Source of the DNA: Chloroflexota bacterium
GTDB taxonomy: Bacteria; Chloroflexota; Dehalococcoidia; SZUA-161; SpSt-899
Direction: 5' to 3'
Assembly: GCA_013203045.1 (NCBI GenBank)
Contig: JABMQN010000004.1
Location: forward strand, 1 to 58,918
Length of the DNA stretch: 58,918 nucleotides
The position numbers and the translations under genes were made by a program. Below, one piece after another: positions 1-58,918 of this stretch. Each line of letters opens with the position of its first letter. Positions within the stretch are counted from its first letter, which is position 1. The notes under the pieces were generated by a model, which was not told where the DNA came from, ran no database searches, and was given only the letters and a program-made list of their open reading frames with translations.

Positions 1-128
1 GCGTTGTTACAGATCTCGCAGTGCACCCAGAGAATCCAGGTCAACAATCGCTGTCCCTGTATAGGAATAGATGTGACGACAAGACAGAGGGATAGCAACA
101 TCCCCAATATTACTGATTTGATCTTCAC
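1..128 (-). CDS. Possible 5' end of a secreted protein running off the window
   Basis: GTG at 128 preceded by AGGGGG. Open frame to the window edge reads MKIKSVILGMLLSLCLVVTSIPIQGQ..., which is signal-peptide-like. Confidence 0.35.
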   Translation of the reverse strand, partial: MKIKSVILGMLLSLCLVVTSIPIQGQRLLTWILWVHCEICNN

Positions 129-225
129 AATGGTCCCCCTTAATTGTTTGATAAAAATCCCAGCAGCAGCGCCATATCGAAGTATCTCTATTCCAATAAT
201 GCGTATAGTATGAGTTCAGGTGATA

Positions 226-1593
226 CTATTCCTGAGTGTATTTAACTGTCAATATATCGTACCAGGGCTCATCATGTTGGGTCATATCGTGGTGTCCCCC
301 AGTACCAGTGACGAATACACTGCCACGCTTATCGAGGGCTATCCCAGAAACACCACTGTACTCAAAATGTCTATCCCTGAGTTCAGCAGCCCATATTTGG
401 TTTCCGTCCCCATCATATTTCTTAGTTAAATAGCCACCATAAATAGCAGTAGCAATATAGAGATCACCTGAATCATCAACAATTATGTATCCTGCTTCCG
501 AAACTGTCCACAGTCGATTTCCATTGGTATCATATTTTATCGTTACAGAGCTTGGCCGTTCGTCTGTGGCATCAGACATCTTGAGTGGTCCGCTAACATA
601 CAAATTGCCCGATCTATCTAAAGCTATCTCCCGAAACGGAAAGGATACACTCTCCCAACGGTCAAAGTGATCTGACCACAGTTGATTGCCCAAAGAATCG
701 TATTTCGAAGTTCCACGCTTACCAGCAATATAGATGTTATCAAGTTCATCAACGATGATCGACTCACCGGAGTTCTGGCAATCGCCCGGAGTGGCACAGT
801 CAAGAGTCCAAATCTCGATACCGTTGTTATCGTACTTCACCGTTCCACTGGGACCTGTGACATAGATGTTCCCTGATCTGTCTATTGTGAGCGCTAAGGC
901 GCCAACATGGTCTTCTCCCAGTGTTTCGTAATGTGCGGTCCATAGTAGCTGGCCCTCGCTGTCATACTTAAGTGTGGTATAGTCAAATCCTTGTGCGGTA
1001 CTGCTCCCAGCCATGCTTTCCCCAGTGATATAAACATTGTCATGACTATCCAAAGTTATGTCGCTACTCAAACTGTAGTCCGGGACAGAACGTTGATATT
1101 GCTCTGTCCATAGCGCGTTGCCTTCAGAATTGTACTTTATAGTGGTGTATACTAGACTATCGTCTTCTGCATCACTGGTCCCTAACGTGACGTAGATGTC
1201 ACTATGTTGATCCAAGGCAATGGCTCCATCAGAGAAGTGCTCAATCCATAGAGGCGTTCCGTCTGATTCATGCTGGGCAATCCATACTTTCTGTCCTGTG
1301 CTGTCATACTTGATCGTAATAGGATCTTGGTTTGCAATCCCTAAAATATAACTGTTCCCTAATGCGTCTATCGCTATATCTCTAGCTTCATCCCATTCAG
1401 TGTTGGGATGATTATAGCGAACAACCCAGACTTCTTCCACGGGCCCTACAAGGCTGCTAACATGATCCGTCACATAACCGGATGGCCGTTCATCTTCACT
1501 CTCATCTCCACCAGAATCACAGCCCGAACTTATCATGCTAAAAATCATTACCAATAACATAACCGCGATTGAGTACACCATTTTTTTGAACAT
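226..1593 (-). CDS. Beta-propeller (SBBP-repeat type) lipoprotein
   Basis: Signal peptide with lipobox-like ISSG-C. About 7-8 repeats of (I/L)ALD..GN.Y(V/I)TG...T.KYD..G..(L/I)W. RBS GGAG. Confidence 0.8.
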   Translation of the reverse strand: MFKKMVYSIAVMLLVMIFSMISSGCDSGGDESEDERPSGYVTDHVSSLVGPVEEVWVVRYNHPNTEWDEARDIAIDALGNSYILGIANQDPITIKYDSTGQKVWIAQHESDGTPLWIEHFSDGAIALDQHSDIYVTLGTSDAEDDSLVYTTIKYNSEGNALWTEQYQRSVPDYSLSSDITLDSHDNVYITGESMAGSSTAQGFDYTTLKYDSEGQLLWTAHYETLGEDHVGALALTIDRSGNIYVTGPSGTVKYDNNGIEIWTLDCATPGDCQNSGESIIVDELDNIYIAGKRGTSKYDSLGNQLWSDHFDRWESVSFPFREIALDRSGNLYVSGPLKMSDATDERPSSVTIKYDTNGNRLWTVSEAGYIIVDDSGDLYIATAIYGGYLTKKYDGDGNQIWAAELRDRHFEYSGVSGIALDKRGSVFVTGTGGHHDMTQHDEPWYDILTVKYTQE

Positions 1594-1855
1594 ATCACTC
1601 CTCCTTCATCGGAAGCATCACTCAAGGTTTTGCTTCCAAACGTTGCGGCCATAATATCACAGAGCAATTAGTCACAACAACTCGCCAACACATCAGGTCA
1701 GGGTAGTTAAAACCGCGATTGGGGTATTGTAATTTCTTCATAATAAACTGCAATGTAGGTGTTGAATTACGTTTGGGAATCAGGGCTTGTTTTTTGTTTA
1801 TACTTTGTTTACCTTGCACAATGTTAAGATGATAACATGTTCCTTGTGGTTTGTC

Positions 1856-1874
1856 TGTCACGGAAACCGTGACA
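1856..1874. promoter_or_regulatory. Perfect inverted repeat, possible operator
   Basis: TGTCACGG-AAA-CCGTGACA in the intergenic region upstream of the propeller gene. Confidence 0.4.
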
Positions 1875-2161
1875 CAATGTAGACAAAATGATGATACTGG
1901 TATAATTATGATAGTCCAGCAGAGTGGTTCACCCCATTGCTTTAGATGAGGGGAGTGATGTAGTGTGAGTAATAAATAATGTGTGACTTGCCTGTGATGT
2001 GCAATGAATTACGCTAATGTCTTTGCAGTGATCCTCAAAACCATATTCCCAAGGAGTGGAGGATTAACGGTAAAATATCGTAACCAAGGCTGGGGATTCC
2101 CTTTTGGGGAACGATGATCCTTGGGGTTTTACAAAAGAGAAGGCCGGCGTAAAGGGTCTAA

Positions 2162-2761
2162 CTAAATAACCCCTTTGGTGCTGGGAATACTCCCGACGAT
2201 CCGCTCATCTATCCTGGTTGCATCGTCCAATGCGCGCGCCAGCGCCTTGAATAGTGCCTCCGCTTTGTGATGGTCATTGTCCCCGGCTAATAACCTGACA
2301 TGCAAATTCAATCGACCTTCGATGGCAAAAGACTCAAAAACATGTTTAATCAAGTCCGTGGGGAGTTCGTTGATATATTCCTTATCAAAAGAAGCTTCCA
2401 CCTTGGCATAACCCCTGCCTGAAAGATCCACCGCTACCATCGCCAGGGCTTCGTCCATGGGTACAACGGCATGTCCCATTCTCACAATACCTTTGCGTTC
2501 GCCCAATGCCTCTGCAAAGGCTTGCCCCAGGACCATTCCCACATCTTCAACAGTATGATGCTCATCAATATGCAGGTCACCTTGAGCCTGAACCTTCAAA
2601 TCAAATCGACCGTGCTTGCCCAACTGCTCCAGCATATGATCAAACATCCCCACACCGGTTCTAATATCACAAACACCGGTCCCATCGATGTTTAATTCCA
2701 GTGTTATCTTTGTTTCTTTGGTTTCTCGATTGATATTTGCAATTCTTCCAGACTGCTCCAT
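2162..2761 (-). CDS. hisB: Imidazoleglycerol-phosphate dehydratase
   Basis: [20 protein letters not shown] and [12 protein letters not shown] motifs. Start moved to ATG 2761 (GGAGG RBS). Confidence 0.96.
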
Positions 2762-2896
2762 ATTCAGTCCTCCTTGTCCGGCACCAAATATGCCTAAGTA
2801 TAACGAAATATGAAATGAATGGCCATACCTACCCAACCCTTCCTCTAGCTTACGATTTTCGGTATACTATGGAGAAACCTAATCTGGTATCAGAGA

Positions 2897-4072
2897 ATGT
2901 CTTTATACTGGTTCAAACAACGGGAAAACATCCTCGCACTTGGTATCGCTCTGATTGTCCTAGTGCTGCACCTCATCATCATCGAGCAGGTCAACGATCT
3001 CATGTTCGATGAAAACCATTACGTCCCGGAAGCTAAATCGATTATCGATCGAGAGGAATTGGACAACCTTGAACACCCGCCTCTCGGCAAAATATTCATT
3101 GCGATTGGTATTGATATTTTCGGAGATAATCCCTTCGGCTGGCGAATCTTCTCCGTCCTTTTTGGAGTTGCTTCTATCGTCCTGTTCTACCTGATCTGCC
3201 AGAAATTGACTTCCAACAAATACATACCTCTCATAGCTACATTCATTTTCGCTTTCGAGAACCAGAGCTTCGTTCAGTCCAGTATGGCTATGCTGGATGT
3301 CTATAGCCTGACATTCATGTTGGCATCGTTTTGGCTATATCTGCGAGGGAATTATGCGCTCTCTGGAATTGCATTAGCATTAGCCACATTAGCCAAGCTC
3401 TCAGGTGTGTTTGGAGGATTCATCATTGTAGGGCACTTGTTGCTTACCAGACGAGACAAATTACGGGATTCACTGGGATTCATGATTGCTGCCCCCCTGG
3501 CATTTTTCGTATTGATGCCTCTATTGGATTATGTAGCGATGGCAGAATGGGTATTTCCATGGGACAGAATTGAGTTCATGCGGGACAATCTCTCGACACT
3601 GACCTTCTCTGATACCGACCATGAAGCGCTCAGCCGTCCCTGGGAATGGATTACATCTACCAAAACTCAGTGGTTCTGGTATGATCCTACGTATCAATCC
3701 AATCCTAACTGGAATTTGTGGGTATTCATCATACCAGCGATATGCTACGCGTTATATGGTGCAATAAAACGTAATTCGCTTTGTATATTCACCTTTTTGT
3801 GGTTCGCCAGCACCTACCTAAGCTGGATAGCTATGTACTTCATCAACGACCGGGTCATGTTCAGATTCTATCTCTACCCCAGTGTTGGTGCTATCTGTCT
3901 GGTAGTTGGATTTGTGTTATACAAGATATGGGTAGTATATTCCCAAAGAGAAAATGCAATGGTAAAGTGGGCACTGCGAGTGCCAGTTATATCATTCCTC
4001 ATAACACACCTTGTCCTGTTCATCCTGATGTCACCTTATTGTGATCTTCGTGTTGGTTCTTGTTGCCCCTGA
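2897..4072 (+). CDS. GT-C / family 39 (PMT-like) lipid-carrier-dependent glycosyltransferase
   Basis: FDENHY, EHPPLGK, PFGWR, MLDVY and SRPWEW motifs. Multiple transmembrane helices. Confidence 0.85.
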   Translation: MSLYWFKQRENILALGIALIVLVLHLIIIEQVNDLMFDENHYVPEAKSIIDREELDNLEHPPLGKIFIAIGIDIFGDNPFGWRIFSVLFGVASIVLFYLICQKLTSNKYIPLIATFIFAFENQSFVQSSMAMLDVYSLTFMLASFWLYLRGNYALSGIALALATLAKLSGVFGGFIIVGHLLLTRRDKLRDSLGFMIAAPLAFFVLMPLLDYVAMAEWVFPWDRIEFMRDNLSTLTFSDTDHEALSRPWEWITSTKTQWFWYDPTYQSNPNWNLWVFIIPAICYALYGAIKRNSLCIFTFLWFASTYLSWIAMYFINDRVMFRFYLYPSVGAICLVVGFVLYKIWVVYSQRENAMVKWALRVPVISFLITHLVLFILMSPYCDLRVGSCCP

Positions 4073-4078
4073 GCACGA

Positions 4079-4750
4079 TTATCCAACAAACACCTCGATT
4101 TTAGCCTTTCCATCAAGCTGGCCAAGTTCGCTGGTAAAGGCCGCCCAGTTAAGTCCCCTGGTCTTCCGGTATTGGTAATGGAGGCTCACCCGGTCGTCCA
4201 GAACGGACATCGTTTGCAGTTTGAGGCCACGCAACCGTTCATTAAGTAAAGAGGTCAGTTTAGGTTCCAATGCTTCAAACGAAGGCTGGTCTACTGAGAC
4301 CATCAAGTTACCACGCCCAAATAAGGTGAACTGCCTGCGGGTCAACCACTGTACAGTCAGGGATATGAATATAATGATGAACAGGATGATCGCCAGTAAA
4401 TAATTATCTGTAGCTGCCAGCACGGATGTCGCAATCAATAAAAGGAGAAACCCTATTTCCGCCGGATCTTTTACCGGTGTCCGGAAACGAACGAATGAGA
4501 GCGCACCCAGCAATCCCAGAGAAAGCGGAATAGAAGTTTGAATGGCCAGGAAAAGGGCCGTTATTGAGGGACCCCCAAGAATGAACGTCCGATGTACACC
4601 GGCTCCAATGTGCCGCGAACCATAGAATAATTGATAGGTAAAATAAATAACTATTGATGCAATTAACGAAAAGCCAACTGCTACAATAGCTTCATCCCAA
4701 AACACCGGAGATTCCAGATTTTCAATATGATCTACTAATTCGTCCCACAC
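4079..4750 (-). CDS. DUF4956-type membrane protein
   Basis: LSLGLLGALSFVRFRTPVKDP signature, 4-5 TM helices plus a C-terminal soluble domain. Directly downstream of the VTC gene. Confidence 0.85.
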   Translation of the reverse strand: MWDELVDHIENLESPVFWDEAIVAVGFSLIASIVIYFTYQLFYGSRHIGAGVHRTFILGGPSITALFLAIQTSIPLSLGLLGALSFVRFRTPVKDPAEIGFLLLLIATSVLAATDNYLLAIILFIIIFISLTVQWLTRRQFTLFGRGNLMVSVDQPSFEALEPKLTSLLNERLRGLKLQTMSVLDDRVSLHYQYRKTRGLNWAAFTSELGQLDGKAKIEVFVG

Positions 4751-4769
4751 AGGTAATCCTCCTTTTTAC

Positions 4770-5561
4770 TTACACATCGCCCACTCTTCCGGAAGGCCAC
4801 AAACGCGCCATAGCCCCCGGGTCTTCCAGATGAGAATCAATGCAATGACTGTATTTCGAGAATCTACTCCAGTCTGTATCGAGTAGTTTCATACGTCTCA
4901 ATGTAGTCGGCAAGTCCATGGTAGGCCCCTTCACCTCAATCACCGCTCCGCGCAACTGGAGTTCTCTTTCCCCATTGCCAAAACCCCGGGCCACAAACGT
5001 AGACCGGATATCATAATCGAGGGAAACTCGAATACCACTGAATATCTCTGTAAACCGATAGCGCGAGTATGAAACAGTTATGATTGGCCGAAGTGGTAGC
5101 TCTGTAAAATGTCCAAATCCTGCAACTGTATCGACGAGTACCTTTCTATCAATTATTCCCTCTCCCACACGATTCTGTTGGAGCGCTTCTGATGCCACTT
5201 GGAATTTCTCCCGCTTTTTACTACTGGCGAAACCACGCCTGGACTTAAGTTCTAAGAAAACCGGTACCGTCTCTGACAGATTTTCTTTTTCGCCATACCA
5301 ACGAATGCGAACTTTGTCTTTGTTATACTCGCCCGCTGCTGATCTTTCGTGCTGATCAAGATCAGGAGTATCGAAATATAGACTGTTGATCCGTCCATGC
5401 GGATACTCTCTATCCGGTCGGCAAAATTGCCGAAGCAGTGCGTAAGCAAGATCAATTCTTTGAGGAATTATATAGAATTTGCGCTCGAATCTTTGCCTGA
5501 ACTGGCCACCCACAGGAGTTGGTTCAGATGTCAATTCGGCATTCGCTAATTGTGATTGCAT
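4770..5561 (-). CDS. VTC-domain (polyphosphate polymerase / CYTH-fold) protein
   Basis: RFERKF, INSLYFDTP, KVRIRWY, LELKSR, RVSLD, VIEVK and FSKY motifs. Confidence 0.88.
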   Translation of the reverse strand: MQSQLANAELTSEPTPVGGQFRQRFERKFYIIPQRIDLAYALLRQFCRPDREYPHGRINSLYFDTPDLDQHERSAAGEYNKDKVRIRWYGEKENLSETVPVFLELKSRRGFASSKKREKFQVASEALQQNRVGEGIIDRKVLVDTVAGFGHFTELPLRPIITVSYSRYRFTEIFSGIRVSLDYDIRSTFVARGFGNGERELQLRGAVIEVKGPTMDLPTTLRRMKLLDTDWSRFSKYSHCIDSHLEDPGAMARLWPSGRVGDV

Positions 5562-5581
5562 ATCCTTCCCAATATATTAAC

Positions 5582-7489
5582 TCATAAAGGTGGTAGAGGG
5601 CCACCCGGAAAATCTCCCATAACGGGCATCCTCATGTCCCCACTACCGCTGCCACTTCCGTCGCCATAGCTTGGCCGCTTACCTTCAAGCTGTTCTTTTA
5701 TCGATTTTGTCCGTTCAACTACAAAGGTCCTCAGACCAATAAACGTCGAACCGGTTGTTGGCACAGCCACGCTTGGTCCTCGCCTGAGGAAAACATCCAT
5801 TTCCTCCCGGCTCAAACAAGATTTCAGCTTCTCAAGCTCTTCGATACTGGGCCGCCGAGTACGCAATTCGTCAAGTACTTCCTTTTCGAATTTACTCTTA
5901 AGACAAGTCAGACTTTCCTCTGAGAGTTGAGGCAAAGGTGTCTGGCCTCCTGGTGGAGGTGGGAATCCTCCCGGTGGTACGAATCCTTCTGGCGAAAATT
6001 CACCCGGCGGTAATCCGCCAGGTGGTGGTCCTTCAGGTAGCATACCCATCGGTGGGGCTCCCCCTTGACCCGATCGCTCCACATCTTGACTAAGACCACG
6101 CTCGAAGTCCTCGTTTGAAAAGAATTTGAGTTCATCTGCATAAACATAGGAATTAATCAAATCAGCGGTTTCATTGATTCGAGAAGTCATCTTTTCAATA
6201 CTGAAAGGCCCATCCAGAAATTCGTCAAGATACTCATAGTACTTCTCTAAATAAGGTTCATAAGTCAGTAAACGTTCAACGAGAGGACGTTCAGCCACAG
6301 GACCGATGGTCGGCTCATCGATATAGCAATTGATAATATCATCGCGGCTCATACCCATGCTGAACGCACCGAATGATCCATTGAGGTCCCAGGGAATGAT
6401 AGTGAATTTGCCGTCAACTTCATAGAGATAGTAGTTGTGCCCGACTCCAAGATAGCTATCGAAATATCCGATCGTTCCCGCCACTGCAACAAATCGAAGA
6501 GCGCTATCAACATCCAGCACCTTTTCGATCTCTTCAGGGAATGTCTCATCCGGCTCATTGTTGAGAACCTCAAGGAAATTTAGCAAGGCCGTATGATCCG
6601 GAAACTCTTCATTTGTTTTGAGCCCCATTTTTTCGATAAAATCCATTGGCTCGCTTTCAGGTGCGTTTGCGCGTCGATTGTCAGTTCCATCTTCTACGTC
6701 TTCTTCCTGCTCTTCCAATGCATTCATAATGTCCACAAGTTTGGCTCCACCCATGTTGATCTGCAGAGCAATTTCTTCATCTTCAGGCGCCGCAATTCCC
6801 AGTTCATCACGCAATTCTTCGAGGTCTTCTTCAGTCCAACTGAGGTAACCAGCAGGGGGTTCCGGTTTGTATAAGTTTCCGCCAACATCGGAGAAGTATC
6901 TATTCAAAAACGTCTTATCCACTTGTTCAACCTGGGTATACAGCCCCATATGCGTATCATTTATCCAGAGGTCAACGAAAGAAGTTTTGGGTGTGGGAAG
7001 GCCCATCAGGTCAAACAACTCATATGAGATGTGTTCGCGGATAAATGTAGGATCATTGAATCCGTTATTGAAATTGAGCTTCTTCAGACCACGAAATGTT
7101 CGGGCCGAATTGAAGAAATTGAAGTCGACTTTGAGGCTGAGTCGAGTGCTTCCCTGCCGAACGACTGAATTGAGCGAAGAGTTACCCTTTGGCCTGACAG
7201 CAACATCCGGAACAAGCTCACCATCGAACCAGAAATCTGCCTGGACATACTCTTCTTCCAACGCATCGAGTTGAAGCGTTTCCCAATCATCATCGCTCAT
7301 CACGATGCGGACTTCCGCCACACGATCGGTGACAAATGGCTCTGGACCATCGCCAGCACTCTCTCCAGAGGCTATTCCGACATATCCCATTAATCCCAGG
7401 CATAGGACTAGTAACGCAACGATCCCTGTTGCTGCTACCCTGTTCTCCCTCCAAATTTCATCGTTACCCATTTTAGTTGATCTGGACAA
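5582..7489 (-). CDS. CotH kinase family protein (membrane-anchored, Pro/Gly-rich insert)
   Basis: VRPKGNSS, SLKVDFN, KLNFNN, GLYTQVEQVD, GNLYK, HNYYLY and IPWDLN motifs. N-terminal TM helix. Start uncertain (7489 or 7471). Confidence 0.9.
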   Translation of the reverse strand: MSRSTKMGNDEIWRENRVAATGIVALLVLCLGLMGYVGIASGESAGDGPEPFVTDRVAEVRIVMSDDDWETLQLDALEEEYVQADFWFDGELVPDVAVRPKGNSSLNSVVRQGSTRLSLKVDFNFFNSARTFRGLKKLNFNNGFNDPTFIREHISYELFDLMGLPTPKTSFVDLWINDTHMGLYTQVEQVDKTFLNRYFSDVGGNLYKPEPPAGYLSWTEEDLEELRDELGIAAPEDEEIALQINMGGAKLVDIMNALEEQEEDVEDGTDNRRANAPESEPMDFIEKMGLKTNEEFPDHTALLNFLEVLNNEPDETFPEEIEKVLDVDSALRFVAVAGTIGYFDSYLGVGHNYYLYEVDGKFTIIPWDLNGSFGAFSMGMSRDDIINCYIDEPTIGPVAERPLVERLLTYEPYLEKYYEYLDEFLDGPFSIEKMTSRINETADLINSYVYADELKFFSNEDFERGLSQDVERSGQGGAPPMGMLPEGPPPGGLPPGEFSPEGFVPPGGFPPPPGGQTPLPQLSEESLTCLKSKFEKEVLDELRTRRPSIEELEKLKSCLSREEMDVFLRRGPSVAVPTTGSTFIGLRTFVVERTKSIKEQLEGKRPSYGDGSGSGSGDMRMPVMGDFPGGPLPPL

Positions 7490-7574
7490 CTATGCCCTGT
7501 CATTGCGAGAAGCAGATACCGCCGCCGCCGATATGCGCCAGGGCAGAAACTCTTTTCATGCCATTCCGGACTTG

Positions 7575-7738
7575 CAGACTGTGTCATAATGTCCTCAAAA
7601 GAGATCCGTTCGTACTGAGCCTGTCGAAGTATGAACGCACTGATCGGCAGGAACCCTTCGATAAACTCAGGGAGAACGGTAATCCCCGGTAATTACAATG
7701 GTAGAATTACTCAGTTTCGTTGATTGTGACACAGTCTG
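7575..7738. mobile_element. 164-bp non-autonomous MITE
   Basis: 16-bp terminal inverted repeats CAGACTGTGTCATAAT / ATTGTGACACAGTCTG with 1 mismatch. No transposase ORF. Flanks are TTG/TCG. Confidence 0.75.
7606..7679. repeat. REP-like hairpin (CCGTTC..CTGAGCCTGTCGAAG / CTTCGATAAACTCAG..GAACGG)
   Basis: Imperfect inverted repeat inside the MITE, resembling a widespread bacterial REP-like family. Confidence 0.75.
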
Positions 7739-7922
7739 TCGATCCGGAATCCATTACCCAGCCACCCCACTGGATTCTGATTTTCATCAAGAATGACATA
7801 TCGGGGTTTTATTTCCCATTTGTTCGGTGATAATACTCATTTCAGGTGTAAGTTTCTGAGTAGTCCTTCCGGTACTAACTCATATTAGACTAAAAAGATG
7901 AACGCCAGATGAACCGGTTGAG

Positions 7923-9416
7923 TCAAGCTTTATCCGGATCACCCCCATTTCCGCTTCCATCACCGGAACTGGGCAATTCACCATCAAGTTGCATTCTTAC
8001 TGATTCACCACGTTCAGCCACAAATGACTTGAGTCCAAAATATCTTCCTTGTCTTTCGGATAGATTGTATTCAAAATCCTCGGTTGGGTAGAATTTAAGC
8101 TCATCTGCTTCAACGTAAGGACGGATCATATCCGCAATCTCATCAATTCGAGATTCCATTGTCTCGACGGAGAACGGACCCGCTAACAACTCTTCAAGGT
8201 ATCCATGATATGCATCTAAATACGGCTGATATGACAGGAGTCGATAAACGAGCGGGCGTTCAACCACTGGACCACACGTGGGTTCATCGATAAAGAAATT
8301 GATGATTTCCTCACGTGGTATATTACATTTGTACGTGCCGAACGACTCGTTCAGGTCCCATGGAATAATGACGAACCTACCGTTAATTTCATAGAGATAG
8401 TAGTTGAGCCCCCTTCCAAGATAGCTATCCAGATTCACAAGAATCGTCTGCACAGCCAGAAACCGGAGAGCTTCATCAACATCTAATACCTTCTCAATCT
8501 CCTCCGGGAAGGTTTCATCCGGTTCGTTGTTGAGAACATCCAGAAATCGCATGAGTGCCGAGTGATTGGGTCGGTTTTCGTTGGTTTTTAACTTCATGTA
8601 ATCGAGATATTCATATTGGTGTTTTTCCGGCTCATCTTCGATCTCAGTAGCATCATACTGTTGTTCCGTTCCCAGAGCTTGCTCAATCTGGCTCAGGTCA
8701 CCACCACCAAGATTTACCTCATAAGCATCAGGGGAAACTGTTGGAGAACCCGTCGCCATTTCAGATCTCTGCTTTTCCAGAGCCTCTTCATCCCAATTTA
8801 AATATGAACCGGGGGGAATCGGCTTGTACAGATTTCCATCTGCGCGACCAAAATGCTGTGTGAGGAAAGTCCTGTCAACGTGATCTACCTGCGTATATAG
8901 ACCCATATGCGTATCATTCACCCAAAGATTAACAAACGACGTGCGAGGAGCAGTAACTCCCATTTCCCGGAAAAGCTCATAGGCGAGACTTTCACGTATA
9001 AGTGTTGGATCACGAAAACCATTGTGAAAATTCAATTTTTTTAGGCCACGAAATTGGCGCGCATCGTTTAGTAGATTGAAATCAACTTTGAGGCTCAATC
9101 TAATACTCCCATCCTCAATTACATACTTTAGCGACGAACTCCCTTTTGCCCGTACAGCCACGTCAGGTACCAGTTCGCTATCGAACCAGAAATCTATCTG
9201 ATAATATTGCTCTTTTTCTGCTCTCGACTGAAGGTTCTTCCACAACTCCGGTTTCATATAAAAATAGACATCAACCACACGATCAGTGACGAACGCGTCT
9301 CCGTCCCTGGAAGGGACCTGCATTGATGTCCTTTCCTGGCATCCCGTCACTCCAATACCTGCCAGTACTATCATCAATAGCAGGCTCGTCAGGACTATAT
9401 TGATTGCTTTACTCAT
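7923..9416 (-). CDS. CotH kinase family lipoprotein
   Basis: Lipobox-like GVTG-C. VRAKGSSS, KLNFHN, GNLYK, NYYLY and IPWDLN motifs. Clear paralog of 5582-7489. Confidence 0.9.
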   Translation of the reverse strand: MSKAINIVLTSLLLMIVLAGIGVTGCQERTSMQVPSRDGDAFVTDRVVDVYFYMKPELWKNLQSRAEKEQYYQIDFWFDSELVPDVAVRAKGSSSLKYVIEDGSIRLSLKVDFNLLNDARQFRGLKKLNFHNGFRDPTLIRESLAYELFREMGVTAPRTSFVNLWVNDTHMGLYTQVDHVDRTFLTQHFGRADGNLYKPIPPGSYLNWDEEALEKQRSEMATGSPTVSPDAYEVNLGGGDLSQIEQALGTEQQYDATEIEDEPEKHQYEYLDYMKLKTNENRPNHSALMRFLDVLNNEPDETFPEEIEKVLDVDEALRFLAVQTILVNLDSYLGRGLNYYLYEINGRFVIIPWDLNESFGTYKCNIPREEIINFFIDEPTCGPVVERPLVYRLLSYQPYLDAYHGYLEELLAGPFSVETMESRIDEIADMIRPYVEADELKFYPTEDFEYNLSERQGRYFGLKSFVAERGESVRMQLDGELPSSGDGSGNGGDPDKA

Positions 9417-9462
9417 TTGCTTAACAAATGGCTTCGAGAGCAGATGCCCTCGATCTCCTTAT

Positions 9463-10707
9463 TTACAGGTATGCGGAAATTGGCTCTACCGTGAGGATTT
9501 GCCTGGTGATATCCGGATATTGGGCAATGAATCTGAGTTCCACATCTAACAGCGATTTCTGATTGTGCAGACTCGCATAGCGAACCAAATCGAGGATTTC
9601 ACTGGCATGATTATCATTTTCAAACTCAATCCCCATCCGAAAGTAGACACTTCGAAGCCCCTTTATCCCAGAGTATTCGCCCACAGTAATCTCTTGCCCG
9701 GTGCTAATGATTTCCGGTTCCCCACGGCCCACATCCTCCAAGTTATACAACTCATACGTCTTCCTGTTTTCAAGCGCTCCGGCAGCATGGATTCCGGATT
9801 CATGTGCAAAAGCATTTGCACCCATCGCAGGTTGATTGATAGGAATAGGAATTCCCAGAGCATACGAAACATATTTGCACAATCGATATGCCACATCAAG
9901 CTTTATCCTGTCATCGACACCATAATGCTCCAACCCACAACCATGCTTCAGTGCAAGGATCACCGAAATTGTGTCTGCGTTTCCCGCACGTTCTCCGATA
10001 CCATTAATACAGGTATTTACGTACACATCAGATCCACTATCAATCGCGGCCTTCGCCCCCGCAACAGAATTGGCTACCGCCATTCCAATATCATTGTGGC
10101 AATGGACCTCTATCCCCATTTTAAGTTGCGAAGCGAGATTCGTAATACGTTCATAGATCGAAAACGGTGTTTCGCACCCTACTGTGTCACAATACCGCAA
10201 TCGATCCGCTCCGGCAGATTCGGCTGCTCCAGCAAATTCGATAAGGTAATCCATATCTGAACGAGAAGCATCCTCAGCATTCACACCAACAGAAATCGCC
10301 CCTCTTTCTTTAGCCAACTTGACAGCTTCAATCATTGTTGCGATTACGTCATCGTGGCTGAACTTCCCTCCGAATTTGTGTTCGATCATGATGTCAGATG
10401 TGGAAATCGAAAGATTAACATGTTTCAATGCGGGACAATTGGAAAACGCCAGTTCCACATCCCCGGGAATGGCCCGGAGCCATCCACTCAATCGAGTATT
10501 TGTGATAATACCGCGTTCAACAAGTTCCAGATTTGCATTCAAATAGTTGATTTCATGCGACGTAATCGGAAACCCGAACTCACTTTGAAAAACTCCAAGT
10601 TCATCCAGATAGAGATCAAGTATGGTTTTTTGAAATTTTGACAAGCAAATACGAGGCGCCTGGACGCCATCCCTATTTGTAACATCAATAATGTAAGCTG
10701 TAGCCAC
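9463..10707 (-). CDS. DRE-TIM metallolyase, homocitrate-synthase-like, probably Re-citrate synthase
   Basis: [31 protein letters not shown] and FAHESGIH motifs. From memory it resembles the Dehalococcoides Re-citrate synthase type (QSEFGFP motif). Confidence 0.75.
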   Translation of the reverse strand: MATAYIIDVTNRDGVQAPRICLSKFQKTILDLYLDELGVFQSEFGFPITSHEINYLNANLELVERGIITNTRLSGWLRAIPGDVELAFSNCPALKHVNLSISTSDIMIEHKFGGKFSHDDVIATMIEAVKLAKERGAISVGVNAEDASRSDMDYLIEFAGAAESAGADRLRYCDTVGCETPFSIYERITNLASQLKMGIEVHCHNDIGMAVANSVAGAKAAIDSGSDVYVNTCINGIGERAGNADTISVILALKHGCGLEHYGVDDRIKLDVAYRLCKYVSYALGIPIPINQPAMGANAFAHESGIHAAGALENRKTYELYNLEDVGRGEPEIISTGQEITVGEYSGIKGLRSVYFRMGIEFENDNHASEILDLVRYASLHNQKSLLDVELRFIAQYPDITRQILTVEPISAYL

Positions 10708-10811
10708 TAGTTGCTCCTACAAGTATTCCGCTGCTGTTTCACTTTACCATCAAATTCCATCTAACATTATAGTCGAAATCACGTCATACAGCACTATAGT
10801 AAAGCATTTTC

Positions 10812-10840
10812 TTGACACCATTACTTTACTATAATATAGT
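10812..10840 (+). promoter_or_regulatory. Sigma70-type promoter of the ilv-leu operon
   Basis: TTGACA-17 nt-TATAGT. Confidence 0.6.
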
Positions 10841-10884
10841 TTTCAACAGTCACCCATTTATTCGCAAATGCGATCTTCATACTC

Positions 10885-10909
10885 CGCTCCTATTAGAGTG
10901 GCTTTTTTT
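10885..10909 (+). terminator. Terminator-like hairpin in the ilvD leader
   Basis: CCGCTC-ctatta-GAGTGG followed by a T-tract. Confidence 0.45.
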
Positions 10910-10936
10910 GATTAACCAGGTCAAGGAGATGATACC

Positions 10937-12595
10937 ATGAGAAGCGATGTCACCAAGCAAGGTATCGAAAGAGCACCACACCGCTCATTATTTCGGGCAC
11001 TTGGATGCGGCGATAAGGAAATTAGGCAGCCATCTATCGGCATCGTCAATAGCTACAATGAAATTATCCCGGGGCACATGCACTTGAAGAACCTCGCTGA
11101 AGCAGCGAAGCAGGGCGTATATGCCGCGGGGGGAACTCCATTTGAGGTCAACACAATCGGTATTTGCGATGGCATAGCCATGAATCATCCCGGAATGAGG
11201 TTCAGTCTGCCTAGCCGAGAACTTATTGCCGATTCTGTGGAAGTAGTCGTCCAGGCGCATGCATTTGATGCTCTGGTATTCATCACCAATTGTGACAAGA
11301 TTATTCCGGGTATGCTGATGGCAGCAGTTCGGCTCAACATACCTTCCATTTTTGTCAGCGGCGGACCGATGCTCGCCACCCGTATGGGAAAAGACAAATA
11401 CGTCGATCTTTTCAGTGTGTTTGAGGCAGTGGGACAGGTGACGACAGGACAGATGACCGAAGCCGAGTTGGACGAACTGGAAAGAGTCGCCTGTCCGGGA
11501 TGCGGTAGCTGTGCCGGTATGTTCACCGCCAATACCATGAACTGTCTTACCGAAGCACTGGGGATGGGACTTCCCGGTAACGGGACCATTCCCGCTGTAG
11601 ATTCCCGCCGAATCGTACTCGCCCGAGAGGTCGGAAGACAAGTGATGGAACTTCTTAAGGAAGATATTCGTCCATTGGATATCATCACCAAAGATTCTAT
11701 GCATAATGCTTTTACAGCAGATACAGCAATGGGTGGTAGCAGCAATTCAGTGTTGCACCTGTTGGCTATTGCTTCAGAAGCTAAAATTGACTTCCCGCTT
11801 GAGGAGATCAACAAAATAAGCCAGAATACGCCTCATATTTCCAAGCTGAGCCCTTCGGGAACTTATCATATCGAGGATCTCGATTTCGCGGGAGGTATTC
11901 CTGCGCTTATGAAAGAACTCTCAAATCTTTTGAAACTTGATGCGAAAACCGTATCCGGCGAATCTTTAGGCGAAATTATCGCTGACGCCAAAATCAAAGA
12001 TACAGACATTATCCGTTCAAAAGAGAACGCCTATTCGGAAAGGGGAGGCCTCACCATTCTATTCGGGAACCTTGCACCGGACGGAGCCGTCGTTAAAAGT
12101 GCAGCAGTTGCACCGGAGATGATGGTTCATCAAGGGCCAGCTCGCATATTCAATTCTGAAGCTGAAGCTACACAGGGGATCATGAGTGGTTCTATCAAAG
12201 GTGGTGAAGTGGTCGTCCTGCGATACGAAGGACCCAAAGGAGGTCCCGGTATGCCGGAGATGTTGACTCCAACTTCTCTGATAACCGGTATGGGACTGGG
12301 AGAAAAAGTGGCATTAATTACAGACGGTCGCTTTTCCGGAGCAACCCGAGGCGCTTCGATTGGTCACGTCTCACCAGAAGCTGCTGAAGGCGGACCTATT
12401 GCTGCATTGGAAGAAGGCGATATAATTAAAATCGATATTCTCAATTGCAAAATTGATGTTGAATTGAGTCAGGACGAAATCGAACAGAGACTTTCCAAAT
12501 TGCCGAAATTCGAGCCCAAAATCAAAACTGGCTACCTCAGCCGCTATATCGAGAAAGTGACCTCTGCAAGTACAGGGGCAGTCTTTAAACAATAG
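10937..12595 (+). CDS. ilvD: Dihydroxy-acid dehydratase
   Basis: [32 protein letters not shown] and TDGRFSG motifs. Confidence 0.97.
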
Positions 12596-12617
12596 TGACA
12601 GTTGAGGGAGGGAAAAC

Positions 12618-14324
12618 ATGACAACAAAATTGAAAGGCGCCCAAATACTTTGCCAATCATTAATAAACGAAGGAGTCGAAACTATCTTCGGTTTCCCCGG
12701 TGGTGCTGTATTACCTTTATATGATACCTTGCCGCAGTATCCACAACTTCGGCATATTCTGGTACGTCATGAGCAGGCAGCGGCCCATGCTGCGGATGCA
12801 TATGCCCGTGTCACTGGGAAGGTGGGAGTATGCTTCGCCACCTCAGGTCCCGGTGCTACGAATCTGGTAACTGGCATTGCCAACGCTCATCTCGACTCTG
12901 TCCCAATGGTAGCTATAACCGGACAGGTAGCCCGGCCGTTCATCGGGAAGGACGCTTTTCAAGAAATCGATATAACAGGGATTACCGTACCCATTACGAA
13001 ACATAGTTACGCGGTACGCAAAGCGGAAGAACTGGGTACCATTATTAAGGAAGCCTTTTACATCGCCAACACAGGCAGGCCCGGCCCAGTTCTCATTGAT
13101 ATCCCAAAAGATGTGTTTGATGAAGAGGCAAATTTCAAGTATCCGGATACGATCGATCTAGCCGGGTATGAACCGACAACTCATGGACATCCGCTGCAAA
13201 TAAAGAAGGCTGCCAAACTGATCAACGAGGCCAAGCGGCCAGTGATCATTACGGGCCGAGGTATAATTATTTCGAAAGCTTACAGCGAACTCAAAGAACT
13301 GGCGGAGAAAGCCCAGATACCCATTACCTATACTCTTCTGGGTATCGGGGGATTCCCCGAGAGCCATGTGCTCAGTTTCGGCATGCTTGGTATGCATGGA
13401 ATGGCCTATGCTAACCTGGCCATCGACTCAGCTGATTTGGTCATTGCGATAGGCATGCGATTTGACGATCGGGCCACTGCTAACGTGTCCCGTTTCGCCA
13501 CTCAGGCTCAGATCATCCACATCGATATCGATCCGGCTGAAATAGGTAAGAATCTGAAGATCACTGTCCCGATTGTAGGCGACTGTAAAAACGTGTTGAC
13601 AGAACTGAACAAACTAGTGGAATCTCAACCACGTGTCAAATGGATAAAAGAGATCGAACAGTTGCGGCATGACCACCCTTCCCATACCATCCGGGAAACA
13701 GAAGATCTTATTCCGCAGTATGTTATTCGACAAATCTATGAGATCACTAAGGGGAATGCCACCATCGTCACGGGCGTGGGCCAACATCAGATGTGGTCAG
13801 CACAGCACTACGTTTATGATAAACCCAACAGTCTCGTCTCTTCCGGAGGTTTGGGAACAATGGGATTTGAACTTCCTGCCGGTATGGGAGCAAAAGTGGG
13901 AATCCCTAACGAAATCGTGTGGACCATTGCTGGAGACGGTGGTTTCCAGATGACGATACAGGAACTGGCTACCATCGTCCAGGAAAACATTGGTCTTAAG
14001 ATTGCGATCATGAACAACGGCTACCTCGGTATGGTCAGGCAATGGCAGGAATTATTCTACCAGCGCCGTTACGTGGCTACACCATTGGCCGGACCGGATT
14101 TCCTGAAGATTGCTGATGCTTATGGAATTCCCGCCATCAGAGTTGAACACAAAATAGATGTGATTCCAGCCATCCAGAAGGCTATGGATACCGATGGACC
14201 ATTCCTTATCGATTTTAGAATTGAGCCGGAGGAAAATGTGTATCCTATGGTTGCTCCGGGAGCTTCCCTAGCAGAAATATTGGAAGAGCCTAGTAAAGAT
14301 GAAGCGAGCCTTGCAGGCAAGTAG
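12618..14324 (+). CDS. ilvB: Acetolactate synthase large subunit
   Basis: RHEQ, TSGPGATN, GGLGTMG, GDGGFQM and LGMVRQWQ motifs. Confidence 0.97.
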   Translation: MTTKLKGAQILCQSLINEGVETIFGFPGGAVLPLYDTLPQYPQLRHILVRHEQAAAHAADAYARVTGKVGVCFATSGPGATNLVTGIANAHLDSVPMVAITGQVARPFIGKDAFQEIDITGITVPITKHSYAVRKAEELGTIIKEAFYIANTGRPGPVLIDIPKDVFDEEANFKYPDTIDLAGYEPTTHGHPLQIKKAAKLINEAKRPVIITGRGIIISKAYSELKELAEKAQIPITYTLLGIGGFPESHVLSFGMLGMHGMAYANLAIDSADLVIAIGMRFDDRATANVSRFATQAQIIHIDIDPAEIGKNLKITVPIVGDCKNVLTELNKLVESQPRVKWIKEIEQLRHDHPSHTIRETEDLIPQYVIRQIYEITKGNATIVTGVGQHQMWSAQHYVYDKPNSLVSSGGLGTMGFELPAGMGAKVGIPNEIVWTIAGDGGFQMTIQELATIVQENIGLKIAIMNNGYLGMVRQWQELFYQRRYVATPLAGPDFLKIADAYGIPAIRVEHKIDVIPAIQKAMDTDGPFLIDFRIEPEENVYPMVAPGASLAEILEEPSKDEASLAGK

Positions 14325-14363
14325 CGTTATCTGAAAGTGTCGAGAGCGGAGGATAATGAAAAA

Positions 14364-14927
14364 ATGGCCACAATGAAACGTACACTAGTAATGCTGGTCG
14401 AAGATAAGCCCGGTGTTCTGAACAGGGTAACGAGCATGATTCGCCGACGTAATTTCAATATCGATAGTATCACCGTTGGTCATTCTGTGACCCCCGGACT
14501 TTCGAGAATGGTTATCAGTGTCGATGGAGCCACGACGGCTGTTGAACAGGTTAGAAAACAACTGGACAAGATCATTGAAGTTGTGAAGATAACCGATATC
14601 AGCGAAGAGAATATTATTTCACGTGAACTGGCTCTGATAAAAGTCGAATCAACCCCTGACACACGAGCTGAAATAGTCCGAATAGCTACTGATGTTTACC
14701 GGGCAAATGTGGTTGACTTCACCCCCGAGTCCATCATAATTGAGATCTCAGGCGACGAAGATAAAGTGAACTCATTAATTGATCTTCTTCGCGGATTCGG
14801 GGTGATTGAACTGGCTCGTACCGGACGGATAGCTATCACACGAGGGAAGCTAGGACCTCTTCCCAAAACAGGGGAGGAACAACCCAAACGGCCAAAACAA
14901 AAAAAACCAAAGCATCAAAATAACTGA
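14364..14927 (+). CDS. ilvN: Acetolactate synthase small regulatory subunit
   Basis: [22 protein letters not shown] domain and ELARTG. Start approximate. Confidence 0.93.
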
Positions 14928-14947
14928 AAATATATTTAGGAGGAACA

Positions 14948-15937
14948 ATGGCTACAATCTATCACGACAAGGATGCAAATCTCAAACTGATCAAGAACAA
15001 GACGATCGGTGTCATTGGCTTCGGCAGCCAGGGACATGCACATGCACAGAATCTTACGGACAGCGGTTGCAAAGTAATGGTCGGTGAGCTCTCCGGCAGC
15101 GCCCCCTGGAAAGCCGCTAAAAAGGCGGGTTTAACGGTAGCATCTGCAGAAAAGGTTGCCAAGGCTTCCGATATCATCATCATGCTTGTTCCCGATACCA
15201 TGCAAGCCAAGATATATCATGAATCCATCGAAAAGAATCTCACGGCTGGAAAAATGCTTATGTTTGCGCATGGATTCAACATCCATTACAACCAGATCGT
15301 ACCACCAGCCAATGTTGACGTCACTATGATCGCTCCCAAGGGTCCCGGTCATATGGTACGCCAAAACTTCACTGAAGGTATCGGTACTCCAGCTTTGGTA
15401 GCCGTGTATCAGGATGCCAGCGGTAAGGCGTTTGAAAAAGCCCTAGCTTATGGCAAGGGCATAGGATCGGCCCGCGCCGGCATACTCGAAACAACTTTCG
15501 CAGAAGAAACCGAAACTGACCTTTTCGGTGAGCAGGCCGTCCTGTGTGGTGGAGTCACTGCCATGATCAAAACCGCATTCGAAACGCTGGTAGACGCCGG
15601 TTATCAGCCAGAGATCGCCTACTTTGAGGTATGTCATGAATTGAAACTTATTGTCGACCTCATCCACCGTGGCGGATTCAAATTCATGCGCTATTCAGTT
15701 AGCGATACAGCGGAATACGGTGATTATACACGCGGGCCACGCATCATTAACGATGATACCCGGGAGGAAATGTGGAAAATCCTGGAAGAAATCCAGAACG
15801 GCACATTCGCTCGTGAATGGATTCTGGAAAATCAAGCTGGAGCACCTGCGTTCAACGCATTTCGCAGAATGGAAGCAGATCATGAAATCGAAGAGGTTGG
15901 TGAAGAGCTTCGTGGGATGATGCCCTGGCTTAAGTAA
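14948..15937 (+). CDS. ilvC: Ketol-acid reductoisomerase
   Basis: [24 protein letters not shown] and SDTAEYG motifs. Confidence 0.97.
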
Positions 15938-15995
15938 AACAAATTATCATGGCTCGCCATAAACCGGGCGAGTTCACAATTCGCAGGAGAAGGCA

Positions 15996-17510
15996 ATGGA
16001 TAAGGTCATCATATTCGATACAACACTTCGTGATGGGGAGCAATCCGCAGGCGCAGCTCTGACGATTTCTGAAAAGCTAGAGATCGCCCGCCAGCTGGAG
16101 AAGCTGGGCGTAGATGTTATCGAAGCTGGCTTCCCGATCGCTTCCCCCGGTGATCTTGAGGCAGTTCGCAATATTTCAAAGGAGATACGCGGATCGTCGA
16201 TCTGTGCCTTGTCCCACGCCCAACCTCAGGCCGTGGATACCGCATGGGAAGGGATCAAAGATGCTGCGGAACCACGTATCCACGTGTTTCTTTCCTCTTC
16301 GGAAATTCACATGTCCCATCAGCTTCGGAAGAATCGCGATCAGGTCCTGGAGCAGGCACGCGCCATGGTGGCACGCGCCAAGAAACATCTTGATAATGTG
16401 GAATTCTCACCTATGGATGCTACCCGCACAGACCGCAAATTCCTCTATCAACTACTGCGAGCCGTGATCGATGCCGGTGCTACTACCGTGAACATACCGG
16501 ATACCGTTGGATATACCATGCCTAAGGAATTCGGGAGTTTGATTCAGGGGATCAAGCGAAACGTAGACAATATTGAAAAGGCTGTAATCAGTGTGCACTG
16601 TCACAATGATCTGGGCCTGGCAGTTGCCAATAGCCTGGCTGCCATCGATAGCGGTGCGCGACAGATCGAATGTACCGTGAATGGTATTGGGGAACGTGCC
16701 GGAAATGCTTCGATGGAAGAGATCGTGATGGCAATAAAAACCCGTCATGATTTAATGAAATATTCCACCGATATCAATACAGAACGGATATACAAGACCA
16801 GTCGTCTGGTAAGCGATTTCACTGGCATGTACGTCCAGCCCAACAAGGCAATCGTTGGAGCCAATGCTTTTCGCCACGAATCAGGCATTCATCAAGACGG
16901 TATCATCAAGGAACGAACCACTTACGAGATTATGGACCCTGAATCAATCGGGCTCTCTGGAACGACGCTCTCTCTGGGCAAACTCAGTGGACGCCATGCT
17001 TTCAGGAAGCGACTTGAATCACTCGGATATGCACTGAGTGACGATGAAATCAATCGAACATTTGCCGCCTTCAAGGAGTTGGCCGATAAGAAAAAAGAAA
17101 TCACTGATCGCGATCTTGAGGCCATTATAAGTGAGGAATTAAGAACTATTTCTGAAATCTACCACCTGGAACAGGTACAGGTCTCTTGTGGTGATCTCAC
17201 TATGCCCACAGCCTCCGTCAGACTGACCGGCCCTGATGGCAAAATCCTTTCTGATGCTGCACAAGGAACCGGTCCTGTTGATGCAGTCTACAGGGCTATT
17301 AACCGGCTGGTCAAGGTTCCCAATGAACTCATCGAATTCAGTGTCAAATCGGTCACTGAAGGTATTGATGCAATCGGTGAGGTTACCATTAGAATAGAAA
17401 GCGAAGGTAAGCGATACGCCGGGCGCGGCGCTCACACAGACATAATTGTGGCCAGTGCCAGGGCATACATGAATGCCCTGAACCGCCTGCTGGTCACTAA
17501 AGGAGAGTGA
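15996..17510 (+). CDS. leuA: 2-isopropylmalate synthase
   Basis: [16 protein letters not shown] and HESGIHQDG motifs, plus the C-terminal regulatory GPVDA domain. Confidence 0.96.
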
Positions 17511-17944
17511 TGGACATTGCGATAGACGCGGGAATGGAGTTCGAGATCATGTTGCGCGTCTTCGTGGCGGCAGTTCTGGGTGGGGGTATAGGATTGCAGA
17601 GAGGGCTGGCCAGGAAATCTGCCGGGATACGCACTCACGCTCTAATTTGTCTTGGCGCCGCTTTGTTTACCTCGGTAGCAGAGGGATTTGAAACCGTACA
17701 GGGATTCGATCCATCAAGGATTGCCGCCGGTGTGGTCACCGGAATCGGATTCGTCGGGGCTGGAGTGATCCTCCGCTCTGAGACAGGCAGGGTAGAAGGA
17801 GTAACCACAGCAGCCAGCATCTGGGCAACAGCGGCTGTTGGAGTAGCCATCGGTACAGGCCTATATATTGTTGGGACATTTACGGCCATCCTTGCCGGTA
17901 CTGTTATGGCAGTCCGCTTATTATTGAATAAAAAACCCAAGTAG
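17510..17944 (+). CDS. MgtC/SapB family membrane protein
   Basis: AGIRTH, DPSRIAAGVVTGIGFVGAG and GVTTAASIW motifs. TGATG overlap with leuA. Confidence 0.92.
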   Translation: MDIAIDAGMEFEIMLRVFVAAVLGGGIGLQRGLARKSAGIRTHALICLGAALFTSVAEGFETVQGFDPSRIAAGVVTGIGFVGAGVILRSETGRVEGVTTAASIWATAAVGVAIGTGLYIVGTFTAILAGTVMAVRLLLNKKPK

Positions 17945-17976
17945 ACAATTCCCCACAATTTAACGAATAATCAAAC

Positions 17977-18077
17977 GTTATTTGAAGGGAACATCGCGAC
18001 TGAAGAATCTCAAAACAATGGTATAGCAATGTAACCTTTCCTGAGTATGATGAGATTTTTGCATCGCTCAGAATAAC
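17977..18077. repeat. Degenerate REP-like element (GTCATTCTGAG..GAAGAATCTC family)
   Basis: GTTATTTGAAGG..GAAGAATCTCA..TGAGATTTT..CTCAGAATAAC. Same family as 58813-58886. Confidence 0.65.
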
Positions 18078-18102
18078 ACCTCAATAGGGCCAAGGAGAAA
18101 TC

Positions 18103-18585
18103 ATGCCCAAAGTATTGGTTATTTATGATTCTCGATCAGGTAATACTGCAAAAATGGCTGATGAAGTAGCCGATGGAGCGCGGCTTTCAGGTATTGAAGT
18201 TGAAGTAAAAAAAGTCCAAGATGCCAAACCGGAAGATATGCTGGATGCCGATGGCATTATCTTCGGCTCTCCCAATCATTTTGGAACCATGTCCGAAAAG
18301 ATGAAGGCGTTCATCAACGATTCCGTCAAGGTTCGCAAGAAAATGGAAAACAAAGTTGGGGCTGGGTTCTCGTCATCAGGTACCGTTGGCGGGGGTGGAG
18401 AAACCACTATATTCTCGTTAATTCAAGCAATGATGATCCACAGCATGATTATTGTTGGAGACCCTCTGGAAGCTACCGGACATTATGGCGCAGTAGGTAT
18501 TGGTGCACCTGACGATAGCACCAAAGACATCTGCCGTAAACTGGGCAAGCGCGTCGGCGAGCTGGTGAAGAGGTTGGCTGAATGA
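18103..18585 (+). CDS. Flavodoxin-like / WrbA-type NAD(P)H oxidoreductase
   Basis: [11 protein letters not shown] loop, GSPNHFG and GGGETT motifs. Confidence 0.88.
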
Positions 18586-19832
18586 CCATCGCTGAAAAGA
18601 TACTGGCAACACATTGCGGCAAAACAAGGGTTTCGCCCGGCGAACTCATCAATGTTCGCGTCGATCTTGTTCTCTCAAACGATATCACTGCACCAATTGC
18701 TATCAAAGAATTTAACCGCATTGGGGTCAAAAAGGTTTTCGATCCCAACAAAGTTGTCATGGTGCCCGACCATTTTATCCCCAACAAAGACATCGCCTCT
18801 GCCGAACAGGCCAAGATGATGCGCGATTTCGCACTTTCGCAGGGTATCATCTATTTCGAAGTTGGTGAGATGGGCATCGAACATGTGATCTTACCGGAGA
18901 AAGGACTCGTTCTGCCGGGAGATGTCGTCATTGGAGCCGATTCTCACACTTGCACCTACGGCGCTGTGAATGCCTTTGCAACCGGTATGGGTTCAACCGA
19001 TATTGCTACGGCTATGGCAACCGGTGAAATCTGGATGAAGGTCCCACCAACTATTAAATTCGTATATCACGGACAATTGCAGAAATGGGTTGGAGGCAAA
19101 GACCTCATTCTGCACACAATTGGGAATATAGGTGTTGATGGGGCATTATACGCTGCCATGCAATTCGAAGGGGAGGCAATCGACTCGCTCCCAATTGACG
19201 GGCGACTGAGCATGGCCAATATGGCAATAGAAGCCGGGGGTAAAGCAGGACTGTTCCGTGCCGACCAGACAACCCTCGATTACATCAAGCCGCGAGCCAC
19301 TCGTTCCTATACGGTAGTTGATCCCGACCCTGACGCTGAATATGCACAAACCATCGAATATGATGCATCAAAGATCGAGCCGCAAGTAGCCTTCCCGCAC
19401 CTGCCATCCAATACCAGGCCCATCAATCAGGTTGGGAATGTGGAAATCGATCAAGCTGTGATTGGCAGCTGCACCAACGGGCGTCTCAGTGATCTCATCG
19501 TTGCCGCCGAAATACTCAAAGGTAGAAAGGTAGCTAAAAACAAACGCTGTATTATTATCCCCGGATCACAGGAGATTTACCTTCAAGCCCTCAAAATGGG
19601 ACTCCTTGAAACCTTCATTAACGCCGGCGCGGTGGTGAGTACACCTACATGCGGGCCTTGCCTCGGCGGATACATGGGAATCCTCGCTGACGGAGAGCGT
19701 TGCATTTCCACAACCAACCGTAATTTCGTCGGTCGGATGGGGCATACCAAATCAGAGGTCTACCTGGCCAGCCCAGCAATTGCAGCAGCAAGCGCTGTAT
19801 TGGGAAGAATTTGTGGGCCGGAAGAACTGTAG
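18582..19832 (+). CDS. leuC: 3-isopropylmalate dehydratase large subunit
   Basis: [22 protein letters not shown] and TNRNF motifs. Lies in the leu operon. Confidence 0.93.
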
Positions 19833-19856
19833 TGTTCACTTCACCATAACTCAAAT

Positions 19857-19925
19857 GTTATTCTGGAGTGAAACAGAATGAAGAATCCCATTATATTTAT
19901 ATAATTAATATGGAGATCCTTTGTT
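19857..19925. repeat. Truncated REP-like element
   Basis: GTTATTCTGGAG..GAAGAATCCCA..TGGAGATCCTTT, with the right arm decayed. Confidence 0.5.
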
Positions 19926-20037
19926 ATGCATCTCCGCAGGCCACTGAAACAATAGTGCTCGAAATTTGAGAGAATCAATGTTGAGTGCAAGCAAACAAAA
20001 TTGCAAATCAAATACTTGCCAAATCAAAGAGGAGATT

Positions 20038-22281
20038 ATGGCTATCCTCCAATCCCATGGGGAAGATGAAAAATCATTGGAAAGAAAGGCTTTGTATAAA
20101 CTTACCAAATACTTGCTCACAAATAATGGTATTGAGTTACCTTTCTGCCAAAGAACTATGCAGGAGTTTGAAGTAACTTTTGATGAAGATATTGAAAAAC
20201 ATATAAAAAGCAAGATTTGTCAATTTAATATTATAGATCAGTATATGCCAGATGTTTTATGTGAGTATATTGATGCGGAACAAAAAAAGAAGTCACATGG
20301 AGAAGTATATACGCCCAAAGATGTCATTGAATTAATGATGTTCCGTGTAAAGACTTATATGAACTTCAGAGGTAAGGATATTTGTGATTATGCATCAGGG
20401 AACGGGGCGATTTTATACAATATAGCGAAGCAATATAAATCAATCAAATCCCTCGATGGAGTTGACGTTCAGCCATTTTCAACTCATTTAACCTTTGCAA
20501 ATGCTTGTCTAGCAAATACTGAAATCCACCACAAAGTACGCTCGATGACGTTTGATATCATTTTAGAGCGAGAAAGCTACGATAAAAAGTACGATCTCGT
20601 TATAAGTAATCCTCCATATATAGGTCAAAAAAATAACCAAGTCTTATTTGAACCACTCAAAACACATAAGTTCTGGTCTAGTTTTTACACATCGAAATCT
20701 GACTACCTATACTTTTTCATCATTCAAGCAATCGAATTATTAAAACCCAAAGGTATAGCATGCTTGATCACAACTCAATATTGGCTTACAGCAACCAAAG
20801 GAAACAAACTTAGAAAGTATCTAGCGGATAATGTAGATATATTAGAAATACATAATTTTGGAAATATTAAATTGTTTCCGAATGCTGGTGGGCAGGAAAA
20901 TATCATAATTCTAATGCAAAAAAGAACAGAAAAAGATATTCCCCCAAGTGATCGTAGTTTTTTATACATAACCTACGACAACTTATGGACCAAAAGCAAT
21001 TCTGCATTATGGTCAAATAAAAGGAAAGTGAGCAAGGTGATATCTTCTATCCTTTCGGGAGATAAAGTAAATGACCTTTATTCAGGTATGGTTACAATCG
21101 AAAAAACCTCTCTAACTGAGCAGGAATCAAATGGTTCTCCATGGCATCTGGAAAAGTCTGAAAGCGACATTGAAACTAAATCAAGGGAGACACCTATAGC
21201 TGATATTGTTACTATTCAGCCCGGTATTCAAACAGGATCAGATAAAGTTAATAGGAAGAACAAATTTGTTAAAGAAAACGAATCACTACTACCCAAATTA
21301 GGATACCATATTGGTGACGGAATTTATGTGCTTACCGAAGAAGAACTCAAATCGCTTAAACTCAATAGAAAAGAAAAAACCATTGTTAAGCCATTTTATA
21401 AAGTTGGCCAACTCAATATAAACGGGGTCAGCCATAATTTAAAACATTATCTAATACATGCCGAAATGATAGAAGATATTAACCAATATCCAAACATCCA
21501 AAAACACCTCGAAAAATTTAGAGATATATTAAATGTCAGGTATAAGACCTACGCCTTAGTTAATAATGAAAAAATTGGAAAGTGGTGGAAACTTGTCGGG
21601 GCAAGGCCTGATATACCATATGAGGGCGAAAAGATAATAAGTCCATCGCGTGCAAAAGAGCCATTTTTCCTGTATTCCAATAAAGAATTCTATTCATCTA
21701 TGGATGTTTTTTATACATACTCTACCAAAGAAGATGATCTGATTTCTCTTAAATTTATTGCAGCTTATCTAAATTCAGATAGCTGCATTGAATATTTGAA
21801 GAGGAATTGTAAAAAGAAAGGGATAAAGTATGAACTTTATAAAGAACCCCTTTCCAATTTACCGTTCCCCACGTTTAACAACGGGAAATCGAAAAGACTT
21901 AAATTCCATGATTTTATTGCTGGTAGATATTCACTTATAGAAAAAGAGGGGTTATCATACTGTGAAGCATCTAACACATGGATAGCAGTGCCAGGTATAT
22001 ATGATTATTTATTGAGGATTCAATATAGATTAAAACTTATTGAAGATAAATATCTATTAAAAGACTTAACTTTCAACCTACCCGATGATTTGGCCAGAAT
22101 AACCAATTGTGATGAAGTATTGTTTGTCGAGAATGCATTAAAAGAAATCTCAGATCAGGATCGCAAATATTTGACAGAATGCGCAAAAAATACAGTTAAC
22201 CCTGTTAATAAATATAAACAAAATTTGTCAGCACTAAAATACCTATTGAACCAAGTGGTTAATGAAATTCTAACTATATAA
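20038..22281 (+). CDS. Gamma-class N6-adenine DNA methyltransferase with C-terminal target-recognition domain
   Basis: GEVYTP (motif X), DYASGNG (I), ISNPPY (IV), DYLYFF and LRKYL motifs, plus a TaqI_C-like tail (AAYLNS). ATG 20038 with GAGGAG RBS. Very AT-rich. Confidence 0.9.
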   Translation: MAILQSHGEDEKSLERKALYKLTKYLLTNNGIELPFCQRTMQEFEVTFDEDIEKHIKSKICQFNIIDQYMPDVLCEYIDAEQKKKSHGEVYTPKDVIELMMFRVKTYMNFRGKDICDYASGNGAILYNIAKQYKSIKSLDGVDVQPFSTHLTFANACLANTEIHHKVRSMTFDIILERESYDKKYDLVISNPPYIGQKNNQVLFEPLKTHKFWSSFYTSKSDYLYFFIIQAIELLKPKGIACLITTQYWLTATKGNKLRKYLADNVDILEIHNFGNIKLFPNAGGQENIIILMQKRTEKDIPPSDRSFLYITYDNLWTKSNSALWSNKRKVSKVISSILSGDKVNDLYSGMVTIEKTSLTEQESNGSPWHLEKSESDIETKSRETPIADIVTIQPGIQTGSDKVNRKNKFVKENESLLPKLGYHIGDGIYVLTEEELKSLKLNRKEKTIVKPFYKVGQLNINGVSHNLKHYLIHAEMIEDINQYPNIQKHLEKFRDILNVRYKTYALVNNEKIGKWWKLVGARPDIPYEGEKIISPSRAKEPFFLYSNKEFYSSMDVFYTYSTKEDDLISLKFIAAYLNSDSCIEYLKRNCKKKGIKYELYKEPLSNLPFPTFNNGKSKRLKFHDFIAGRYSLIEKEGLSYCEASNTWIAVPGIYDYLLRIQYRLKLIEDKYLLKDLTFNLPDDLARITNCDEVLFVENALKEISDQDRKYLTECAKNTVNPVNKYKQNLSALKYLLNQVVNEILTI

Positions 22282-22299
22282 CTTTTGTGTTTTTACTAA

Positions 22300-23025
22300 A
22301 TGCATATGAATGAAGAAACATTGGAATTAGCAACGAACGACCTCATTAAACTTTTTAGTTCAGCGTTGAAAGGTAGTGAACTTAAAATATCTTTTAACTG
22401 GGAAGTCTCTGAGAAAACAGTATCAGAGATTGGTGGGCGACCAATTGAGGATTACATATTAACTTCATTGCCTAATGAGCTCAATAATGAAGTAGAAGGA
22501 CTTTCAGGGACGTTTACTAATTGCACCGTACCAAAGTCTCAAAGAGCCATGGAAGACATAGGGTTTACTTGGTTATCACCTGATGGCAAAAAATCAATTG
22601 AATTATTGATTGATGTAAAGGGGCACAACGAGACAAAAACAGGTTCAAGACCAAATCTTGCATCAATTAGAAAGTGCAGAGAATTTTACACCGCTTCAGA
22701 TAAGAAAGAACTTTGGATATTTTATTGCAGATACACTCCAAAAGTAGACGGTAGTTCAATCAATACTAATATTTCCTATAAGCTAGAAGATGGGTCTTTT
22801 GAAGAAAAAGGATTATTTTTGTTAAGAAGACTTAGCGATAACAATATGGATCCAGCTGATATCGGTAGCGGTGGACAAATATTATTTGCGCGAGAACATG
22901 AAATCGAACTAATAGATCGGGATAGGGGAAATATGGTCAAATTCTTGGATAGTCTAACTGATCATCTTTTAAAACTTAGGGAAAATAGAAAACAAAAAAA
23001 GAAGACGAATTTAAAGAACACATAA
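22300..23025 (+). CDS. Putative PD-(D/E)xK type II restriction endonuclease
   Basis: E..., EDIG...LIDVK...RPNLAS pattern reminiscent of HincII-type enzymes. 18 bp after the MTase, with the same low GC. Confidence 0.6.
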   Translation: MHMNEETLELATNDLIKLFSSALKGSELKISFNWEVSEKTVSEIGGRPIEDYILTSLPNELNNEVEGLSGTFTNCTVPKSQRAMEDIGFTWLSPDGKKSIELLIDVKGHNETKTGSRPNLASIRKCREFYTASDKKELWIFYCRYTPKVDGSSINTNISYKLEDGSFEEKGLFLLRRLSDNNMDPADIGSGGQILFAREHEIELIDRDRGNMVKFLDSLTDHLLKLRENRKQKKKTNLKNT

Positions 23026-23095
23026 CAACTGGCTTCCAGACTACAATGAGTTGTGTCCAAGTCAATCCAGTATATACCGATGACATGATAAAACC

Positions 23096-23539
23096 ATGAA
23101 ATATAGTGAAGGCAAAATCGGACGGGTATTCGTCATCAAGTTTGAGGATGGGGATCGATTACCCGAAGCTCTCGAGGAATTCGCAGCGGACCATAATGTC
23201 TTGCGAGGAACCTGCATAATGGTCGGTGGGATTGCTGATGGTAGCAAGATAGTTGTCGGCCCCGAAGATGGAAACGTCCGACCTCCCGTTCCTATACCAT
23301 TTGAAATATCGGGGGCTCATGAAGTCGCCGGGGTTGGAACACTGTTCCCCAACAGCGAAGGGAAACCGGTCCTTCATATGCATGCCGCACTGGGTCGTGA
23401 AGGTCGCACTCATACAGGTTGTATTCGTTTGGGTGTGGAAGCATGGCTGGTCACTGAGGTAATACTTCTTGAGATTATCAATAATACTGCTCAGCGGGTG
23501 ATAGACCCCGAGACCGGTTTCGAACTGCTGGAACCTTGA
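23096..23539 (+). CDS. PPC-domain (DUF296) protein
   Basis: GRVFVIKFEDG, GTLFP and LHMHAALG motifs. Confidence 0.85.
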   Translation: MKYSEGKIGRVFVIKFEDGDRLPEALEEFAADHNVLRGTCIMVGGIADGSKIVVGPEDGNVRPPVPIPFEISGAHEVAGVGTLFPNSEGKPVLHMHAALGREGRTHTGCIRLGVEAWLVTEVILLEIINNTAQRVIDPETGFELLEP

Positions 23540-23540
23540 C

Positions 23541-24566
23541 TCAAAGGATCAGCATACAATCCCCAAAACTGTAGAAGCGATAATCCCCATTTATAGCCTC
23601 GCTGTAAGCTTCAAGTATACGTTCTCTTCCCACAAATCCTGCCACCAGCATGAGCAGGGTTGAACGGGGCAAATGGAAATTGGTTATCATGGCATCGATA
23701 GTACGAAATTGATAACCAGGTAAAATATAGAGATCATTCCAGCCAATGAAAGGTTGAACTTCCCCATTTAAATCAGTTGCCCTTTCCACCGACCTCACAG
23801 CGGTAGTTCCCACTCCAACAACTCGTCTACCCTCTCTCTTGGCAGTATTCAAATTTTGAGCAACTTCGTCAGTCACTTCACAGTATTCTTGATGCAATGA
23901 GTGTTTTGTGGGATCCTCAGTTTTGACCGGCCTGAATGAGCCCAGACCTACATGCAAAGTTATGAAAGCCAATTCAATACCCTTGGATTCAATTCGTTTC
24001 AACAACTCGGGTGTGAAATGTAGTCCGGCCGTCGGAGCAGCAACGCTTCCTTTGGTTTTGGCATAAACTGTCTGATAGCGTTCCGGGTCACCAACAGGAG
24101 CGTGAATATAAGGCGGTAAAGGCACATCACCAAGTGTGTCTAACAATCCCTCATCTGAAAGGCGCACCATGAAAGTCCCGTTTTCAGTTCTCGATTGAAC
24201 CTCCACCGAGATATGCTCTGCATGATTCTCAGATTCCACCTCCACCACCGTTCCCTGTCGCACCCGCCTGCCCGGCCGCACCAGCGATTCCCAGATAGAA
24301 TCGCCCACTCGATTCAAAAGTAGAAATTCGACCTTCCCGCCACCTTCGACTTTATGCCCGAACAGCCGAGCCGGAATCACCCTGCTTTCATTCAAAACCA
24401 GCACATCACCAGGGCAAAGATATTCGGTGATTTCAAAGAAACGCCGGTGTTCAATCGTTCCGTTTTCTCGATTGAGCACCAGCAAACGAGACTGATCTCG
24501 GGGTTCAACGGGGATTTGAGCAATCCGTTCCTGCGGAAGCTCATAGTCAAAATCAGAGGTTTTCAT
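23541..24566 (-). CDS. queA: tRNA preQ1 S-adenosylmethionine ribosyltransferase-isomerase
   Basis: FDYELP, LPPYI, YQTVYA, AAPTAGLHF, NFHLPRST and FYSFGD motifs. Confidence 0.97.
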   Translation of the reverse strand: MKTSDFDYELPQERIAQIPVEPRDQSRLLVLNRENGTIEHRRFFEITEYLCPGDVLVLNESRVIPARLFGHKVEGGGKVEFLLLNRVGDSIWESLVRPGRRVRQGTVVEVESENHAEHISVEVQSRTENGTFMVRLSDEGLLDTLGDVPLPPYIHAPVGDPERYQTVYAKTKGSVAAPTAGLHFTPELLKRIESKGIELAFITLHVGLGSFRPVKTEDPTKHSLHQEYCEVTDEVAQNLNTAKREGRRVVGVGTTAVRSVERATDLNGEVQPFIGWNDLYILPGYQFRTIDAMITNFHLPRSTLLMLVAGFVGRERILEAYSEAINGDYRFYSFGDCMLIL

Positions 24567-24576
24567 ATTCCAAAGG

Positions 24577-25500
24577 CTAAGCCAGCAATTCATCCAAATC
24601 GAGTGGTTCACCTTTGGCAGCATCCCTCTTCATGCTGATAGACCCATCAGGGCACACACCTTCACACACACCGCAACCCATACACTTGTCGTAACTGATG
24701 ACTGCTTTATCGCCTTCTTCGTTCATACTGATTGCATTGAAATGGCACGCGTGCTCATCCACACAAATTCCGCATCCGACACAATCTTCACTTATTTCGG
24801 CCACATAGCCGGATGATGCCAGAATCGGAACGGTTCCTTCCAGCAGATTCCACATCCTGATCCCCAAGCAACAGCATGAGCAGCAATTGCAAATCATGGC
24901 AAAACTGCTACCCAAATCTTTTTTAAACCAGGCTGTGTGGACAAATCCCTTTTCGTGGCAATCTTCGAGAATTTTTATTGCTTCTTCCTGCGTGCCTGCC
25001 CTAAACATCTGATTCTGATCACGAATGAATGCAGCGAACGGATCCCCCACAAAAAGACAGACCTCCATCGGCTCCTCAAGGCAGGGATTTTCAGATACCG
25101 AGCGGCAGGCGCAGGTGCCAATTGAAACAGACTCGGGATTATTCATGATTATATGTTTGGCCTGTTTGAAAGGAACCACCGTTTCGGATATTGGAATATT
25201 GATGTTTTCCTTTTGCGAAAAGAGCTTGACAGCATCGTGAAGCTTGACAACTTTCGCGTTGTAGATGCTGGTATCGGCGGTGGCCCCGGCATCAGCGATT
25301 TGCTGGTAATAGGCCCCCATCATCTCATCGAGCCCATCGCCCAGTTCATGCGGCAGGTCCCTGGTAGGGATCCCCAGCGATTTAACAACATAGTCCACAA
25401 AGTGCTGTAGGTACTTCAAGTACAGATATGCGGGAAAGAAATCGTTTTTGTCTTCAAGTTTGTAGAAGTCATATAGTGCCTTGGTTGATTCCTTATGCAT
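24577..25500 (-). CDS. 4Fe-4S binding protein (CxCR / ICNCCxCCC family)
   Basis: CACR and ICNCCSCCC motifs, two C-terminal CxxCxxC ferredoxin motifs. ATG 25500 with AAGGAG RBS. Confidence 0.85.
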   Translation of the reverse strand: MHKESTKALYDFYKLEDKNDFFPAYLYLKYLQHFVDYVVKSLGIPTRDLPHELGDGLDEMMGAYYQQIADAGATADTSIYNAKVVKLHDAVKLFSQKENINIPISETVVPFKQAKHIIMNNPESVSIGTCACRSVSENPCLEEPMEVCLFVGDPFAAFIRDQNQMFRAGTQEEAIKILEDCHEKGFVHTAWFKKDLGSSFAMICNCCSCCCLGIRMWNLLEGTVPILASSGYVAEISEDCVGCGICVDEHACHFNAISMNEEGDKAVISYDKCMGCGVCEGVCPDGSISMKRDAAKGEPLDLDELLA

Positions 25501-25523
25501 TAGCTTCTCCTTAATATCACAAT

Positions 25524-26501
25524 CTAGCTCATCGATACTACCACATCCGCAACAGTTTGAACAATATTGCGACAATGATCAATTTTCCTCTCAGCTAGAT
25601 ACTGCTGAACTCCGTTCTCAGTATCTAGTCTCAGACTGAGAATATCTTTACAATGTACTCCGCCATATTTCCCTTCAACCGTCCGATAAACTTCCCGGCA
25701 CTGCTCGTAAAGTTTTGCAGGAGCAAATCTTTTCTCATCCCTGAAAATACCATCGCTTTTAATTAGACCATAGAACATGATTCGTGCAGTGTCCTTGTAC
25801 CCAGATCGACTCAAATCCACTCCTGCCTTCAAGCCAAGGCAAAGCACCCCTGCTGCAACGGCCCCGCATAGCGTGCCATTGAAACCAATCCCACCACAAA
25901 ACCCTCTCGAAGGATTATAAATATGTCCCACAGGTATTGACGACCTCTTGCTTACTTCAGAGATAACAGATTGTCCGCAATGAAATGAATTTTCTTCGAA
26001 TAATTTGACTATTGATTCCGTTACAGCATGTTCAGATACGAACCTGTTACTCTCGATTTCCTGAGTTAACTCCACTAGGATTCCCGAACCCTCTTTTAAG
26101 ATATCCGTACACTTTCGATTTTTTCCGGTTAATATGGCTCGACGAAAGTTGTTGGCCAGGTGTTTGCCTCCATGGACTTTGCCGCAATCAGGCGTATCCA
26201 TTCGATCTTCAAGTCTACGGTAAAATTCGGAACATAAGTGATAGAATTGTACAGAAGGCAAGTCCGGAAAACGTTTACCCAAAACAACAACCCCGCCATT
26301 AACAGCCCCACAAGTATCGCCCATGGTCGACAGCCCGGAACTGAACCCAACCACCGAGCGCAGTAGAAGATCGTCTTCATCAACCCCAATTGCTCTGCCC
26401 AGGTTCTTTGTGGTCGAATAAGAACAACTGAGTGCTTTTATAAAATCTGTTACGACTCTTTTCTCTACTTCTTGATGCTTCGTATATCGCGCTTTATCCA
26501 T
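25524..26501 (-). CDS. Tandem C-GCAxxG-C-C family putative redox protein
   Basis: Two repeats (GDTCGAVNGG and GTLCGAVAAG), each with flanking Cys. Confidence 0.8.
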   Translation of the reverse strand: MDKARYTKHQEVEKRVVTDFIKALSCSYSTTKNLGRAIGVDEDDLLLRSVVGFSSGLSTMGDTCGAVNGGVVVLGKRFPDLPSVQFYHLCSEFYRRLEDRMDTPDCGKVHGGKHLANNFRRAILTGKNRKCTDILKEGSGILVELTQEIESNRFVSEHAVTESIVKLFEENSFHCGQSVISEVSKRSSIPVGHIYNPSRGFCGGIGFNGTLCGAVAAGVLCLGLKAGVDLSRSGYKDTARIMFYGLIKSDGIFRDEKRFAPAKLYEQCREVYRTVEGKYGGVHCKDILSLRLDTENGVQQYLAERKIDHCRNIVQTVADVVVSMS

Positions 26502-26593
26502 TCAACTCTCTTTTACACATTATACCTTAAATAAATGAAATCAAATCCTACCTAACCGGTATATCAATTAACAGTTTTCTGAATTTGCCAACC

Positions 26594-26623
26594 TTGACAA
26601 AGCATAAGCCCTATATCTACAAT
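26594..26623 (+). promoter_or_regulatory. Sigma70-type promoter of yceD-rpmF
   Basis: TTGACA-18 nt-TACAAT. Confidence 0.55.
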
Positions 26624-26652
26624 AGACTCATCTCTGGAGACCTTTAACAATC

Positions 26653-27192
26653 ATGAAAATCAACGTTGCGCAGCAACTGAAGAGTCACGTGGGTGATGCT
26701 CGTCACTACGCTGTCGGCGAAACCACTGATGACGGCTTCTCTATCAATGGAGAGGCGAAATTAGTCCTCACCAACCGCAGCATCTTGGCCACTGGACGAT
26801 TCCATGCCGTTATCACCACCACCTGCAGCCGCTGCCTTGATGATTTCGAGCACCCCTTGGAATTTGAGCTATCAGCGGAGTTCTTTCCCACCGGCAGTAC
26901 ACTTAGTACCACCCCTACTTCTATAGATGAAATCCAAGAAGCAGATGGTTTCACTATAGGTGAAGACCATATTCTCGATCTAAGCGAAGCTCTGCGCCAG
27001 AACATAGTGCTTAGTCTCCCCGTCAAGCCCATATGTAAACCGGATTGCGCCGGGCTTTGTCAAAAATGCGGTCAGGACTTAAATCAAGGTCAATGTGAAT
27101 GTCCGAATGAGCATTCTGATCCGCGTTGGTCTCCCCTGAAACAACTGCTCTCAGATCAAATGGCTGAAAGCATAAGAGAGGTTAGTAAGTAG
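26653..27192 (+). CDS. yceD: DUF177/YceD family protein
   Basis: CSRCL, LDLSE, CKPDCAGLC and DPRW motifs. Upstream of rpmF. Confidence 0.9.
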   Translation: MKINVAQQLKSHVGDARHYAVGETTDDGFSINGEAKLVLTNRSILATGRFHAVITTTCSRCLDDFEHPLEFELSAEFFPTGSTLSTTPTSIDEIQEADGFTIGEDHILDLSEALRQNIVLSLPVKPICKPDCAGLCQKCGQDLNQGQCECPNEHSDPRWSPLKQLLSDQMAESIREVSK

Positions 27193-27194
27193 TT

Positions 27195-27383
27195 ATGACA
27201 GAACCAAAAAGAAAAATATCCAAAAGACGCGCTGGTACAAGACAGAGTCATCAAGCCTTATCAGCTCCTAGTCGATCTCTGTGTCCTCAGTGTCATAGTC
27301 CTAAGCTCCCCCACCGCGTATGCCCCGTCTGTGGAAGCTACAAAGGCAGGGAAGTATACGAGGTCAAGAAAGCCAAAGGATAG
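27195..27383 (+). CDS. rpmF: 50S ribosomal protein L32
   Basis: PKRKISK...CPQC..KLPHRVCPVCGSY. Confidence 0.96.
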   Translation: MTEPKRKISKRRAGTRQSHQALSAPSRSLCPQCHSPKLPHRVCPVCGSYKGREVYEVKKAKG

Positions 27384-27455
27384 TCAGCGCCATAAACACA
27401 ATAGTGAAAGTAAATCGAAACTCGCCCGTCTCGTGGATCGTGGCGGAGGCAATCG

Positions 27456-28373
27456 ATGAGTAAGGTTGCATTTGTCTTTCCTGGCCAGGGATCGCAGATA
27501 GTAGGAATGGGTCTGGACCTCTTTGAGAAATCATCAGAGGCTCGTCAAGTATTTGAAGAGGCTGACGAAGCACTGGGGTTCTCGCTCTCCAGGCTCTGCT
27601 TTGATGGCCCGGAAGAAGAGCTTCGCCAGACTATAAATACTCAGCCGGCAGTATTGACAGTCAGCATTGCATGTCTGAGAACTGCTTTTGGAAATGGGAA
27701 CAGTATTCAGCCAGCGTTTGTCGCCGGACACAGTCTTGGCGAATATACAGCATTAGTGGCCGGTGGAGTACTCGATTTTTCCGATGGCATTCGTTTAGTC
27801 AAAGAGCGCGCCCGTCTGATGCAAGAAGCCGGTGAAAAACGCCCCGGAGGAATGGCTGCCATCATCGGGCTTGATCTGGTTTCCCTGGAAGAAATCTGCC
27901 AGGAAACCGGGACCCAAATTGCGAACATCAATTCTCCCGAACAGACCGTTATTAGTGGCTCGAACAATGGCCTGACGTGGTCTATGGACTTGGCCAAAGC
28001 CAGAGGAGCCAAAAGAGTTATTCGGCTAAGCGTAAGCGGTGCGTTTCATTCCAATCATATGGAGTTCGCAGCTGACGGCTTAGCCAAAGCTGTTTCCCAA
28101 TTCATTTTCGCTAATCCTTCAATCCCTATCGTCGCCAATACTACCGCCGAACCCAAGTCAACAGCCGATGAAGTTGTTGACGGAATTCTTAAACAAGTAT
28201 GTGGTTGTGTTCGGTGGCAGCCTTCCGTTGAATACATGATTAACGCCGGGGTCTCTACATTCGTAGAGATTGGTCCGGGTCAGGTACTCACAGGACTTAT
28301 TAAGAGAATTAGCCGGGATGTTAAGCTGGTCAATGTTAATAACCTTGATTCAATTGAAGCAATTTCCTTATAA
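27456..28373 (+). CDS. fabD: Malonyl-CoA:ACP transacylase
   Basis: FPGQGSQ, GHSLGE, SGAFHS and EIGPG motifs. Confidence 0.96.
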   Translation: MSKVAFVFPGQGSQIVGMGLDLFEKSSEARQVFEEADEALGFSLSRLCFDGPEEELRQTINTQPAVLTVSIACLRTAFGNGNSIQPAFVAGHSLGEYTALVAGGVLDFSDGIRLVKERARLMQEAGEKRPGGMAAIIGLDLVSLEEICQETGTQIANINSPEQTVISGSNNGLTWSMDLAKARGAKRVIRLSVSGAFHSNHMEFAADGLAKAVSQFIFANPSIPIVANTTAEPKSTADEVVDGILKQVCGCVRWQPSVEYMINAGVSTFVEIGPGQVLTGLIKRISRDVKLVNVNNLDSIEAISL

Positions 28374-28433
28374 AAGTCGGTTTTCACTTACAATTTCAGA
28401 ACAACCAAACAAAGTTCCTGCCTTAACAAAAAA

Positions 28434-28847
28434 ATGGAAAGCATTCGACGAAAAGCAAGGATCATCGCCCTGCAAGCATTGTATGAGTTCGATTGTGTCG
28501 GGCACGATTTAGCAGAGTCAACAGCCCGCCTGATTCAAGAAAAACCACTACCTGAAGATGCTGCCCTGTTTTCCCAGGAGCTGGTGACCGGAGTTGAGGA
28601 AAACAAAGAGAAAATTGATGCGCAAATCCAGAAATTCGCACCGAGCTTCCCCGTTGAACAGCTCTCGCTTATCGACCGCGCTATTTTGCGGCTAGCTATT
28701 TTCGAAATTGTAATCGATAAAAAAGTCCCGTTGAAGGTTGCTATCAACGAAGCGGTGGAGCTGGCAAAAACTTTCGGCAACAATAATTCCGCGAAATTTG
28801 TCAATGGTGTTTTAGGATCGGTTAGCTCAGCTATACTACAAAGCTAA
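28434..28847 (+). CDS. nusB: Transcription antitermination factor NusB
   Basis: [27 protein letters not shown] and FVNGVL motifs. Confidence 0.96.
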
Positions 28848-28900
28848 ATTTCATGTTATAATGACCTTTGAAAACACATCTTTATGGAGGGAAAGAAAAT

Positions 28901-29158
28901 ATGGCCACACTTTTTGATCGAGTTAAGAGCATAATAGTGGAGCAACTTGGTGTTGAGGAATCGGAAGTCACCATGGAAGCTTCATTTGCCGATGACCTCA
29001 ATGCGGATTCCCTCGATCTGGTTGAGCTGGTTATGGCTTTCGAGGAGCAGTTTGGGAGTGAAAGCAATCCTCTGGAAATTCCAGATGAAGACGCTGAGAA
29101 ACTACTAGGCGTGAAAGACGCGGTCGAGTATCTTAAAGAACACGGCTTTGATGACTAG
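28901..29158 (+). CDS. acpP: Acyl carrier protein
   Basis: [14 protein letters not shown] motif. ATG 28901 after GGAGG. Confidence 0.96.
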
Positions 29159-29256
29159 CGGCTCTTACAAATTTATTTCAAATCCCCCGGTTTCTCGGTC
29201 ACCGGGATAACAATGTTAGCAATAACAAAAGTATTAATATCTAAAAATCGAGTTTT

Positions 29257-29295
29257 AAAAAGGCACACGGCCTGTTTTGGCCGTGGCCTTTTATT
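29257..29295 (+). terminator. Intrinsic terminator after acpP
   Basis: AAAAGGC-ACACGGCC..GGCCGTG-GCCTTTT hairpin with A/T tracts. Confidence 0.65.
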
Positions 29296-29407
29296 ACATA
29301 CAAGCGCCATCACCCAAATTCAGTATGACAATCTTGATGAGACGTCGGGCAAGATAGGTTGAGTGAGGTTTATCAACCAGATTTTCTATACAAAAGGAGT
29401 TTCAAAG

Positions 29408-30013
29408 TTGACAACACTAGCCAATCTCAATCATGAGATTTTACAGTGTCAAAACTGTGAATTAGCAAAGACGCGAACTAAGGTAGTTCCCGGAGAAGGT
29501 AATGAAAACGCTGACATAGTTTTCATCGGCGAAGCCCCGGGATTCAATGAAGATCAGCAAGGTAGTCCATTTGTAGGTGCTGCAGGCAAATTCCCTGATG
29601 AGCTACTTGAGTCCATTCATCTCGATCGAACAAAAGTTTATATTTGTAACATCATTAAATGCCGACCTCCGGGAAACCGTGATCCATTGCCTCAAGAAAT
29701 CGAGTCATGCAAGAGGTGGCTTGATCACCAACTTGATATTATTTCTCCGAAAGTCATCGTCACTTTGGGTCGGCATTCCATGGCCAGGTTCTTCCGTGGC
29801 GCAAGCATAGGCAAGATTCACGGTACAGCACAGACGATAAACGGTAGAACCTATTTCGCCATGTACCACCCAGCCGCTGCACTCCATCAACAGAGCTTGC
29901 GCAAAACTATAGAAGCTGATATCCTCAAACTCCCTGGGATTGTACAAGCCAACGAAGTAAAAGAGGATTCAACGCCAACAGAACCAAAGCCAGAACAGCT
30001 AAGCATGTTCTAG
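29408..30013 (+). CDS. Uracil-DNA glycosylase family 4
   Basis: CxxC, GEAPG..ED, PFVG, KCRPPGNR and YHPAAAL motifs. TTG start after AAGGAG. Confidence 0.92.
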   Translation: MTTLANLNHEILQCQNCELAKTRTKVVPGEGNENADIVFIGEAPGFNEDQQGSPFVGAAGKFPDELLESIHLDRTKVYICNIIKCRPPGNRDPLPQEIESCKRWLDHQLDIISPKVIVTLGRHSMARFFRGASIGKIHGTAQTINGRTYFAMYHPAAALHQQSLRKTIEADILKLPGIVQANEVKEDSTPTEPKPEQLSMF

Positions 30014-30080
30014 GCTTATCCGGATAAAAAGGGGATGGAGCATAGAAGCCTCCCTTTTGTTGGTAAACATCAGGAGTCAG

Positions 30081-32372
30081 ATGGCCGGGAGAGCAACGAA
30101 ACAAAGCAAGTCAAGATCTCGCCCCAAAACCACAGGAGAGAGCACTCCGCAGTTCGTTCTCTCCCGGCGTTTCCTGGGAGCAGTCCTGGTTGCTCTCGCT
30201 CTCGCAGTGTTCCTTTTCCTCCGTGATGTTATTGGTGAAGCGATTTTCGCCGCGTTCGGCCTTGGTTTTATTATCGTAATCATTTGGGGCTTGGTTCTCG
30301 CCTGGATGTTTTTTCGCAACAAATTGGGGAAAATTAAAAGGAAATGGCACAAATGGCTTGGGGCCCTGCTTATCAGCGCCTCATTGTTGGGGGTTATGGG
30401 TCTTTACCACCCTTCCATCTCAATAGCTGGCGCCTCATTAGAAGACAAAACACTAGGTGGTGTAGTTGGAGATTCTATCGCTGGGCCTTCATTCGTCTGG
30501 GCTCGATTGCTGGGAATAGTCCTGGTTGGCATGATCCTATTCTTCCCCGTACGTTCCCTAAAACTTACAAAAAAGACTTCTCGCTCATTTTGGCAAAAGG
30601 TCAGACCCCAGATTATTGATTTCTCCGATGGATTTCGGAGCAAGATCAGCAATGCCGGACCTTGGTTATCATCCAAAGTTCCATTCTTAAACCATCAGGT
30701 TAAAACCAGGTCCCCACAGAAAACACCCAAGTCAGCCCTCAAGAAACCGATTGCTATATCCGATGAACCTGCTCCTACCGGCACTCAGCAAATTCTGCCC
30801 GGATTTGGTGAAGCGGCAACAAGGGAAACCGATGATCAATCTCCGATGGAAGAGGTCTTTCTGCCCAGTATCGATCGAGAGTTACCGCCACTCGAAATCC
30901 TCGATGAGGCCCCACAATCCAGCTTTGCACAGGCTAATGACGAGGAGCGCGCTAGACTTATCGAAGATGCTTTGGGAAGCTACGGAGTTGAAGTTAAAGT
31001 ACTGCAGATTAACCCGGGACCCTCAGTTACACAGTTTGGTGTTGAACCTGGCTGGGTTCGTAAATATAAAAAGATAGTAGAGAAAGATCAAAACGGTAAG
31101 CCCCTGCTGGATAAGAACGGCAATCCCAAGTTTCATATGGAAGAAGTATCTAAAACCAGGGTCAAGGTTGATCGCATTACTGCGCTCGCTAACGACCTGG
31201 CTCTTGCCTTAGCTGTTTCCGATATCCGGATTGAAGCACCGGTACCCGGAAAGGCATTGGTGGGTATCGAAGTCCCCAACGTAAGCACTGCAACAGTCAC
31301 TCTTAGAAACGTTATCGAAAGCCCGGTTTTCCCCAAGATAGCCAACAAGTCCAGGTTAGCAGTAGCTCTGGGGCAAGGTGCCGGAGGAGAAGCCGTGGTC
31401 GGTGATCTTGCCAAGATGCCTCATCTCCTCATCGCCGGAGCCACTGGAAGCGGCAAGACTGTCTGCCTTAACTGTATAGTTAGTTGTCTTTTATCCCAGA
31501 CTTCCCCGGTCGACGTACGACTCGTTCTAATTGATCCCAAACGGGTGGAGATGGTTACCTTCAGCGGCGTTCCTCATCTAATCACACCCGTAATAGTGGA
31601 CGTAGATAAGGCTGTGGAAGCACTCAGGCGAGTTGCAATGGAAATGGATAGGCGTTACCGTGCATTCGCTGATGTTGGGGCTCGCAATATCGAGACGTAT
31701 AATCGTAGTCCCAAGGTTTCTGAACCATTGTCTTACATAGTAGTCATTATTGATGAGCTTGCCGATCTCATGATGACCGCGCCTGATGTTGCTGAGCCAC
31801 TCATCTGCCGTATAGCTCAACTCGCCAGAGCCACAGGAATACATCTGGTAGTCGCCACTCAACGACCATCAGTGGACGTAATAACCGGCCTGATCAAAGC
31901 CAATTTCCCCACGAGGATCAGCTTCGCAGTGGTATCAGGGATTGATTCTCGAACAATATTAGATACAATGGGGGCAGAAAAGCTATTGGGACGCGGAGAC
32001 ATGCTATATATTCCTCCAGAGGCAAGCAAACCCCGTAGAATTAGAGGATGCTTTGTTTCTGATGACGAAATGGACCGCATTGTCAAATTCTGGAAGGAAT
32101 GGGCTGTTAAACACTTTCCGCCAGAAAATGATCGCGTTGCGCAGGACTTCATCGCGCTGTCTATTCAACAGATCGATGCAGATCCTTTCATGCAAAAAGC
32201 ACGGGAGTTATATCACGAGTCCAGCAGCTTCTCCATCTCTCTCCTGCAGCGAAAATTACACATTGGCTACCAGCGTGCTGCCAGGATCATGGAACAGCTT
32301 GAAGAAGAGGGACTATTCGAGGAAGAAGGCGACGAAGACGAATTTCGAAATCCGTGGGAAGGGGAACTATGA
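30081..32372 (+). CDS. ftsK: DNA translocase FtsK/SpoIIIE
   Basis: N-terminal TMs, PHLLIAGATGSGKT, IDELADLM and ATQRPS motifs, gamma domain LQRKLHIGYQRAAR. Confidence 0.94.
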   Translation: MAGRATKQSKSRSRPKTTGESTPQFVLSRRFLGAVLVALALAVFLFLRDVIGEAIFAAFGLGFIIVIIWGLVLAWMFFRNKLGKIKRKWHKWLGALLISASLLGVMGLYHPSISIAGASLEDKTLGGVVGDSIAGPSFVWARLLGIVLVGMILFFPVRSLKLTKKTSRSFWQKVRPQIIDFSDGFRSKISNAGPWLSSKVPFLNHQVKTRSPQKTPKSALKKPIAISDEPAPTGTQQILPGFGEAATRETDDQSPMEEVFLPSIDRELPPLEILDEAPQSSFAQANDEERARLIEDALGSYGVEVKVLQINPGPSVTQFGVEPGWVRKYKKIVEKDQNGKPLLDKNGNPKFHMEEVSKTRVKVDRITALANDLALALAVSDIRIEAPVPGKALVGIEVPNVSTATVTLRNVIESPVFPKIANKSRLAVALGQGAGGEAVVGDLAKMPHLLIAGATGSGKTVCLNCIVSCLLSQTSPVDVRLVLIDPKRVEMVTFSGVPHLITPVIVDVDKAVEALRRVAMEMDRRYRAFADVGARNIETYNRSPKVSEPLSYIVVIIDELADLMMTAPDVAEPLICRIAQLARATGIHLVVATQRPSVDVITGLIKANFPTRISFAVVSGIDSRTILDTMGAEKLLGRGDMLYIPPEASKPRRIRGCFVSDDEMDRIVKFWKEWAVKHFPPENDRVAQDFIALSIQQIDADPFMQKARELYHESSSFSISLLQRKLHIGYQRAARIMEQLEEEGLFEEEGDEDEFRNPWEGEL

Positions 32373-34225
32373 AGGATTTAATCTCATACGGTGCCTATCT
32401 GGTTCAGAAAGAGAAGCTCAGGAAAAAGAGACCCAAAACAGTTCGGTTAACACCGCTGCAACAAGTACCAGAAGAAGAAGCGGTGTGCTTCTCATGCGGA
32501 GCTGATCTTTTCAAATCCGATATGTATCAACAATACCGGGTCTGTAATTCATGTGGATTCCATCAGAACATTTCAGCATGGGAACGCATCTATCTTTTGG
32601 CCGATCCGGCGAGCTTCATTGAGTTAGAACTTTACGGCACCATCACCGATCCATCACCACTCCTGGGCAATGAAGACTACGAGGAACGTATCCGCGAGGC
32701 CAGGGAAAGAACCGGACTCTCTGAAGCAGTTATCGCCGGCACTTGCACCATAGGAGGCAATCCAGCGGTACTGGCCGTGCTCGATTTTGGATTCCTCGGG
32801 GGCAACATGGGTATGGTGGTCGGAGACCGCATCGCCAAAGCATTCGAAACGGCAACCAGTAAGAACCTGCCTATCGTTACGGTAGTATCATCAGGTGGCG
32901 CTAGAATAGAGGAAGGCGTACTCTCGCTCGTACAGATGGCCAAGACTATTACGACGGCAAAGCAACTATACAATAAAAATCTGGCACATATCTCCATCCT
33001 CACTCACCCCACCACGGGCGAAGTATACGCCAGTTTCGCTAATCTTGGTGACGTTATTTTCGCCGAGCCTAAAGCCATGATTGGGTTTGCCCCATTACGC
33101 GTGGTTGCACAAACAGAGAAGTCGGAACTCTCCGAAATGGGTCACACCGCCGAATCACATCTTGAGCACGGTCTGATAGACCAGATAGTACACCGGACCA
33201 AACTCCGTAATTTAATCTCAATTACTCTCGACTTGTTCAGTTCCCGATATCGTCTAGGTGTAAAAAAGAAGGTTACACCCTACATGGCTTCTACACACCC
33301 TCAAGAGCAGGCATGGGATACTATTCAACTAGCCAGACATGAAGAACGCCCTACTGCTCTCGACTATATCACCGAGATGACCCAGAGTTTCGTTGAAATT
33401 CACGGAGATCGATCTTACAGAGATGATCCGGCCATCGTATGCGGATTGGCCGAACTCGGTGGACAAGCTGTGGTCATTATTGGACAGCAGCGAGATCGTA
33501 ACGAAGGACGCACCACGCCAGAAGGTTTTCGCAAGGCCCAGCGAGCTATGAAAATGGCAGCGAAATTCGGATTACCTTTAATTAACCTTATTGATACACC
33601 AGGCGCTTACCCGGGAGCGGAGTCGGAAGAAAGGGGAATTGGGAATGCGCTGGCCTCTACAATGTCTCTTCTCTCCGATCTCCCGACACCAGTTATTTCC
33701 GTCATCATAGGACAGGGAGGGAGCGAAGGAGCTCTAGCTTTGGGTATAGCCAATCGTGTTCTAATTATGGAAAACGCCTTTCTTTCGGTTATTCCTCCTG
33801 AAAGAGCAGCTTCTATCATGTTACGGGATGTTAAAAGGGCCGAGGAGCTTGCCTCGACCCTTAAGCTTACCGCCGCCGACTGTAAAGAATTCGGGGTGGT
33901 CGATCTCGTGGTACCCGAACCTGCTGGTGGAGCCCACACCGATCCGGCAGAAGCTGCTCGGTTGTTGAGGAATCTTATTTTACGCGAATTGCTTCAGATA
34001 CAAGGGTATTCACCTGAGAAACATGCCCGATCCAGATACAAACGCTTCCGGTATGTGGGTAGTAGCGCACCGTTCCTGGGAGGTATTTTTGCGAAACAAA
34101 CCGCGCAAATTCAGAAGTTCCTACAAGGTGAAGATACTACAGCCGAGGAATCTGTGCAGATCACGGAAGAACCAGATCCCGAAAAACCTTTGGATGATGA
34201 CTCTGACCCCCTCCCGCTGCCATGA
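32369..34225 (+). CDS. accDA: Fused acetyl-CoA carboxylase carboxyltransferase beta+alpha (AccD-AccA)
   Basis: Zn-finger CxxC..CxxC, FLGGNMG and SGGAR (beta). DTPGAYPG and GGSEGALA (alpha). ATGA overlap with ftsK. Confidence 0.92.
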   Translation: MKDLISYGAYLVQKEKLRKKRPKTVRLTPLQQVPEEEAVCFSCGADLFKSDMYQQYRVCNSCGFHQNISAWERIYLLADPASFIELELYGTITDPSPLLGNEDYEERIREARERTGLSEAVIAGTCTIGGNPAVLAVLDFGFLGGNMGMVVGDRIAKAFETATSKNLPIVTVVSSGGARIEEGVLSLVQMAKTITTAKQLYNKNLAHISILTHPTTGEVYASFANLGDVIFAEPKAMIGFAPLRVVAQTEKSELSEMGHTAESHLEHGLIDQIVHRTKLRNLISITLDLFSSRYRLGVKKKVTPYMASTHPQEQAWDTIQLARHEERPTALDYITEMTQSFVEIHGDRSYRDDPAIVCGLAELGGQAVVIIGQQRDRNEGRTTPEGFRKAQRAMKMAAKFGLPLINLIDTPGAYPGAESEERGIGNALASTMSLLSDLPTPVISVIIGQGGSEGALALGIANRVLIMENAFLSVIPPERAASIMLRDVKRAEELASTLKLTAADCKEFGVVDLVVPEPAGGAHTDPAEAARLLRNLILRELLQIQGYSPEKHARSRYKRFRYVGSSAPFLGGIFAKQTAQIQKFLQGEDTTAEESVQITEEPDPEKPLDDDSDPLPLP

Positions 34226-34250
34226 GAGCAACAGAAGTTTTATAGCCACT

Positions 34251-35465
34251 TCACATCGCGGTTTGTTTTAGAGCAGCTATTGCGGTCTCGACTTCCTTCT
34301 GCATCTCAGGGGATTGAGTTTCTATCGATTTAATGGCATTCTCGACCGTTTGTTCCAGTCCCTTATCTATACCGCCGCAGACCGCTACGTGCGAACGCAT
34401 CCTTCTCTTAAGTTGCATATCCAATCTCTGTGGCAATGGCATAGCCTTATAGTCATCAATGGTTTTCAGCAAGGATTCTTTAGCCTCGGGAAGTTGCCCC
34501 TCAATCTCCCACAAGAGATTGGCCATGTGATCACTTATTAGATACGAATTGCAGTCCAGATTTTCGATAAATAACCGCAGTTCATCAACTATTTCGTCTT
34601 CCGTCAATTGTTCGAAATCACCGGATTCGAGCTTCCCGTAAAGGTCCGTCCCTTTCCTCACCACAAGACTTCGCAGGCGAATGAAATCAGGATTTGTCTG
34701 ATTCAGAACATACGCAGTATCCACTGCATGTTTTTTAGACCACCTGCACCCACCCAATCCCGGGATCACATATTCCGAGAGCGAAATACCTGATTCCACT
34801 ACGTTCTTACCTCCAGCGATATGATCTGCTGCGGTTACTCCCTTTTGAATAAAAGCCAATACTTCGTCACACCCTGACTCCAGGCCCAGATGTAACCGGG
34901 ACAGGCCTGCTGCATGGAGATCTTTCAGATCCTCCAGCGACTTCTTAGCTGCAGTCTTGGATCGAGCATAGGACGTCACCCGCTCTATCGTAGGAAACGT
35001 TTCTTTGAGATATCGGATGACCTCAACCAGCTCAGGGGTACGCATTATCAGTGTATTCGCATCCTGTAAGAAAACCGTCTTTGCGCCGGAAGCCAGCCAG
35101 TTTGCCACGTTCACCAGACTTTGAATCCTATCATTTGCAGCCTCAGTACCTACCAAATCCGGACTGTAAACCTCAGGGTTATTGCGTACCAAGCTGCTCA
35201 CCAACTCTCCATTTATGCTGCCCCCCACACCCGTTCGCCATGACATCGCTTTTATCTCATCGCTGATGGCTTTTGCCGCATCTATATCAGCCTTTATTTC
35301 CTCGACGTTTCGATACTCAAAACGCTTACCCCGATACGTATGACAGAACTCACACTTGTTCCAGGGACAATTACGAGTTGCCCTGATAAGTAACGACTGG
35401 TCACTACCCTCGCTCGGAGGCCTTATCGGACCGATTTCGAATGAATAACGTTTATCCGGATTCAT
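34251..35465 (-). CDS. Radical SAM protein
   Basis: GPIRPPSE, CPWNKCEFC, FLQDAN and GLESG motifs. Confidence 0.88.
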   Translation of the reverse strand: MNPDKRYSFEIGPIRPPSEGSDQSLLIRATRNCPWNKCEFCHTYRGKRFEYRNVEEIKADIDAAKAISDEIKAMSWRTGVGGSINGELVSSLVRNNPEVYSPDLVGTEAANDRIQSLVNVANWLASGAKTVFLQDANTLIMRTPELVEVIRYLKETFPTIERVTSYARSKTAAKKSLEDLKDLHAAGLSRLHLGLESGCDEVLAFIQKGVTAADHIAGGKNVVESGISLSEYVIPGLGGCRWSKKHAVDTAYVLNQTNPDFIRLRSLVVRKGTDLYGKLESGDFEQLTEDEIVDELRLFIENLDCNSYLISDHMANLLWEIEGQLPEAKESLLKTIDDYKAMPLPQRLDMQLKRRMRSHVAVCGGIDKGLEQTVENAIKSIETQSPEMQKEVETAIAALKQTAM

Positions 35466-35485
35466 ATTCTTGAAAAATTCGAATA

Positions 35486-35827
35486 TTAGCAAAAATTTAT
35501 CTGTGACCTGGCATATCTTGGTTTAAGGATCGCAGCTATTTCCTTCTGGTTAACAGCATCTCGGATCGGTTCAATAAGAGAGACGGACTGTCCCTCATCA
35601 TCTTCTTTGTATTTCCATTCCACGATATATCCTTCAACATTGGCGCCCATAAGACTCTGCGCGTAACTCCCATCGCAAAAGCTGCATCCTGCGGCTTCAA
35701 CTTCAACCAGCAACACTTGTTTCCCGTTGTGTTCGAATGTACTTTCTGATGCGCTGTAATATCTAATCTCCCAGCCAATCTCCTCTCCCTGTTTTACTAA
35801 GTGTGTATAATCGCGTGCCATTACCAT
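35486..35827 (-). CDS. Hypothetical protein with CxxC
   Basis: 113 aa ORF packed within the minus-strand operon, contains GCSFC. Confidence 0.65.
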   Translation of the reverse strand: MVMARDYTHLVKQGEEIGWEIRYYSASESTFEHNGKQVLLVEVEAAGCSFCDGSYAQSLMGANVEGYIVEWKYKEDDEGQSVSLIEPIRDAVNQKEIAAILKPRYARSQINFC

Positions 35828-35835
35828 CTCCGATG

Positions 35836-36111
35836 CTAGAGACTACTCAAACGATTGGAAACCTCGTCCTGTGTCAAACCTTCGATAACTATTCCCTTCC
35901 GCTTGCTCGTCAGTCCTTTATCGATTATTATGCTCCCCTTGCTAATATCAAAAATATCACTAAGAAATTCGATGAGTTCTCTATTCGCTTTGCCTTTAAC
36001 CGGTGGTGCAGATACCTTAACTTTCAAAATACCATCCTCAAAGCTCACGATCTCATTCTTTCTTGAATTGGGTTGTACTTGCACAGTTATTCGAGCCCGC
36101 TTATCTTTCAT
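35836..36111 (-). CDS. DUF167 (YggU-like) protein
   Basis: VQPNS, APPVKGKAN and GLTSKRK motifs. Confidence 0.92.
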   Translation of the reverse strand: MKDKRARITVQVQPNSRKNEIVSFEDGILKVKVSAPPVKGKANRELIEFLSDIFDISKGSIIIDKGLTSKRKGIVIEGLTQDEVSNRLSSL

Positions 36112-36117
36112 AATACA

Positions 36118-36882
36118 TTATTGCCCCGGTGGGTTTATATACCGTACTGGTGTACGGAAAGGTTTGATCTGCTCTTCAACATCTTCGTTGACAACGTATC
36201 CGGAAAGGTGCATCAGCGTATCATACAATGCCTTGTCGATTTGCTCTTGCTGCATTGATGCCTGGCAAGGAAAATGATGACAGATCAATCCTGCTTTTGG
36301 AACGGCCTCATCAGCATGCAACCCAATAAGACCTTCGGCTGTGTGATGGCTCGACCCGCAGGGTGCACCCCGTTCAACCTCTACCGATTCTATTATTTTT
36401 GTCTCAGGATTGACCGTGATCTTGAATTTGGGTCGTCCAAAATATTTGGCGAAATCAGCTATTACATCGCTTTCATACGATTCAGCAGCATGGCGATAGC
36501 CATAGCTTTCTTCGGTAAGAGTGCAAAACGTCTTGGGAAAAGCCGAGCTTATACCTTTAGCCGTCAGTTCCCTTTGTATTTGATTCTTGAGCCCCATAGG
36601 CACCCATTGCGAGTTGTCTATGGGAGCTACAACTCCTTGGGCTCCGGTCATTGCGACAATATCAGGAATCAACTGAGACGATTGCTCGGTTTCGCTCAAG
36701 AAAACAATTAAATCTGATGGTGGCAATTCGGTGGGTAGGAAATCCTCGGGATCATCGATAAGAGGCGGTAAGGCCGTGGTCAACTTGAAGGATTGCACAA
36801 TCCAGTCTTCCGGGCATCGCTCTTTGATATTACGAGCAATCCTCTCCCCATATGGACCTTGCTCGACTATCAAAATACGCAT
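36118..36882 (-). CDS. DUF166 family protein
   Basis: YGERI, IDDPEDFLP, FPKTFC, FGRP, GAPCGS and HFPCQAS motifs. Confidence 0.75.
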   Translation of the reverse strand: MRILIVEQGPYGERIARNIKERCPEDWIVQSFKLTTALPPLIDDPEDFLPTELPPSDLIVFLSETEQSSQLIPDIVAMTGAQGVVAPIDNSQWVPMGLKNQIQRELTAKGISSAFPKTFCTLTEESYGYRHAAESYESDVIADFAKYFGRPKFKITVNPETKIIESVEVERGAPCGSSHHTAEGLIGLHADEAVPKAGLICHHFPCQASMQQEQIDKALYDTLMHLSGYVVNEDVEEQIKPFRTPVRYINPPGQ

Positions 36883-36893
36883 GATTTCTTCCT

Positions 36894-36922
36894 GTAAGGG
36901 CGAGTTTGAAACTCGCCCTTAC
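36894..36922. repeat. GTAG/GTAA-type REP-like palindrome
   Basis: Perfect GTAAGGGCGAGTTT-G-AAACTCGCCCTTAC overlapping the hydrolase stop codon. Confidence 0.75.
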
Positions 36923-37695
36923 GTAATGTCCGCTATGTTGTTCACCTGCCTGAGCCACGTTAGTGCTGCGTCCATCGCCGCTTGGTTGGTACGCAACTTG
37001 TGTTCTCCACCCGGAACCATCACCAGCTTTCTGGGCTCTCTGGCAAACGCAAACAACTGAGAAGCGTGATCGGGAGGGATGGTTTCATCTGAATCCCCAT
37101 GGATTATCAGCAAAGGGCGCGGCGATACCTTTTCAATACAATCAATGGGACTAACCTGCCTGAAATGATCGGCCCACTCCTCAATAGAGGGGGGAAAGTC
37201 ATCATCATTGATCGTACCCACCTCACGGCATTGTACCAGAAAGTCTTCCGGTTTCCTGTTAAGTGCACCAATCGAAAATTGAGCCGGGCATGCACACAAA
37301 ACCAGAGCAGTGACGCGTGAATCTTGAGCAGTCACGTAAGCAGATGTGGCAGCTCCGCCGCTGAATCCCATAAGAGATATACGAGACTGATCGACACCAT
37401 CAAGCTGAGTTAAATACGTGATGATTCCGTCGAGATCACGAGTCCAATCGAGCAGATCCAGGTTGCCTTCGCTTAAACCGCAACCCCTGAAATTGAAGAT
37501 GCAGACAATGAAGCCCTCTTTGGCAAATTCCTCAGCAAGCAATGGATAGCCCCTGTCATTGGGATCAGAAACGGCAGCCGGTATGCCATGGCAGATACAC
37601 AGAATAGGATTGGAGCTTGCCATATTGGGTGGGTAGAACAGTTCGCCAACAAGCTTGATCCCATCTACAATCACAGAGAATCGAGCACTCAACAT
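36919..37695 (-). CDS. Alpha/beta hydrolase
   Basis: CHG, FRGCGLSEG, nucleophile GFSGG, HGDSDE and GGEH motifs. Confidence 0.9.
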   Translation of the reverse strand: MLSARFSVIVDGIKLVGELFYPPNMASSNPILCICHGIPAAVSDPNDRGYPLLAEEFAKEGFIVCIFNFRGCGLSEGNLDLLDWTRDLDGIITYLTQLDGVDQSRISLMGFSGGAATSAYVTAQDSRVTALVLCACPAQFSIGALNRKPEDFLVQCREVGTINDDDFPPSIEEWADHFRQVSPIDCIEKVSPRPLLIIHGDSDETIPPDHASQLFAFAREPRKLVMVPGGEHKLRTNQAAMDAALTWLRQVNNIADIT

Positions 37696-38072
37696 AGCCT
37701 CCTTCAGCCGAATCCCATTATAGCTTGGGCCATAGTGAAAGTCGACCTCGACGTATTTTCTATTTAGTCCATTTGGATTCCAACTTATGCATATGTTATA
37801 TTCTATTCGAACTGAAGAAGGGAAAAACCGAATTTGGTCTGGTTAAAATTTGTAATTTGCGCTGCAATCGGATCTTCTTTTCTAATAACATTACTGCCAA
37901 CAGCGACTATGAGACTCAGACAAAACTCCTTTTATCATAACTTAATCAATGATATGAATCTCACGGGGGGGGCAAGTCCCGGGAAGTCAAACGCAAGCCT
38001 TCTCGTCCGCTGAAGCGAAACGCGAAGGCGGATTGAATGTGTTCGAGAATTAAAGTACACTCTTGATTGTTG

Positions 38073-39002
38073 ATGGAAACTCTCATAGATATTCTTATAA
38101 TCCTATTGAGCATTGCCGTTATCGCCAAAGGCGCTATCTGGCTGGTAGATTCGGCAGTAAATATCGCCTCTCGTTTGGGGATTTCGGAGTTGGTAATTGG
38201 CCTGACTGTGGTGGCATTCGGCACGTCGGCCCCAGAATTCGTGGTGACGATTATGTCTGCATTCCGAGATATTCCCGATGTTTCCGTTGGTAATATCGTG
38301 GGTTCAAATATTTTCAATTTGGGCTTTATTCTCGGCGGTACAGCAATCATCCACAGTTTAAGAACAAGTAGAACTCTCGTCCAGCGAGACGGTGTTTTCT
38401 TACTCTTCGGGACTGTTTTACTGACTGTTCTATTATGGGACCTAACTCTAAACCACGTAGAAGGAGCTATTCTATTCACGCTGCTTATTAGCTATATCGG
38501 ATTTCTTTACTGGAAAAAGGAGACTATAGATTCTGACGAGTCGGAAAAAACCATTGGCAAATTTCGCCGAAGAGACATACTTACATTGTTACTCGGTATG
38601 GGCATGGTTGTAGGCGGTTCGCATTTCCTGGTGGAATCAGCCGTCGACGTGGCCAGAACAATTGGTCTTTCTGAATGGGTTATCGGTGTTACTATCGTAG
38701 CTGCTGGAACTTCCGCACCTGAGTTTGCCACATCGATAACGGCAGCTCTGCGTGGGCGTCATGGGATGTCGGTCGGTAACTTGATTGGCAGCGATCTTTT
38801 CAACATAATTGGTGTTCTGGGTTTGACGGCCATTTTACGTGACCTCTCAGTAGATACCGCTGCAAGACAAAACCTGATATTTCTCTCAGTAATGGTTATA
38901 ATCGTGTTGATTTTTATGCGCACTGGGTGGCAAATTTCCCGAAGAGAAGGTATTGCACTTTTTATAGTGGCTTTAGCACGCTGGGTTTATAGCTTCATAT
39001 GA
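38073..39002 (+). CDS. Calcium/sodium antiporter (YrbG-like CaCA family)
   Basis: Two GTSAPE repeats, GNIVGSN and GNLIGS motifs. Confidence 0.92.
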   Translation: METLIDILIILLSIAVIAKGAIWLVDSAVNIASRLGISELVIGLTVVAFGTSAPEFVVTIMSAFRDIPDVSVGNIVGSNIFNLGFILGGTAIIHSLRTSRTLVQRDGVFLLFGTVLLTVLLWDLTLNHVEGAILFTLLISYIGFLYWKKETIDSDESEKTIGKFRRRDILTLLLGMGMVVGGSHFLVESAVDVARTIGLSEWVIGVTIVAAGTSAPEFATSITAALRGRHGMSVGNLIGSDLFNIIGVLGLTAILRDLSVDTAARQNLIFLSVMVIIVLIFMRTGWQISRREGIALFIVALARWVYSFI

Positions 39003-39079
39003 ACTATCAGGAAACTGGCTTCAATCGTCTCCCCGATACTAAAATATTTCCCTCAGAGTTTTTTTGCAAAAAGAGGGTG

Positions 39080-39262
39080 TGTGCAACCCAGCAGATGGTT
39101 AACGTTTTAAACCAGGCACATGGTTAACACTATGTATAATTACTTTGAACAGGGTAGTATCTTGCCAGCACGTTCATTTAGGATACCTAAAGGATGGAAA
39201 CTGAATTGAAGCTCCCAGAGATGTTCGTTAACCTGCTGCAACCCGACAGGCTCCCCACCGAG
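39080..39262 (-). mobile_element. IS481-family-like right-end remnant with transposase C-terminal fragment
   Basis: Minus strand encodes LGGEPVGLQQVNEHLWELQFSFHPLGILNERAGKILPCSK* (stop 39140-39142). It is followed by GTGTTAACCATGTGCCTGGTTTAAAACGTTAACCATCTGCTGGGTTGCACA, with repeated GTTAACCAT and a terminal ACA. Confidence 0.7.
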
Positions 39263-39495
39263 GTATCGGTGGGCGCCTTGTTGGGGAATGATGGTTTGTG
39301 GTACAACTGGAGCAATGCTTGAATCAGGCGTTCGCTGGGTGGCCGCTGACCTTGCTTGACTTGGGAGACATATTTTTACTGTCTCCCGCTAACTGAGCGA
39401 GTGTAGAAGCGGGGGTCTCACGAAGGATACGTGCCCAATTCGGCCTCTCATAACCGATTGCGGCCTGAGAGACGCGCATACTACAGCTGAAGTAC

Positions 39496-41793
39496 TCAGG
39501 CAAGACGACCCAGTTTGTGTTTTCCCAACCAAGAGTCGACCCCGACGATCAGCGGTGGCAGCACGAACAGCGTGCTTATCAGCGCAAAGAGAACGTTGAT
39601 CATCGTCACAATGCCAAAATCCTGCAAAACGGTGAAGTCCATGGCAATCAAAAGAGCGCCAAATCCGCCCACAGTTGTGAAAGCAGAGACGTATAGAGCC
39701 CGCCCAATCTTTGTCATGGCAACCGTCATCGCAGATACTGGGCTTTCACCTTTGTCCCTCTCCTCGTAATATCGTGCCATCAGCATGATGGTGAATTCCA
39801 CTCCAATTCCTATAATCAGTGCGCCCAATGTAGCGGTGATAGGGGAGTATTTGATTCCCGAGAGGTACATTACGCCACTCGACCATCCGATGATGAGGCC
39901 TATGGGCAAAATAGCGATCAAAGCCCGAATGATCCTCAACCTGAAGAACAGAAACAGTCCCGCGAAAACGAAGCCAATACCAATGAGTGTCATCTCCACT
40001 CGACCTCCGGTCAGACCATCGACGAGTTTGTCCCGTACGACCGCGCTACTGGTGACGCTAATACTGGCACTGGCGGGAGCGTCTGCTGCGTACTCATTTA
40101 GTTGTTTTATAAGTTCCTGTATCTGGTTTGCTCCTAAATCACCAACGCTGATCACCACGTTCGCCGCGCTCCAGTCATCGGTGACCAGATTTCGTCTCAT
40201 TTGCGCTGGTAGCGACCCTACCATCTCTTTTGTCTCATCAGAATCAGACGGTATTTCACCCCCGCTCCGCTGCATCACCAGGTCAACAATACTGTTGGTG
40301 TCACTGACCACGTCTGATAGATCTTCATTGATGCGACCCTCAACTTCTACTATCCATGTGAGAATTTCTGAGTCAGTAACGTCGGTCGACTCAATAAGCA
40401 GGTTCGCCGTACTTCGCCCGCCGGAGACCTCTTCCAGAGTCTGGAGATTTTGTACAACAGACAGGTCGGGGGAAAGGAACTTCAGTGTGTCAGTTTCCGT
40501 CTTGATATGATCATCGGCAATCACGCCAATCACGCACAGAACCAGGGCGATGGGCAGAATGACGTATGGCTTCTTGATCACCCATGGTGCAAGGCTGTGG
40601 AGACCCCTCTCCACCAATCCAACATGATCACCTCTGGCCTTCTCTTTTCTGGTCGCTGCCACAATCTTCTTGCGGCGATCCCGCTGGTACAAGATAGCCA
40701 ACAGAAAGAACATGGACAACAGATATGAGGCTACCACTCCGATGATCAGCGTGCTTCCGAAATCCTGAATCATAGGAACCGGTGAAAAGAACAAGGCCGC
40801 AAAACCAAGACAGGTAGCAACTAGAGCGATGCCGATCGCCGGTCCAATGTGGGTGATCGAGTTTACGATCGCTCCTGCTATGCTTTCTCCCCTCCCGGTT
40901 TCTTCATCATAGCGGTTGTAGAACTGGATAGCGTAGTCAACACCGAGGCCGATAAGTATGGGGAAAGTGGCCATAGTAACCATGGTTATGGGAATGCTGA
41001 GCACCCCCATGATCCCAAATGTATAGACGATTCCCATCAGAACCATGCCAAGTGGCAACCATCGCCAAGCGAAGAAACCCCGGATACTGAACACCAGAGC
41101 CAGAATTATCAGCATTAAGACGATGGCCACAACGAGCATATTACGCATGGTGCTGGACATCATGTCTTCCATTTCAATATCAAGAACGGGTTGACCAGTG
41201 ATAACTGGTTCAACCCCAGTAAATCCAGCACTTGTTACCGCCTCTTCGATATCCTCAATCACGGCCCTTTTCTCGTCGGACGACATTCCCCCTTCTATGA
41301 CCACGAATATGAGAGCATGCTCACTATCTGGGAAAACCTGTGTAAACTCCTCCCTGATCGTACCCGTCTGCGAGTCGGTAGCAATATTCAGGAATGCTTG
41401 CGGGTTGTTTTGTAATACCGATGGGTCACCTTGTTGATCAACTGCCTGCTTTATGAGAGAGATGGGCCCCACTACAGAGATCACTTTTGAGTGTGCCCCC
41501 ATCTGGGTTTCCACGAAGTCCATTGCCTGGATATTCTCTGGTTGCAGAATTTGGGAAATATCATCCCCGCTTATCAGGACTGCGATCACATCACTGCTGA
41601 AGTGTTCATTGAACCGATCATAGTCTTTGTAGACTTGAGAGTCGGTCGATACAAATGTCTCAGTGCCGGTCTCCCTGTTCACCTGCATCACCCCGATGAC
41701 CGCCAGGGCTATCAGTGCTACGCTCACCCCGAGAATCACAGGCCTTTTGGTTTCAATGAAGCGTCCAATCTTTCGAAAGATTCTCGTTTGCAT
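39496..41793 (-). CDS. RND superfamily (HAE3/MMPL-like) transporter
   Basis: Duplicated architecture, IGLGVDYA / IGIGVEF and DFG motifs. Confidence 0.9.
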   Translation of the reverse strand: MQTRIFRKIGRFIETKRPVILGVSVALIALAVIGVMQVNRETGTETFVSTDSQVYKDYDRFNEHFSSDVIAVLISGDDISQILQPENIQAMDFVETQMGAHSKVISVVGPISLIKQAVDQQGDPSVLQNNPQAFLNIATDSQTGTIREEFTQVFPDSEHALIFVVIEGGMSSDEKRAVIEDIEEAVTSAGFTGVEPVITGQPVLDIEMEDMMSSTMRNMLVVAIVLMLIILALVFSIRGFFAWRWLPLGMVLMGIVYTFGIMGVLSIPITMVTMATFPILIGLGVDYAIQFYNRYDEETGRGESIAGAIVNSITHIGPAIGIALVATCLGFAALFFSPVPMIQDFGSTLIIGVVASYLLSMFFLLAILYQRDRRKKIVAATRKEKARGDHVGLVERGLHSLAPWVIKKPYVILPIALVLCVIGVIADDHIKTETDTLKFLSPDLSVVQNLQTLEEVSGGRSTANLLIESTDVTDSEILTWIVEVEGRINEDLSDVVSDTNSIVDLVMQRSGGEIPSDSDETKEMVGSLPAQMRRNLVTDDWSAANVVISVGDLGANQIQELIKQLNEYAADAPASASISVTSSAVVRDKLVDGLTGGRVEMTLIGIGFVFAGLFLFFRLRIIRALIAILPIGLIIGWSSGVMYLSGIKYSPITATLGALIIGIGVEFTIMLMARYYEERDKGESPVSAMTVAMTKIGRALYVSAFTTVGGFGALLIAMDFTVLQDFGIVTMINVLFALISTLFVLPPLIVGVDSWLGKHKLGRLA

Positions 41794-41803
41794 CGTTATC
41801 TCC

Positions 41804-42568
41804 TTACGTCCGTTTGTATTCTATCGCCTTTGTTGGACAGGCGGTCGCGCATTGATAACACAAGTAACATTCCTGTTTTGAGTGCATATCGAGAGCCTCG
41901 TTTGTAGGGCACGCAGCCACACATTTCGGCTTCTTGCAATTGATACAATCATCATTCTGCCTCATCTTGAAGCGGCTCTTGGTCGCGACTAATGATAACA
42001 CTGCACCATACGGACAGGCAAACCGGCAAAAAGGCCTGTACACAAAAATGGATGCCACCATGAAAGCGGTGAAGACCAAACCAAATGAAGCCGTCAGGCT
42101 CAGAAAATAGAAGTCCCGAAGACCAATCTCCTTGAGGAGCCCTATCGAGAACACGGTAGCCAGCACAACAAAAGCGATGAGGACGCCAAAATGAATGATT
42201 ATTGGAATTCGCCTGCTACTGATTCTCAGTTTCTTCACTGGTAATTTGTACAGCAATTCCTGCAGAGTGCCAATCGGACATATATAACCGCAGAATACCC
42301 TGCCGAATACAAAGGTGGCAACCACAAACATCAGCAGAACCAAAGCCATAACAGGCTGCGGAAACTGCTTGGAATTCCCCAGAAGAAGGGACTGGAACTG
42401 CCATGGCAACATGGGGGCCCATACCAGAAATCCCATCGCTGCCGACGTGGTTAGAAAAAAGTATCCGATTTTCTTGGAGAACCGGCCTTTTCGTGAGAGT
42501 AACACAATGACGATCAGAGCGATAACTGCGTAAATTAATCCGAACATTTCTTTGCCTTCGAATACCAT
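41804..42568 (-). CDS. Membrane 4Fe-4S binding protein (NapH/MauN-like)
   Basis: GRVFCGYICPIG and RPFCRFACPYG motifs, C-terminal ferredoxin Cys motifs. Confidence 0.85.
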   Translation of the reverse strand: MVFEGKEMFGLIYAVIALIVIVLLSRKGRFSKKIGYFFLTTSAAMGFLVWAPMLPWQFQSLLLGNSKQFPQPVMALVLLMFVVATFVFGRVFCGYICPIGTLQELLYKLPVKKLRISSRRIPIIIHFGVLIAFVVLATVFSIGLLKEIGLRDFYFLSLTASFGLVFTAFMVASIFVYRPFCRFACPYGAVLSLVATKSRFKMRQNDDCINCKKPKCVAACPTNEALDMHSKQECYLCYQCATACPTKAIEYKRT

Positions 42569-42617
42569 TTCAATTCTCCCTTTTCGATTTGTCTCTACCC
42601 TGTGGAGTTAGTTGATT

Positions 42618-43277
42618 TCACTGGCTCTGGTCTTTTCTGGACAGGAGTCCATTAAGCAATAGGTTGGTCACTTCCGTCACTATCTCATCGTTTGACGTGC
42701 TTTGGAATGGGCTCCTGTCACCTTCGATTTGGCGCAGGAGGCTGAATCCCAGGATCATGCCTACCAAACCCCTGGCGGCCACTTCTGGATTCGAGGAATG
42801 GAAAGCTCCCGAGGCAACTCCTGATTCCACCCGCTTCTCCAGCACCTTAAGCAGTGGTGTTAGAATATCTGCCATGTACTCATCGCGCAATTCTCGATTA
42901 CGCTGAATTTCATTGAACAGGAAAAAGAACCGACCTATGTTTTCGGCACCAGATGTCAAGCGGTTCTCCAGGAATGAGGACATGAACTCAGCATCATCCC
43001 ATTGCGGAGGGCGCGCTACCAGATCGACAAGAGGCCCGGTAATCAAATAGGTGCGTACTAGCGACAGGAGCAAATCGTGCTTGTTATCGAAATAGTTATA
43101 TATAGTGCCAACAGCCACTCCAGCTTCTTGAGAAATGTCTGGAATAGTGACAGCTCCGAAGCTTTTTCTTGAAAAAACAGTAAGTGCGGCATCCAATATC
43201 TGCCGCTTCCGCTGCTCTGTGATGCGTTCCTTCTTCTTTCTTCGTATCGTGGATTTTCTTTTTAAACTAGTCGTCAT
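42618..43277 (-). CDS. TetR/AcrR family regulator
   Basis: ILDAALTVF...AGVAVGTIYNYF HTH. ATG 43277 after GGAGG. Confidence 0.92.
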   Translation of the reverse strand: MTTSLKRKSTIRRKKKERITEQRKRQILDAALTVFSRKSFGAVTIPDISQEAGVAVGTIYNYFDNKHDLLLSLVRTYLITGPLVDLVARPPQWDDAEFMSSFLENRLTSGAENIGRFFFLFNEIQRNRELRDEYMADILTPLLKVLEKRVESGVASGAFHSSNPEVAARGLVGMILGFSLLRQIEGDRSPFQSTSNDEIVTEVTNLLLNGLLSRKDQSQ

Positions 43278-43292
43278 AACGCCTCCATTAGC

Positions 43293-43310
43293 TGAATGAA
43301 TTTTCATTCA
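43293..43310. promoter_or_regulatory. Probable TetR operator
   Basis: TGAATGAA-TT-TTCATTCA palindrome just upstream of the TetR RBS. Confidence 0.65.
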
Positions 43311-43413
43311 TTATATCTGCTTCTGTTAGCTACAGTACATGATCTGGATCATATACTGCAATCTGCAATGCCTCTTATTATTTTTTCATGTGTTAACGCT
43401 GGGAGGCAAAAGA

Positions 43414-43614
43414 ATGGATACACCTTGTCCGGGACAAGATTGCCGTTTTGAACGGCTCGAATTCTACGAGTGTCCCATGTGTGGGACAGATGCAATGATC
43501 TTCTCTGATGAAGATGGAGTCAAATGCTGTGAATGCGATAACTTCATCAAACCACAAGATGTTCGTAGCTGTATTAGCTGGTGTATTGCATCACGAGCCT
43601 GTGTGAAGAGGTGA
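43414..43614 (+). CDS. Small Cys-rich (Zn-ribbon-like) protein
   Basis: CPGQD..CPMCG..IFSDE..C..C..SC..WC....C. GGAGG RBS. Confidence 0.7.
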   Translation: MDTPCPGQDCRFERLEFYECPMCGTDAMIFSDEDGVKCCECDNFIKPQDVRSCISWCIASRACVKR

Positions 43615-43628
43615 ACACGACCGAAAAG

Positions 43629-43651
43629 TGCGGTCCATTAGACTGACCGCA
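43629..43651. terminator. Hairpin after the Cys-rich gene
   Basis: TGCGGTC..GACCGCA. Confidence 0.45.
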
Positions 43652-43760
43652 TTATACTTCTGAGGAACCCATTATGCAATGACGTCACAAATGGGCAGAT
43701 TTGCTACGGCAATTCCAAGTCACAAACCTCGAGACCAGTTTCTATAGCGGATTCGTCTCG

Positions 43761-43859
43761 TGATAATGGCGTTTTGTAAAGTCTGAGGCAGTCGAAGAAG
43801 GTGATGAAGGCAGTATACCGCTGCATCATCTCAAGGGATTCCCATCTCCCAAGGCCCTT
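43761..43859 (-). pseudogene. Tyrosine recombinase C-terminal remnant
   Basis: LGRWESLEMMQRYT resembles integrase box II (LG[H/W]...M..RY). No upstream domains present. Confidence 0.6.
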
Positions 43860-43891
43860 GAAATAACCGTACTTCCCACCGGGGGAGCAGG

Positions 43892-44003
43892 TCAGAGACT
43901 GGCTGATTCGCATATCTCCCTGGCTTTTTCTACCTTAGAATCGTCTATTCTGCGCAGCCCTTCAAGCGGATAGATCATCTCCACCCGGCTCATAGCTGGG
44001 AAC
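43892..44003 (-). pseudogene. 3' remnant of a second glycyl-radical activating enzyme
   Basis: IYPLEGLRRIDDSKVEKAREICESASL matches the C-terminus of 45922-46845 at 18/27 aa. The upstream PSYE lies in a shifted frame. Confidence 0.75.
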
Positions 44004-44082
44004 CGCGACTCCTTCTGATGCTGTGGATTCTGGGCGCTTACGTTCCATTCGTCTCTTGAAATGTACTCATTATCACCATAAC

Positions 44083-44111
44083 TTGACAATAGTATAAATA
44101 TTTAGTACAAT
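44083..44111 (+). promoter_or_regulatory. Sigma70-type promoter of the TA operon
   Basis: TTGACA-17 nt-TACAAT, followed by near-palindrome GATGGCTATAGTCATC. Confidence 0.6.
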
Positions 44112-44171
44112 GATGGCTATAGTCATCTTTATTATCTTAATATTAGTATAATGAGGTAAATATCCATCATT

Positions 44172-44507
44172 ATGAGTATATACGGTATGAGCGACAATGC
44201 CATTCTGCGCGAGATCGGCGATCGCTTAAAAAGCAAACGACTATCGCGAAACCTGTCTCAGCAAAGGCTGGCCGAAAACAGCGGACTGAACCGCACGACT
44301 GTGCGTGACATTGAGAAAGGAAACAACTCCAGTCTGCTAACGCTTATTCAATTACTGCGGGGGCTTCATTCACTGGAAGAATTCGATTCATTTCTGCCGG
44401 AGCCGGGGGTCAGCCCCCTACAGCTCGCTAAAATGAAAGGAAAACAACGTCGTCGAGCATCACCCCGAAAGGCAGCTAGGAAAGACGAAAGGGAGGCTGA
44501 TTGGTAA
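44172..44507 (+). CDS. XRE HTH antitoxin (HipB-like)
   Basis: LSQQRLAENSGLNRTTVRDIEKG and SPLQLAK..GKQRRRAS. Overlaps the toxin gene. Confidence 0.85.
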   Translation: MSIYGMSDNAILREIGDRLKSKRLSRNLSQQRLAENSGLNRTTVRDIEKGNNSSLLTLIQLLRGLHSLEEFDSFLPEPGVSPLQLAKMKGKQRRRASPRKAARKDEREADW

Positions 44508-45805
44508 CAACAGTCGATACGGCGTATGTCCGACTATGGGGCAAGTTGATGGGTGCAGTCTCATGGGACCCGGAAAAGCAACTGGGTACATTTGAGTATG
44601 ATCGAGATTTCCTCAAAATGGGTTTAGACCCATCACCTGTCCACATGCCTGTAGAGCAAGCCCGCATAGGCGAGCCCAGGTACGAATTCCGAACGCTCCC
44701 CCGGAAAACCTTCATGGGATTGCCGGGACTACTCGCGGATGCCCTGCCCGACAGGTTTGGTAACGCGGTGATTAATTCATGGCTTGCAGGACAGGGCCGC
44801 ACTGAAGATAGTTTCAGTCCGGTGGAACGGTTATGCTACATCGGCAAGCGTGCTATGGGCGCCATGGAGTTTTCTCCAGTTTTAAATCCATCAATTGACA
44901 GGTCAGTTCTAGTTGAGATTGAAGAACTGCTAATGCTTGCTCAGACGGTTATAAATGAACGTTCGGAGCTTAGAGCGAACCTGGAGCCAAAATCCTCTGA
45001 AGCCATGCTGAATATCATTCGCGTTGGCACCTCTGCAGGTGGGAACAGGCCCAAAGCGGTTATCGCGTTAAACGACGAAACAAAGGAAGTTCGCTCAGGC
45101 CAGGTGGAAGCCCCGGACGGATTCGACTACTGGGTGCTGAAGTTCGATGGAGTAAAGGACAACGCCCTCGGCGATCCCGCCGGATATGGCCGCATCGAAT
45201 ATGCATATTCAAAAATGGCTGTAAAGGCAGGCATTACTATGACCGAATGTCGCATCCTTGAGGAGAATGGGCGCGCGCATTTCATGACTAAACGGTTCGA
45301 CCGGCCCAGGGGCGGGGAAAAACTTCATATGCAGTCTCTATGCGCCATGGCACACTTTGATTTCAATGATTCGGGCGCTTACTCATATGAGCAAGCTTTC
45401 CAGGTCATACGGGAGCTTAGACTGAACTATGATGCTGTGGAGCAGCAGTTCCGGCGCATGGTATTCAATATTGTTGCCCGCAATCAAGACGATCACACGA
45501 AGAATATAGCCTTTCTCATGGACACAAACGGTCAATGGCGCCTTTCACCTGCCTTCGATGTGATTTACTCATTCAACCCTGAAGGCATGTGGACGAGCAA
45601 TCATCAAATGACGATTCGGGGTAAACGCGATGGCATTACCATGAAGGATTTGGCAGAGGTTGGCGCCGAACAGAGCATAAAACGAAGTGAGGCGATCATC
45701 GATGAAATCGTTGAAGTGGTAGCAAACTGGCCGGACTTTGCAAGGGAAGCGGGGGTTCAAGCCCGGCAAATCAAGTCGATCGGCGAAACCCATCGATCCG
45801 GTTGA
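44501..45805 (+). CDS. hipA: HipA-family kinase toxin
   Basis: DALPDRFG, SAGGNRPK, KRFDR, NQDDHTKN and LSPAFD motifs. Confidence 0.9.
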   Translation: MVTTVDTAYVRLWGKLMGAVSWDPEKQLGTFEYDRDFLKMGLDPSPVHMPVEQARIGEPRYEFRTLPRKTFMGLPGLLADALPDRFGNAVINSWLAGQGRTEDSFSPVERLCYIGKRAMGAMEFSPVLNPSIDRSVLVEIEELLMLAQTVINERSELRANLEPKSSEAMLNIIRVGTSAGGNRPKAVIALNDETKEVRSGQVEAPDGFDYWVLKFDGVKDNALGDPAGYGRIEYAYSKMAVKAGITMTECRILEENGRAHFMTKRFDRPRGGEKLHMQSLCAMAHFDFNDSGAYSYEQAFQVIRELRLNYDAVEQQFRRMVFNIVARNQDDHTKNIAFLMDTNGQWRLSPAFDVIYSFNPEGMWTSNHQMTIRGKRDGITMKDLAEVGAEQSIKRSEAIIDEIVEVVANWPDFAREAGVQARQIKSIGETHRSG

Positions 45806-45866
45806 GGCATGAAAAAATGCAGGGTTGGCTCGCGACTCACCGATAATTCCCATGATTGATTACACC

Positions 45867-45903
45867 AAAAAAGCCGCTGAAAGTTTCTTCCAGCGGCTTT
45901 TTT
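45867..45903. terminator. Bidirectional intrinsic terminator
   Basis: AAAAAAGCCGCTG..CAGCGGCTTTTTT between convergent genes. Confidence 0.8.
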
Positions 45904-45921
45904 CATGAGTTCTATTCTTTA

Positions 45922-46845
45922 CTATTTCCCAATGACAGCTTTCAAACCTGCACCTTCACAGATTTCCTTCAACTTTTCAACTTTGCTATCTTCCAGTCTC
46001 TCTAGCTGTTCTAGCGGATAGGTCCTGCCTAAACGCTCATAACTTGGAGTTCCCCATTCATGATAAGGTAGAAGGGAAACCTGTTCAGCGCCAATTCCCA
46101 CTCCAAATTCAGCTAACTGCTGAATGTTTTCCTCAGAATCATTGAACTGGGGAATCAGTGGAACTCTTATCCACAGTCTCTTTTTGGCAGCAGCTTTGCG
46201 AGCGTTTTCCAAGATCAAAGCGTTGCTTTGCCCTGTTCCAGTGATATGTCTACCTGCATCCATATGCTTGATATCAAACAAAACCAGATCAGCATATTCG
46301 AGCACACTTTCCATCACTTCCCATTTGGCAAACCCGCAGGTATCCAACGCAGCATGAAGACTTTTGTCTTTGAGTGCCTTAAATAGCTCTCGCGTGAAAG
46401 TGGGCTGGCTCAACGGCTCACCACCAGATACAGTGACGCCACCACCGGAATTTTTGTAGAACGGTTCGTCACTCATAACCTCTTTCACTACTTCATCGAC
46501 TGTCATGTATTCGCCGGCAATTACAATCGACCCGCTGGGGCACACTTCTCCACACTTCAGGCAAAGATCACACTTATCGCGATGAATTACACGACCCTGC
46601 AACGGATCAGCCGTGATTGCTTCAACCGGGCAAACTTCTACACATTTATCACAAGCAATGCATTTCTGGTCATAGGTCATGATCTCAGGATGAGGTTGTT
46701 GTGATTCGGGGGTGCTGCACCACTGACAAAGTAAAGGACACCCCTTCAAAAAGACGGTGTCCCTTATCCCAGGTCCATCATGGACCGTAAATCGTTGAAT
46801 CCTTAGTATGAGCCCTTTTGGCTCTTTTTCCTCTGCTTGCGCCAA
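45922..46845 (-). CDS. Glycyl-radical enzyme activating protein (with ferredoxin insert)
   Basis: HDGPGIR, KGCPLLCQWC, two CxxCxxCxxxC, SGGEP and LLPYH motifs. Confidence 0.94.
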   Translation of the reverse strand: MAQAEEKEPKGLILRIQRFTVHDGPGIRDTVFLKGCPLLCQWCSTPESQQPHPEIMTYDQKCIACDKCVEVCPVEAITADPLQGRVIHRDKCDLCLKCGEVCPSGSIVIAGEYMTVDEVVKEVMSDEPFYKNSGGGVTVSGGEPLSQPTFTRELFKALKDKSLHAALDTCGFAKWEVMESVLEYADLVLFDIKHMDAGRHITGTGQSNALILENARKAAAKKRLWIRVPLIPQFNDSEENIQQLAEFGVGIGAEQVSLLPYHEWGTPSYERLGRTYPLEQLERLEDSKVEKLKEICEGAGLKAVIGK

Positions 46846-46849
46846 TCAA

Positions 46850-49261
46850 CTACCCCACAAAGGCTTGTTCGGTTCGATCGATTATATCATCCTGCAGGGT
46901 TTCAGTCAGGTCCACAAAATAGGCCGCATAGCCGGATACTCTGACAATCAGGTCTTCGTGCTCCTCCGGTTCAACCTGAGCTTCCTTAAGCTCCTCAGGA
47001 ACCACAATATTGAACTGAATGTGATGTATTCCCAAATCAGACCAGGTCTTCAGATAATCCGCGAACATCTCGCGGTAATCCCCCTGGAGCATTTGAGGGG
47101 AGAACCTCTGATTGAGCAGGTGATTGTGTGATTTTAACGGATCAATCTTACCAATAGACTTCAACACGGCGGTCGGACCTTTGACATCTCGTCCCTGAGA
47201 TGGTGAGATGTTTCCGTCAGGCAGCGGCTCTTTGGCAAAGCGGCCATCAGGAGTGGCGCCGCAACCGGCGCCGGTGAAGTATCCCATCGATGCCGAGGTT
47301 CCATCTATTTCATACCCTTCCCCGTAGAAGGAAAGGTATTTCTTCGATTCTCTGGCTATTCCGTAGAAAACTACCTGGGCCAGTTTATCCACATAATCGT
47401 CATCGTTGCCGAATTTGGGAGCGGCCAGCATCATCTGGCGGATATCCTCTTTGCCTTCAAAGTTGGTATCCAGAGTTTCACGAAGTTGGGCCATAGTGAT
47501 TTTCTTCTCATCAAAAACCAGCTTTTTAATGGCTGCCAGCGAATCGGCTGTGGTCACACCGCCAATCATCAGGAGCCAGGTGCGAGGATAATACTGCCAC
47601 TTGCGGCAATCCAGTGCCACATCGATCGAATCATCCAGCATGATGGTGGTAAACGGTCGGGGTAGCAATTCTGCGTAAACCATGTCACCGGCATTGCCCA
47701 GAGCGGTGTTCTTCTCGACGAAGAAGTTGAACTGGACGAAAAAGGCGTCAATCACGTCGTCGATGGATTCAAATGTATTCGGGTCAGGTGTGCGCGCTCC
47801 CAGTTGCTTACCACTCATGTTATCGATGCCCTGGTTGATGGCCAAATCGAGACACTTGGGTAATGAGAAGTGCCCATTTGACTGGCGGTTGACAATGTTC
47901 TTGCCCGGAATCTGCCAAGACATGCAGTTGTTGATAGCATAGCTTCGAGCATCTTCAATGGAGAAGCCCCGCTGCAGATAATAAGGGATCAGCACTTTAT
48001 CGTTGAAAAAGGCCGGCTGTGCCACGCCTGTTGACTGACAGTCGATCGCTTTTAGTATCAGGTCCCTGGGAGTTTTGTCATTATATCGGAAGCAAAGGGG
48101 CGGCTGTACTGATTGTAATTCCATCGTTGCTTCAAGAATGAGATGTGAAAGCTCATTGGACGCATCGTTGCCATCCTCATCGCAACCGGCCAGAGTGATG
48201 TTCTGCCATGCCAGTCCACCGCCGCCGGCGCTCATCATCACCGGTGGGTGAACATATCCCATCTCTTCGAATTTGATCCACAGCATCTCGATCAGGTTCA
48301 GTGCCTCTTCTCTGGTAATTCGGCCTTCTTCGATATCCTTTTTGTACCAGGGGTAACAGACATAGTCCAGCCTGAAGCCGGAACCCACAGCCGGCATCTC
48401 CAGGAAATCGACAATTATATGGACAATGAAGAAACTTTGCAAGCAATCATGGAACGTCTCACAAGGATTCTCCGGCACTCGTTCACAAATGCCAGCAATT
48501 TTCTCCAAATTATCCTTTTTCTCCGGATCAATCTCAGCTGCTGCTTTCTCACGAGCCAGAGCTGCATAGCGCTTGGAAAACGCAATCGCTGCTTCTACCG
48601 TGATGATTGCCGCTTCCAAAAATCGCTTCATTTCGCCATATTCCTGAGTAGAAAGGCTCTTATCCTCACCGATCTCCCTCAGCCGAGCTTCGCAGTCATT
48701 TACGATCGCCCTTAAACCCGTCTTGAAAATGCGCTCATAAGCCGGCAGAGTAGAATCCCACTGATACGACCAGAAGAAAACGCCATTGTACTTGGAATAG
48801 GCTTTGACGCTATCCGGTACAAGTTCCCGTTCCTTACCATGGGCACACTTATCCTGCCAGTACTTATTAATTTCGAATAGTTCCTCTCGGCCCTCGTCAT
48901 CGATCATATGTTTGTATTCGTCCTGAACGGCCTTGCCGAGCCACCGGACAAACATCTCCGGATAGGTCGGAACCGAAGCGTTATCACAGGCGATATTACC
49001 CACAATCTGCTCCTGATCCTGTATGAAGACGGTCATGTTTTCCAGGATATTCTTGAGTGCCAATGCCCTTCGCATTACCATGGGCATACCTTCGGTCTGC
49101 TTATAGGACTCAGTCACCAGACGTGCCCTCTCAAGGCACAACCTCACGTTTGCCCGGTATCCGGCGCTATCGTCTATTCGTTCAAAACCACGGTATAGAC
49201 CTTTTATAGCTTTGATTACCTTCTCATCCTTACGCACTTGAACTGCAGCATTCATATTCAC
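46850..49261 (-). CDS. Glycyl radical enzyme of unknown specificity
   Basis: PKFGND, ATPDGR and HHIQFN motifs, Gly loop RVSGY, Cys loop NNCMS. Confidence 0.93.
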   Translation of the reverse strand: MNMNAAVQVRKDEKVIKAIKGLYRGFERIDDSAGYRANVRLCLERARLVTESYKQTEGMPMVMRRALALKNILENMTVFIQDQEQIVGNIACDNASVPTYPEMFVRWLGKAVQDEYKHMIDDEGREELFEINKYWQDKCAHGKERELVPDSVKAYSKYNGVFFWSYQWDSTLPAYERIFKTGLRAIVNDCEARLREIGEDKSLSTQEYGEMKRFLEAAIITVEAAIAFSKRYAALAREKAAAEIDPEKKDNLEKIAGICERVPENPCETFHDCLQSFFIVHIIVDFLEMPAVGSGFRLDYVCYPWYKKDIEEGRITREEALNLIEMLWIKFEEMGYVHPPVMMSAGGGGLAWQNITLAGCDEDGNDASNELSHLILEATMELQSVQPPLCFRYNDKTPRDLILKAIDCQSTGVAQPAFFNDKVLIPYYLQRGFSIEDARSYAINNCMSWQIPGKNIVNRQSNGHFSLPKCLDLAINQGIDNMSGKQLGARTPDPNTFESIDDVIDAFFVQFNFFVEKNTALGNAGDMVYAELLPRPFTTIMLDDSIDVALDCRKWQYYPRTWLLMIGGVTTADSLAAIKKLVFDEKKITMAQLRETLDTNFEGKEDIRQMMLAAPKFGNDDDYVDKLAQVVFYGIARESKKYLSFYGEGYEIDGTSASMGYFTGAGCGATPDGRFAKEPLPDGNISPSQGRDVKGPTAVLKSIGKIDPLKSHNHLLNQRFSPQMLQGDYREMFADYLKTWSDLGIHHIQFNIVVPEELKEAQVEPEEHEDLIVRVSGYAAYFVDLTETLQDDIIDRTEQAFVG

Positions 49262-49407
49262 ACCTCCTGAGATGAATTAGTTACAATATATAGATTAATT
49301 TTAGCACAACCGCAAAAAGCTTTCACGCTGTCAATCGCAATACCATAATTTAACGGGAGTGCCTGTATTCTGTATGTGATTTGAGTCACTTTTTTAGCGC
49401 AGCATCT

Positions 49408-49842
49408 TTAAACCGGCTTCATAAAATAGTTAATTAACTGACCTACAGCTACTAATTCACCATCCAGGTTTTTGACGTCAGCTCGCATGTGAAGCAAATT
49501 CTTAGTTATTTCAACAACAGTTGCTATTACATCGATAGATTTGTCAGTTTCTCTAACGGGGCGTATATATGTTGCATTGATATGAGTGGTAACACTTGGA
49601 GGCGCGACCATATAACTCAAAGGTCCAAATGTGTTATCCATCGCGGCCACTATCATTCCCCCCTGCATCGCCCTCAATGGATTCTGATATCGTTCCTTCA
49701 CCGGGAATCTTGCGGTCAGCGATTTTCCTTCGACATATTCAATATATTCGCCTTCCATATCCACAAATATTTTTGGTGGTATTTCTATATTTGATTGTTT
49801 AGGCAATTTTGATGATATCAATTTCAATAATTCATCTGACAT
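49408..49842 (-). CDS. PaaI family hotdog thioesterase
   Basis: YQNPLRAMQGG...MD and YIRPV motifs. Confidence 0.88.
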   Translation of the reverse strand: MSDELLKLISSKLPKQSNIEIPPKIFVDMEGEYIEYVEGKSLTARFPVKERYQNPLRAMQGGMIVAAMDNTFGPLSYMVAPPSVTTHINATYIRPVRETDKSIDVIATVVEITKNLLHMRADVKNLDGELVAVGQLINYFMKPV

Positions 49843-50039
49843 TTGACCATCTTATATGTAATGATGCCATATAAACGTGAACAATGAATCACTAAATAGA
49901 AGTAATCGAGTATTATTTAAACACGCCGCTGGTAGTACTACTAGAAGTACTGTAAACAGGGTTGCTTGCTGTCGAATCGCCAACGATGTAGAATAACCTC
50001 TACGATTATCTGCCGCTAATACAGTGGACCGGGGGTTAC

Positions 50040-50750
50040 GTGCATTCTATTAAAGTACTGTTAGTACACCGAAAAGAGTTGGTCCGCGAAGGATTGTCAC
50101 GCATTCTGACAGACCAGCCTGGAATTGAACTGGTGGGCACATCCTGCGGAGGCCATGAAGGCATTCAGCTAATGTATCAGCTAGAACCGGATATTGTCAT
50201 CGCACACACGGACGTCGCCGATTTCGATCTCACGGTCGAAGCGGGGCAATACATCGGAGAGAAACTCCCCAACACTCGCGTTATCCTGCTCACTGATTCC
50301 ACCGAAGAACGCGCCCTGTTCCTGGCGCTGAAGCTGGGGGCCAGGGCTTATCTTTCCGATGATATCAGCGTTGACAAACTCACTACCTCTATTCGGCGCA
50401 TCTATGAAGGCGAGGTGATCATATCACCGCCTTTAGCCAGGAGATTGCTCCAGGAATTTTCACTGAAGGAAGACATCAAACGTGAATCTCATCCGAAGGA
50501 CCACACCGATCTTACCAAGCGGGAAATTGAGGTTCTTAACCTGGTTGCAGAGGGCAAGACGAACCGGGAAATCGCCGATGCCCTGTTCATTACCGAGAAC
50601 ACAGCTAAAGTCCACATGCGCAGTATTATGGATAAACTGCATGTGCGCAACCGACAACTAGCAGTCCGCCTGGCTACCCAGAAGGGGATTGTCTCCCCCT
50701 GGCCGTCGACGAATATAGATGCGAAGACCGGCCTCAATAACTCGGAGTGA
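50040..50750 (+). CDS. NarL/LuxR-type regulator with degenerate receiver domain
   Basis: LTKREIEVL..VAEGKTNREIA HTH. Receiver fold lacks the canonical DD, D and K residues. Confidence 0.88.
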   Translation: MHSIKVLLVHRKELVREGLSRILTDQPGIELVGTSCGGHEGIQLMYQLEPDIVIAHTDVADFDLTVEAGQYIGEKLPNTRVILLTDSTEERALFLALKLGARAYLSDDISVDKLTTSIRRIYEGEVIISPPLARRLLQEFSLKEDIKRESHPKDHTDLTKREIEVLNLVAEGKTNREIADALFITENTAKVHMRSIMDKLHVRNRQLAVRLATQKGIVSPWPSTNIDAKTGLNNSE

Positions 50751-50902
50751 TCCTGCTCACAGACGGAATTGCCAGCCGTGGCATAACCAACGCCGAGAAT
50801 ATAGTATCGGACGCACTGATTTACAATGAGCGAGTCGTCTGGCAGTTGAACTGGAACAGTAATTAACTGAAGTGGTACCGCTCACCAGTGATTGTCAAAT
50901 GA

Positions 50903-51976
50903 TCAAAGATGCTGCATTAATGCATCCACTGCCAACACAATTTTTTCATTTTCTTCCGGACTGCTCTTAAGTACATTGCGCGCCTGCACCAGAAAAGCCA
51001 CAGCTTGATCCTTATCGTCCTTGATGATACACAGGTGACCCAATGTCATAAGCGCCAACGATCGGATTTCCAATTGCAAATTACCGCTGCCCCCGATTGT
51101 AAACTCTGAGACACCAATGCTTTGATCGAGGTCAGGAAATAACTGTACTAATGCCTGGCCGGCATCATACTCACCGTAAACTACTAATGCTGCCCCACTA
51201 TCTGTAAGCAATTGCGATGCCTTGTCTGATTCTTTGATGCTCTCAGGCCACGTGTCAACCCGCATATTTACCATACGGCTCCCATATATCTCCCGCTCTA
51301 ATGCATCCACGAATCGATTAGTTAAGCTCTCACCTTCACCTGTATCTGCAAACCGCGTTACAACGATGAGAGTCTCTCCCAGTGCAGCCGGTTCAAAAAC
51401 ACTAGAATCCGGTGAAGAACCCGGAGCGATGGTTACGCTGGGATTTGGAGTAACTCCTGCTGGATTGTCGGGGCCCTTTCCTGAGTCTACTCCGAGAATC
51501 ACCAACACAATCAGCACACACAATAACACCCCCGTCAATCCAACGAAGATCCAACGAGAGCGTGGCTTTCTGATTTCCCACCGACTTGATTTCCTGCCGA
51601 GTGCCACGGTTTCAGGTGAGTATGTCGCAGTACTTTTCGAATCATCTCCTGCCACATCGCTTTCACCTTGTGCTTCCAGAAGTGTTTCGGTAGGTTCTTC
51701 TTCGGTACTCTGCTGATCAGTCGCTCCATTTTCCAACACGGGAGTATCTTCCGGTCTAAATCCAGCAACCAGCAAAAGGTGGTCTCTCTCTTCTGGCAAA
51801 AGACGGAGCTTTTCAGCGATAGCCAGGACGTCTTCCCGATTGTTCGGTCGACTGGTCAACCCTTCACGCCATCGAAAAACCGTCTGACGACTTACACCAA
51901 CAGCTCGGGCTAATTCGGTATCACTGATGCCAGCTCTTTGGACATAAGAACTGAGGACTTCGGCGAACGTTTCCAT
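50903..51976 (-). CDS. Membrane-anchored XRE-type HTH protein
   Basis: N-terminal TELARAVGVSRQTVFRW HTH, acidic linker, one TM helix (WIFVGLTGVLLCVLIVLVILGV), and a C-terminal domain ending in TPR-like helices. Confidence 0.8.
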   Translation of the reverse strand: METFAEVLSSYVQRAGISDTELARAVGVSRQTVFRWREGLTSRPNNREDVLAIAEKLRLLPEERDHLLLVAGFRPEDTPVLENGATDQQSTEEEPTETLLEAQGESDVAGDDSKSTATYSPETVALGRKSSRWEIRKPRSRWIFVGLTGVLLCVLIVLVILGVDSGKGPDNPAGVTPNPSVTIAPGSSPDSSVFEPAALGETLIVVTRFADTGEGESLTNRFVDALEREIYGSRMVNMRVDTWPESIKESDKASQLLTDSGAALVVYGEYDAGQALVQLFPDLDQSIGVSEFTIGGSGNLQLEIRSLALMTLGHLCIIKDDKDQAVAFLVQARNVLKSSPEENEKIVLAVDALMQHL

Positions 51977-51999
51977 AAGAATAATGGGTATGAATCTAC

Positions 52000-52112
52000 T
52001 GTTACACGTTGTAACGAAACCAGTACAAGCTTTCATTCGTACGATGGACGTTACAAAGAATGTTACACATCTGGCCCTTGAAATGCAACACCTTTGATGT
52101 TACGTTAACATC
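52000..52112. promoter_or_regulatory. Cluster of GTTAC/GTAAC boxes in the divergent promoter
   Basis: tGTTACacgttGTAAC, cGTTACaaagaatGTTAC and gatGTTACgttaacatc. Confidence 0.55.
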
Positions 52113-52166
52113 CATAAGGAATTGCGCAATTCCATCCAAAACTTCATAAAAGGAGAAAAGCGCAAA

Positions 52167-53696
52167 ATGAATATTAAAACTTTTTCAAAGAAGTACCTAT
52201 GTCAACTTTTCATAACCTCATTAATGGTATTGTTTATTGGTCTGACCGCATGTGCAGGAAGTGATGAAGATTCCGAAGAGGCTTCCAAGCCACGCAGCCG
52301 CGCAGTGATCAATTCCGGGGAAATCGTCCCTGCAGAAGAAGTCCGTGTGGCTGAATATGTAAATTACTATGATCAGTTCTTTCCCGAACCTGAGCACGAT
52401 TCTGTTGGATTGGACTTGCGTCTGGGAAACAACCTTATACCAGCACAAGGTGGCATGGCCTGGCTGCAAATTGGCTTACAGGCCAAATCGGTCGAAACTG
52501 AGATGGTCGCACCACTGAATATAGCAGTAGTTATTGATTCCAGCGGGAGTATGAATGCACCTGACAAGATGCCCTACGTTAAACAATCATTACAAATCTT
52601 CCTCGAAGACTTCGAATCTAACGATATTATCTCTCTCGTGACCTACAATGACAAAGCGAAGGTAATTCTACCCGCACAGCAGTATGGGGATGGTCAATGG
52701 GTTCAAGAAACCATAGACCAAATTACAACTGGCGGAGCTACAAATCTACACGAAGGCATGATGCTGGGCTTTCAGGAGGTAGACAAGAACTATGATATTC
52801 GCCGCAATAATCGGGTAATTTTACTTACAGACGGAATTGCCAACCGCGGTGTAACTAATGCCGAGAGTATTGCGGCAGATGCCCTCACCTATACTGAACG
52901 AGGTATCTATCTGAGTACAATTGGTTTGGGCCTGGAATTCAATGACCAGTTACTCAGCGAATTGGCTCATCAAGGGAAAGGTGGTTATACATTTATCGAT
53001 TCGGCCCAACAGATGGATCGAGTTTTTCGTGAGCATGCTGTTAGCCAAAAACAACGCGTAGCCAGTGATGTCAAAGTAACGGTCATTCCAGCTTCAGGAG
53101 TGCGCCTAATTGGACTCACCGGTTTGGAAGGAACTCCCCCATCCGAAGGAGCCAGCATCCCCTTGTGGCCCATGAGCACCGGAAACAGCGCTGTCATCAT
53201 GGCCGAGCTGCAGATAGGATCAGGATCAACCGGTTCCCGTCCATTGGCCACTGTGAAGTTACAGTACTTCGATGAATTCGCGCAACGGACAGTAACAACC
53301 GAACAGTCGATTTCCGGTGAGATGTCAGCCAACCTGGCCAGCTACAATCCCACCTGGGATCTGGAAGTACTTCGTAACGTAACTATTCAAAATACAGCGG
53401 AAGGCATGCAGGAGATCGATCGTCTCTTTAACAAAGGGCAATATGAAACGGCTTGGCGTCTGGCGGTCGAACTGGAACAGCAACTTACTGAAGTTGCACG
53501 ATTGACCGGTGACAAGCAAATGATCGAAGATGCTGCATTAATGCAGAAATACCAACAAACATTGGCAGATGCAGTCTGGCAAACACAGGACCGAGCCCCT
53601 CAATTGGGTGATACCACAACACCTTCTTATAGCGGAGAACGGCCCTATCGAGGCGAGACACCCACCCCAGATTTGCCTGAGGTGGAGGTTCGCTAA
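52167..53696 (+). CDS. vWA-domain lipoprotein (YfbK-like)
   Basis: Lipobox LTA-C, VRVAEYVNYY, MIDAS DSSGS, GATN and LLTDG motifs. Confidence 0.88.
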   Translation: MNIKTFSKKYLCQLFITSLMVLFIGLTACAGSDEDSEEASKPRSRAVINSGEIVPAEEVRVAEYVNYYDQFFPEPEHDSVGLDLRLGNNLIPAQGGMAWLQIGLQAKSVETEMVAPLNIAVVIDSSGSMNAPDKMPYVKQSLQIFLEDFESNDIISLVTYNDKAKVILPAQQYGDGQWVQETIDQITTGGATNLHEGMMLGFQEVDKNYDIRRNNRVILLTDGIANRGVTNAESIAADALTYTERGIYLSTIGLGLEFNDQLLSELAHQGKGGYTFIDSAQQMDRVFREHAVSQKQRVASDVKVTVIPASGVRLIGLTGLEGTPPSEGASIPLWPMSTGNSAVIMAELQIGSGSTGSRPLATVKLQYFDEFAQRTVTTEQSISGEMSANLASYNPTWDLEVLRNVTIQNTAEGMQEIDRLFNKGQYETAWRLAVELEQQLTEVARLTGDKQMIEDAALMQKYQQTLADAVWQTQDRAPQLGDTTTPSYSGERPYRGETPTPDLPEVEVR

Positions 53697-53751
53697 CAGG
53701 CTTAAAACTAGAAATTATAAGGATTGGATACCCGATATTTAGAGATCGTTG

Positions 53752-54417
53752 CTAGCTAGTAATAGGCCAAAATTGGCGTTCCCTAATCGCTACTTTGAAA
53801 CCCCGGTTAGTGAGATCTCCAATTAACGCGCTCGCATCCTCAGTATCCACTTGTACAATCAAATCTCGACTGTCCCGCTCGATTGAATCATCTACATGGA
53901 TTGCTACAACATTTAATTCAGCCTTGCCGATAAACCGTACTACCTCTTCGATCTTATTGGTATCGCCACAGTCGTACACATGAATACGTGTTCCTGGTTT
54001 GCCAATCCCTAATAGCGGGTTCATAATCCGATAAACAAAATCGTTTGTAGTTACAATGCCAACGAGATGACCTTTTTCATCGACCACAGGTAAGGACCCA
54101 ACTCCATGCTGTTGCGCCAAAGCAAGGGCACTTTCAGCAGTAGTATCCGGAGGACACGTTATCACTTTTTTACTCATTATTTCCGCTATAGTCATCTTCG
54201 ATAGAAGATGATTGATCTCCCATACACTCAAAGTAGTGGCGGCTGACGGTGATGCTTCGGCTACTCTTCTATCACTCACCATCCCCGCGATTTTACCTTT
54301 ATCTACAACTGGTAAACGCCGTATTTTGTGAACTTGCATGTATTTCCTGGCATCCACCACCGGCGTCTTGCTGGAAACAGTTATCACATTCGTTGTCATG
54401 AACTCTCTAACTCGCAT
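53752..54417 (-). CDS. CBS + ACT domain protein (AcuB-like)
   Basis: Two CBS domains, ASPSAATTLSVWEI motif and an ACT-like tail. Confidence 0.85.
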   Translation of the reverse strand: MRVREFMTTNVITVSSKTPVVDARKYMQVHKIRRLPVVDKGKIAGMVSDRRVAEASPSAATTLSVWEINHLLSKMTIAEIMSKKVITCPPDTTAESALALAQQHGVGSLPVVDEKGHLVGIVTTNDFVYRIMNPLLGIGKPGTRIHVYDCGDTNKIEEVVRFIGKAELNVVAIHVDDSIERDSRDLIVQVDTEDASALIGDLTNRGFKVAIRERQFWPITS

Positions 54418-54450
54418 CGCTTCCCTCCGGTTTTTGCTGTTTGATTGCAC

Positions 54451-54479
54451 ATTGTCACACTTCAGCCCTCGCATGTCAA
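54451..54479 (-). promoter_or_regulatory. Sigma70-type promoter for the CBS gene
   Basis: Minus strand TTGACA-17 nt-GACAAT. Confidence 0.45.
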
Positions 54480-54565
54480 GTGCTAGCTCCGTTAGCCTCA
54501 TATACTGGTGTACCATCAAAGCCCTTTTTACAGCACCTATCTGGTAATGATAAAATGATCATGCG

Positions 54566-56527
54566 ATGGTATACGATGTGATTGTTGTTGGCGGAGGTCA
54601 TGCCGGATGTGAAGCCTCACTGGCAGCGGCCCGGATGGGCTGCCACACACTTCTTATAACCATGGATCTCAATAACGTGGCCCTCATGCCTTGTAATCCT
54701 TCTATTGGAGGACCAGCCAAGGGACATCTCGTCAGAGAAATTGATGCTCTGGGCGGCGAGATGGGCAAAAACACCGATGAAACCTTTGTCCAGATACGTA
54801 TGCTTAACACCGGCAAAGGGCCTGCAGTTCAGGCATTGCGAGCACAATCAGATAAAAAACTCTACGGTTTGCGAATGAGGAATGTTCTGGAAAAACAGTC
54901 TAATCTGGATATCGAGCAGGCATTGATTGAAACGCTGCATGTTGATGAAAGTGAATCGGGCCAAATCCTGCGGATCATTACCGATGCAAACCATGTATAC
55001 AAAAGTAAGACAGTCATACTCACAACCGGGACTTCTCTTTCCGGGAGAATAATCATTGGCGAAAAAAGCTATGCTGGAGGGAGATCCGGAGAAGCCGCTG
55101 CCTATGGCCTTTCGGAAAACTTGCGCCAGTTAGGTTTTACTCTGGGAAGATTAAAAACCGGAACTCCGCCTCGGCTGGATGCCCAGACCATAGATTTTTC
55201 CAAAACCATCGTACAGCCGGGAAGCGAAGTCCCACTATACTTCAGTTTCGATTCTCCATCGAGAGACCTATGTTTTCCATCTCCAAATCCGGCTTACCCC
55301 CAGAATGGCCAGATCGAATGGCGAAAACAAATGTCATGCTATCTTGTCAATACGAATGATAGAACGCACGAAATTATTCGTTCAAACTTACATCGAGCAC
55401 CTCTTTTTAACGGCACAATTAAAGGCACTGGCCCACGATATTGCCCTTCTATTGAAGATAAAATATTCAAGTTCGCCAATAAAACATCTCATCCGTTTTT
55501 CCTTGAACCGGAGGGATGGGAGACCAACGAAGTATACTTGCAAGGTGCCAACACCAGTCTCCCGGAAGATGTTCAACTAGAAATGATACGCTCGATACCA
55601 GCCCTTGAGAAAACCGAGATTATACGATTAGGATATGCGATCGAATACGACTATGCGCCACCAAGCCAAATATCAAGCACTTTGGAAACTAAACGTATTC
55701 CCGGGCTTTTCTTTGCAGGACAGATCAACGGTACCACAGGCTACGAAGAAGCAGCCGGTCAAGGACTTATTGCTGGAATAAATGCAGCATTGAAAATAAA
55801 AGGGAAATCACCTATCATCATCCAGCGAGATCAAGGTTATCTTGGCGTAATGATCGATGATCTGGTAACGAAGGAGTTGACCGAGCCATATCGACTGCTG
55901 ACATCACGAGCCGAGTATCGCCTCTTGCTTCGCCACGACAATGCCGACCTCCGAATGACTCCCATCGGCTATGAATTGGGACTGATCGGAAAAGAGCGTT
56001 ACGAAGCAGTAGAAGCTAAAAGACACTCCATACCTGTAGAACTTGAACGACTTTCGAAGACTGTGCTGGTAGCTGAGAAGCTAAGCGATTCCATTGAAAA
56101 CCATCGTCTCCCTGCACTGGGGCGCAACACGACCGCTCTGGAGTATCTGCGCCGTCCGGAAGTTAGTTACCAGTCTCTGGATACGCTCGGATTCGCCAAT
56201 CCCAACCTTATTCCTGACTGCATAGAGCAAGTGGAAATCGAGACTAAATACAAGGGGTACATCGAAAGGCAAGAGACAGCCATCCAGAGAATGCAGAAGC
56301 TCGAGCAACGCCGCATACCGGATTGGTTTGAGTATGAGGAAATTACCGGACTGCGTTACGAAGCATGTTACAAACTCCAGCGATTCAAACCTCAGACGCT
56401 TGGACAGGCGTCACGCATAGACGGTGTCACACCCGCTGATATAGCCCTCATAATGGTTCATCTTGAAAGGGCTCGGGGAAAGGGTAAACAAGTCCAGTCA
56501 GAAAAGGTGTCAAGTGATCGCGCTTGA
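54566..56527 (+). CDS. mnmG: tRNA uridine 5-carboxymethylaminomethyl modification enzyme
   Basis: GGGHAGCEA, CNPSIGG, LKTGTPPR, GPRYCPSIEDK and GQINGTTGYEEA motifs. Confidence 0.97.
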   Translation: MVYDVIVVGGGHAGCEASLAAARMGCHTLLITMDLNNVALMPCNPSIGGPAKGHLVREIDALGGEMGKNTDETFVQIRMLNTGKGPAVQALRAQSDKKLYGLRMRNVLEKQSNLDIEQALIETLHVDESESGQILRIITDANHVYKSKTVILTTGTSLSGRIIIGEKSYAGGRSGEAAAYGLSENLRQLGFTLGRLKTGTPPRLDAQTIDFSKTIVQPGSEVPLYFSFDSPSRDLCFPSPNPAYPQNGQIEWRKQMSCYLVNTNDRTHEIIRSNLHRAPLFNGTIKGTGPRYCPSIEDKIFKFANKTSHPFFLEPEGWETNEVYLQGANTSLPEDVQLEMIRSIPALEKTEIIRLGYAIEYDYAPPSQISSTLETKRIPGLFFAGQINGTTGYEEAAGQGLIAGINAALKIKGKSPIIIQRDQGYLGVMIDDLVTKELTEPYRLLTSRAEYRLLLRHDNADLRMTPIGYELGLIGKERYEAVEAKRHSIPVELERLSKTVLVAEKLSDSIENHRLPALGRNTTALEYLRRPEVSYQSLDTLGFANPNLIPDCIEQVEIETKYKGYIERQETAIQRMQKLEQRRIPDWFEYEEITGLRYEACYKLQRFKPQTLGQASRIDGVTPADIALIMVHLERARGKGKQVQSEKVSSDRA

Positions 56528-56545
56528 CCAGACTGAGGAGAAGTT

Positions 56546-56884
56546 ATGTCCTGTATATTTTGTCAGATTGCAGCCAAAGAGATTCCCAGCCAGTTGATTT
56601 ATGAGGATGATGAATTGATCGCTTTCTATGATATTCAACCTCAAGCACCGGTACATTTTCTGGTTTTGCCCAAAAAGCACATCCCACGATTGACGGATAT
56701 GACCGATGGAGATTATCCTTTGATTGGCAAAATGGCCAGAGTGGCAACCGAGTTAGCTGAAAAAGAAGGGGTATCCGATGGATTTCGCGTCGCAGTGAAC
56801 TGTGGTGAGCAGGGAGGGCAGACCGTCTGGCATGTACATATGCATGTGCTGGGCGGACGGCAATTGAATGGGTGTTTAGGTTGA
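56546..56884 (+). CDS. Histidine triad (HinT-like) nucleotide-binding protein
   Basis: CIFC and GGQTVWHVHMHVLGGR motifs. Confidence 0.93.
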   Translation: MSCIFCQIAAKEIPSQLIYEDDELIAFYDIQPQAPVHFLVLPKKHIPRLTDMTDGDYPLIGKMARVATELAEKEGVSDGFRVAVNCGEQGGQTVWHVHMHVLGGRQLNGCLG

Positions 56885-56887
56885 ATT

Positions 56888-57412
56888 ATGAGCAAATTAG
56901 ATAGTATCAGGCAGCTGTTAAACAACAAACCGGACCTCGTATGGAACGAGCAGTCTTCAAAACGCGAACACCTGCGGCACGAAGGCTCACATTACTACTC
57001 CATTGCCATCCAGGTTGCTCCTACAGAGCCAATATTGACCTCATTTGCACTTAAGGATTTTTCAGAAAAGCTGTCACTTGAGCTAGCTCAAATAGGTACT
57101 ACCAACATAACCGAATGCTATGAATATGCCGAGACAAAACACGACGTGATCAAGACTGCCACATTATACTATTCTGAGGAAATCAACCTGCCTGAAGAAA
57201 AAGACACTACCGAGAGGCGTATAGCTGTAACAATATACCCATGCGAAGTCATGTCCGAAAATATGGGGATCAGAGGAGTAATAGAGATTAGCCACTACGA
57301 GTGCCCCAACCCATGTGAGCAATTCAAGCAATGTACTTTCAAAGGGTACTGGCGGGGGCCTGTCGATAGCATACTGGATATACGCTTTCCGTTTCGCGGC
57401 TCAGGGGGTTAG
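56888..57412 (+). CDS. Hypothetical protein
   Basis: 174 aa ORF 3 bp after HIT. No family recognised. Confidence 0.6.
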   Translation: MSKLDSIRQLLNNKPDLVWNEQSSKREHLRHEGSHYYSIAIQVAPTEPILTSFALKDFSEKLSLELAQIGTTNITECYEYAETKHDVIKTATLYYSEEINLPEEKDTTERRIAVTIYPCEVMSENMGIRGVIEISHYECPNPCEQFKQCTFKGYWRGPVDSILDIRFPFRGSGG

Positions 57413-57467
57413 TGATTCAAAGTAAATCAACCACCCTCTCTCTGGTATCCGCCCCTCAGTACACCAA

Positions 57468-58793
57468 CTAATCAGGCCAATAGAGCTTCCTGGCCTCTTT
57501 CTCCAGATCAGCCCGAAAATCAGGATGGGCAACGCCGATAAGCTCCATGGCACGTTCCCGTTGGGTCTTACCTTTCAATTTGGCTACACCATATTCTGTG
57601 ACGATGGTATCTGCCAAAGTTCTGGGGGTACTCACGACCGTGCCCGGTGTAAGCTGAGGTACGATCCGCGACATCGTCCCGCCTTTAGCTGTGGAAGGAA
57701 TAGCGGTGATAGCACGTCCTCCCTTTGAAAGATATGCCCCGATGGCAAAGGACGTCTGCCCGCCGGCACCGCTCATCATTTTGGTACCAATAGATTCGGC
57801 CGATATTTGCCCGGTCAGATCGACCATTATGGCGCTATTGATGGCCACGACATTGTCATTCTCTGAGATCACCTTGGGATTGAGGCAATAACTGGAGGGA
57901 TATACTTCAAACTGTGGATTCATATTGATATAATCCATCTCATCTTTTGAACCGCCGCCGACTGCTGTGGCCACTGCTTTCCCAATGTTAATCTGCTTGC
58001 GTTTTCCGCTGATGACTCCATTTTTCACCAGTGTAGCTACCCCACGCGGTGTGTTTTCGGAATGCCAGCCAAGATCGTTTTTGTTATCGAGCACACCTAA
58101 TCGAGCAACCCATTCAGCAGTACCGCCAACACCAATTTCCAGGCACCCACCATCAAGGACAAGTTCGCCGATATATCCAGCAACGGTTTTTTCCAGCTCA
58201 CCTGGGCCACTCACTTTCCTGCCAAGAAGATCCGTGCCGCCCGGCAATTTTTCGGAAGGCGTGTGCTCCACAAAGCAGTCTATTTCAGAGACATGGACAT
58301 AATTTTCTCCGTACGTGCGGACATTCCGCTTATTCACTTCAGCCAGAACATATTTGGCTGTTTGGCAAAGTTCACGTTTGTTCCAGCACGATGCACCCAG
58401 ACTGCAATAACCGTGTTCATCGGGTTCGCCAACCTGTATGAGATAAGCATCAATAGGTTTCATGAAATCAACATCGGCTGAAGCATAGAGTCCCACTACC
58501 TGGAAATCGCCTCTTTTTTCGTCCATCATTTCACGGACAAGCGGCAACACATACGGAATTTCGAATTGGAAGGACTCTGCAAAAATGGGGTCGAACCAGG
58601 GAAGGTCTCTCCCGCCACCGCCATGAACTCTGACACCGGTTATCTCCCCTATCCGGGAAGACAGTGCCAAGCCCAATGCCAAAGGTTCCGGCTGACTTAA
58701 AACGACATAATTACCGGACTCAATGACCTTCACCGCTTCTTCCGGTGTGGTCATTTTCTGTTCGAATTCTTCTTGCCAGGTTTCGAGCGACAT
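57468..58793 (-). CDS. Acetyl-CoA hydrolase / 4-hydroxybutyrate CoA-transferase family protein
   Basis: EIGVGG, HSE, AINSA..VDLTGQ, SGAGGQ and VTEYG motifs. Confidence 0.9.
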   Translation of the reverse strand: MSLETWQEEFEQKMTTPEEAVKVIESGNYVVLSQPEPLALGLALSSRIGEITGVRVHGGGGRDLPWFDPIFAESFQFEIPYVLPLVREMMDEKRGDFQVVGLYASADVDFMKPIDAYLIQVGEPDEHGYCSLGASCWNKRELCQTAKYVLAEVNKRNVRTYGENYVHVSEIDCFVEHTPSEKLPGGTDLLGRKVSGPGELEKTVAGYIGELVLDGGCLEIGVGGTAEWVARLGVLDNKNDLGWHSENTPRGVATLVKNGVISGKRKQINIGKAVATAVGGGSKDEMDYINMNPQFEVYPSSYCLNPKVISENDNVVAINSAIMVDLTGQISAESIGTKMMSGAGGQTSFAIGAYLSKGGRAITAIPSTAKGGTMSRIVPQLTPGTVVSTPRTLADTIVTEYGVAKLKGKTQRERAMELIGVAHPDFRADLEKEARKLYWPD

Positions 58794-58812
58794 TTTGACC
58801 TCCTGTCAGGTT

Positions 58813-58886
58813 GTCATTCTGAGGGAGTGAGCAACTGAAGAATCTCATGCTTGTTAAAGGAGATTCTTCACTGCGTTCAGAATGAC
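58813..58886. repeat. Intact REP-like element
   Basis: GTCATTCTGAG..GAAGAATCTC..GAGATTCTTC..CAGAATGAC nested inverted repeats. Confidence 0.8.
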
Positions 58887-58918
58887 TTTCTAATTACAAA
58901 CTAAATCCCAATGCTCCA

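Follow-up and report, generated by a model that had tools for sequence, protein, structure and literature searches.

The window, a stretch of 58,918 nucleotides from a Chloroflexota bacterium, contains a cluster of four genes on the minus strand. The gene cotH1 (7923..9416, minus strand) encodes a CotH-family kinase-like enzyme of 497 amino acids, apparently exported and predicted to be a lipoprotein (Cys26). A paralogue, cotH2 (5582..7489, minus strand), encodes 635 amino acids from a TTG start and has either a membrane anchor or a signal peptide at its N-terminus. These are followed by a gene for a VTC-domain protein of 263 amino acids (4770..5561, minus strand), a predicted cytoplasmic triphosphate-tunnel enzyme of the Vtc4 type and candidate polyphosphate polymerase, and by a gene for a DUF4956 membrane protein of 223 amino acids (4079..4750, minus strand), the candidate membrane partner of VTC. 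A preliminary description of the sequence had reported four co-oriented genes with spacing of about 20 bp between the later ones. Both points hold – the four minus-strand ORFs all have Pfam matches above the curated cut-offs, and the gaps are 20 nt between cotH2 and the VTC gene and 19 nt between the VTC and DUF4956 genes. No NCBIfam model matched any of the four proteins.

The gap of 433 nt between cotH1 and cotH2 (7490..7922, non-coding, no strand assigned) had not been mentioned in that description. No ORF of at least 80 amino acids lies wholly within this spacer, while a plus-strand ORF of 94 amino acids (7305..7589) overlaps its edge. An Rfam search of the whole window, spacer included, gave no match, and a promoter and terminator scan found no such site in the spacer. 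Only self matches and one match of 27 nt resulted from a BLAST search of the spacer against all surveyed loci and the window. The corresponding spacers in other loci with two cotH genes are about 76–160 nt. Because of the 433-nt gap, co-transcription of cotH1 with the other three genes may fail. A search for RNA runs that cover the locus found none.

The CotH, VTC and DUF4956 genes of this locus are the only ones found in the assembly (3.97 Mb, 92.55% complete). PPK1, PPK2 and PPX were not found in this 92.55% complete genome; Lgt and LspA are both present. There are no pel-type genes among the ORFs of the 59-kb window, and PelG was found in none of 21 genomes (this one and 20 relatives). A search of a plasmid collection returned one weak match, to a Nonomuraea sequence of chromosomal size. 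Both this window and its three nearest relatives carry a convergent GT-C glycosyltransferase gene.

Sequence and predicted structure of the four proteins

Both CotH proteins match the Pfam CotH family (PF08757, cut-off 23.8 bits), CotH1 with E 1.2e-66 and 225.8 bits and CotH2 with E 6.9e-64 and 216.8 bits, and the two are 56% identical over 460 amino acids. CotH1 matches the B. cereus CotH 5jd9 with E 1.7e-23. In this alignment D330 corresponds to the catalytic Asp and D354 to the metal-binding Asp, known as D228 and D251 in B. subtilis CotH (PMC7821199), and Asn338 is aligned as well. The three residues are invariant in 59 CotH sequences, and CotH2 has the same Asp-Asn-Asp motifs. CotH2 also carries an insert of ~105 amino acids near its C-terminus (residues ~476 to 582) that is Pro/Gly-rich and contains Cys.

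The two N-termini support the earlier proposal of an exported pair, one a lipoprotein and the other anchored. CotH1 begins with a hydrophobic stretch followed by a V-T-G-C lipobox (Cys26), while CotH2 has a single N-terminal hydrophobic segment, with a Kyte-Doolittle hydropathy of 2.68 over 15 residues, and no lipobox. An ATG lies 18 nt downstream of the TTG start of cotH2. N-terminal hydrophobic segments are present in 57 of 59 full-length CotH ORFs, and lipobox-like motifs, by a loose pattern, in 49 of them.

The VTC protein matches Pfam PF09359 (E 7e-23, 81.8 bits, cut-off 23). The VTC domain is the only one that Pfam finds; there is no SPX domain and no transmembrane segment. The triphosphate-binding residues listed for Vtc4 (bioRxiv 10.1101/2023.01.27.525886) are kept in a HMMER alignment, with K28 at K200, R85 at R264, R87 at R266, K106 at K281, Y165 at Y359 and R167 at R361. 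All six are invariant in 59 VTC orthologues, together with E209, K211, S235 and K236, so that the basic and acidic motifs are intact, as the preliminary description had claimed. The motifs E209-x-K211 and S235-K236 occur in the right order and inside the structurally aligned span of Vtc4; by these two features, rather than at residue level, E209, S235 and K236 are tentatively equated with Vtc4 E426, S457 and K458. E426 binds Mn in Vtc4, and K458 is I or L in the inactive Vtc2/3 (bioRxiv 10.1101/2023.01.27.525886). The C-terminal third of the protein did not align to solved Vtc4 from the single sequence or from a profile of 29 sequences.

The AF2 model of the VTC protein (pLDDT 85.8) has its best structural matches in Vtc2 (3g3o, Z 17.5) and Vtc4 (3g3r, Z 17.2), over 211–213 residues, and other tunnel enzymes match with Z of at most 14.7. 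Residues 23–261 superpose on residues 195–480 of 3g3r. The kept residues and the modelled fold suggest a Vtc4-type polyphosphate polymerase. No long fused VTC relatives were found, which is weak evidence. A 653-aa 'VTC' protein in one relative (G019, locus L068) was considered as a Rosetta-stone fusion and rejected, being a VTC domain that stops short of the S-K motif and continues into unrelated sequence in which Pfam finds nothing.

The DUF4956 protein matches Pfam PF16316 (E 8.4e-13, 48.8 bits, cut-off 30.6), as do all 70 aligned orthologues, and the DUF4956 profile matches 3437 representative clusters. Helices are predicted at residues 18–42, 52–70, 74–87, 96–113 and 117–138, followed by a predicted cytoplasmic ACT-like/ferredoxin-like domain at 146–222. 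The loop charges in the 70 orthologues are compatible with an N-out/C-in orientation, and the protein appears to have five membrane helices, oriented N-out/C-in, and an ACT-like domain facing the cytoplasm. The motif F86-x-R-F-R-T-P-x-K-D-P-A-E-I-G100, on the cytoplasmic side, is invariant. In the AF2 model (pLDDT 76.9), the C-terminal domain has fold matches to ACT domains and to the MgtC C-domains 2lqj and 7qa5. The membrane part matched no solved fold in fold searches, which does not imply a new fold, and DUF4956 does not resemble the membrane domain of yeast VTC; given these two results, a DUF4956 channel is conjecture. A 1:1 complex prediction for VTC and DUF4956 from their own alignments (score 0.01, mark 0.32) weighs neither way.

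Homology of DUF4956 to MgtC was considered and is unsupported by sequence. The window carries an MgtC gene of its own, and hhalign of DUF4956 against its product gave a probability of 0.08. None of the 70 DUF4956 members matches Pfam MgtC (PF02308), even at E up to 5, and a weak Atlas lead between DUF4956 and MgtC (0.78) falls under the Atlas lead threshold.

Linkage of the three families

In a survey of 80 related loci, the gene immediately after VTC is DUF4956 in 75 of the 78 with room for it, and the gene immediately before VTC is CotH in 63 of 77 (62 by script and L091 by eye). Any other family occurs in at most 16 of the 80 loci. VTC and CotH are found in the same 7 genomes among 41 relatives, with DUF4956 in 6 of the 7. 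Among 101 Planctomycetota genomes, 24 have VTC; DUF4956 is present in all 24 and CotH in 23, while 74 genomes lack both VTC and CotH. The 34 Planctomycetota VTC genes have DUF4956 within 5 kb in 29 cases and CotH within 10 kb in 22, and the order of the three genes is variable. Of the 14 reference control genomes, VTC was found in 3 and DUF4956 in those same 3, each of which has CotH as well. The co-occurrence mentioned in the preliminary description is thus found in two phyla, and the linkage is far beyond chance, which rules out chance adjacency. The trio is a real, conserved unit, and very probably a single functional one.

CotH is not obligatory, since VTC-DUF4956 stands without an adjoining CotH in 14 of 77 loci, and in 8 of the 14 genomes concerned (completeness not given) CotH was found nowhere. 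The core of the cassette is VTC-DUF4956, with CotH a frequent but dispensable client. A few natural fusions were found. P0127 is a CotH-DUF4956 fusion in which the CotH ectodomain leads to the first helix of DUF4956 without an additional transmembrane segment; P0122 is the one example of a VTC-DUF4956 fusion; and P0125 and P0123 look frameshifted. As singletons on single contigs, two of them apparently frameshifted, all of these could be artefacts. In P0127 and L093, CotH carries fused domains of carbohydrate type, and Cthe_2159 carbohydrate-binding proteins are encoded in 9 of the 80 loci.

The gene set has appeared in print. In the portions of these papers that were available, cotH, a polyphosphate polymerase and DUF4956 (with or without DUF4832) are described as accessory genes of Gram-positive pel loci, from Firmicutes and Actinobacteria (Whitfield et al. 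2020, PMC7112168), and the S. intermedius trio is SIR_1592-1594 (PMC12345266). Deletion of DUF4956 or CotH in S. intermedius lowered Pel-dependent aggregation and shifted Pel levels in opposite directions, and no aggregation defect is reported for the VTC deletion (PMC12345266). The pel-locus DUF4956 protein is described there as four transmembrane segments with an intracellular ACT domain, and the authors of the mBio paper state that they encountered the trio nowhere but at the Pel locus (PMC7112168 / PMC12345266). This window and the surveyed loci are cases of the trio outside the Pel locus. The preliminary description knew of no functional characterisation; this stands for biochemistry, of which the available text contains none, and does not stand for genetics, given the deletion phenotypes of the pel accessory genes. 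The literature searches yielded no functional work on a bacterial VTC-domain protein or on DUF4956.

A proposed polyphosphate-linked module and its alternatives

The favoured explanation, with a probability of about 45%, is that the cassette works as one polyphosphate-linked module, located at the cytoplasmic membrane of a Dehalococcoidia bacterium with a single membrane. The soluble VTC protein would polymerise the gamma-phosphate of ATP into polyphosphate in the manner of yeast Vtc4, to judge from its conserved residues and fold. DUF4956, probably as an oligomer, would receive the growing chain at an invariant loop of basic character on its cytoplasmic side (R88, R90, K94) and pass it outward; the near-obligate adjacency of the two genes, the predicted topology and the analogy to the yeast VTC complex all point this way. 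The ACT-like domain of DUF4956 may serve as a regulatory sensor. Outside the cell, the two membrane-tethered CotH phosphotransferases would act on or with polyphosphate, without ATP, most likely using it as the phosphoryl donor for modifying a surface protein or glycan.

For the first part of this explanation, that VTC-DUF4956 makes polyphosphate and moves it outward, the chances appear to be even, and a split synthase/translocase formed by the soluble VTC protein and DUF4956 is plausible. That polyphosphate is the donor for CotH, giving ATP-independent phosphorylation of proteins or glycans at the surface, is doubtful. The activity of Bacillus CotH with ATP and without VTC counts against it, and a strict dependency of CotH on VTC is weakened both by the genomes that have VTC-DUF4956 and no CotH and by the S. 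intermedius VTC deletion, for which no aggregation defect is reported. The recurrence of glycan-linked neighbours means that the acceptor of CotH need not be a protein.

Polyphosphate might instead be the product itself, extruded by VTC-DUF4956 as a surface or matrix polyanion that binds cations or cross-links polymers of positive charge, for example Pel. CotH, with its kinase fold, would then not be fed by polyphosphate but would handle the chain, attaching it to a surface glycan or protein, trimming it or capping it. The loci and genomes without CotH argue that the product is valuable alone, and links to glycans recur – the trio adjoins pel operons in Gram-positives, and the Cthe_2159 proteins, the carbohydrate domains fused to CotH and the convergent GT-C glycosyltransferase are of the same kind. 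This alternative is nonetheless unlikely: the invariant Asp-Asn-Asp triad fits plain phosphoryl transfer equally well, no polyphosphate-binding domain was identified, and to our knowledge no kinase-fold enzyme ligates polyphosphate.

The products could also be internal, with VTC making cytoplasmic polyphosphate or regulating phosphate, DUF4956 using its ACT-like domain to sense or regulate at the membrane, as MgtC-like proteins do, and the exported CotH proteins being co-regulated envelope factors that use another donor. The C-terminal domain of DUF4956 does resemble ACT domains and the MgtC C-domain, the streptococcal homologue is read in print as MgtC-like plus ACT, and in a genome without PPK1 and PPK2, VTC could simply be the polyphosphate synthase. 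The S. intermedius VTC deletion did not copy the phenotypes of the CotH and DUF4956 deletions. The tight synteny with an exported enzyme, retained despite shuffling of gene order across phyla, and the existence of a CotH-DUF4956 fusion make this improbable, as do the lack of a sequence relationship between MgtC and DUF4956 and the failure to find a PPX that would use an internal store. It is also hard to name another donor that a cell with a single membrane would have on its outside.

A role of the VTC protein other than polymerisation, in which it would hydrolyse or cyclise triphosphates or nucleotides and so power DUF4956 or send it a signal, is very improbable. In its favour, the tunnel enzymes solved so far from bacteria and archaea have triphosphatase or cyclase activity, with Z 12–14.7 against the model, and one Glu of the ancestral E-x-E-x-K is kept (R24-x-E26-x-K28 here, R196-x-T198-x-K200 in Vtc4). 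Against it, Pfam assigns VTC and not CYTH, the best structural matches over the full length are Vtc2/Vtc4, and every basic residue of the Vtc4 set is invariant, among them the likely equivalent of K458 that is missing from inactive Vtc2/3.

If the polyphosphate-linked module is real, bacteria would have a kinase system that works outside the cytoplasm independently of ATP, and also their own equivalent of the yeast VTC synthase-translocase, with an unrelated membrane protein in place of the yeast one. The module bears on how phosphorylation could take place outside the bacterial cytoplasm, where there is no ATP, and on the roles of many secreted CotH-family proteins. The combination of a Vtc4-like enzyme, a membrane protein and exported kinases offers a definite hypothesis that lends itself to in vitro testing.

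Comparison with known systems

The locus is a Pel-independent version of an already published gene set for which no mechanism is in print. It shares with the Pel-locus set the same three adjacent families, and CotH is predicted to be secreted there too. The locus differs in having no contiguity with pelDEADAFG and no pel operon in the 59-kb window. It has two paralogues of CotH and lacks both DUF4832 and an FN3 domain. The cassette here works outside any pel context, in a genome without another recognisable polyphosphate enzyme, and the trio extends at least to Chloroflexota and Planctomycetota among the surveyed genomes, in addition to the Firmicutes and Actinobacteria named in print. MgtC proteins resemble DUF4956 in being small membrane proteins with a C-terminal ACT-like domain, but have no sequence relationship to it.

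Bacillus CotH (B. subtilis; B. cereus 5jd9) has the same CotH domain, with the catalytic and metal-binding Asp residues kept. The Bacillus enzyme uses ATP in the mother cell and has no signal peptide, whereas CotH here is predicted to be membrane-anchored outside a non-sporulating cell; a genome search found neither VTC nor DUF4956 in B. subtilis. Fam20-type kinases have a kinase fold, phosphorylate proteins or glycans outside the cytosol and use ATP imported into the Golgi lumen; we know of no such supply of ATP outside the bacterial membrane. These secretory-pathway kinases have been named as distant relatives of CotH (PMC7821199), and the likeness is that of kinase-fold enzymes working outside the cytosol.

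The yeast VTC complex (Vtc4/Vtc3/Vtc1; 3g3q, 7ytj, 8i6v) has the same triphosphate-binding residues, the closest fold and a similar pairing with membrane proteins. In yeast, polyphosphate synthesis and its translocation out of the cytosol are coupled. Vtc4 combines an SPX domain, a tunnel domain and a three-helix transmembrane domain in one chain, while the VTC protein here is separate, soluble and without SPX, and DUF4956, with its five predicted helices and ACT-like domain, is unrelated to the three-helix domain of the Vtc subunits. In the bacterial system polyphosphate would be delivered to the outside of the cell, and an exported kinase-fold enzyme is added.

The cassette and its surroundings

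Four genes on the minus strand of the window, between 9416 and 4079, make up the cassette. They encode CotH1 (9416..7923, 497 aa; Pfam CotH, E 1.2e-66), CotH2 (7489..5582, 635 aa; Pfam CotH, E 6.9e-64), a VTC protein (5561..4770, 263 aa; Pfam VTC, E 7e-23) and a DUF4956 protein (4750..4079, 223 aa; Pfam DUF4956, E 8.4e-13). All four Pfam assignments exceed the curated cut-offs, which confirms the four co-oriented genes of the preliminary description; NCBIfam has a model for none of them. By coordinates, 20 nt separate cotH2 from the VTC gene and 19 nt separate the VTC gene from the DUF4956 gene. The gap between cotH1 and cotH2 is 433 nt (7490-7922), unusually long relative to the ca. 76-160 nt in two-cotH loci elsewhere. 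It contains no complete ORF, no Rfam match and no promoter- or terminator-like site, and has no sequence similarity to the compared loci or to anything else searched. The assembly (3.97 Mb in 277 contigs, 92.55% complete) has no CotH, VTC or DUF4956 genes beyond these four. The closest VTC homologues bear names that put the organism in Chloroflexota/Dehalococcoidia.

Downstream, a GT-C/PMT-type glycosyltransferase gene (2897-4072, plus strand) is convergent with the DUF4956 gene across a 6-nt gap. Among 80 related loci, only the three closest kin (L012, L013, L015) retain this arrangement, which may hint that the acceptor is a glycan or may reflect synteny alone. Upstream by 46 nt and co-oriented with cotH1 is a second, short LeuA/homocitrate-synthase-like gene (9463-10707, minus strand) with HMGL-like and HCS_D2 domains and without the LeuA_dimer domain. 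It scores under all NCBIfam equivalog cut-offs and is part of a divergent ilv/leu cluster, being divergent from ilvD.

The ilv/leu cluster also includes an MgtC-family gene (17507-17944, plus strand; 145 aa) that shares 4 nt with the end of leuA, an odd site for a membrane protein. Directly after an aconitase-family (LeuC-like) gene is an Eco57I/TaqI-type N6 DNA methylase (771 aa), and then a 241-aa ORF that Pfam does not match (together 19966-23025, plus strand), a layout suggestive of restriction-modification genes inserted into the leu cluster. Farther along are a toxin/antitoxin pair, HipB-like HTH protein and HipA kinase (44172-45805, plus strand), and a glycyl-radical enzyme (PFL-like, 803 aa) with a radical-SAM activase (45922-49261, minus strand).

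Conservation of the gene set

One genome per species was scanned, which gave 156 confirmed VTC relatives; the survey used the best 80 loci, almost all of them from Dehalococcoidia and two from Planctomycetota. Their ORFs were searched with the window's own proteins. Among these best 80 of 156, a DUF4956 gene immediately follows VTC in 75 of the 78 loci with room for one. CotH immediately precedes VTC in 62 of 77 loci by script, and in a 63rd (L091) where an over-long ORF call had masked it. Eight of the 80 loci have at least two cotH genes. When all 826 neighbouring ORFs were clustered, any further family reached at most 16 of the 80 loci. The sole extra family of interest is suggestive: nine loci, a Dehalococcoidia minority, carry a gene for a Cthe_2159 carbohydrate-binding beta-helix protein, mostly right after DUF4956 (e.g. 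L036:3242-5317). None is found in the window.

VTC and CotH are present in an identical set of 7 of 41 relatives, in two of 21 genera, though these relatives are kin and not independent. It follows that the cassette is an accessory element whose genes are inherited or lost together. DUF4956 is present in six of the seven. In the exception, G019, the VTC gene is cut short ahead of its S-K motif and runs on into unrelated sequence that Pfam does not match (L068:9995-11956); DUF4956 was not found in the genome and CotH is retained. This cassette appears decayed, or the assembly chimeric.

The same families were surveyed in 101 Planctomycetota genomes. VTC was found in 24; DUF4956 was found in 26, including all 24 with VTC, and CotH in 26, including 23 of those 24. 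Neither VTC nor CotH was found in 74. For the 34 VTC genes (counted as match rows), DUF4956 is within 5 kb of 29 and CotH within 10 kb of 22. Gene order varies, and in one low-GC planctomycete the genes form a clean DUF4956-CotH-VTC operon in which stop and start codons overlap. That linkage persists despite reshuffled gene order argues for function. In four Planctomycetota genomes (G055, G056, G140, G088) CotH is strongly expanded, with 8-13 matches per genome in very long multidomain proteins, mostly away from VTC. Among 14 reference control genomes, VTC and DUF4956 are found in the same three – Bacteroides thetaiotaomicron, Corynebacterium glutamicum and Methanosarcina acetivorans – which also encode CotH, while Bacillus subtilis has CotH only.

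The cassette is real and conserved, and the co-occurrence in other bacteria named in the preliminary description is borne out. As a set of three, it stands in most loci, but CotH is not adjacent to VTC-DUF4956 in 14 of 77, where the neighbours are unrelated. Six of these 14 genomes have CotH elsewhere, and in eight, of completeness not given, no CotH was found. VTC-DUF4956 forms the core of the set, with CotH as a frequent client, and these loci limit the model of the preliminary description. Three CotH-less loci (L026, L027, L049) have a MoxR ATPase, DUF58 and DUF4129 set directly upstream in the same orientation, and another (L018) has upstream a glycyl-radical enzyme/activase pair comparable to that in the window.

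Predicted roles of the encoded proteins

The preliminary description proposed that VTC and DUF4956 supply polyphosphate (polyP) to exported CotH kinases. In the explanation that we favour, VTC would polymerise phosphate from ATP; DUF4956, a putative conduit, would take the chain at a basic cytoplasmic loop and deliver it outward; and tethered CotH enzymes would act on, or with, the exported polyP.

CotH1 and CotH2 are paralogues (56% identity across 460 aa), with a Pro/Gly-rich, Cys-containing insert of ca. 105 aa specific to CotH2. The N-terminus of CotH1 has a hydrophobic stretch and a lipobox, V-T-G-C (Cys26), and the genome encodes Lgt and LspA; CotH2 has a single N-terminal hydrophobic segment. 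Aligned to B. cereus CotH (5jd9, E 1.7e-23), both retain the catalytic Asp and the metal-binding Asp; in B. subtilis CotH, D228 and D251 are essential according to the available text of PMC7821199. D330, N338 and D354 are invariant across 59 full-length CotH ORFs of the clade, which points to enzymes under selection rather than pseudokinases. The N-terminus is of export type in 57 of the 59, and to our knowledge no ATP is evident outside a single-membrane cell. Together these features would favour the polyP-supply model. The idea of surface kinases with polyP as their phosphoryl donor is attractive, testable and unproven, and we rate it well below an even chance. That polyP is instead the exported end product, processed by CotH, is unlikely.

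At E up to 1e-3, the DUF4956 profile matches 3437 representative clusters among 1.84 billion. In the AF2 model (pLDDT 76.9), five helices lead into a beta-alpha-beta-beta-alpha-beta domain. Only this C-terminal domain matches solved structures, which are ACT and ferredoxin-like folds including the MgtC C-domain; sequence tests gave no MgtC relationship. Net loop charges over 70 orthologues (−2.26 at the N-terminus, +0.93 at 43-51, +2.0 at 88-95 and +1.9 at 139-146) fit a predicted N-out, C-in topology with five spans, which would place the invariant motif F86-x-R-F-R-T-P-x-K-D-P-A-E-I-G100 at the cytoplasmic face. P0127, a 1173-aa protein on one metagenome contig, combines LTD, chitobiase-type, CotH and DUF4956 domains, and its LTD-CotH ectodomain joins the DUF4956 N-terminus with no membrane segment between. 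This architecture agrees with the predicted N-out topology and with proximity of CotH and DUF4956. P0122 is a natural VTC-DUF4956 fusion. Each could be a true fusion or the product of a lost stop codon, and as all the fusions are singletons, with two others frameshifted-looking, they are weighed lightly. A polyP or regulatory role inside the cell, with DUF4956 as a sensor, could draw on the ACT-type fold; set against the tight synteny with an exported enzyme, it seems quite improbable.

VTC lacks both a membrane segment and an SPX domain. HMMER alignments equate K28, R85, R87, K106, Y165 and R167 with yeast Vtc4 K200, R264, R266, K281, Y359 and R361, triphosphate-binding residues whose mutation lowers yeast polyP in the portion available of bioRxiv 10.1101/2023.01.27.525886. 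All six are invariant in 59 VTC orthologues, in keeping with the intact motifs first described, as are E209, K211, S235 and K236. Because residue-level alignment of that part of VTC gave no match, we infer from order and spacing that E209, S235 and K236 should be Vtc4 E426, S457 and K458; the available text of the same preprint gives K458 as the residue missing from inactive Vtc2/3. The AF2 model (pLDDT 85.8) best matches Vtc2 (Z 17.5) and Vtc4 (Z 17.2), residues 23-261 aligning to 195-480. No other tunnel metalloenzyme scores above Z 14.7, and that VTC is a hydrolase is very unlikely beside its Vtc4-type residues. PPK1, PPK2 and PPX were not found in the window's genome (92.55% complete), and VTC is therefore its only recognisable polyP enzyme. 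Synthesis of polyP and its outward delivery by VTC-DUF4956 has about an even chance of being correct.

Relation to known loci

We put the probability that the trio forms one functional, membrane-centred unit at roughly 85%. The published pel link, the Cthe_2159 genes nearby and the fusion of carbohydrate-type domains to some CotH proteins keep a glycan on a par with a protein as the candidate acceptor.

The trio is in print, in the available text of Whitfield et al. 2020 (PMC7112168), as accessory genes of Gram-positive pel loci. In NELoc-2 of Clostridium perfringens the same families lie side by side, with the membrane protein under another label. The absence of functional characterisation, as first claimed, holds for biochemistry: the literature search turned up no biochemical work on DUF4956 or on any bacterial VTC-domain protein. 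It does not hold for genetics, since Streptococcus intermedius deletion phenotypes are printed. As far as the available text of that 2025 paper goes (PMC12345266), deletion of the DUF4956 or CotH gene cut aggregation by more than 50% in one medium and shifted Pel levels in opposite directions, no defect is reported for the VTC deletion, and the authors found no trio away from pel. These deletion results limit the polyP-to-CotH model. The window has no pel operon, and PelG was found in none of 21 genomes, the window's included. The cassette in the window is a Pel-independent variant of a known, uncharacterised gene set.

Follow-up and report, generated by a model that had tools for sequence, protein, structure and literature searches.

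The X-succinate synthases (XSS), among them benzylsuccinate synthase (BSS) and methylalkylsuccinate synthase (MASS), are presented in a 2026 review as the only known glycyl radical enzymes (GREs) that make C(sp3)–C(sp3) bonds and as wanted for bioremediation and biocatalysis (PMC13450708). According to the same review, work with them is difficult, since the alpha subunit cannot do without iron-sulfur helpers, the gamma subunit of BSS and MASS being required for solubility and the beta subunit for turnover (PMC13450708). Fumarate is reported to be held in both enzymes by an oxyanion hole of the Cys loop and by an arginine, Arg508 in BSS and Arg492 in MASS (PMC12358834). The eliminases and isomerases characterised in the review all keep a Cys-x-Glu (CXE) motif, whose Glu acts as a base and is bonded to the substrate hydroxyl, and the decarboxylase AAD is described there as needing no small subunit (PMC13450708). 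PFL2/'PflD' from Archaeoglobus fulgidus (2F3O) is treated as a debated orphan, for which glycerol dehydratase and alkylsuccinate synthase activity have both been proposed (PMC13450708; PMC8163825).

The locus analysed here, which codes for an intact, oxygen-sensitive GRE together with its activase, belongs to a Dehalococcoidia-type bacterium and lies within a stretch of 58,918 nucleotides, hereafter the window. The GRE gene (product P0001), its activase gene (P0002), a thioesterase gene (P0003) and the associated signals were located as follows.

49408..49842, minus strand: hotdog-fold (4HBT) thioesterase P0003, 144 aa, 146 nt upstream of the GRE gene (Pfam/NCBIfam)
49298..49326, minus strand: promoter-like site in the thioesterase–GRE gap, GTGAAA, 17 nt, TAAAAT, with TG before TAAAAT (consensus match only)
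49263..49268, minus strand: Shine-Dalgarno AGGAGG, 7 nt before ATG 49255 (read from the sequence)
46850..49261, minus strand: GRE P0001, open frame, 803 aa from GTG, likelier 801 aa from ATG 49255
47873..47938, minus strand: Cys loop and the hairpin after it, A442–G463, AINNCMSWQIPGKNIVNRQSNG (read from the sequence)
46928..46942, minus strand: glycyl radical loop RVSGY, residues 774–778, with Gly777 at 46931–46933 (sequence; within PF01228)
45922..46845, minus strand: GRE-activating radical SAM enzyme P0002, 307 aa, CxxxCxxC (TIGR02494, 341.7 bits against a cut-off of 174)
45867..45898, minus strand: GC-rich hairpin AGCCGCTG ... CAGCGGCT followed by a T run, 24 nt past the activase stop (read from the sequence)

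Translation of 46850–49261 on the minus strand gave no internal stop across 803 codons. The product matched the Pfam families PF02901 (PFL-like, E 2.5e-166) and PF01228 (Gly_radical, E 2.2e-26, residues 684–783), which establishes homology rather than a chance motif. Translation probably begins at ATG 49255 rather than at the GTG, given the ribosome-binding site and the orthologue lengths: of the five nearest homologues in the database, four (P0005–P0008) comprise 801 aa and begin with MN at the aligned position, and the fifth, P0009, comprises 808 aa. The string quoted in the first-pass annotation, YAINNCMSWQIPGKNIVNRQSNG, was found at A442–G463 (about 47873–47938), and the features claimed there, namely a GRE with a CMS Cys loop, an Arg at Cys+13, no Glu at Cys+2 and a Gly loop reading RVSGY, were all recovered from the translation. 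The Cys loop reads NNCMSW, with the catalytic Cys446 at 47924–47926, Ser448 at Cys+2, which is the eliminase Glu position, and Arg459 at Cys+13 (47885–47887); all catalytic motifs are intact. Cys446 was aligned by HMMER with the catalytic Cys of glycerol dehydratase, numbered Cys433 in the review (PMC13450708), and by MAFFT with BSS Cys493. The class motifs against which the loop had been read also held in the reference proteins, with ACCVSA in PflB, GC(V/I)E in GDH, CutC, HypD, YbiW, PflD and two pdu-type GREs, and LCMS(P/A) together with an Arg at Cys+15 in all seven BssA-type proteins compared.

The activase gene starts with TTG 4 nt past the GRE stop and, as read from the sequence, is translationally coupled to it. 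P0002 passed TIGR02494 and carries a ferredoxin-like insert with two Cys clusters (residues 59–108), so that the dedicated ferredoxin-insert activase noted in the first pass is indeed found directly downstream; its best equivalog-level scores, all below cut-off, were to eliminase activases. The upstream gene, annotated in the first pass as a PaaI thioesterase, is a hotdog/4HBT thioesterase, which passed TIGR00369 (42.3 against 36.6) and scored far below the PaaI equivalog cut-off (24.7 against 118.9); the fold is generic and the 'PaaI' label is therefore too specific. This thioesterase was considered as a conserved functional partner of the GRE and set aside, as it stands beside only three of seven orthologues that are at least 80% identical. 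The promoter-like site at 49298..49326 is weak, since the scan returned 12 such sites against 6.6 ± 2.6 expected in shuffles. The hairpin at 45867..45898, which is missing from the hairpin scan owing to a loop beyond the length limit set there, likely marks the end of the operon. Neighbouring genes in the window comprise hipBA, regulators and housekeeping genes. Neither CoA-transferase, beta-oxidation or hydrocarbon-degradation genes near the operon nor a bbs- or ass-like set for succinate-adduct activation and beta-oxidation was found in the 58.9-kb window.

Inspection of ORFs, gaps and Pfam matches gave no candidate for a beta or gamma subunit adjoining the GRE gene, in agreement with the first reading. 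The intergenic gaps (116, 146 and 197 nt) hold only ORFs of 39–43 aa, which lack a four-Cys pattern like that of a small subunit. The nearby small ORFs at 43339–43614, 43704–43913, 43892–44089 and 49489–49794 gave no Pfam match and were rejected as hidden accessory subunits, one of them being a remnant of an activase C-terminus. Across the 92.6%-complete genome, the best scores to the BssC- and BssB-type models were 16 bits (PF08201) and 12 bits (PF18512), both under the cut-offs and no better than those in control genomes, whereas in the positive control the same models recovered Aromatoleum bssC with 88.5 bits (PF08201) and bssB with 131.2 bits (PF18512). The host genome encodes four GREs, and another activase gene survives as a remnant 2 kb away.

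P0001 and 118 homologues (45–86% identity), all of the latter from metagenome-assembled genomes (MAGs) or metagenomes, form a separate clade, whose hosts are Dehalococcoidia, other Chloroflexota, Thermodesulfobacteriota and Nitrospinae-type MAGs. Conservation was counted over these 119 GRE rows, with the partial sequences P0062 (701 aa) and P0112 (568 aa) left out. The catalytic Cys and Arg459 are both invariant (119/119), the glycyl-radical Gly is kept in 118 rows and falls in a gap in the remaining one, and Met follows the Cys in 107 of the 119 rows, as it does in all seven BssA-type proteins. Glu is absent from Cys+2 throughout (0/119, with Asp in one row); the position varies, with Arg in 59 rows, Ser in 26, Tyr in 7, Gln in 6 and other residues in the rest. 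When P0001 was taken together with its 150 best 50%-cluster representatives, the Cys+2 Glu was missing from 80 of the 151 rows. A subgroup of the wider family (L136, L140 and L259) lacks the Arg.

The clade stands apart from every reference GRE compared, to which P0001 is 30–36% identical; the 119 database homologues listed scored 780–1645 bits, and the best PDB match, 1r8w, scored 480. No NCBIfam equivalog cut-off was reached, whether for HypD (525 against 1100), HpsG (506 against 1000), HpfG (446 against 1000), CutC (421 against 1050), the PflD type (388 against 1109), the decarboxylases IAD (422.5 against 1100) and HPAD (300 against 1150), or the formate lyases (TIGR01255, 86.7 against 994). 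A search of the ESM Atlas returned generic GRE clusters only. No characterised enzyme of the clade was found in the literature searched, which included the class-by-class sections of the 2026 review (PMC13450708); a published placement may exist in supplements or subscription journals, which lay mostly outside that scope. The proposal of a divergent, uncharacterised GRE class is thus borne out by scores below every equivalog cut-off, low identity, monophyly and the lack of a characterised member among the references included.

Comparison with individual classes gave a mixed picture. In raw similarity, P0001 is nearer to glycerol dehydratase than to BSS: 1R8W is the highest match, with 480 bits and 35% identity in the tblastn match (34.5% in the family alignment), and BSS scored 395 bits overall and was absent from the 24 matches of a search with the Cys loop alone. 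A Foldseek search of the AF2 model against the PDB likewise placed 1r8w at rank 1 (TM 0.90) and 4pkc at rank 7, with TM values of 0.86–0.91 to every PFL2-type GRE; fold comparison was discarded as a class test, all PFL2-type GREs lying at about 0.9 without discrimination. The CXE eliminases and isomerases (1R8W, 5I2A, 6VXC, CutC, IslA, HpsG, YbiW/PflD and HplG) resemble P0001 in length class, single-subunit make-up and activase type, but their Cys-x-Glu is Cys-Met-Ser in P0001. The formate lyases PFL and TdcE have two adjacent Cys, whereas the loop here reads NCM. AAD (7E7L) is, like P0001, a single-subunit enzyme lacking the Cys+2 Glu, and it scored 399.6 bits and came second in the Cys-loop search, yet its loop is GCVL rather than NCMS. 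The orphan 2F3O is also a single-subunit PFL2-type GRE; its score of 355 bits, rank 17 of 37 PDB matches and among the weaker full-length PFL2-type ones, indicates that it is not of the same clade.

Against this background, the likeness to the fumarate-adding enzymes (BssA/TutD 4PKC and 5BWE; MasD 9O8U) extends beyond the CMS motif to the invariant Arg column and the tree neighbourhood. Arg459 shares its alignment column with the fumarate-binding Arg508 of BSS, and Cys-Met-Ser, the absence of a Cys+2 Glu and the ferredoxin-insert type of activase are common to both systems. BSS Ser199, Met494, Ser495, Gly513, Trp613 and Ile617 are matched by P0001 Ser170, Met447, Ser448, Gly463, Trp562 and Ile566, whereas Asn615, Gln707 and Phe385 are replaced by Leu564, Thr655 and Gly346, such that two of the BSS fumarate contacts, Asn615 and Gln707, are missing. 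The residues flanking the Cys also differ, being Asn (-1) and Trp (+3) in P0001 and, in all seven BssA-type rows, Leu and either Pro or Ala. P0001 is further about 60 residues shorter (801–803 against 862–883 aa), is only 30–32% identical, and lacks the BssB- and BssC-type subunits that XSS have. In the AF2 model (pLDDT 85.6), Arg459 lies on a predicted strand (458–461) before the Gly463 loop. The CutC residue in this column is a Thr (Cys+13), and to judge by the title of entry 5FAW, a CutC T502A mutant was crystallised, which fits an active-site position of the column.

Phylogenetic trees were computed with FastTree (137 rows) and with IQ-TREE under PMSF (45 rows). The family was monophyletic in both (support 100 and 99) and branched together with the pair formed by the BssA-type XSS and an 840-aa group, a union whose SH-like support was 99 in either tree. 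The XSS rows, which were of the BssA type only, AssA and MasD having been compared by PDB score alone (374 bits), formed a clade of their own with support of 100, to which the P0001 family was sister and outside; they are the nearest characterised clade in both trees. The first-pass annotation had named nesting of the family inside a characterised eliminase or decarboxylase clade as a refutation. No such nesting was seen with respect to the CXE enzymes and L168, a metagenome sequence that scored 620.8 bits against 7e7l and served as AAD-like proxy for the decarboxylases, all of which fell outside the family-plus-XSS clade (SH-aLRT 99, PMSF tree). Constraining the family with 13 CXE rows cost 44 lnL units (p-AU 0.035), for a group defined with the tree already in view. 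The XSS branch is long (1.25–1.55 changes per column), and the FastTree run gave a long-branch warning where XSS meet the 840-aa group. An arrangement that kept PflB, XSS and the 840-aa group together, and so let the PflB root fall on the XSS branch, withstood the AU test (p 0.396). This result bears chiefly on the uncertain position of the root and is ill suited to probing the link between the family and XSS. The two trees, which follow the phylogenetic check proposed in the first pass, place the clade beside the X-succinate synthases, with unsure rooting and marginal AU support. Part of the rows (L141, L150, L151, L153, L166, L168, L178, L193, L205 and L207) came from a metagenome scan with the family alignment, which found no close orthologue, its best loci being 40–46% identical, and returned mostly HypD-like GCVE enzymes otherwise.

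Among genomes, the enzyme is common in its class: a GRE match at E ≤ 1e-100 was present in 79 of the 401 searched, often with several paralogues each and, in some, with two to four in tandem. The GRE–activase pair recurs in six other genomes with orthologues 80–98% identical, and the activase lies directly downstream in all seven orthologues at the level of at least 80% identity. Farther out, at 44–51% identity, paired family-III CoA-transferases follow the GRE in three of ten genome loci (L257, L260 and L261), with an acyl-CoA dehydrogenase also present in L260 and L261. The best NCBIfam matches of these CoA-transferases, all below cut-off, were to succinate-glutarate and succinyl-CoA:mesaconate types, and those of the dehydrogenases, likewise below cut-off, to pimeloyl- or glutaryl-CoA dehydrogenases. 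This arrangement, which we take to follow the BbsEF/BbsG logic of succinate-adduct activation, is confined to members 44–47% identical, which have Arg at Cys+2 as well as at Cys+13 and whose host genomes are mutual kin.

Taken together, we consider it highly probable (about 0.85–0.9) that a two-gene GRE and activase operon, with an optional hotdog thioesterase upstream, encodes a PFL2-type GRE of an uncharacterised clade, in which the activase radicalises Gly777 and, through it, Cys446, and which is neither a CXE eliminase/isomerase nor a formate lyase. As to its chemistry, at somewhat less than even odds we favour a radical enzyme that acts as a single subunit, binds a carboxylate through Arg459, uses no acid-base catalysis and most likely performs hydroalkylase-like C–C chemistry. 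The thiyl radical on Cys446 would do nothing but transfer hydrogen atoms, the Cys loop offering no residue for acid-base catalysis. Anchoring of the substrate carboxylate would fall to the backbone of the Cys loop together with the invariant Arg459, in the manner in which the benzylsuccinate and methylalkylsuccinate synthases bind fumarate, and the rest of the predicted pocket would be mostly hydrophobic or aromatic (Trp168, Trp352, Trp449, Trp562, Met447, Met659, Ile566 and Leu564). It is this combination of transfer-only chemistry, an Arg-held carboxylate and a hydrophobic pocket that would make a hydroalkylase-like reaction the most likely one. A substrate radical might then add to a fumarate-like unsaturated mono- or dicarboxylate, or the same chemistry might take place on a single amphipathic carboxylic acid; the acid product could pass through CoA-transferases or CoA ligases to beta-oxidation. 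In contrast to the known X-succinate synthases, the enzyme would act as a single subunit. The further generalisation that the whole clade consists of single-subunit GRE hydroalkylases of many specificities, joining C–H substrates to fumarate or an enoate in Dehalococcoidia and other subsurface anaerobes independently of beta, gamma (or delta) helpers, is put forward as a possibility that we regard as doubtful.

Other uses of the same active site were weighed against hydroalkylation. Some radical reaction on a carboxylate that is undescribed for GREs, such as retro-addition or lysis of a substituted succinate, isomerisation of a skeleton or double bond, or attachment of some donor other than a hydrocarbon to an enoate, is rather unlikely in our estimate. 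The diverse Cys+2 residue combined with the fixed Arg suggests many substrates with one common handle, and the tandem paralogues count in favour of such a reaction, but nothing speaks positively for any particular reaction of this kind, and the nearest characterised relatives in the trees are fumarate addition enzymes. A decarboxylase is slightly less probable still and must be called unlikely. In such an enzyme, Arg459 would hold the carboxylate of an acid of the aryl- or alkyl-acetate type, which the thioesterase may supply by cleaving a CoA ester, and decarboxylation would be set off by the thiyl radical, as happens in AAD, PAD or IAD. Among GREs, the decarboxylases form the other class that does not always carry a Glu at Cys+2; AAD does not depend on a small subunit, and its score is close to that of BSS. 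The hotdog gene beside three of the seven close orthologues would suit this chemistry, as would a protein of the Amidohydro_2 family that follows the GRE in seven of ten loci at 60–63% identity; the Amidohydro_2 fold includes non-oxidative decarboxylases. Yet the IAD and HPAD equivalogs are missed by a wide margin, the AAD-like proxy lies outside the family-plus-XSS clade in a tree whose rows do not include PAD, IAD or HPAD, and the CoA-transferase pair and acyl-CoA dehydrogenase of the distant members are easier to reconcile with an acid as product than with a hydrocarbon.

A 1,2-eliminase or isomerase in which a different base replaces the Cys+2 Glu would account for the first rank of B12-independent glycerol dehydratase in both sequence and fold (480 bits, 35%, Foldseek rank 1) and for the leaning of the activase towards eliminase activases at sub-cut-off scores. 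It is nevertheless improbable: every characterised eliminase or isomerase covered by the review sections keeps CXE (PMC13450708), which none of the 119 family rows does, and the family lies outside all CXE references, grouping with them being rejected marginally (p 0.035). Least probable, to the point of being barely credible, is a decaying or non-functional paralogue. The nearby activase remnant and the presence of four GREs in one genome might have hinted at it, but the 803 codons are open, the catalytic motifs are preserved, the activase gene appears translationally coupled, and the same pair persists at 80–98% identity in the six other genomes.

The family is a well-populated sister clade of the X-succinate synthases in which the Cys-Met loop and the Arg presumed to anchor a carboxylate are retained, yet which stands alone with one activase. 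A single GRE with a single activase and the anchor Arg retained makes a concrete, clonable target, which may yield a simpler hydroalkylase or, alternatively, a use of this active-site design other than hydrocarbon–fumarate addition. Were the clade to consist of single-subunit hydroalkylases, C–H activation of the fumarate-addition type would be far more widespread, and easier to reconstitute, than thought. There is also a consequence for the reading of metagenomes, in that Dehalococcoidia GREs are described in passages of one preprint as often being scored as assA or bssA (bioRxiv 10.1101/2020.02.02.928283), whereas the clade described here fails defining features of the AssA and BssA enzymes. 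The enzyme probably supports a so far uncharacterised part of anaerobic carbon turnover.

The glycyl radical enzyme (GRE) P0001 and its activase P0002 are encoded by an intact operon, and a thioesterase gene, P0003, lies upstream on the same strand.

GRE operon of the window and catalytic loops of P0001
49408-49842 (-): P0003, 144-aa hotdog thioesterase, 146 nt upstream of the GRE gene
46850-49261 (-): P0001, GRE, 803-codon open frame in the window translation
P0001 residues 442-463: Cys loop AINNCMSWQIPGKNIVNRQSNG, with Cys446, Ser448 and Arg459
P0001 residues 774-778: Gly loop RVSGY, with Gly777
45922-46845 (-): P0002, 307-aa radical SAM activase, starting 4 nt past the GRE stop

PFL-like and glycyl radical domains were assigned to P0001 by Pfam at E 2.5e-166 and 2.2e-26, respectively. 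Translation probably begins at the ATG at 49255, which has AGGAGG 7 nt 5' of it. Of the five database homologues nearest to P0001, four (P0005-P0008, 801 aa each) have their initial Met aligned with this codon; the fifth, P0009, has 808 aa. P0002 carries a two-cluster ferredoxin insert and scored 341.7 bits against TIGR02494 (cut-off 174), and its gene is followed by a GC-rich hairpin and a run of T. P0003 scored above the generic TIGR00369 cut-off but below that of the PaaI equivalog (24.7 vs 118.9 bits). The first-pass annotation had read the same two loop strings, a ferredoxin-insert activase and an upstream PaaI thioesterase; all were recovered, except that the last stands as a hotdog thioesterase and not as PaaI. 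Its further observation that beta/gamma subunit reading frames are absent beside the GRE was borne out, as the intergenic gaps flanking the operon are too short for BssB/BssC-type genes and the small ORFs nearby had no family match. Such genes are likewise missing from the window's genome (3.97 Mb at 92.6% completeness), in which the best matches to PF08201 (BssC) and PF18512 (BssB) reached 16 and 12 bits, were broken by stop codons and did not exceed control-genome matches; as a control, the same two models gave 88.5 and 131.2 bits on the corresponding Aromatoleum genes. The beta subunit is required for turnover by benzylsuccinate synthase (BSS; PMC13450708).

The flanking genes (hipBA, a LuxR-type response regulator, TetR, a NapH-like protein and an HAE3 transporter) are unrelated to the GRE, and housekeeping genes, among them ilv/leu genes, ftsK and accA/D, fill the remainder of the window. 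A 65-aa ORF (43892-44089, -), situated between hipB and the TetR gene, appears to be what is left of a second GRE-activase gene: over its last 35 residues it matches P0002 residues 267-301, at the C-terminus, with 57% identity (pairwise E 9e-12). A 91-aa Cys-rich ORF (43339-43614, +) with several CxxC pairs is zinc-ribbon-like and had no Pfam or NCBIfam match. In a locus from a same-genus genome (L243), a Na/Ca exchanger gene directly adjoins hipB; in the window (38067-44172) the two are separated by the HAE3 RND transporter, the NapH-like ferredoxin protein, TetR, the Cys-rich ORF and the activase remnant, and this block of ~5 kb, absent from L243, is an insertion or deletion difference. Elsewhere, the stretch 20001-24000 has a GC content of 0.34-0.40, compared with about 0.47 in the rest of the window, and is probably an acquired restriction-modification island, comprising an Eco57I-type N6-adenine methylase (19966-22281) and an ORF without family match.

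To judge from its sequence, P0001 belongs to an uncharacterised GRE clade. In the profile scan it fell far below every NCBIfam equivalog cut-off (bits/cut-off: HypD 525/1100, HpsG 506/1000, IAD 422/1100, CutC 421/1050, HPAD 300/1150, PFL 87/994) and also below that of the PFL2-3 subfamily model (545 vs 678). The best solved-structure match was B12-independent glycerol dehydratase (GDH; 480 bits), followed by HypD, propanediol dehydratase, CutC, AAD, IseG and BSS, from 444 down to 395 bits, and identity to the fetched references was 30-36% throughout. The 119 listed database homologues (780-1645 bits, 45-86% identity) all come from MAGs or metagenomes, with Dehalococcoidia, Chloroflexi, Thermodesulfobacteriota, Nitrospinae and Pseudomonadota as named sources. 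A literature search and the enzyme classes listed in the 2026 review (PMC13450708) yielded no paper characterising this clade; according to that review, entire GRE clades are without validation.

For loop comparison, BssA-type reference loci were genome contigs picked by a bssA primer pattern, and references for GDH, HypD, CutC, YbiW, PflD, PflB and two pdu-type GREs came from plasmid records. In the joint alignment, the Cys-loop motif was GC(V/I)E in 7/7 Cys-x-Glu (CXE) eliminases/isomerases, CC in PflB and LCMS(P/A) in 7/7 BssA-type sequences. The family alignment comprised 119 rows, namely P0001 and 118 homologues with a minimum length of 740 aa, two partial sequences being left out. The catalytic Cys was invariant (119/119), Cys+1 was Met in 107/119 and Cys+3 Trp in 98/119; Cys+2 was Arg in 59 rows, Ser in 26, Tyr in 7, Gln in 6 and another residue in 21, including one Asp. 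By this alignment the family lacks the eliminase Glu (0/119), and an Arg at Cys+13 is kept in 119/119. The subgroup that includes the window's enzyme combines a Cys-Met-Ser/Ala loop with its own activase.

The alignment places the invariant Arg (Arg459 in P0001) in the column of BSS Arg508, BSS numbering having been checked against literature-named residues, with an offset of one. According to the methylalkylsuccinate synthase (MASS) structure paper (PMC12358834), fumarate is bound by the Cys-loop oxyanion hole and Arg508 (BSS) or Arg492 (MASS), the remaining contacts not being alike between the two. BSS residues Ser199, Met494, Ser495, Gly513, Trp613 and Ile617 are shared by P0001, whereas Phe385 is replaced by Gly, Asn615 by Leu, Gln707 by Thr and Pro496 by Trp; the Gln707 column is Thr or Ser in 119/119 family rows. 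In CutC the Arg459 column holds the Cys+13 Thr, and the crystallisation of a CutC T502A mutant (title of 5FAW) is in keeping with an active-site position. In an AF2 model of P0001 (pLDDT 85.6, pTM 0.89), Arg459 is on strand 458-461, just ahead of the Gly463 loop.

A 137-row FastTree phylogeny rooted on PflB recovered the family (119 rows) as monophyletic (support 100) and as sister (99) to BssA-type X-succinate synthases (XSS) together with two 839-aa paralogues of the window's own genome, with every CXE enzyme outside this grouping. IQ-TREE (LG+C20 PMSF, 45 rows) likewise gave a monophyletic family (99), joined to XSS plus an 840-aa group with support 99; the next branch outward was another own-genome paralogue, followed by two paired metagenome GREs, of which L168 is AAD-like (620.8 bits to 7E7L vs 542 for its next match). 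In AU tests, moving the root (PflB) to the XSS branch was not rejected (p 0.396), and forcing the family with 13 CXE rows, a group named post hoc once the tree had been seen, was 44 lnL units worse and marginally rejected (p 0.035). A position outside any CXE clade is well supported. The sister relationship to XSS, in trees that lack PAD, IAD, HPAD and AssA/MasD sequences, is moderately supported because the XSS branch is long and the FastTree run gave a long-branch warning where XSS meets the 840-aa group. The first-pass annotation had proposed a divergent, possibly uncharacterised class, from a CMS loop with no Glu at +2 and an Arg at Cys+13, and had named phylogeny as one test; the loop features, its comparison motifs for PFL, eliminases and BSS, and the separate placement all held.

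The window's genome encodes three further GREs (L002-L004 on C124, C158 and C263), all without Glu at Cys+2. One, of 795 aa with loop ACVQD, lies beside a 239-aa ORF and a 71-aa ORF with two CxxCxxC motifs (ferredoxin-like by eye); the other two, of 839 aa with loops GCVAYN and ACAANH, lack the Arg and branch with BssA-type XSS (support 80-95). L004 has its own activase downstream. In an alignment of P0001 with the 150 best representatives of its 50% clusters, rough in the loop region, Glu at Cys+2 was missing from 80/151 rows, so non-CXE orphan GREs are abundant in metagenomes well beyond the P0001 family.

A P0001 search of 401 same-class genomes gave a GRE match at E <= 1e-100 in 79 of them, often several per genome; locus counts are not independent because these genomes are kin. 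Orthologues of at least 80% identity (seven genomes including the window) had the activase directly downstream in 7/7 and the thioesterase upstream in 3/7. At 60-63% identity, among 10 loci with a readable downstream flank, an adjacent activase was found in none, a 304-aa Amidohydro_2 protein (PF04909) lay 3' of the GRE in seven (L221, L247, L248, L250, L251, L253, L254), and an enoyl-CoA hydratase was divergent to the GRE in several. At 44-51% identity, two family-III CoA-transferases followed the GRE in 3/10 genome loci (L257, L260, L261), with an acyl-CoA dehydrogenase (ACAD) after the pair in L260 and L261. The best matches, under cut-off, were succinate-glutarate and succinyl-CoA:mesaconate CoA-transferases, and pimeloyl- or glutaryl-CoA dehydrogenases, respectively. 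Paired family-III CoA-transferases with an ACAD would follow the BbsEF/BbsG logic of benzylsuccinate activation. In the three GREs concerned, Cys+2 and Cys+13 are both Arg; a subgroup without the Arg (L136, L140, L259) neighbours acyl-CoA ligases, hydratases and FabK/NMO-like reductases. Near the window operon there was no CoA-transferase or ACAD gene.

Tandem arrays of paralogues (four genes in L256, G229:C152; two each in L261, G310:C25, and L245, G122:C17), with up to 26 first-look GRE candidates in single genomes (G033, G128), suggest a lineage-specific expansion of the GRE superfamily in Dehalococcoidia. A 1238-codon open frame antisense to the GRE and activase genes of L245 (5249-8965, +), unusually long for its kind, is almost certainly not a gene.

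In the active site, Arg459 would anchor a carboxylate. An eliminase with a substitute base would be in keeping with the GDH match, but not with the position outside the CXE clades, and is improbable; a dead paralogue, set against the intact catalytic motifs and operon, is extremely so. Decarboxylation, with the AAD-like L168 outside the family-plus-XSS clade and the IAD and HPAD scores far under cut-off, is unlikely, and some other radical chemistry on a carboxylate only slightly less so. Caution towards a hydroalkylase comes from the greater raw similarity of P0001 to GDH than to BSS, from the absence of BSS among the 24 matches when just the Cys-loop region served as query, and from lack of Glu at Cys+2 being common in sequence space generally. 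Tentatively, at a probability of about 0.4, we favour hydrogen-atom transfer without acid-base help, most likely a hydroalkylase-like C-C bond formation, from which the resulting acid would enter CoA-dependent beta-oxidation.
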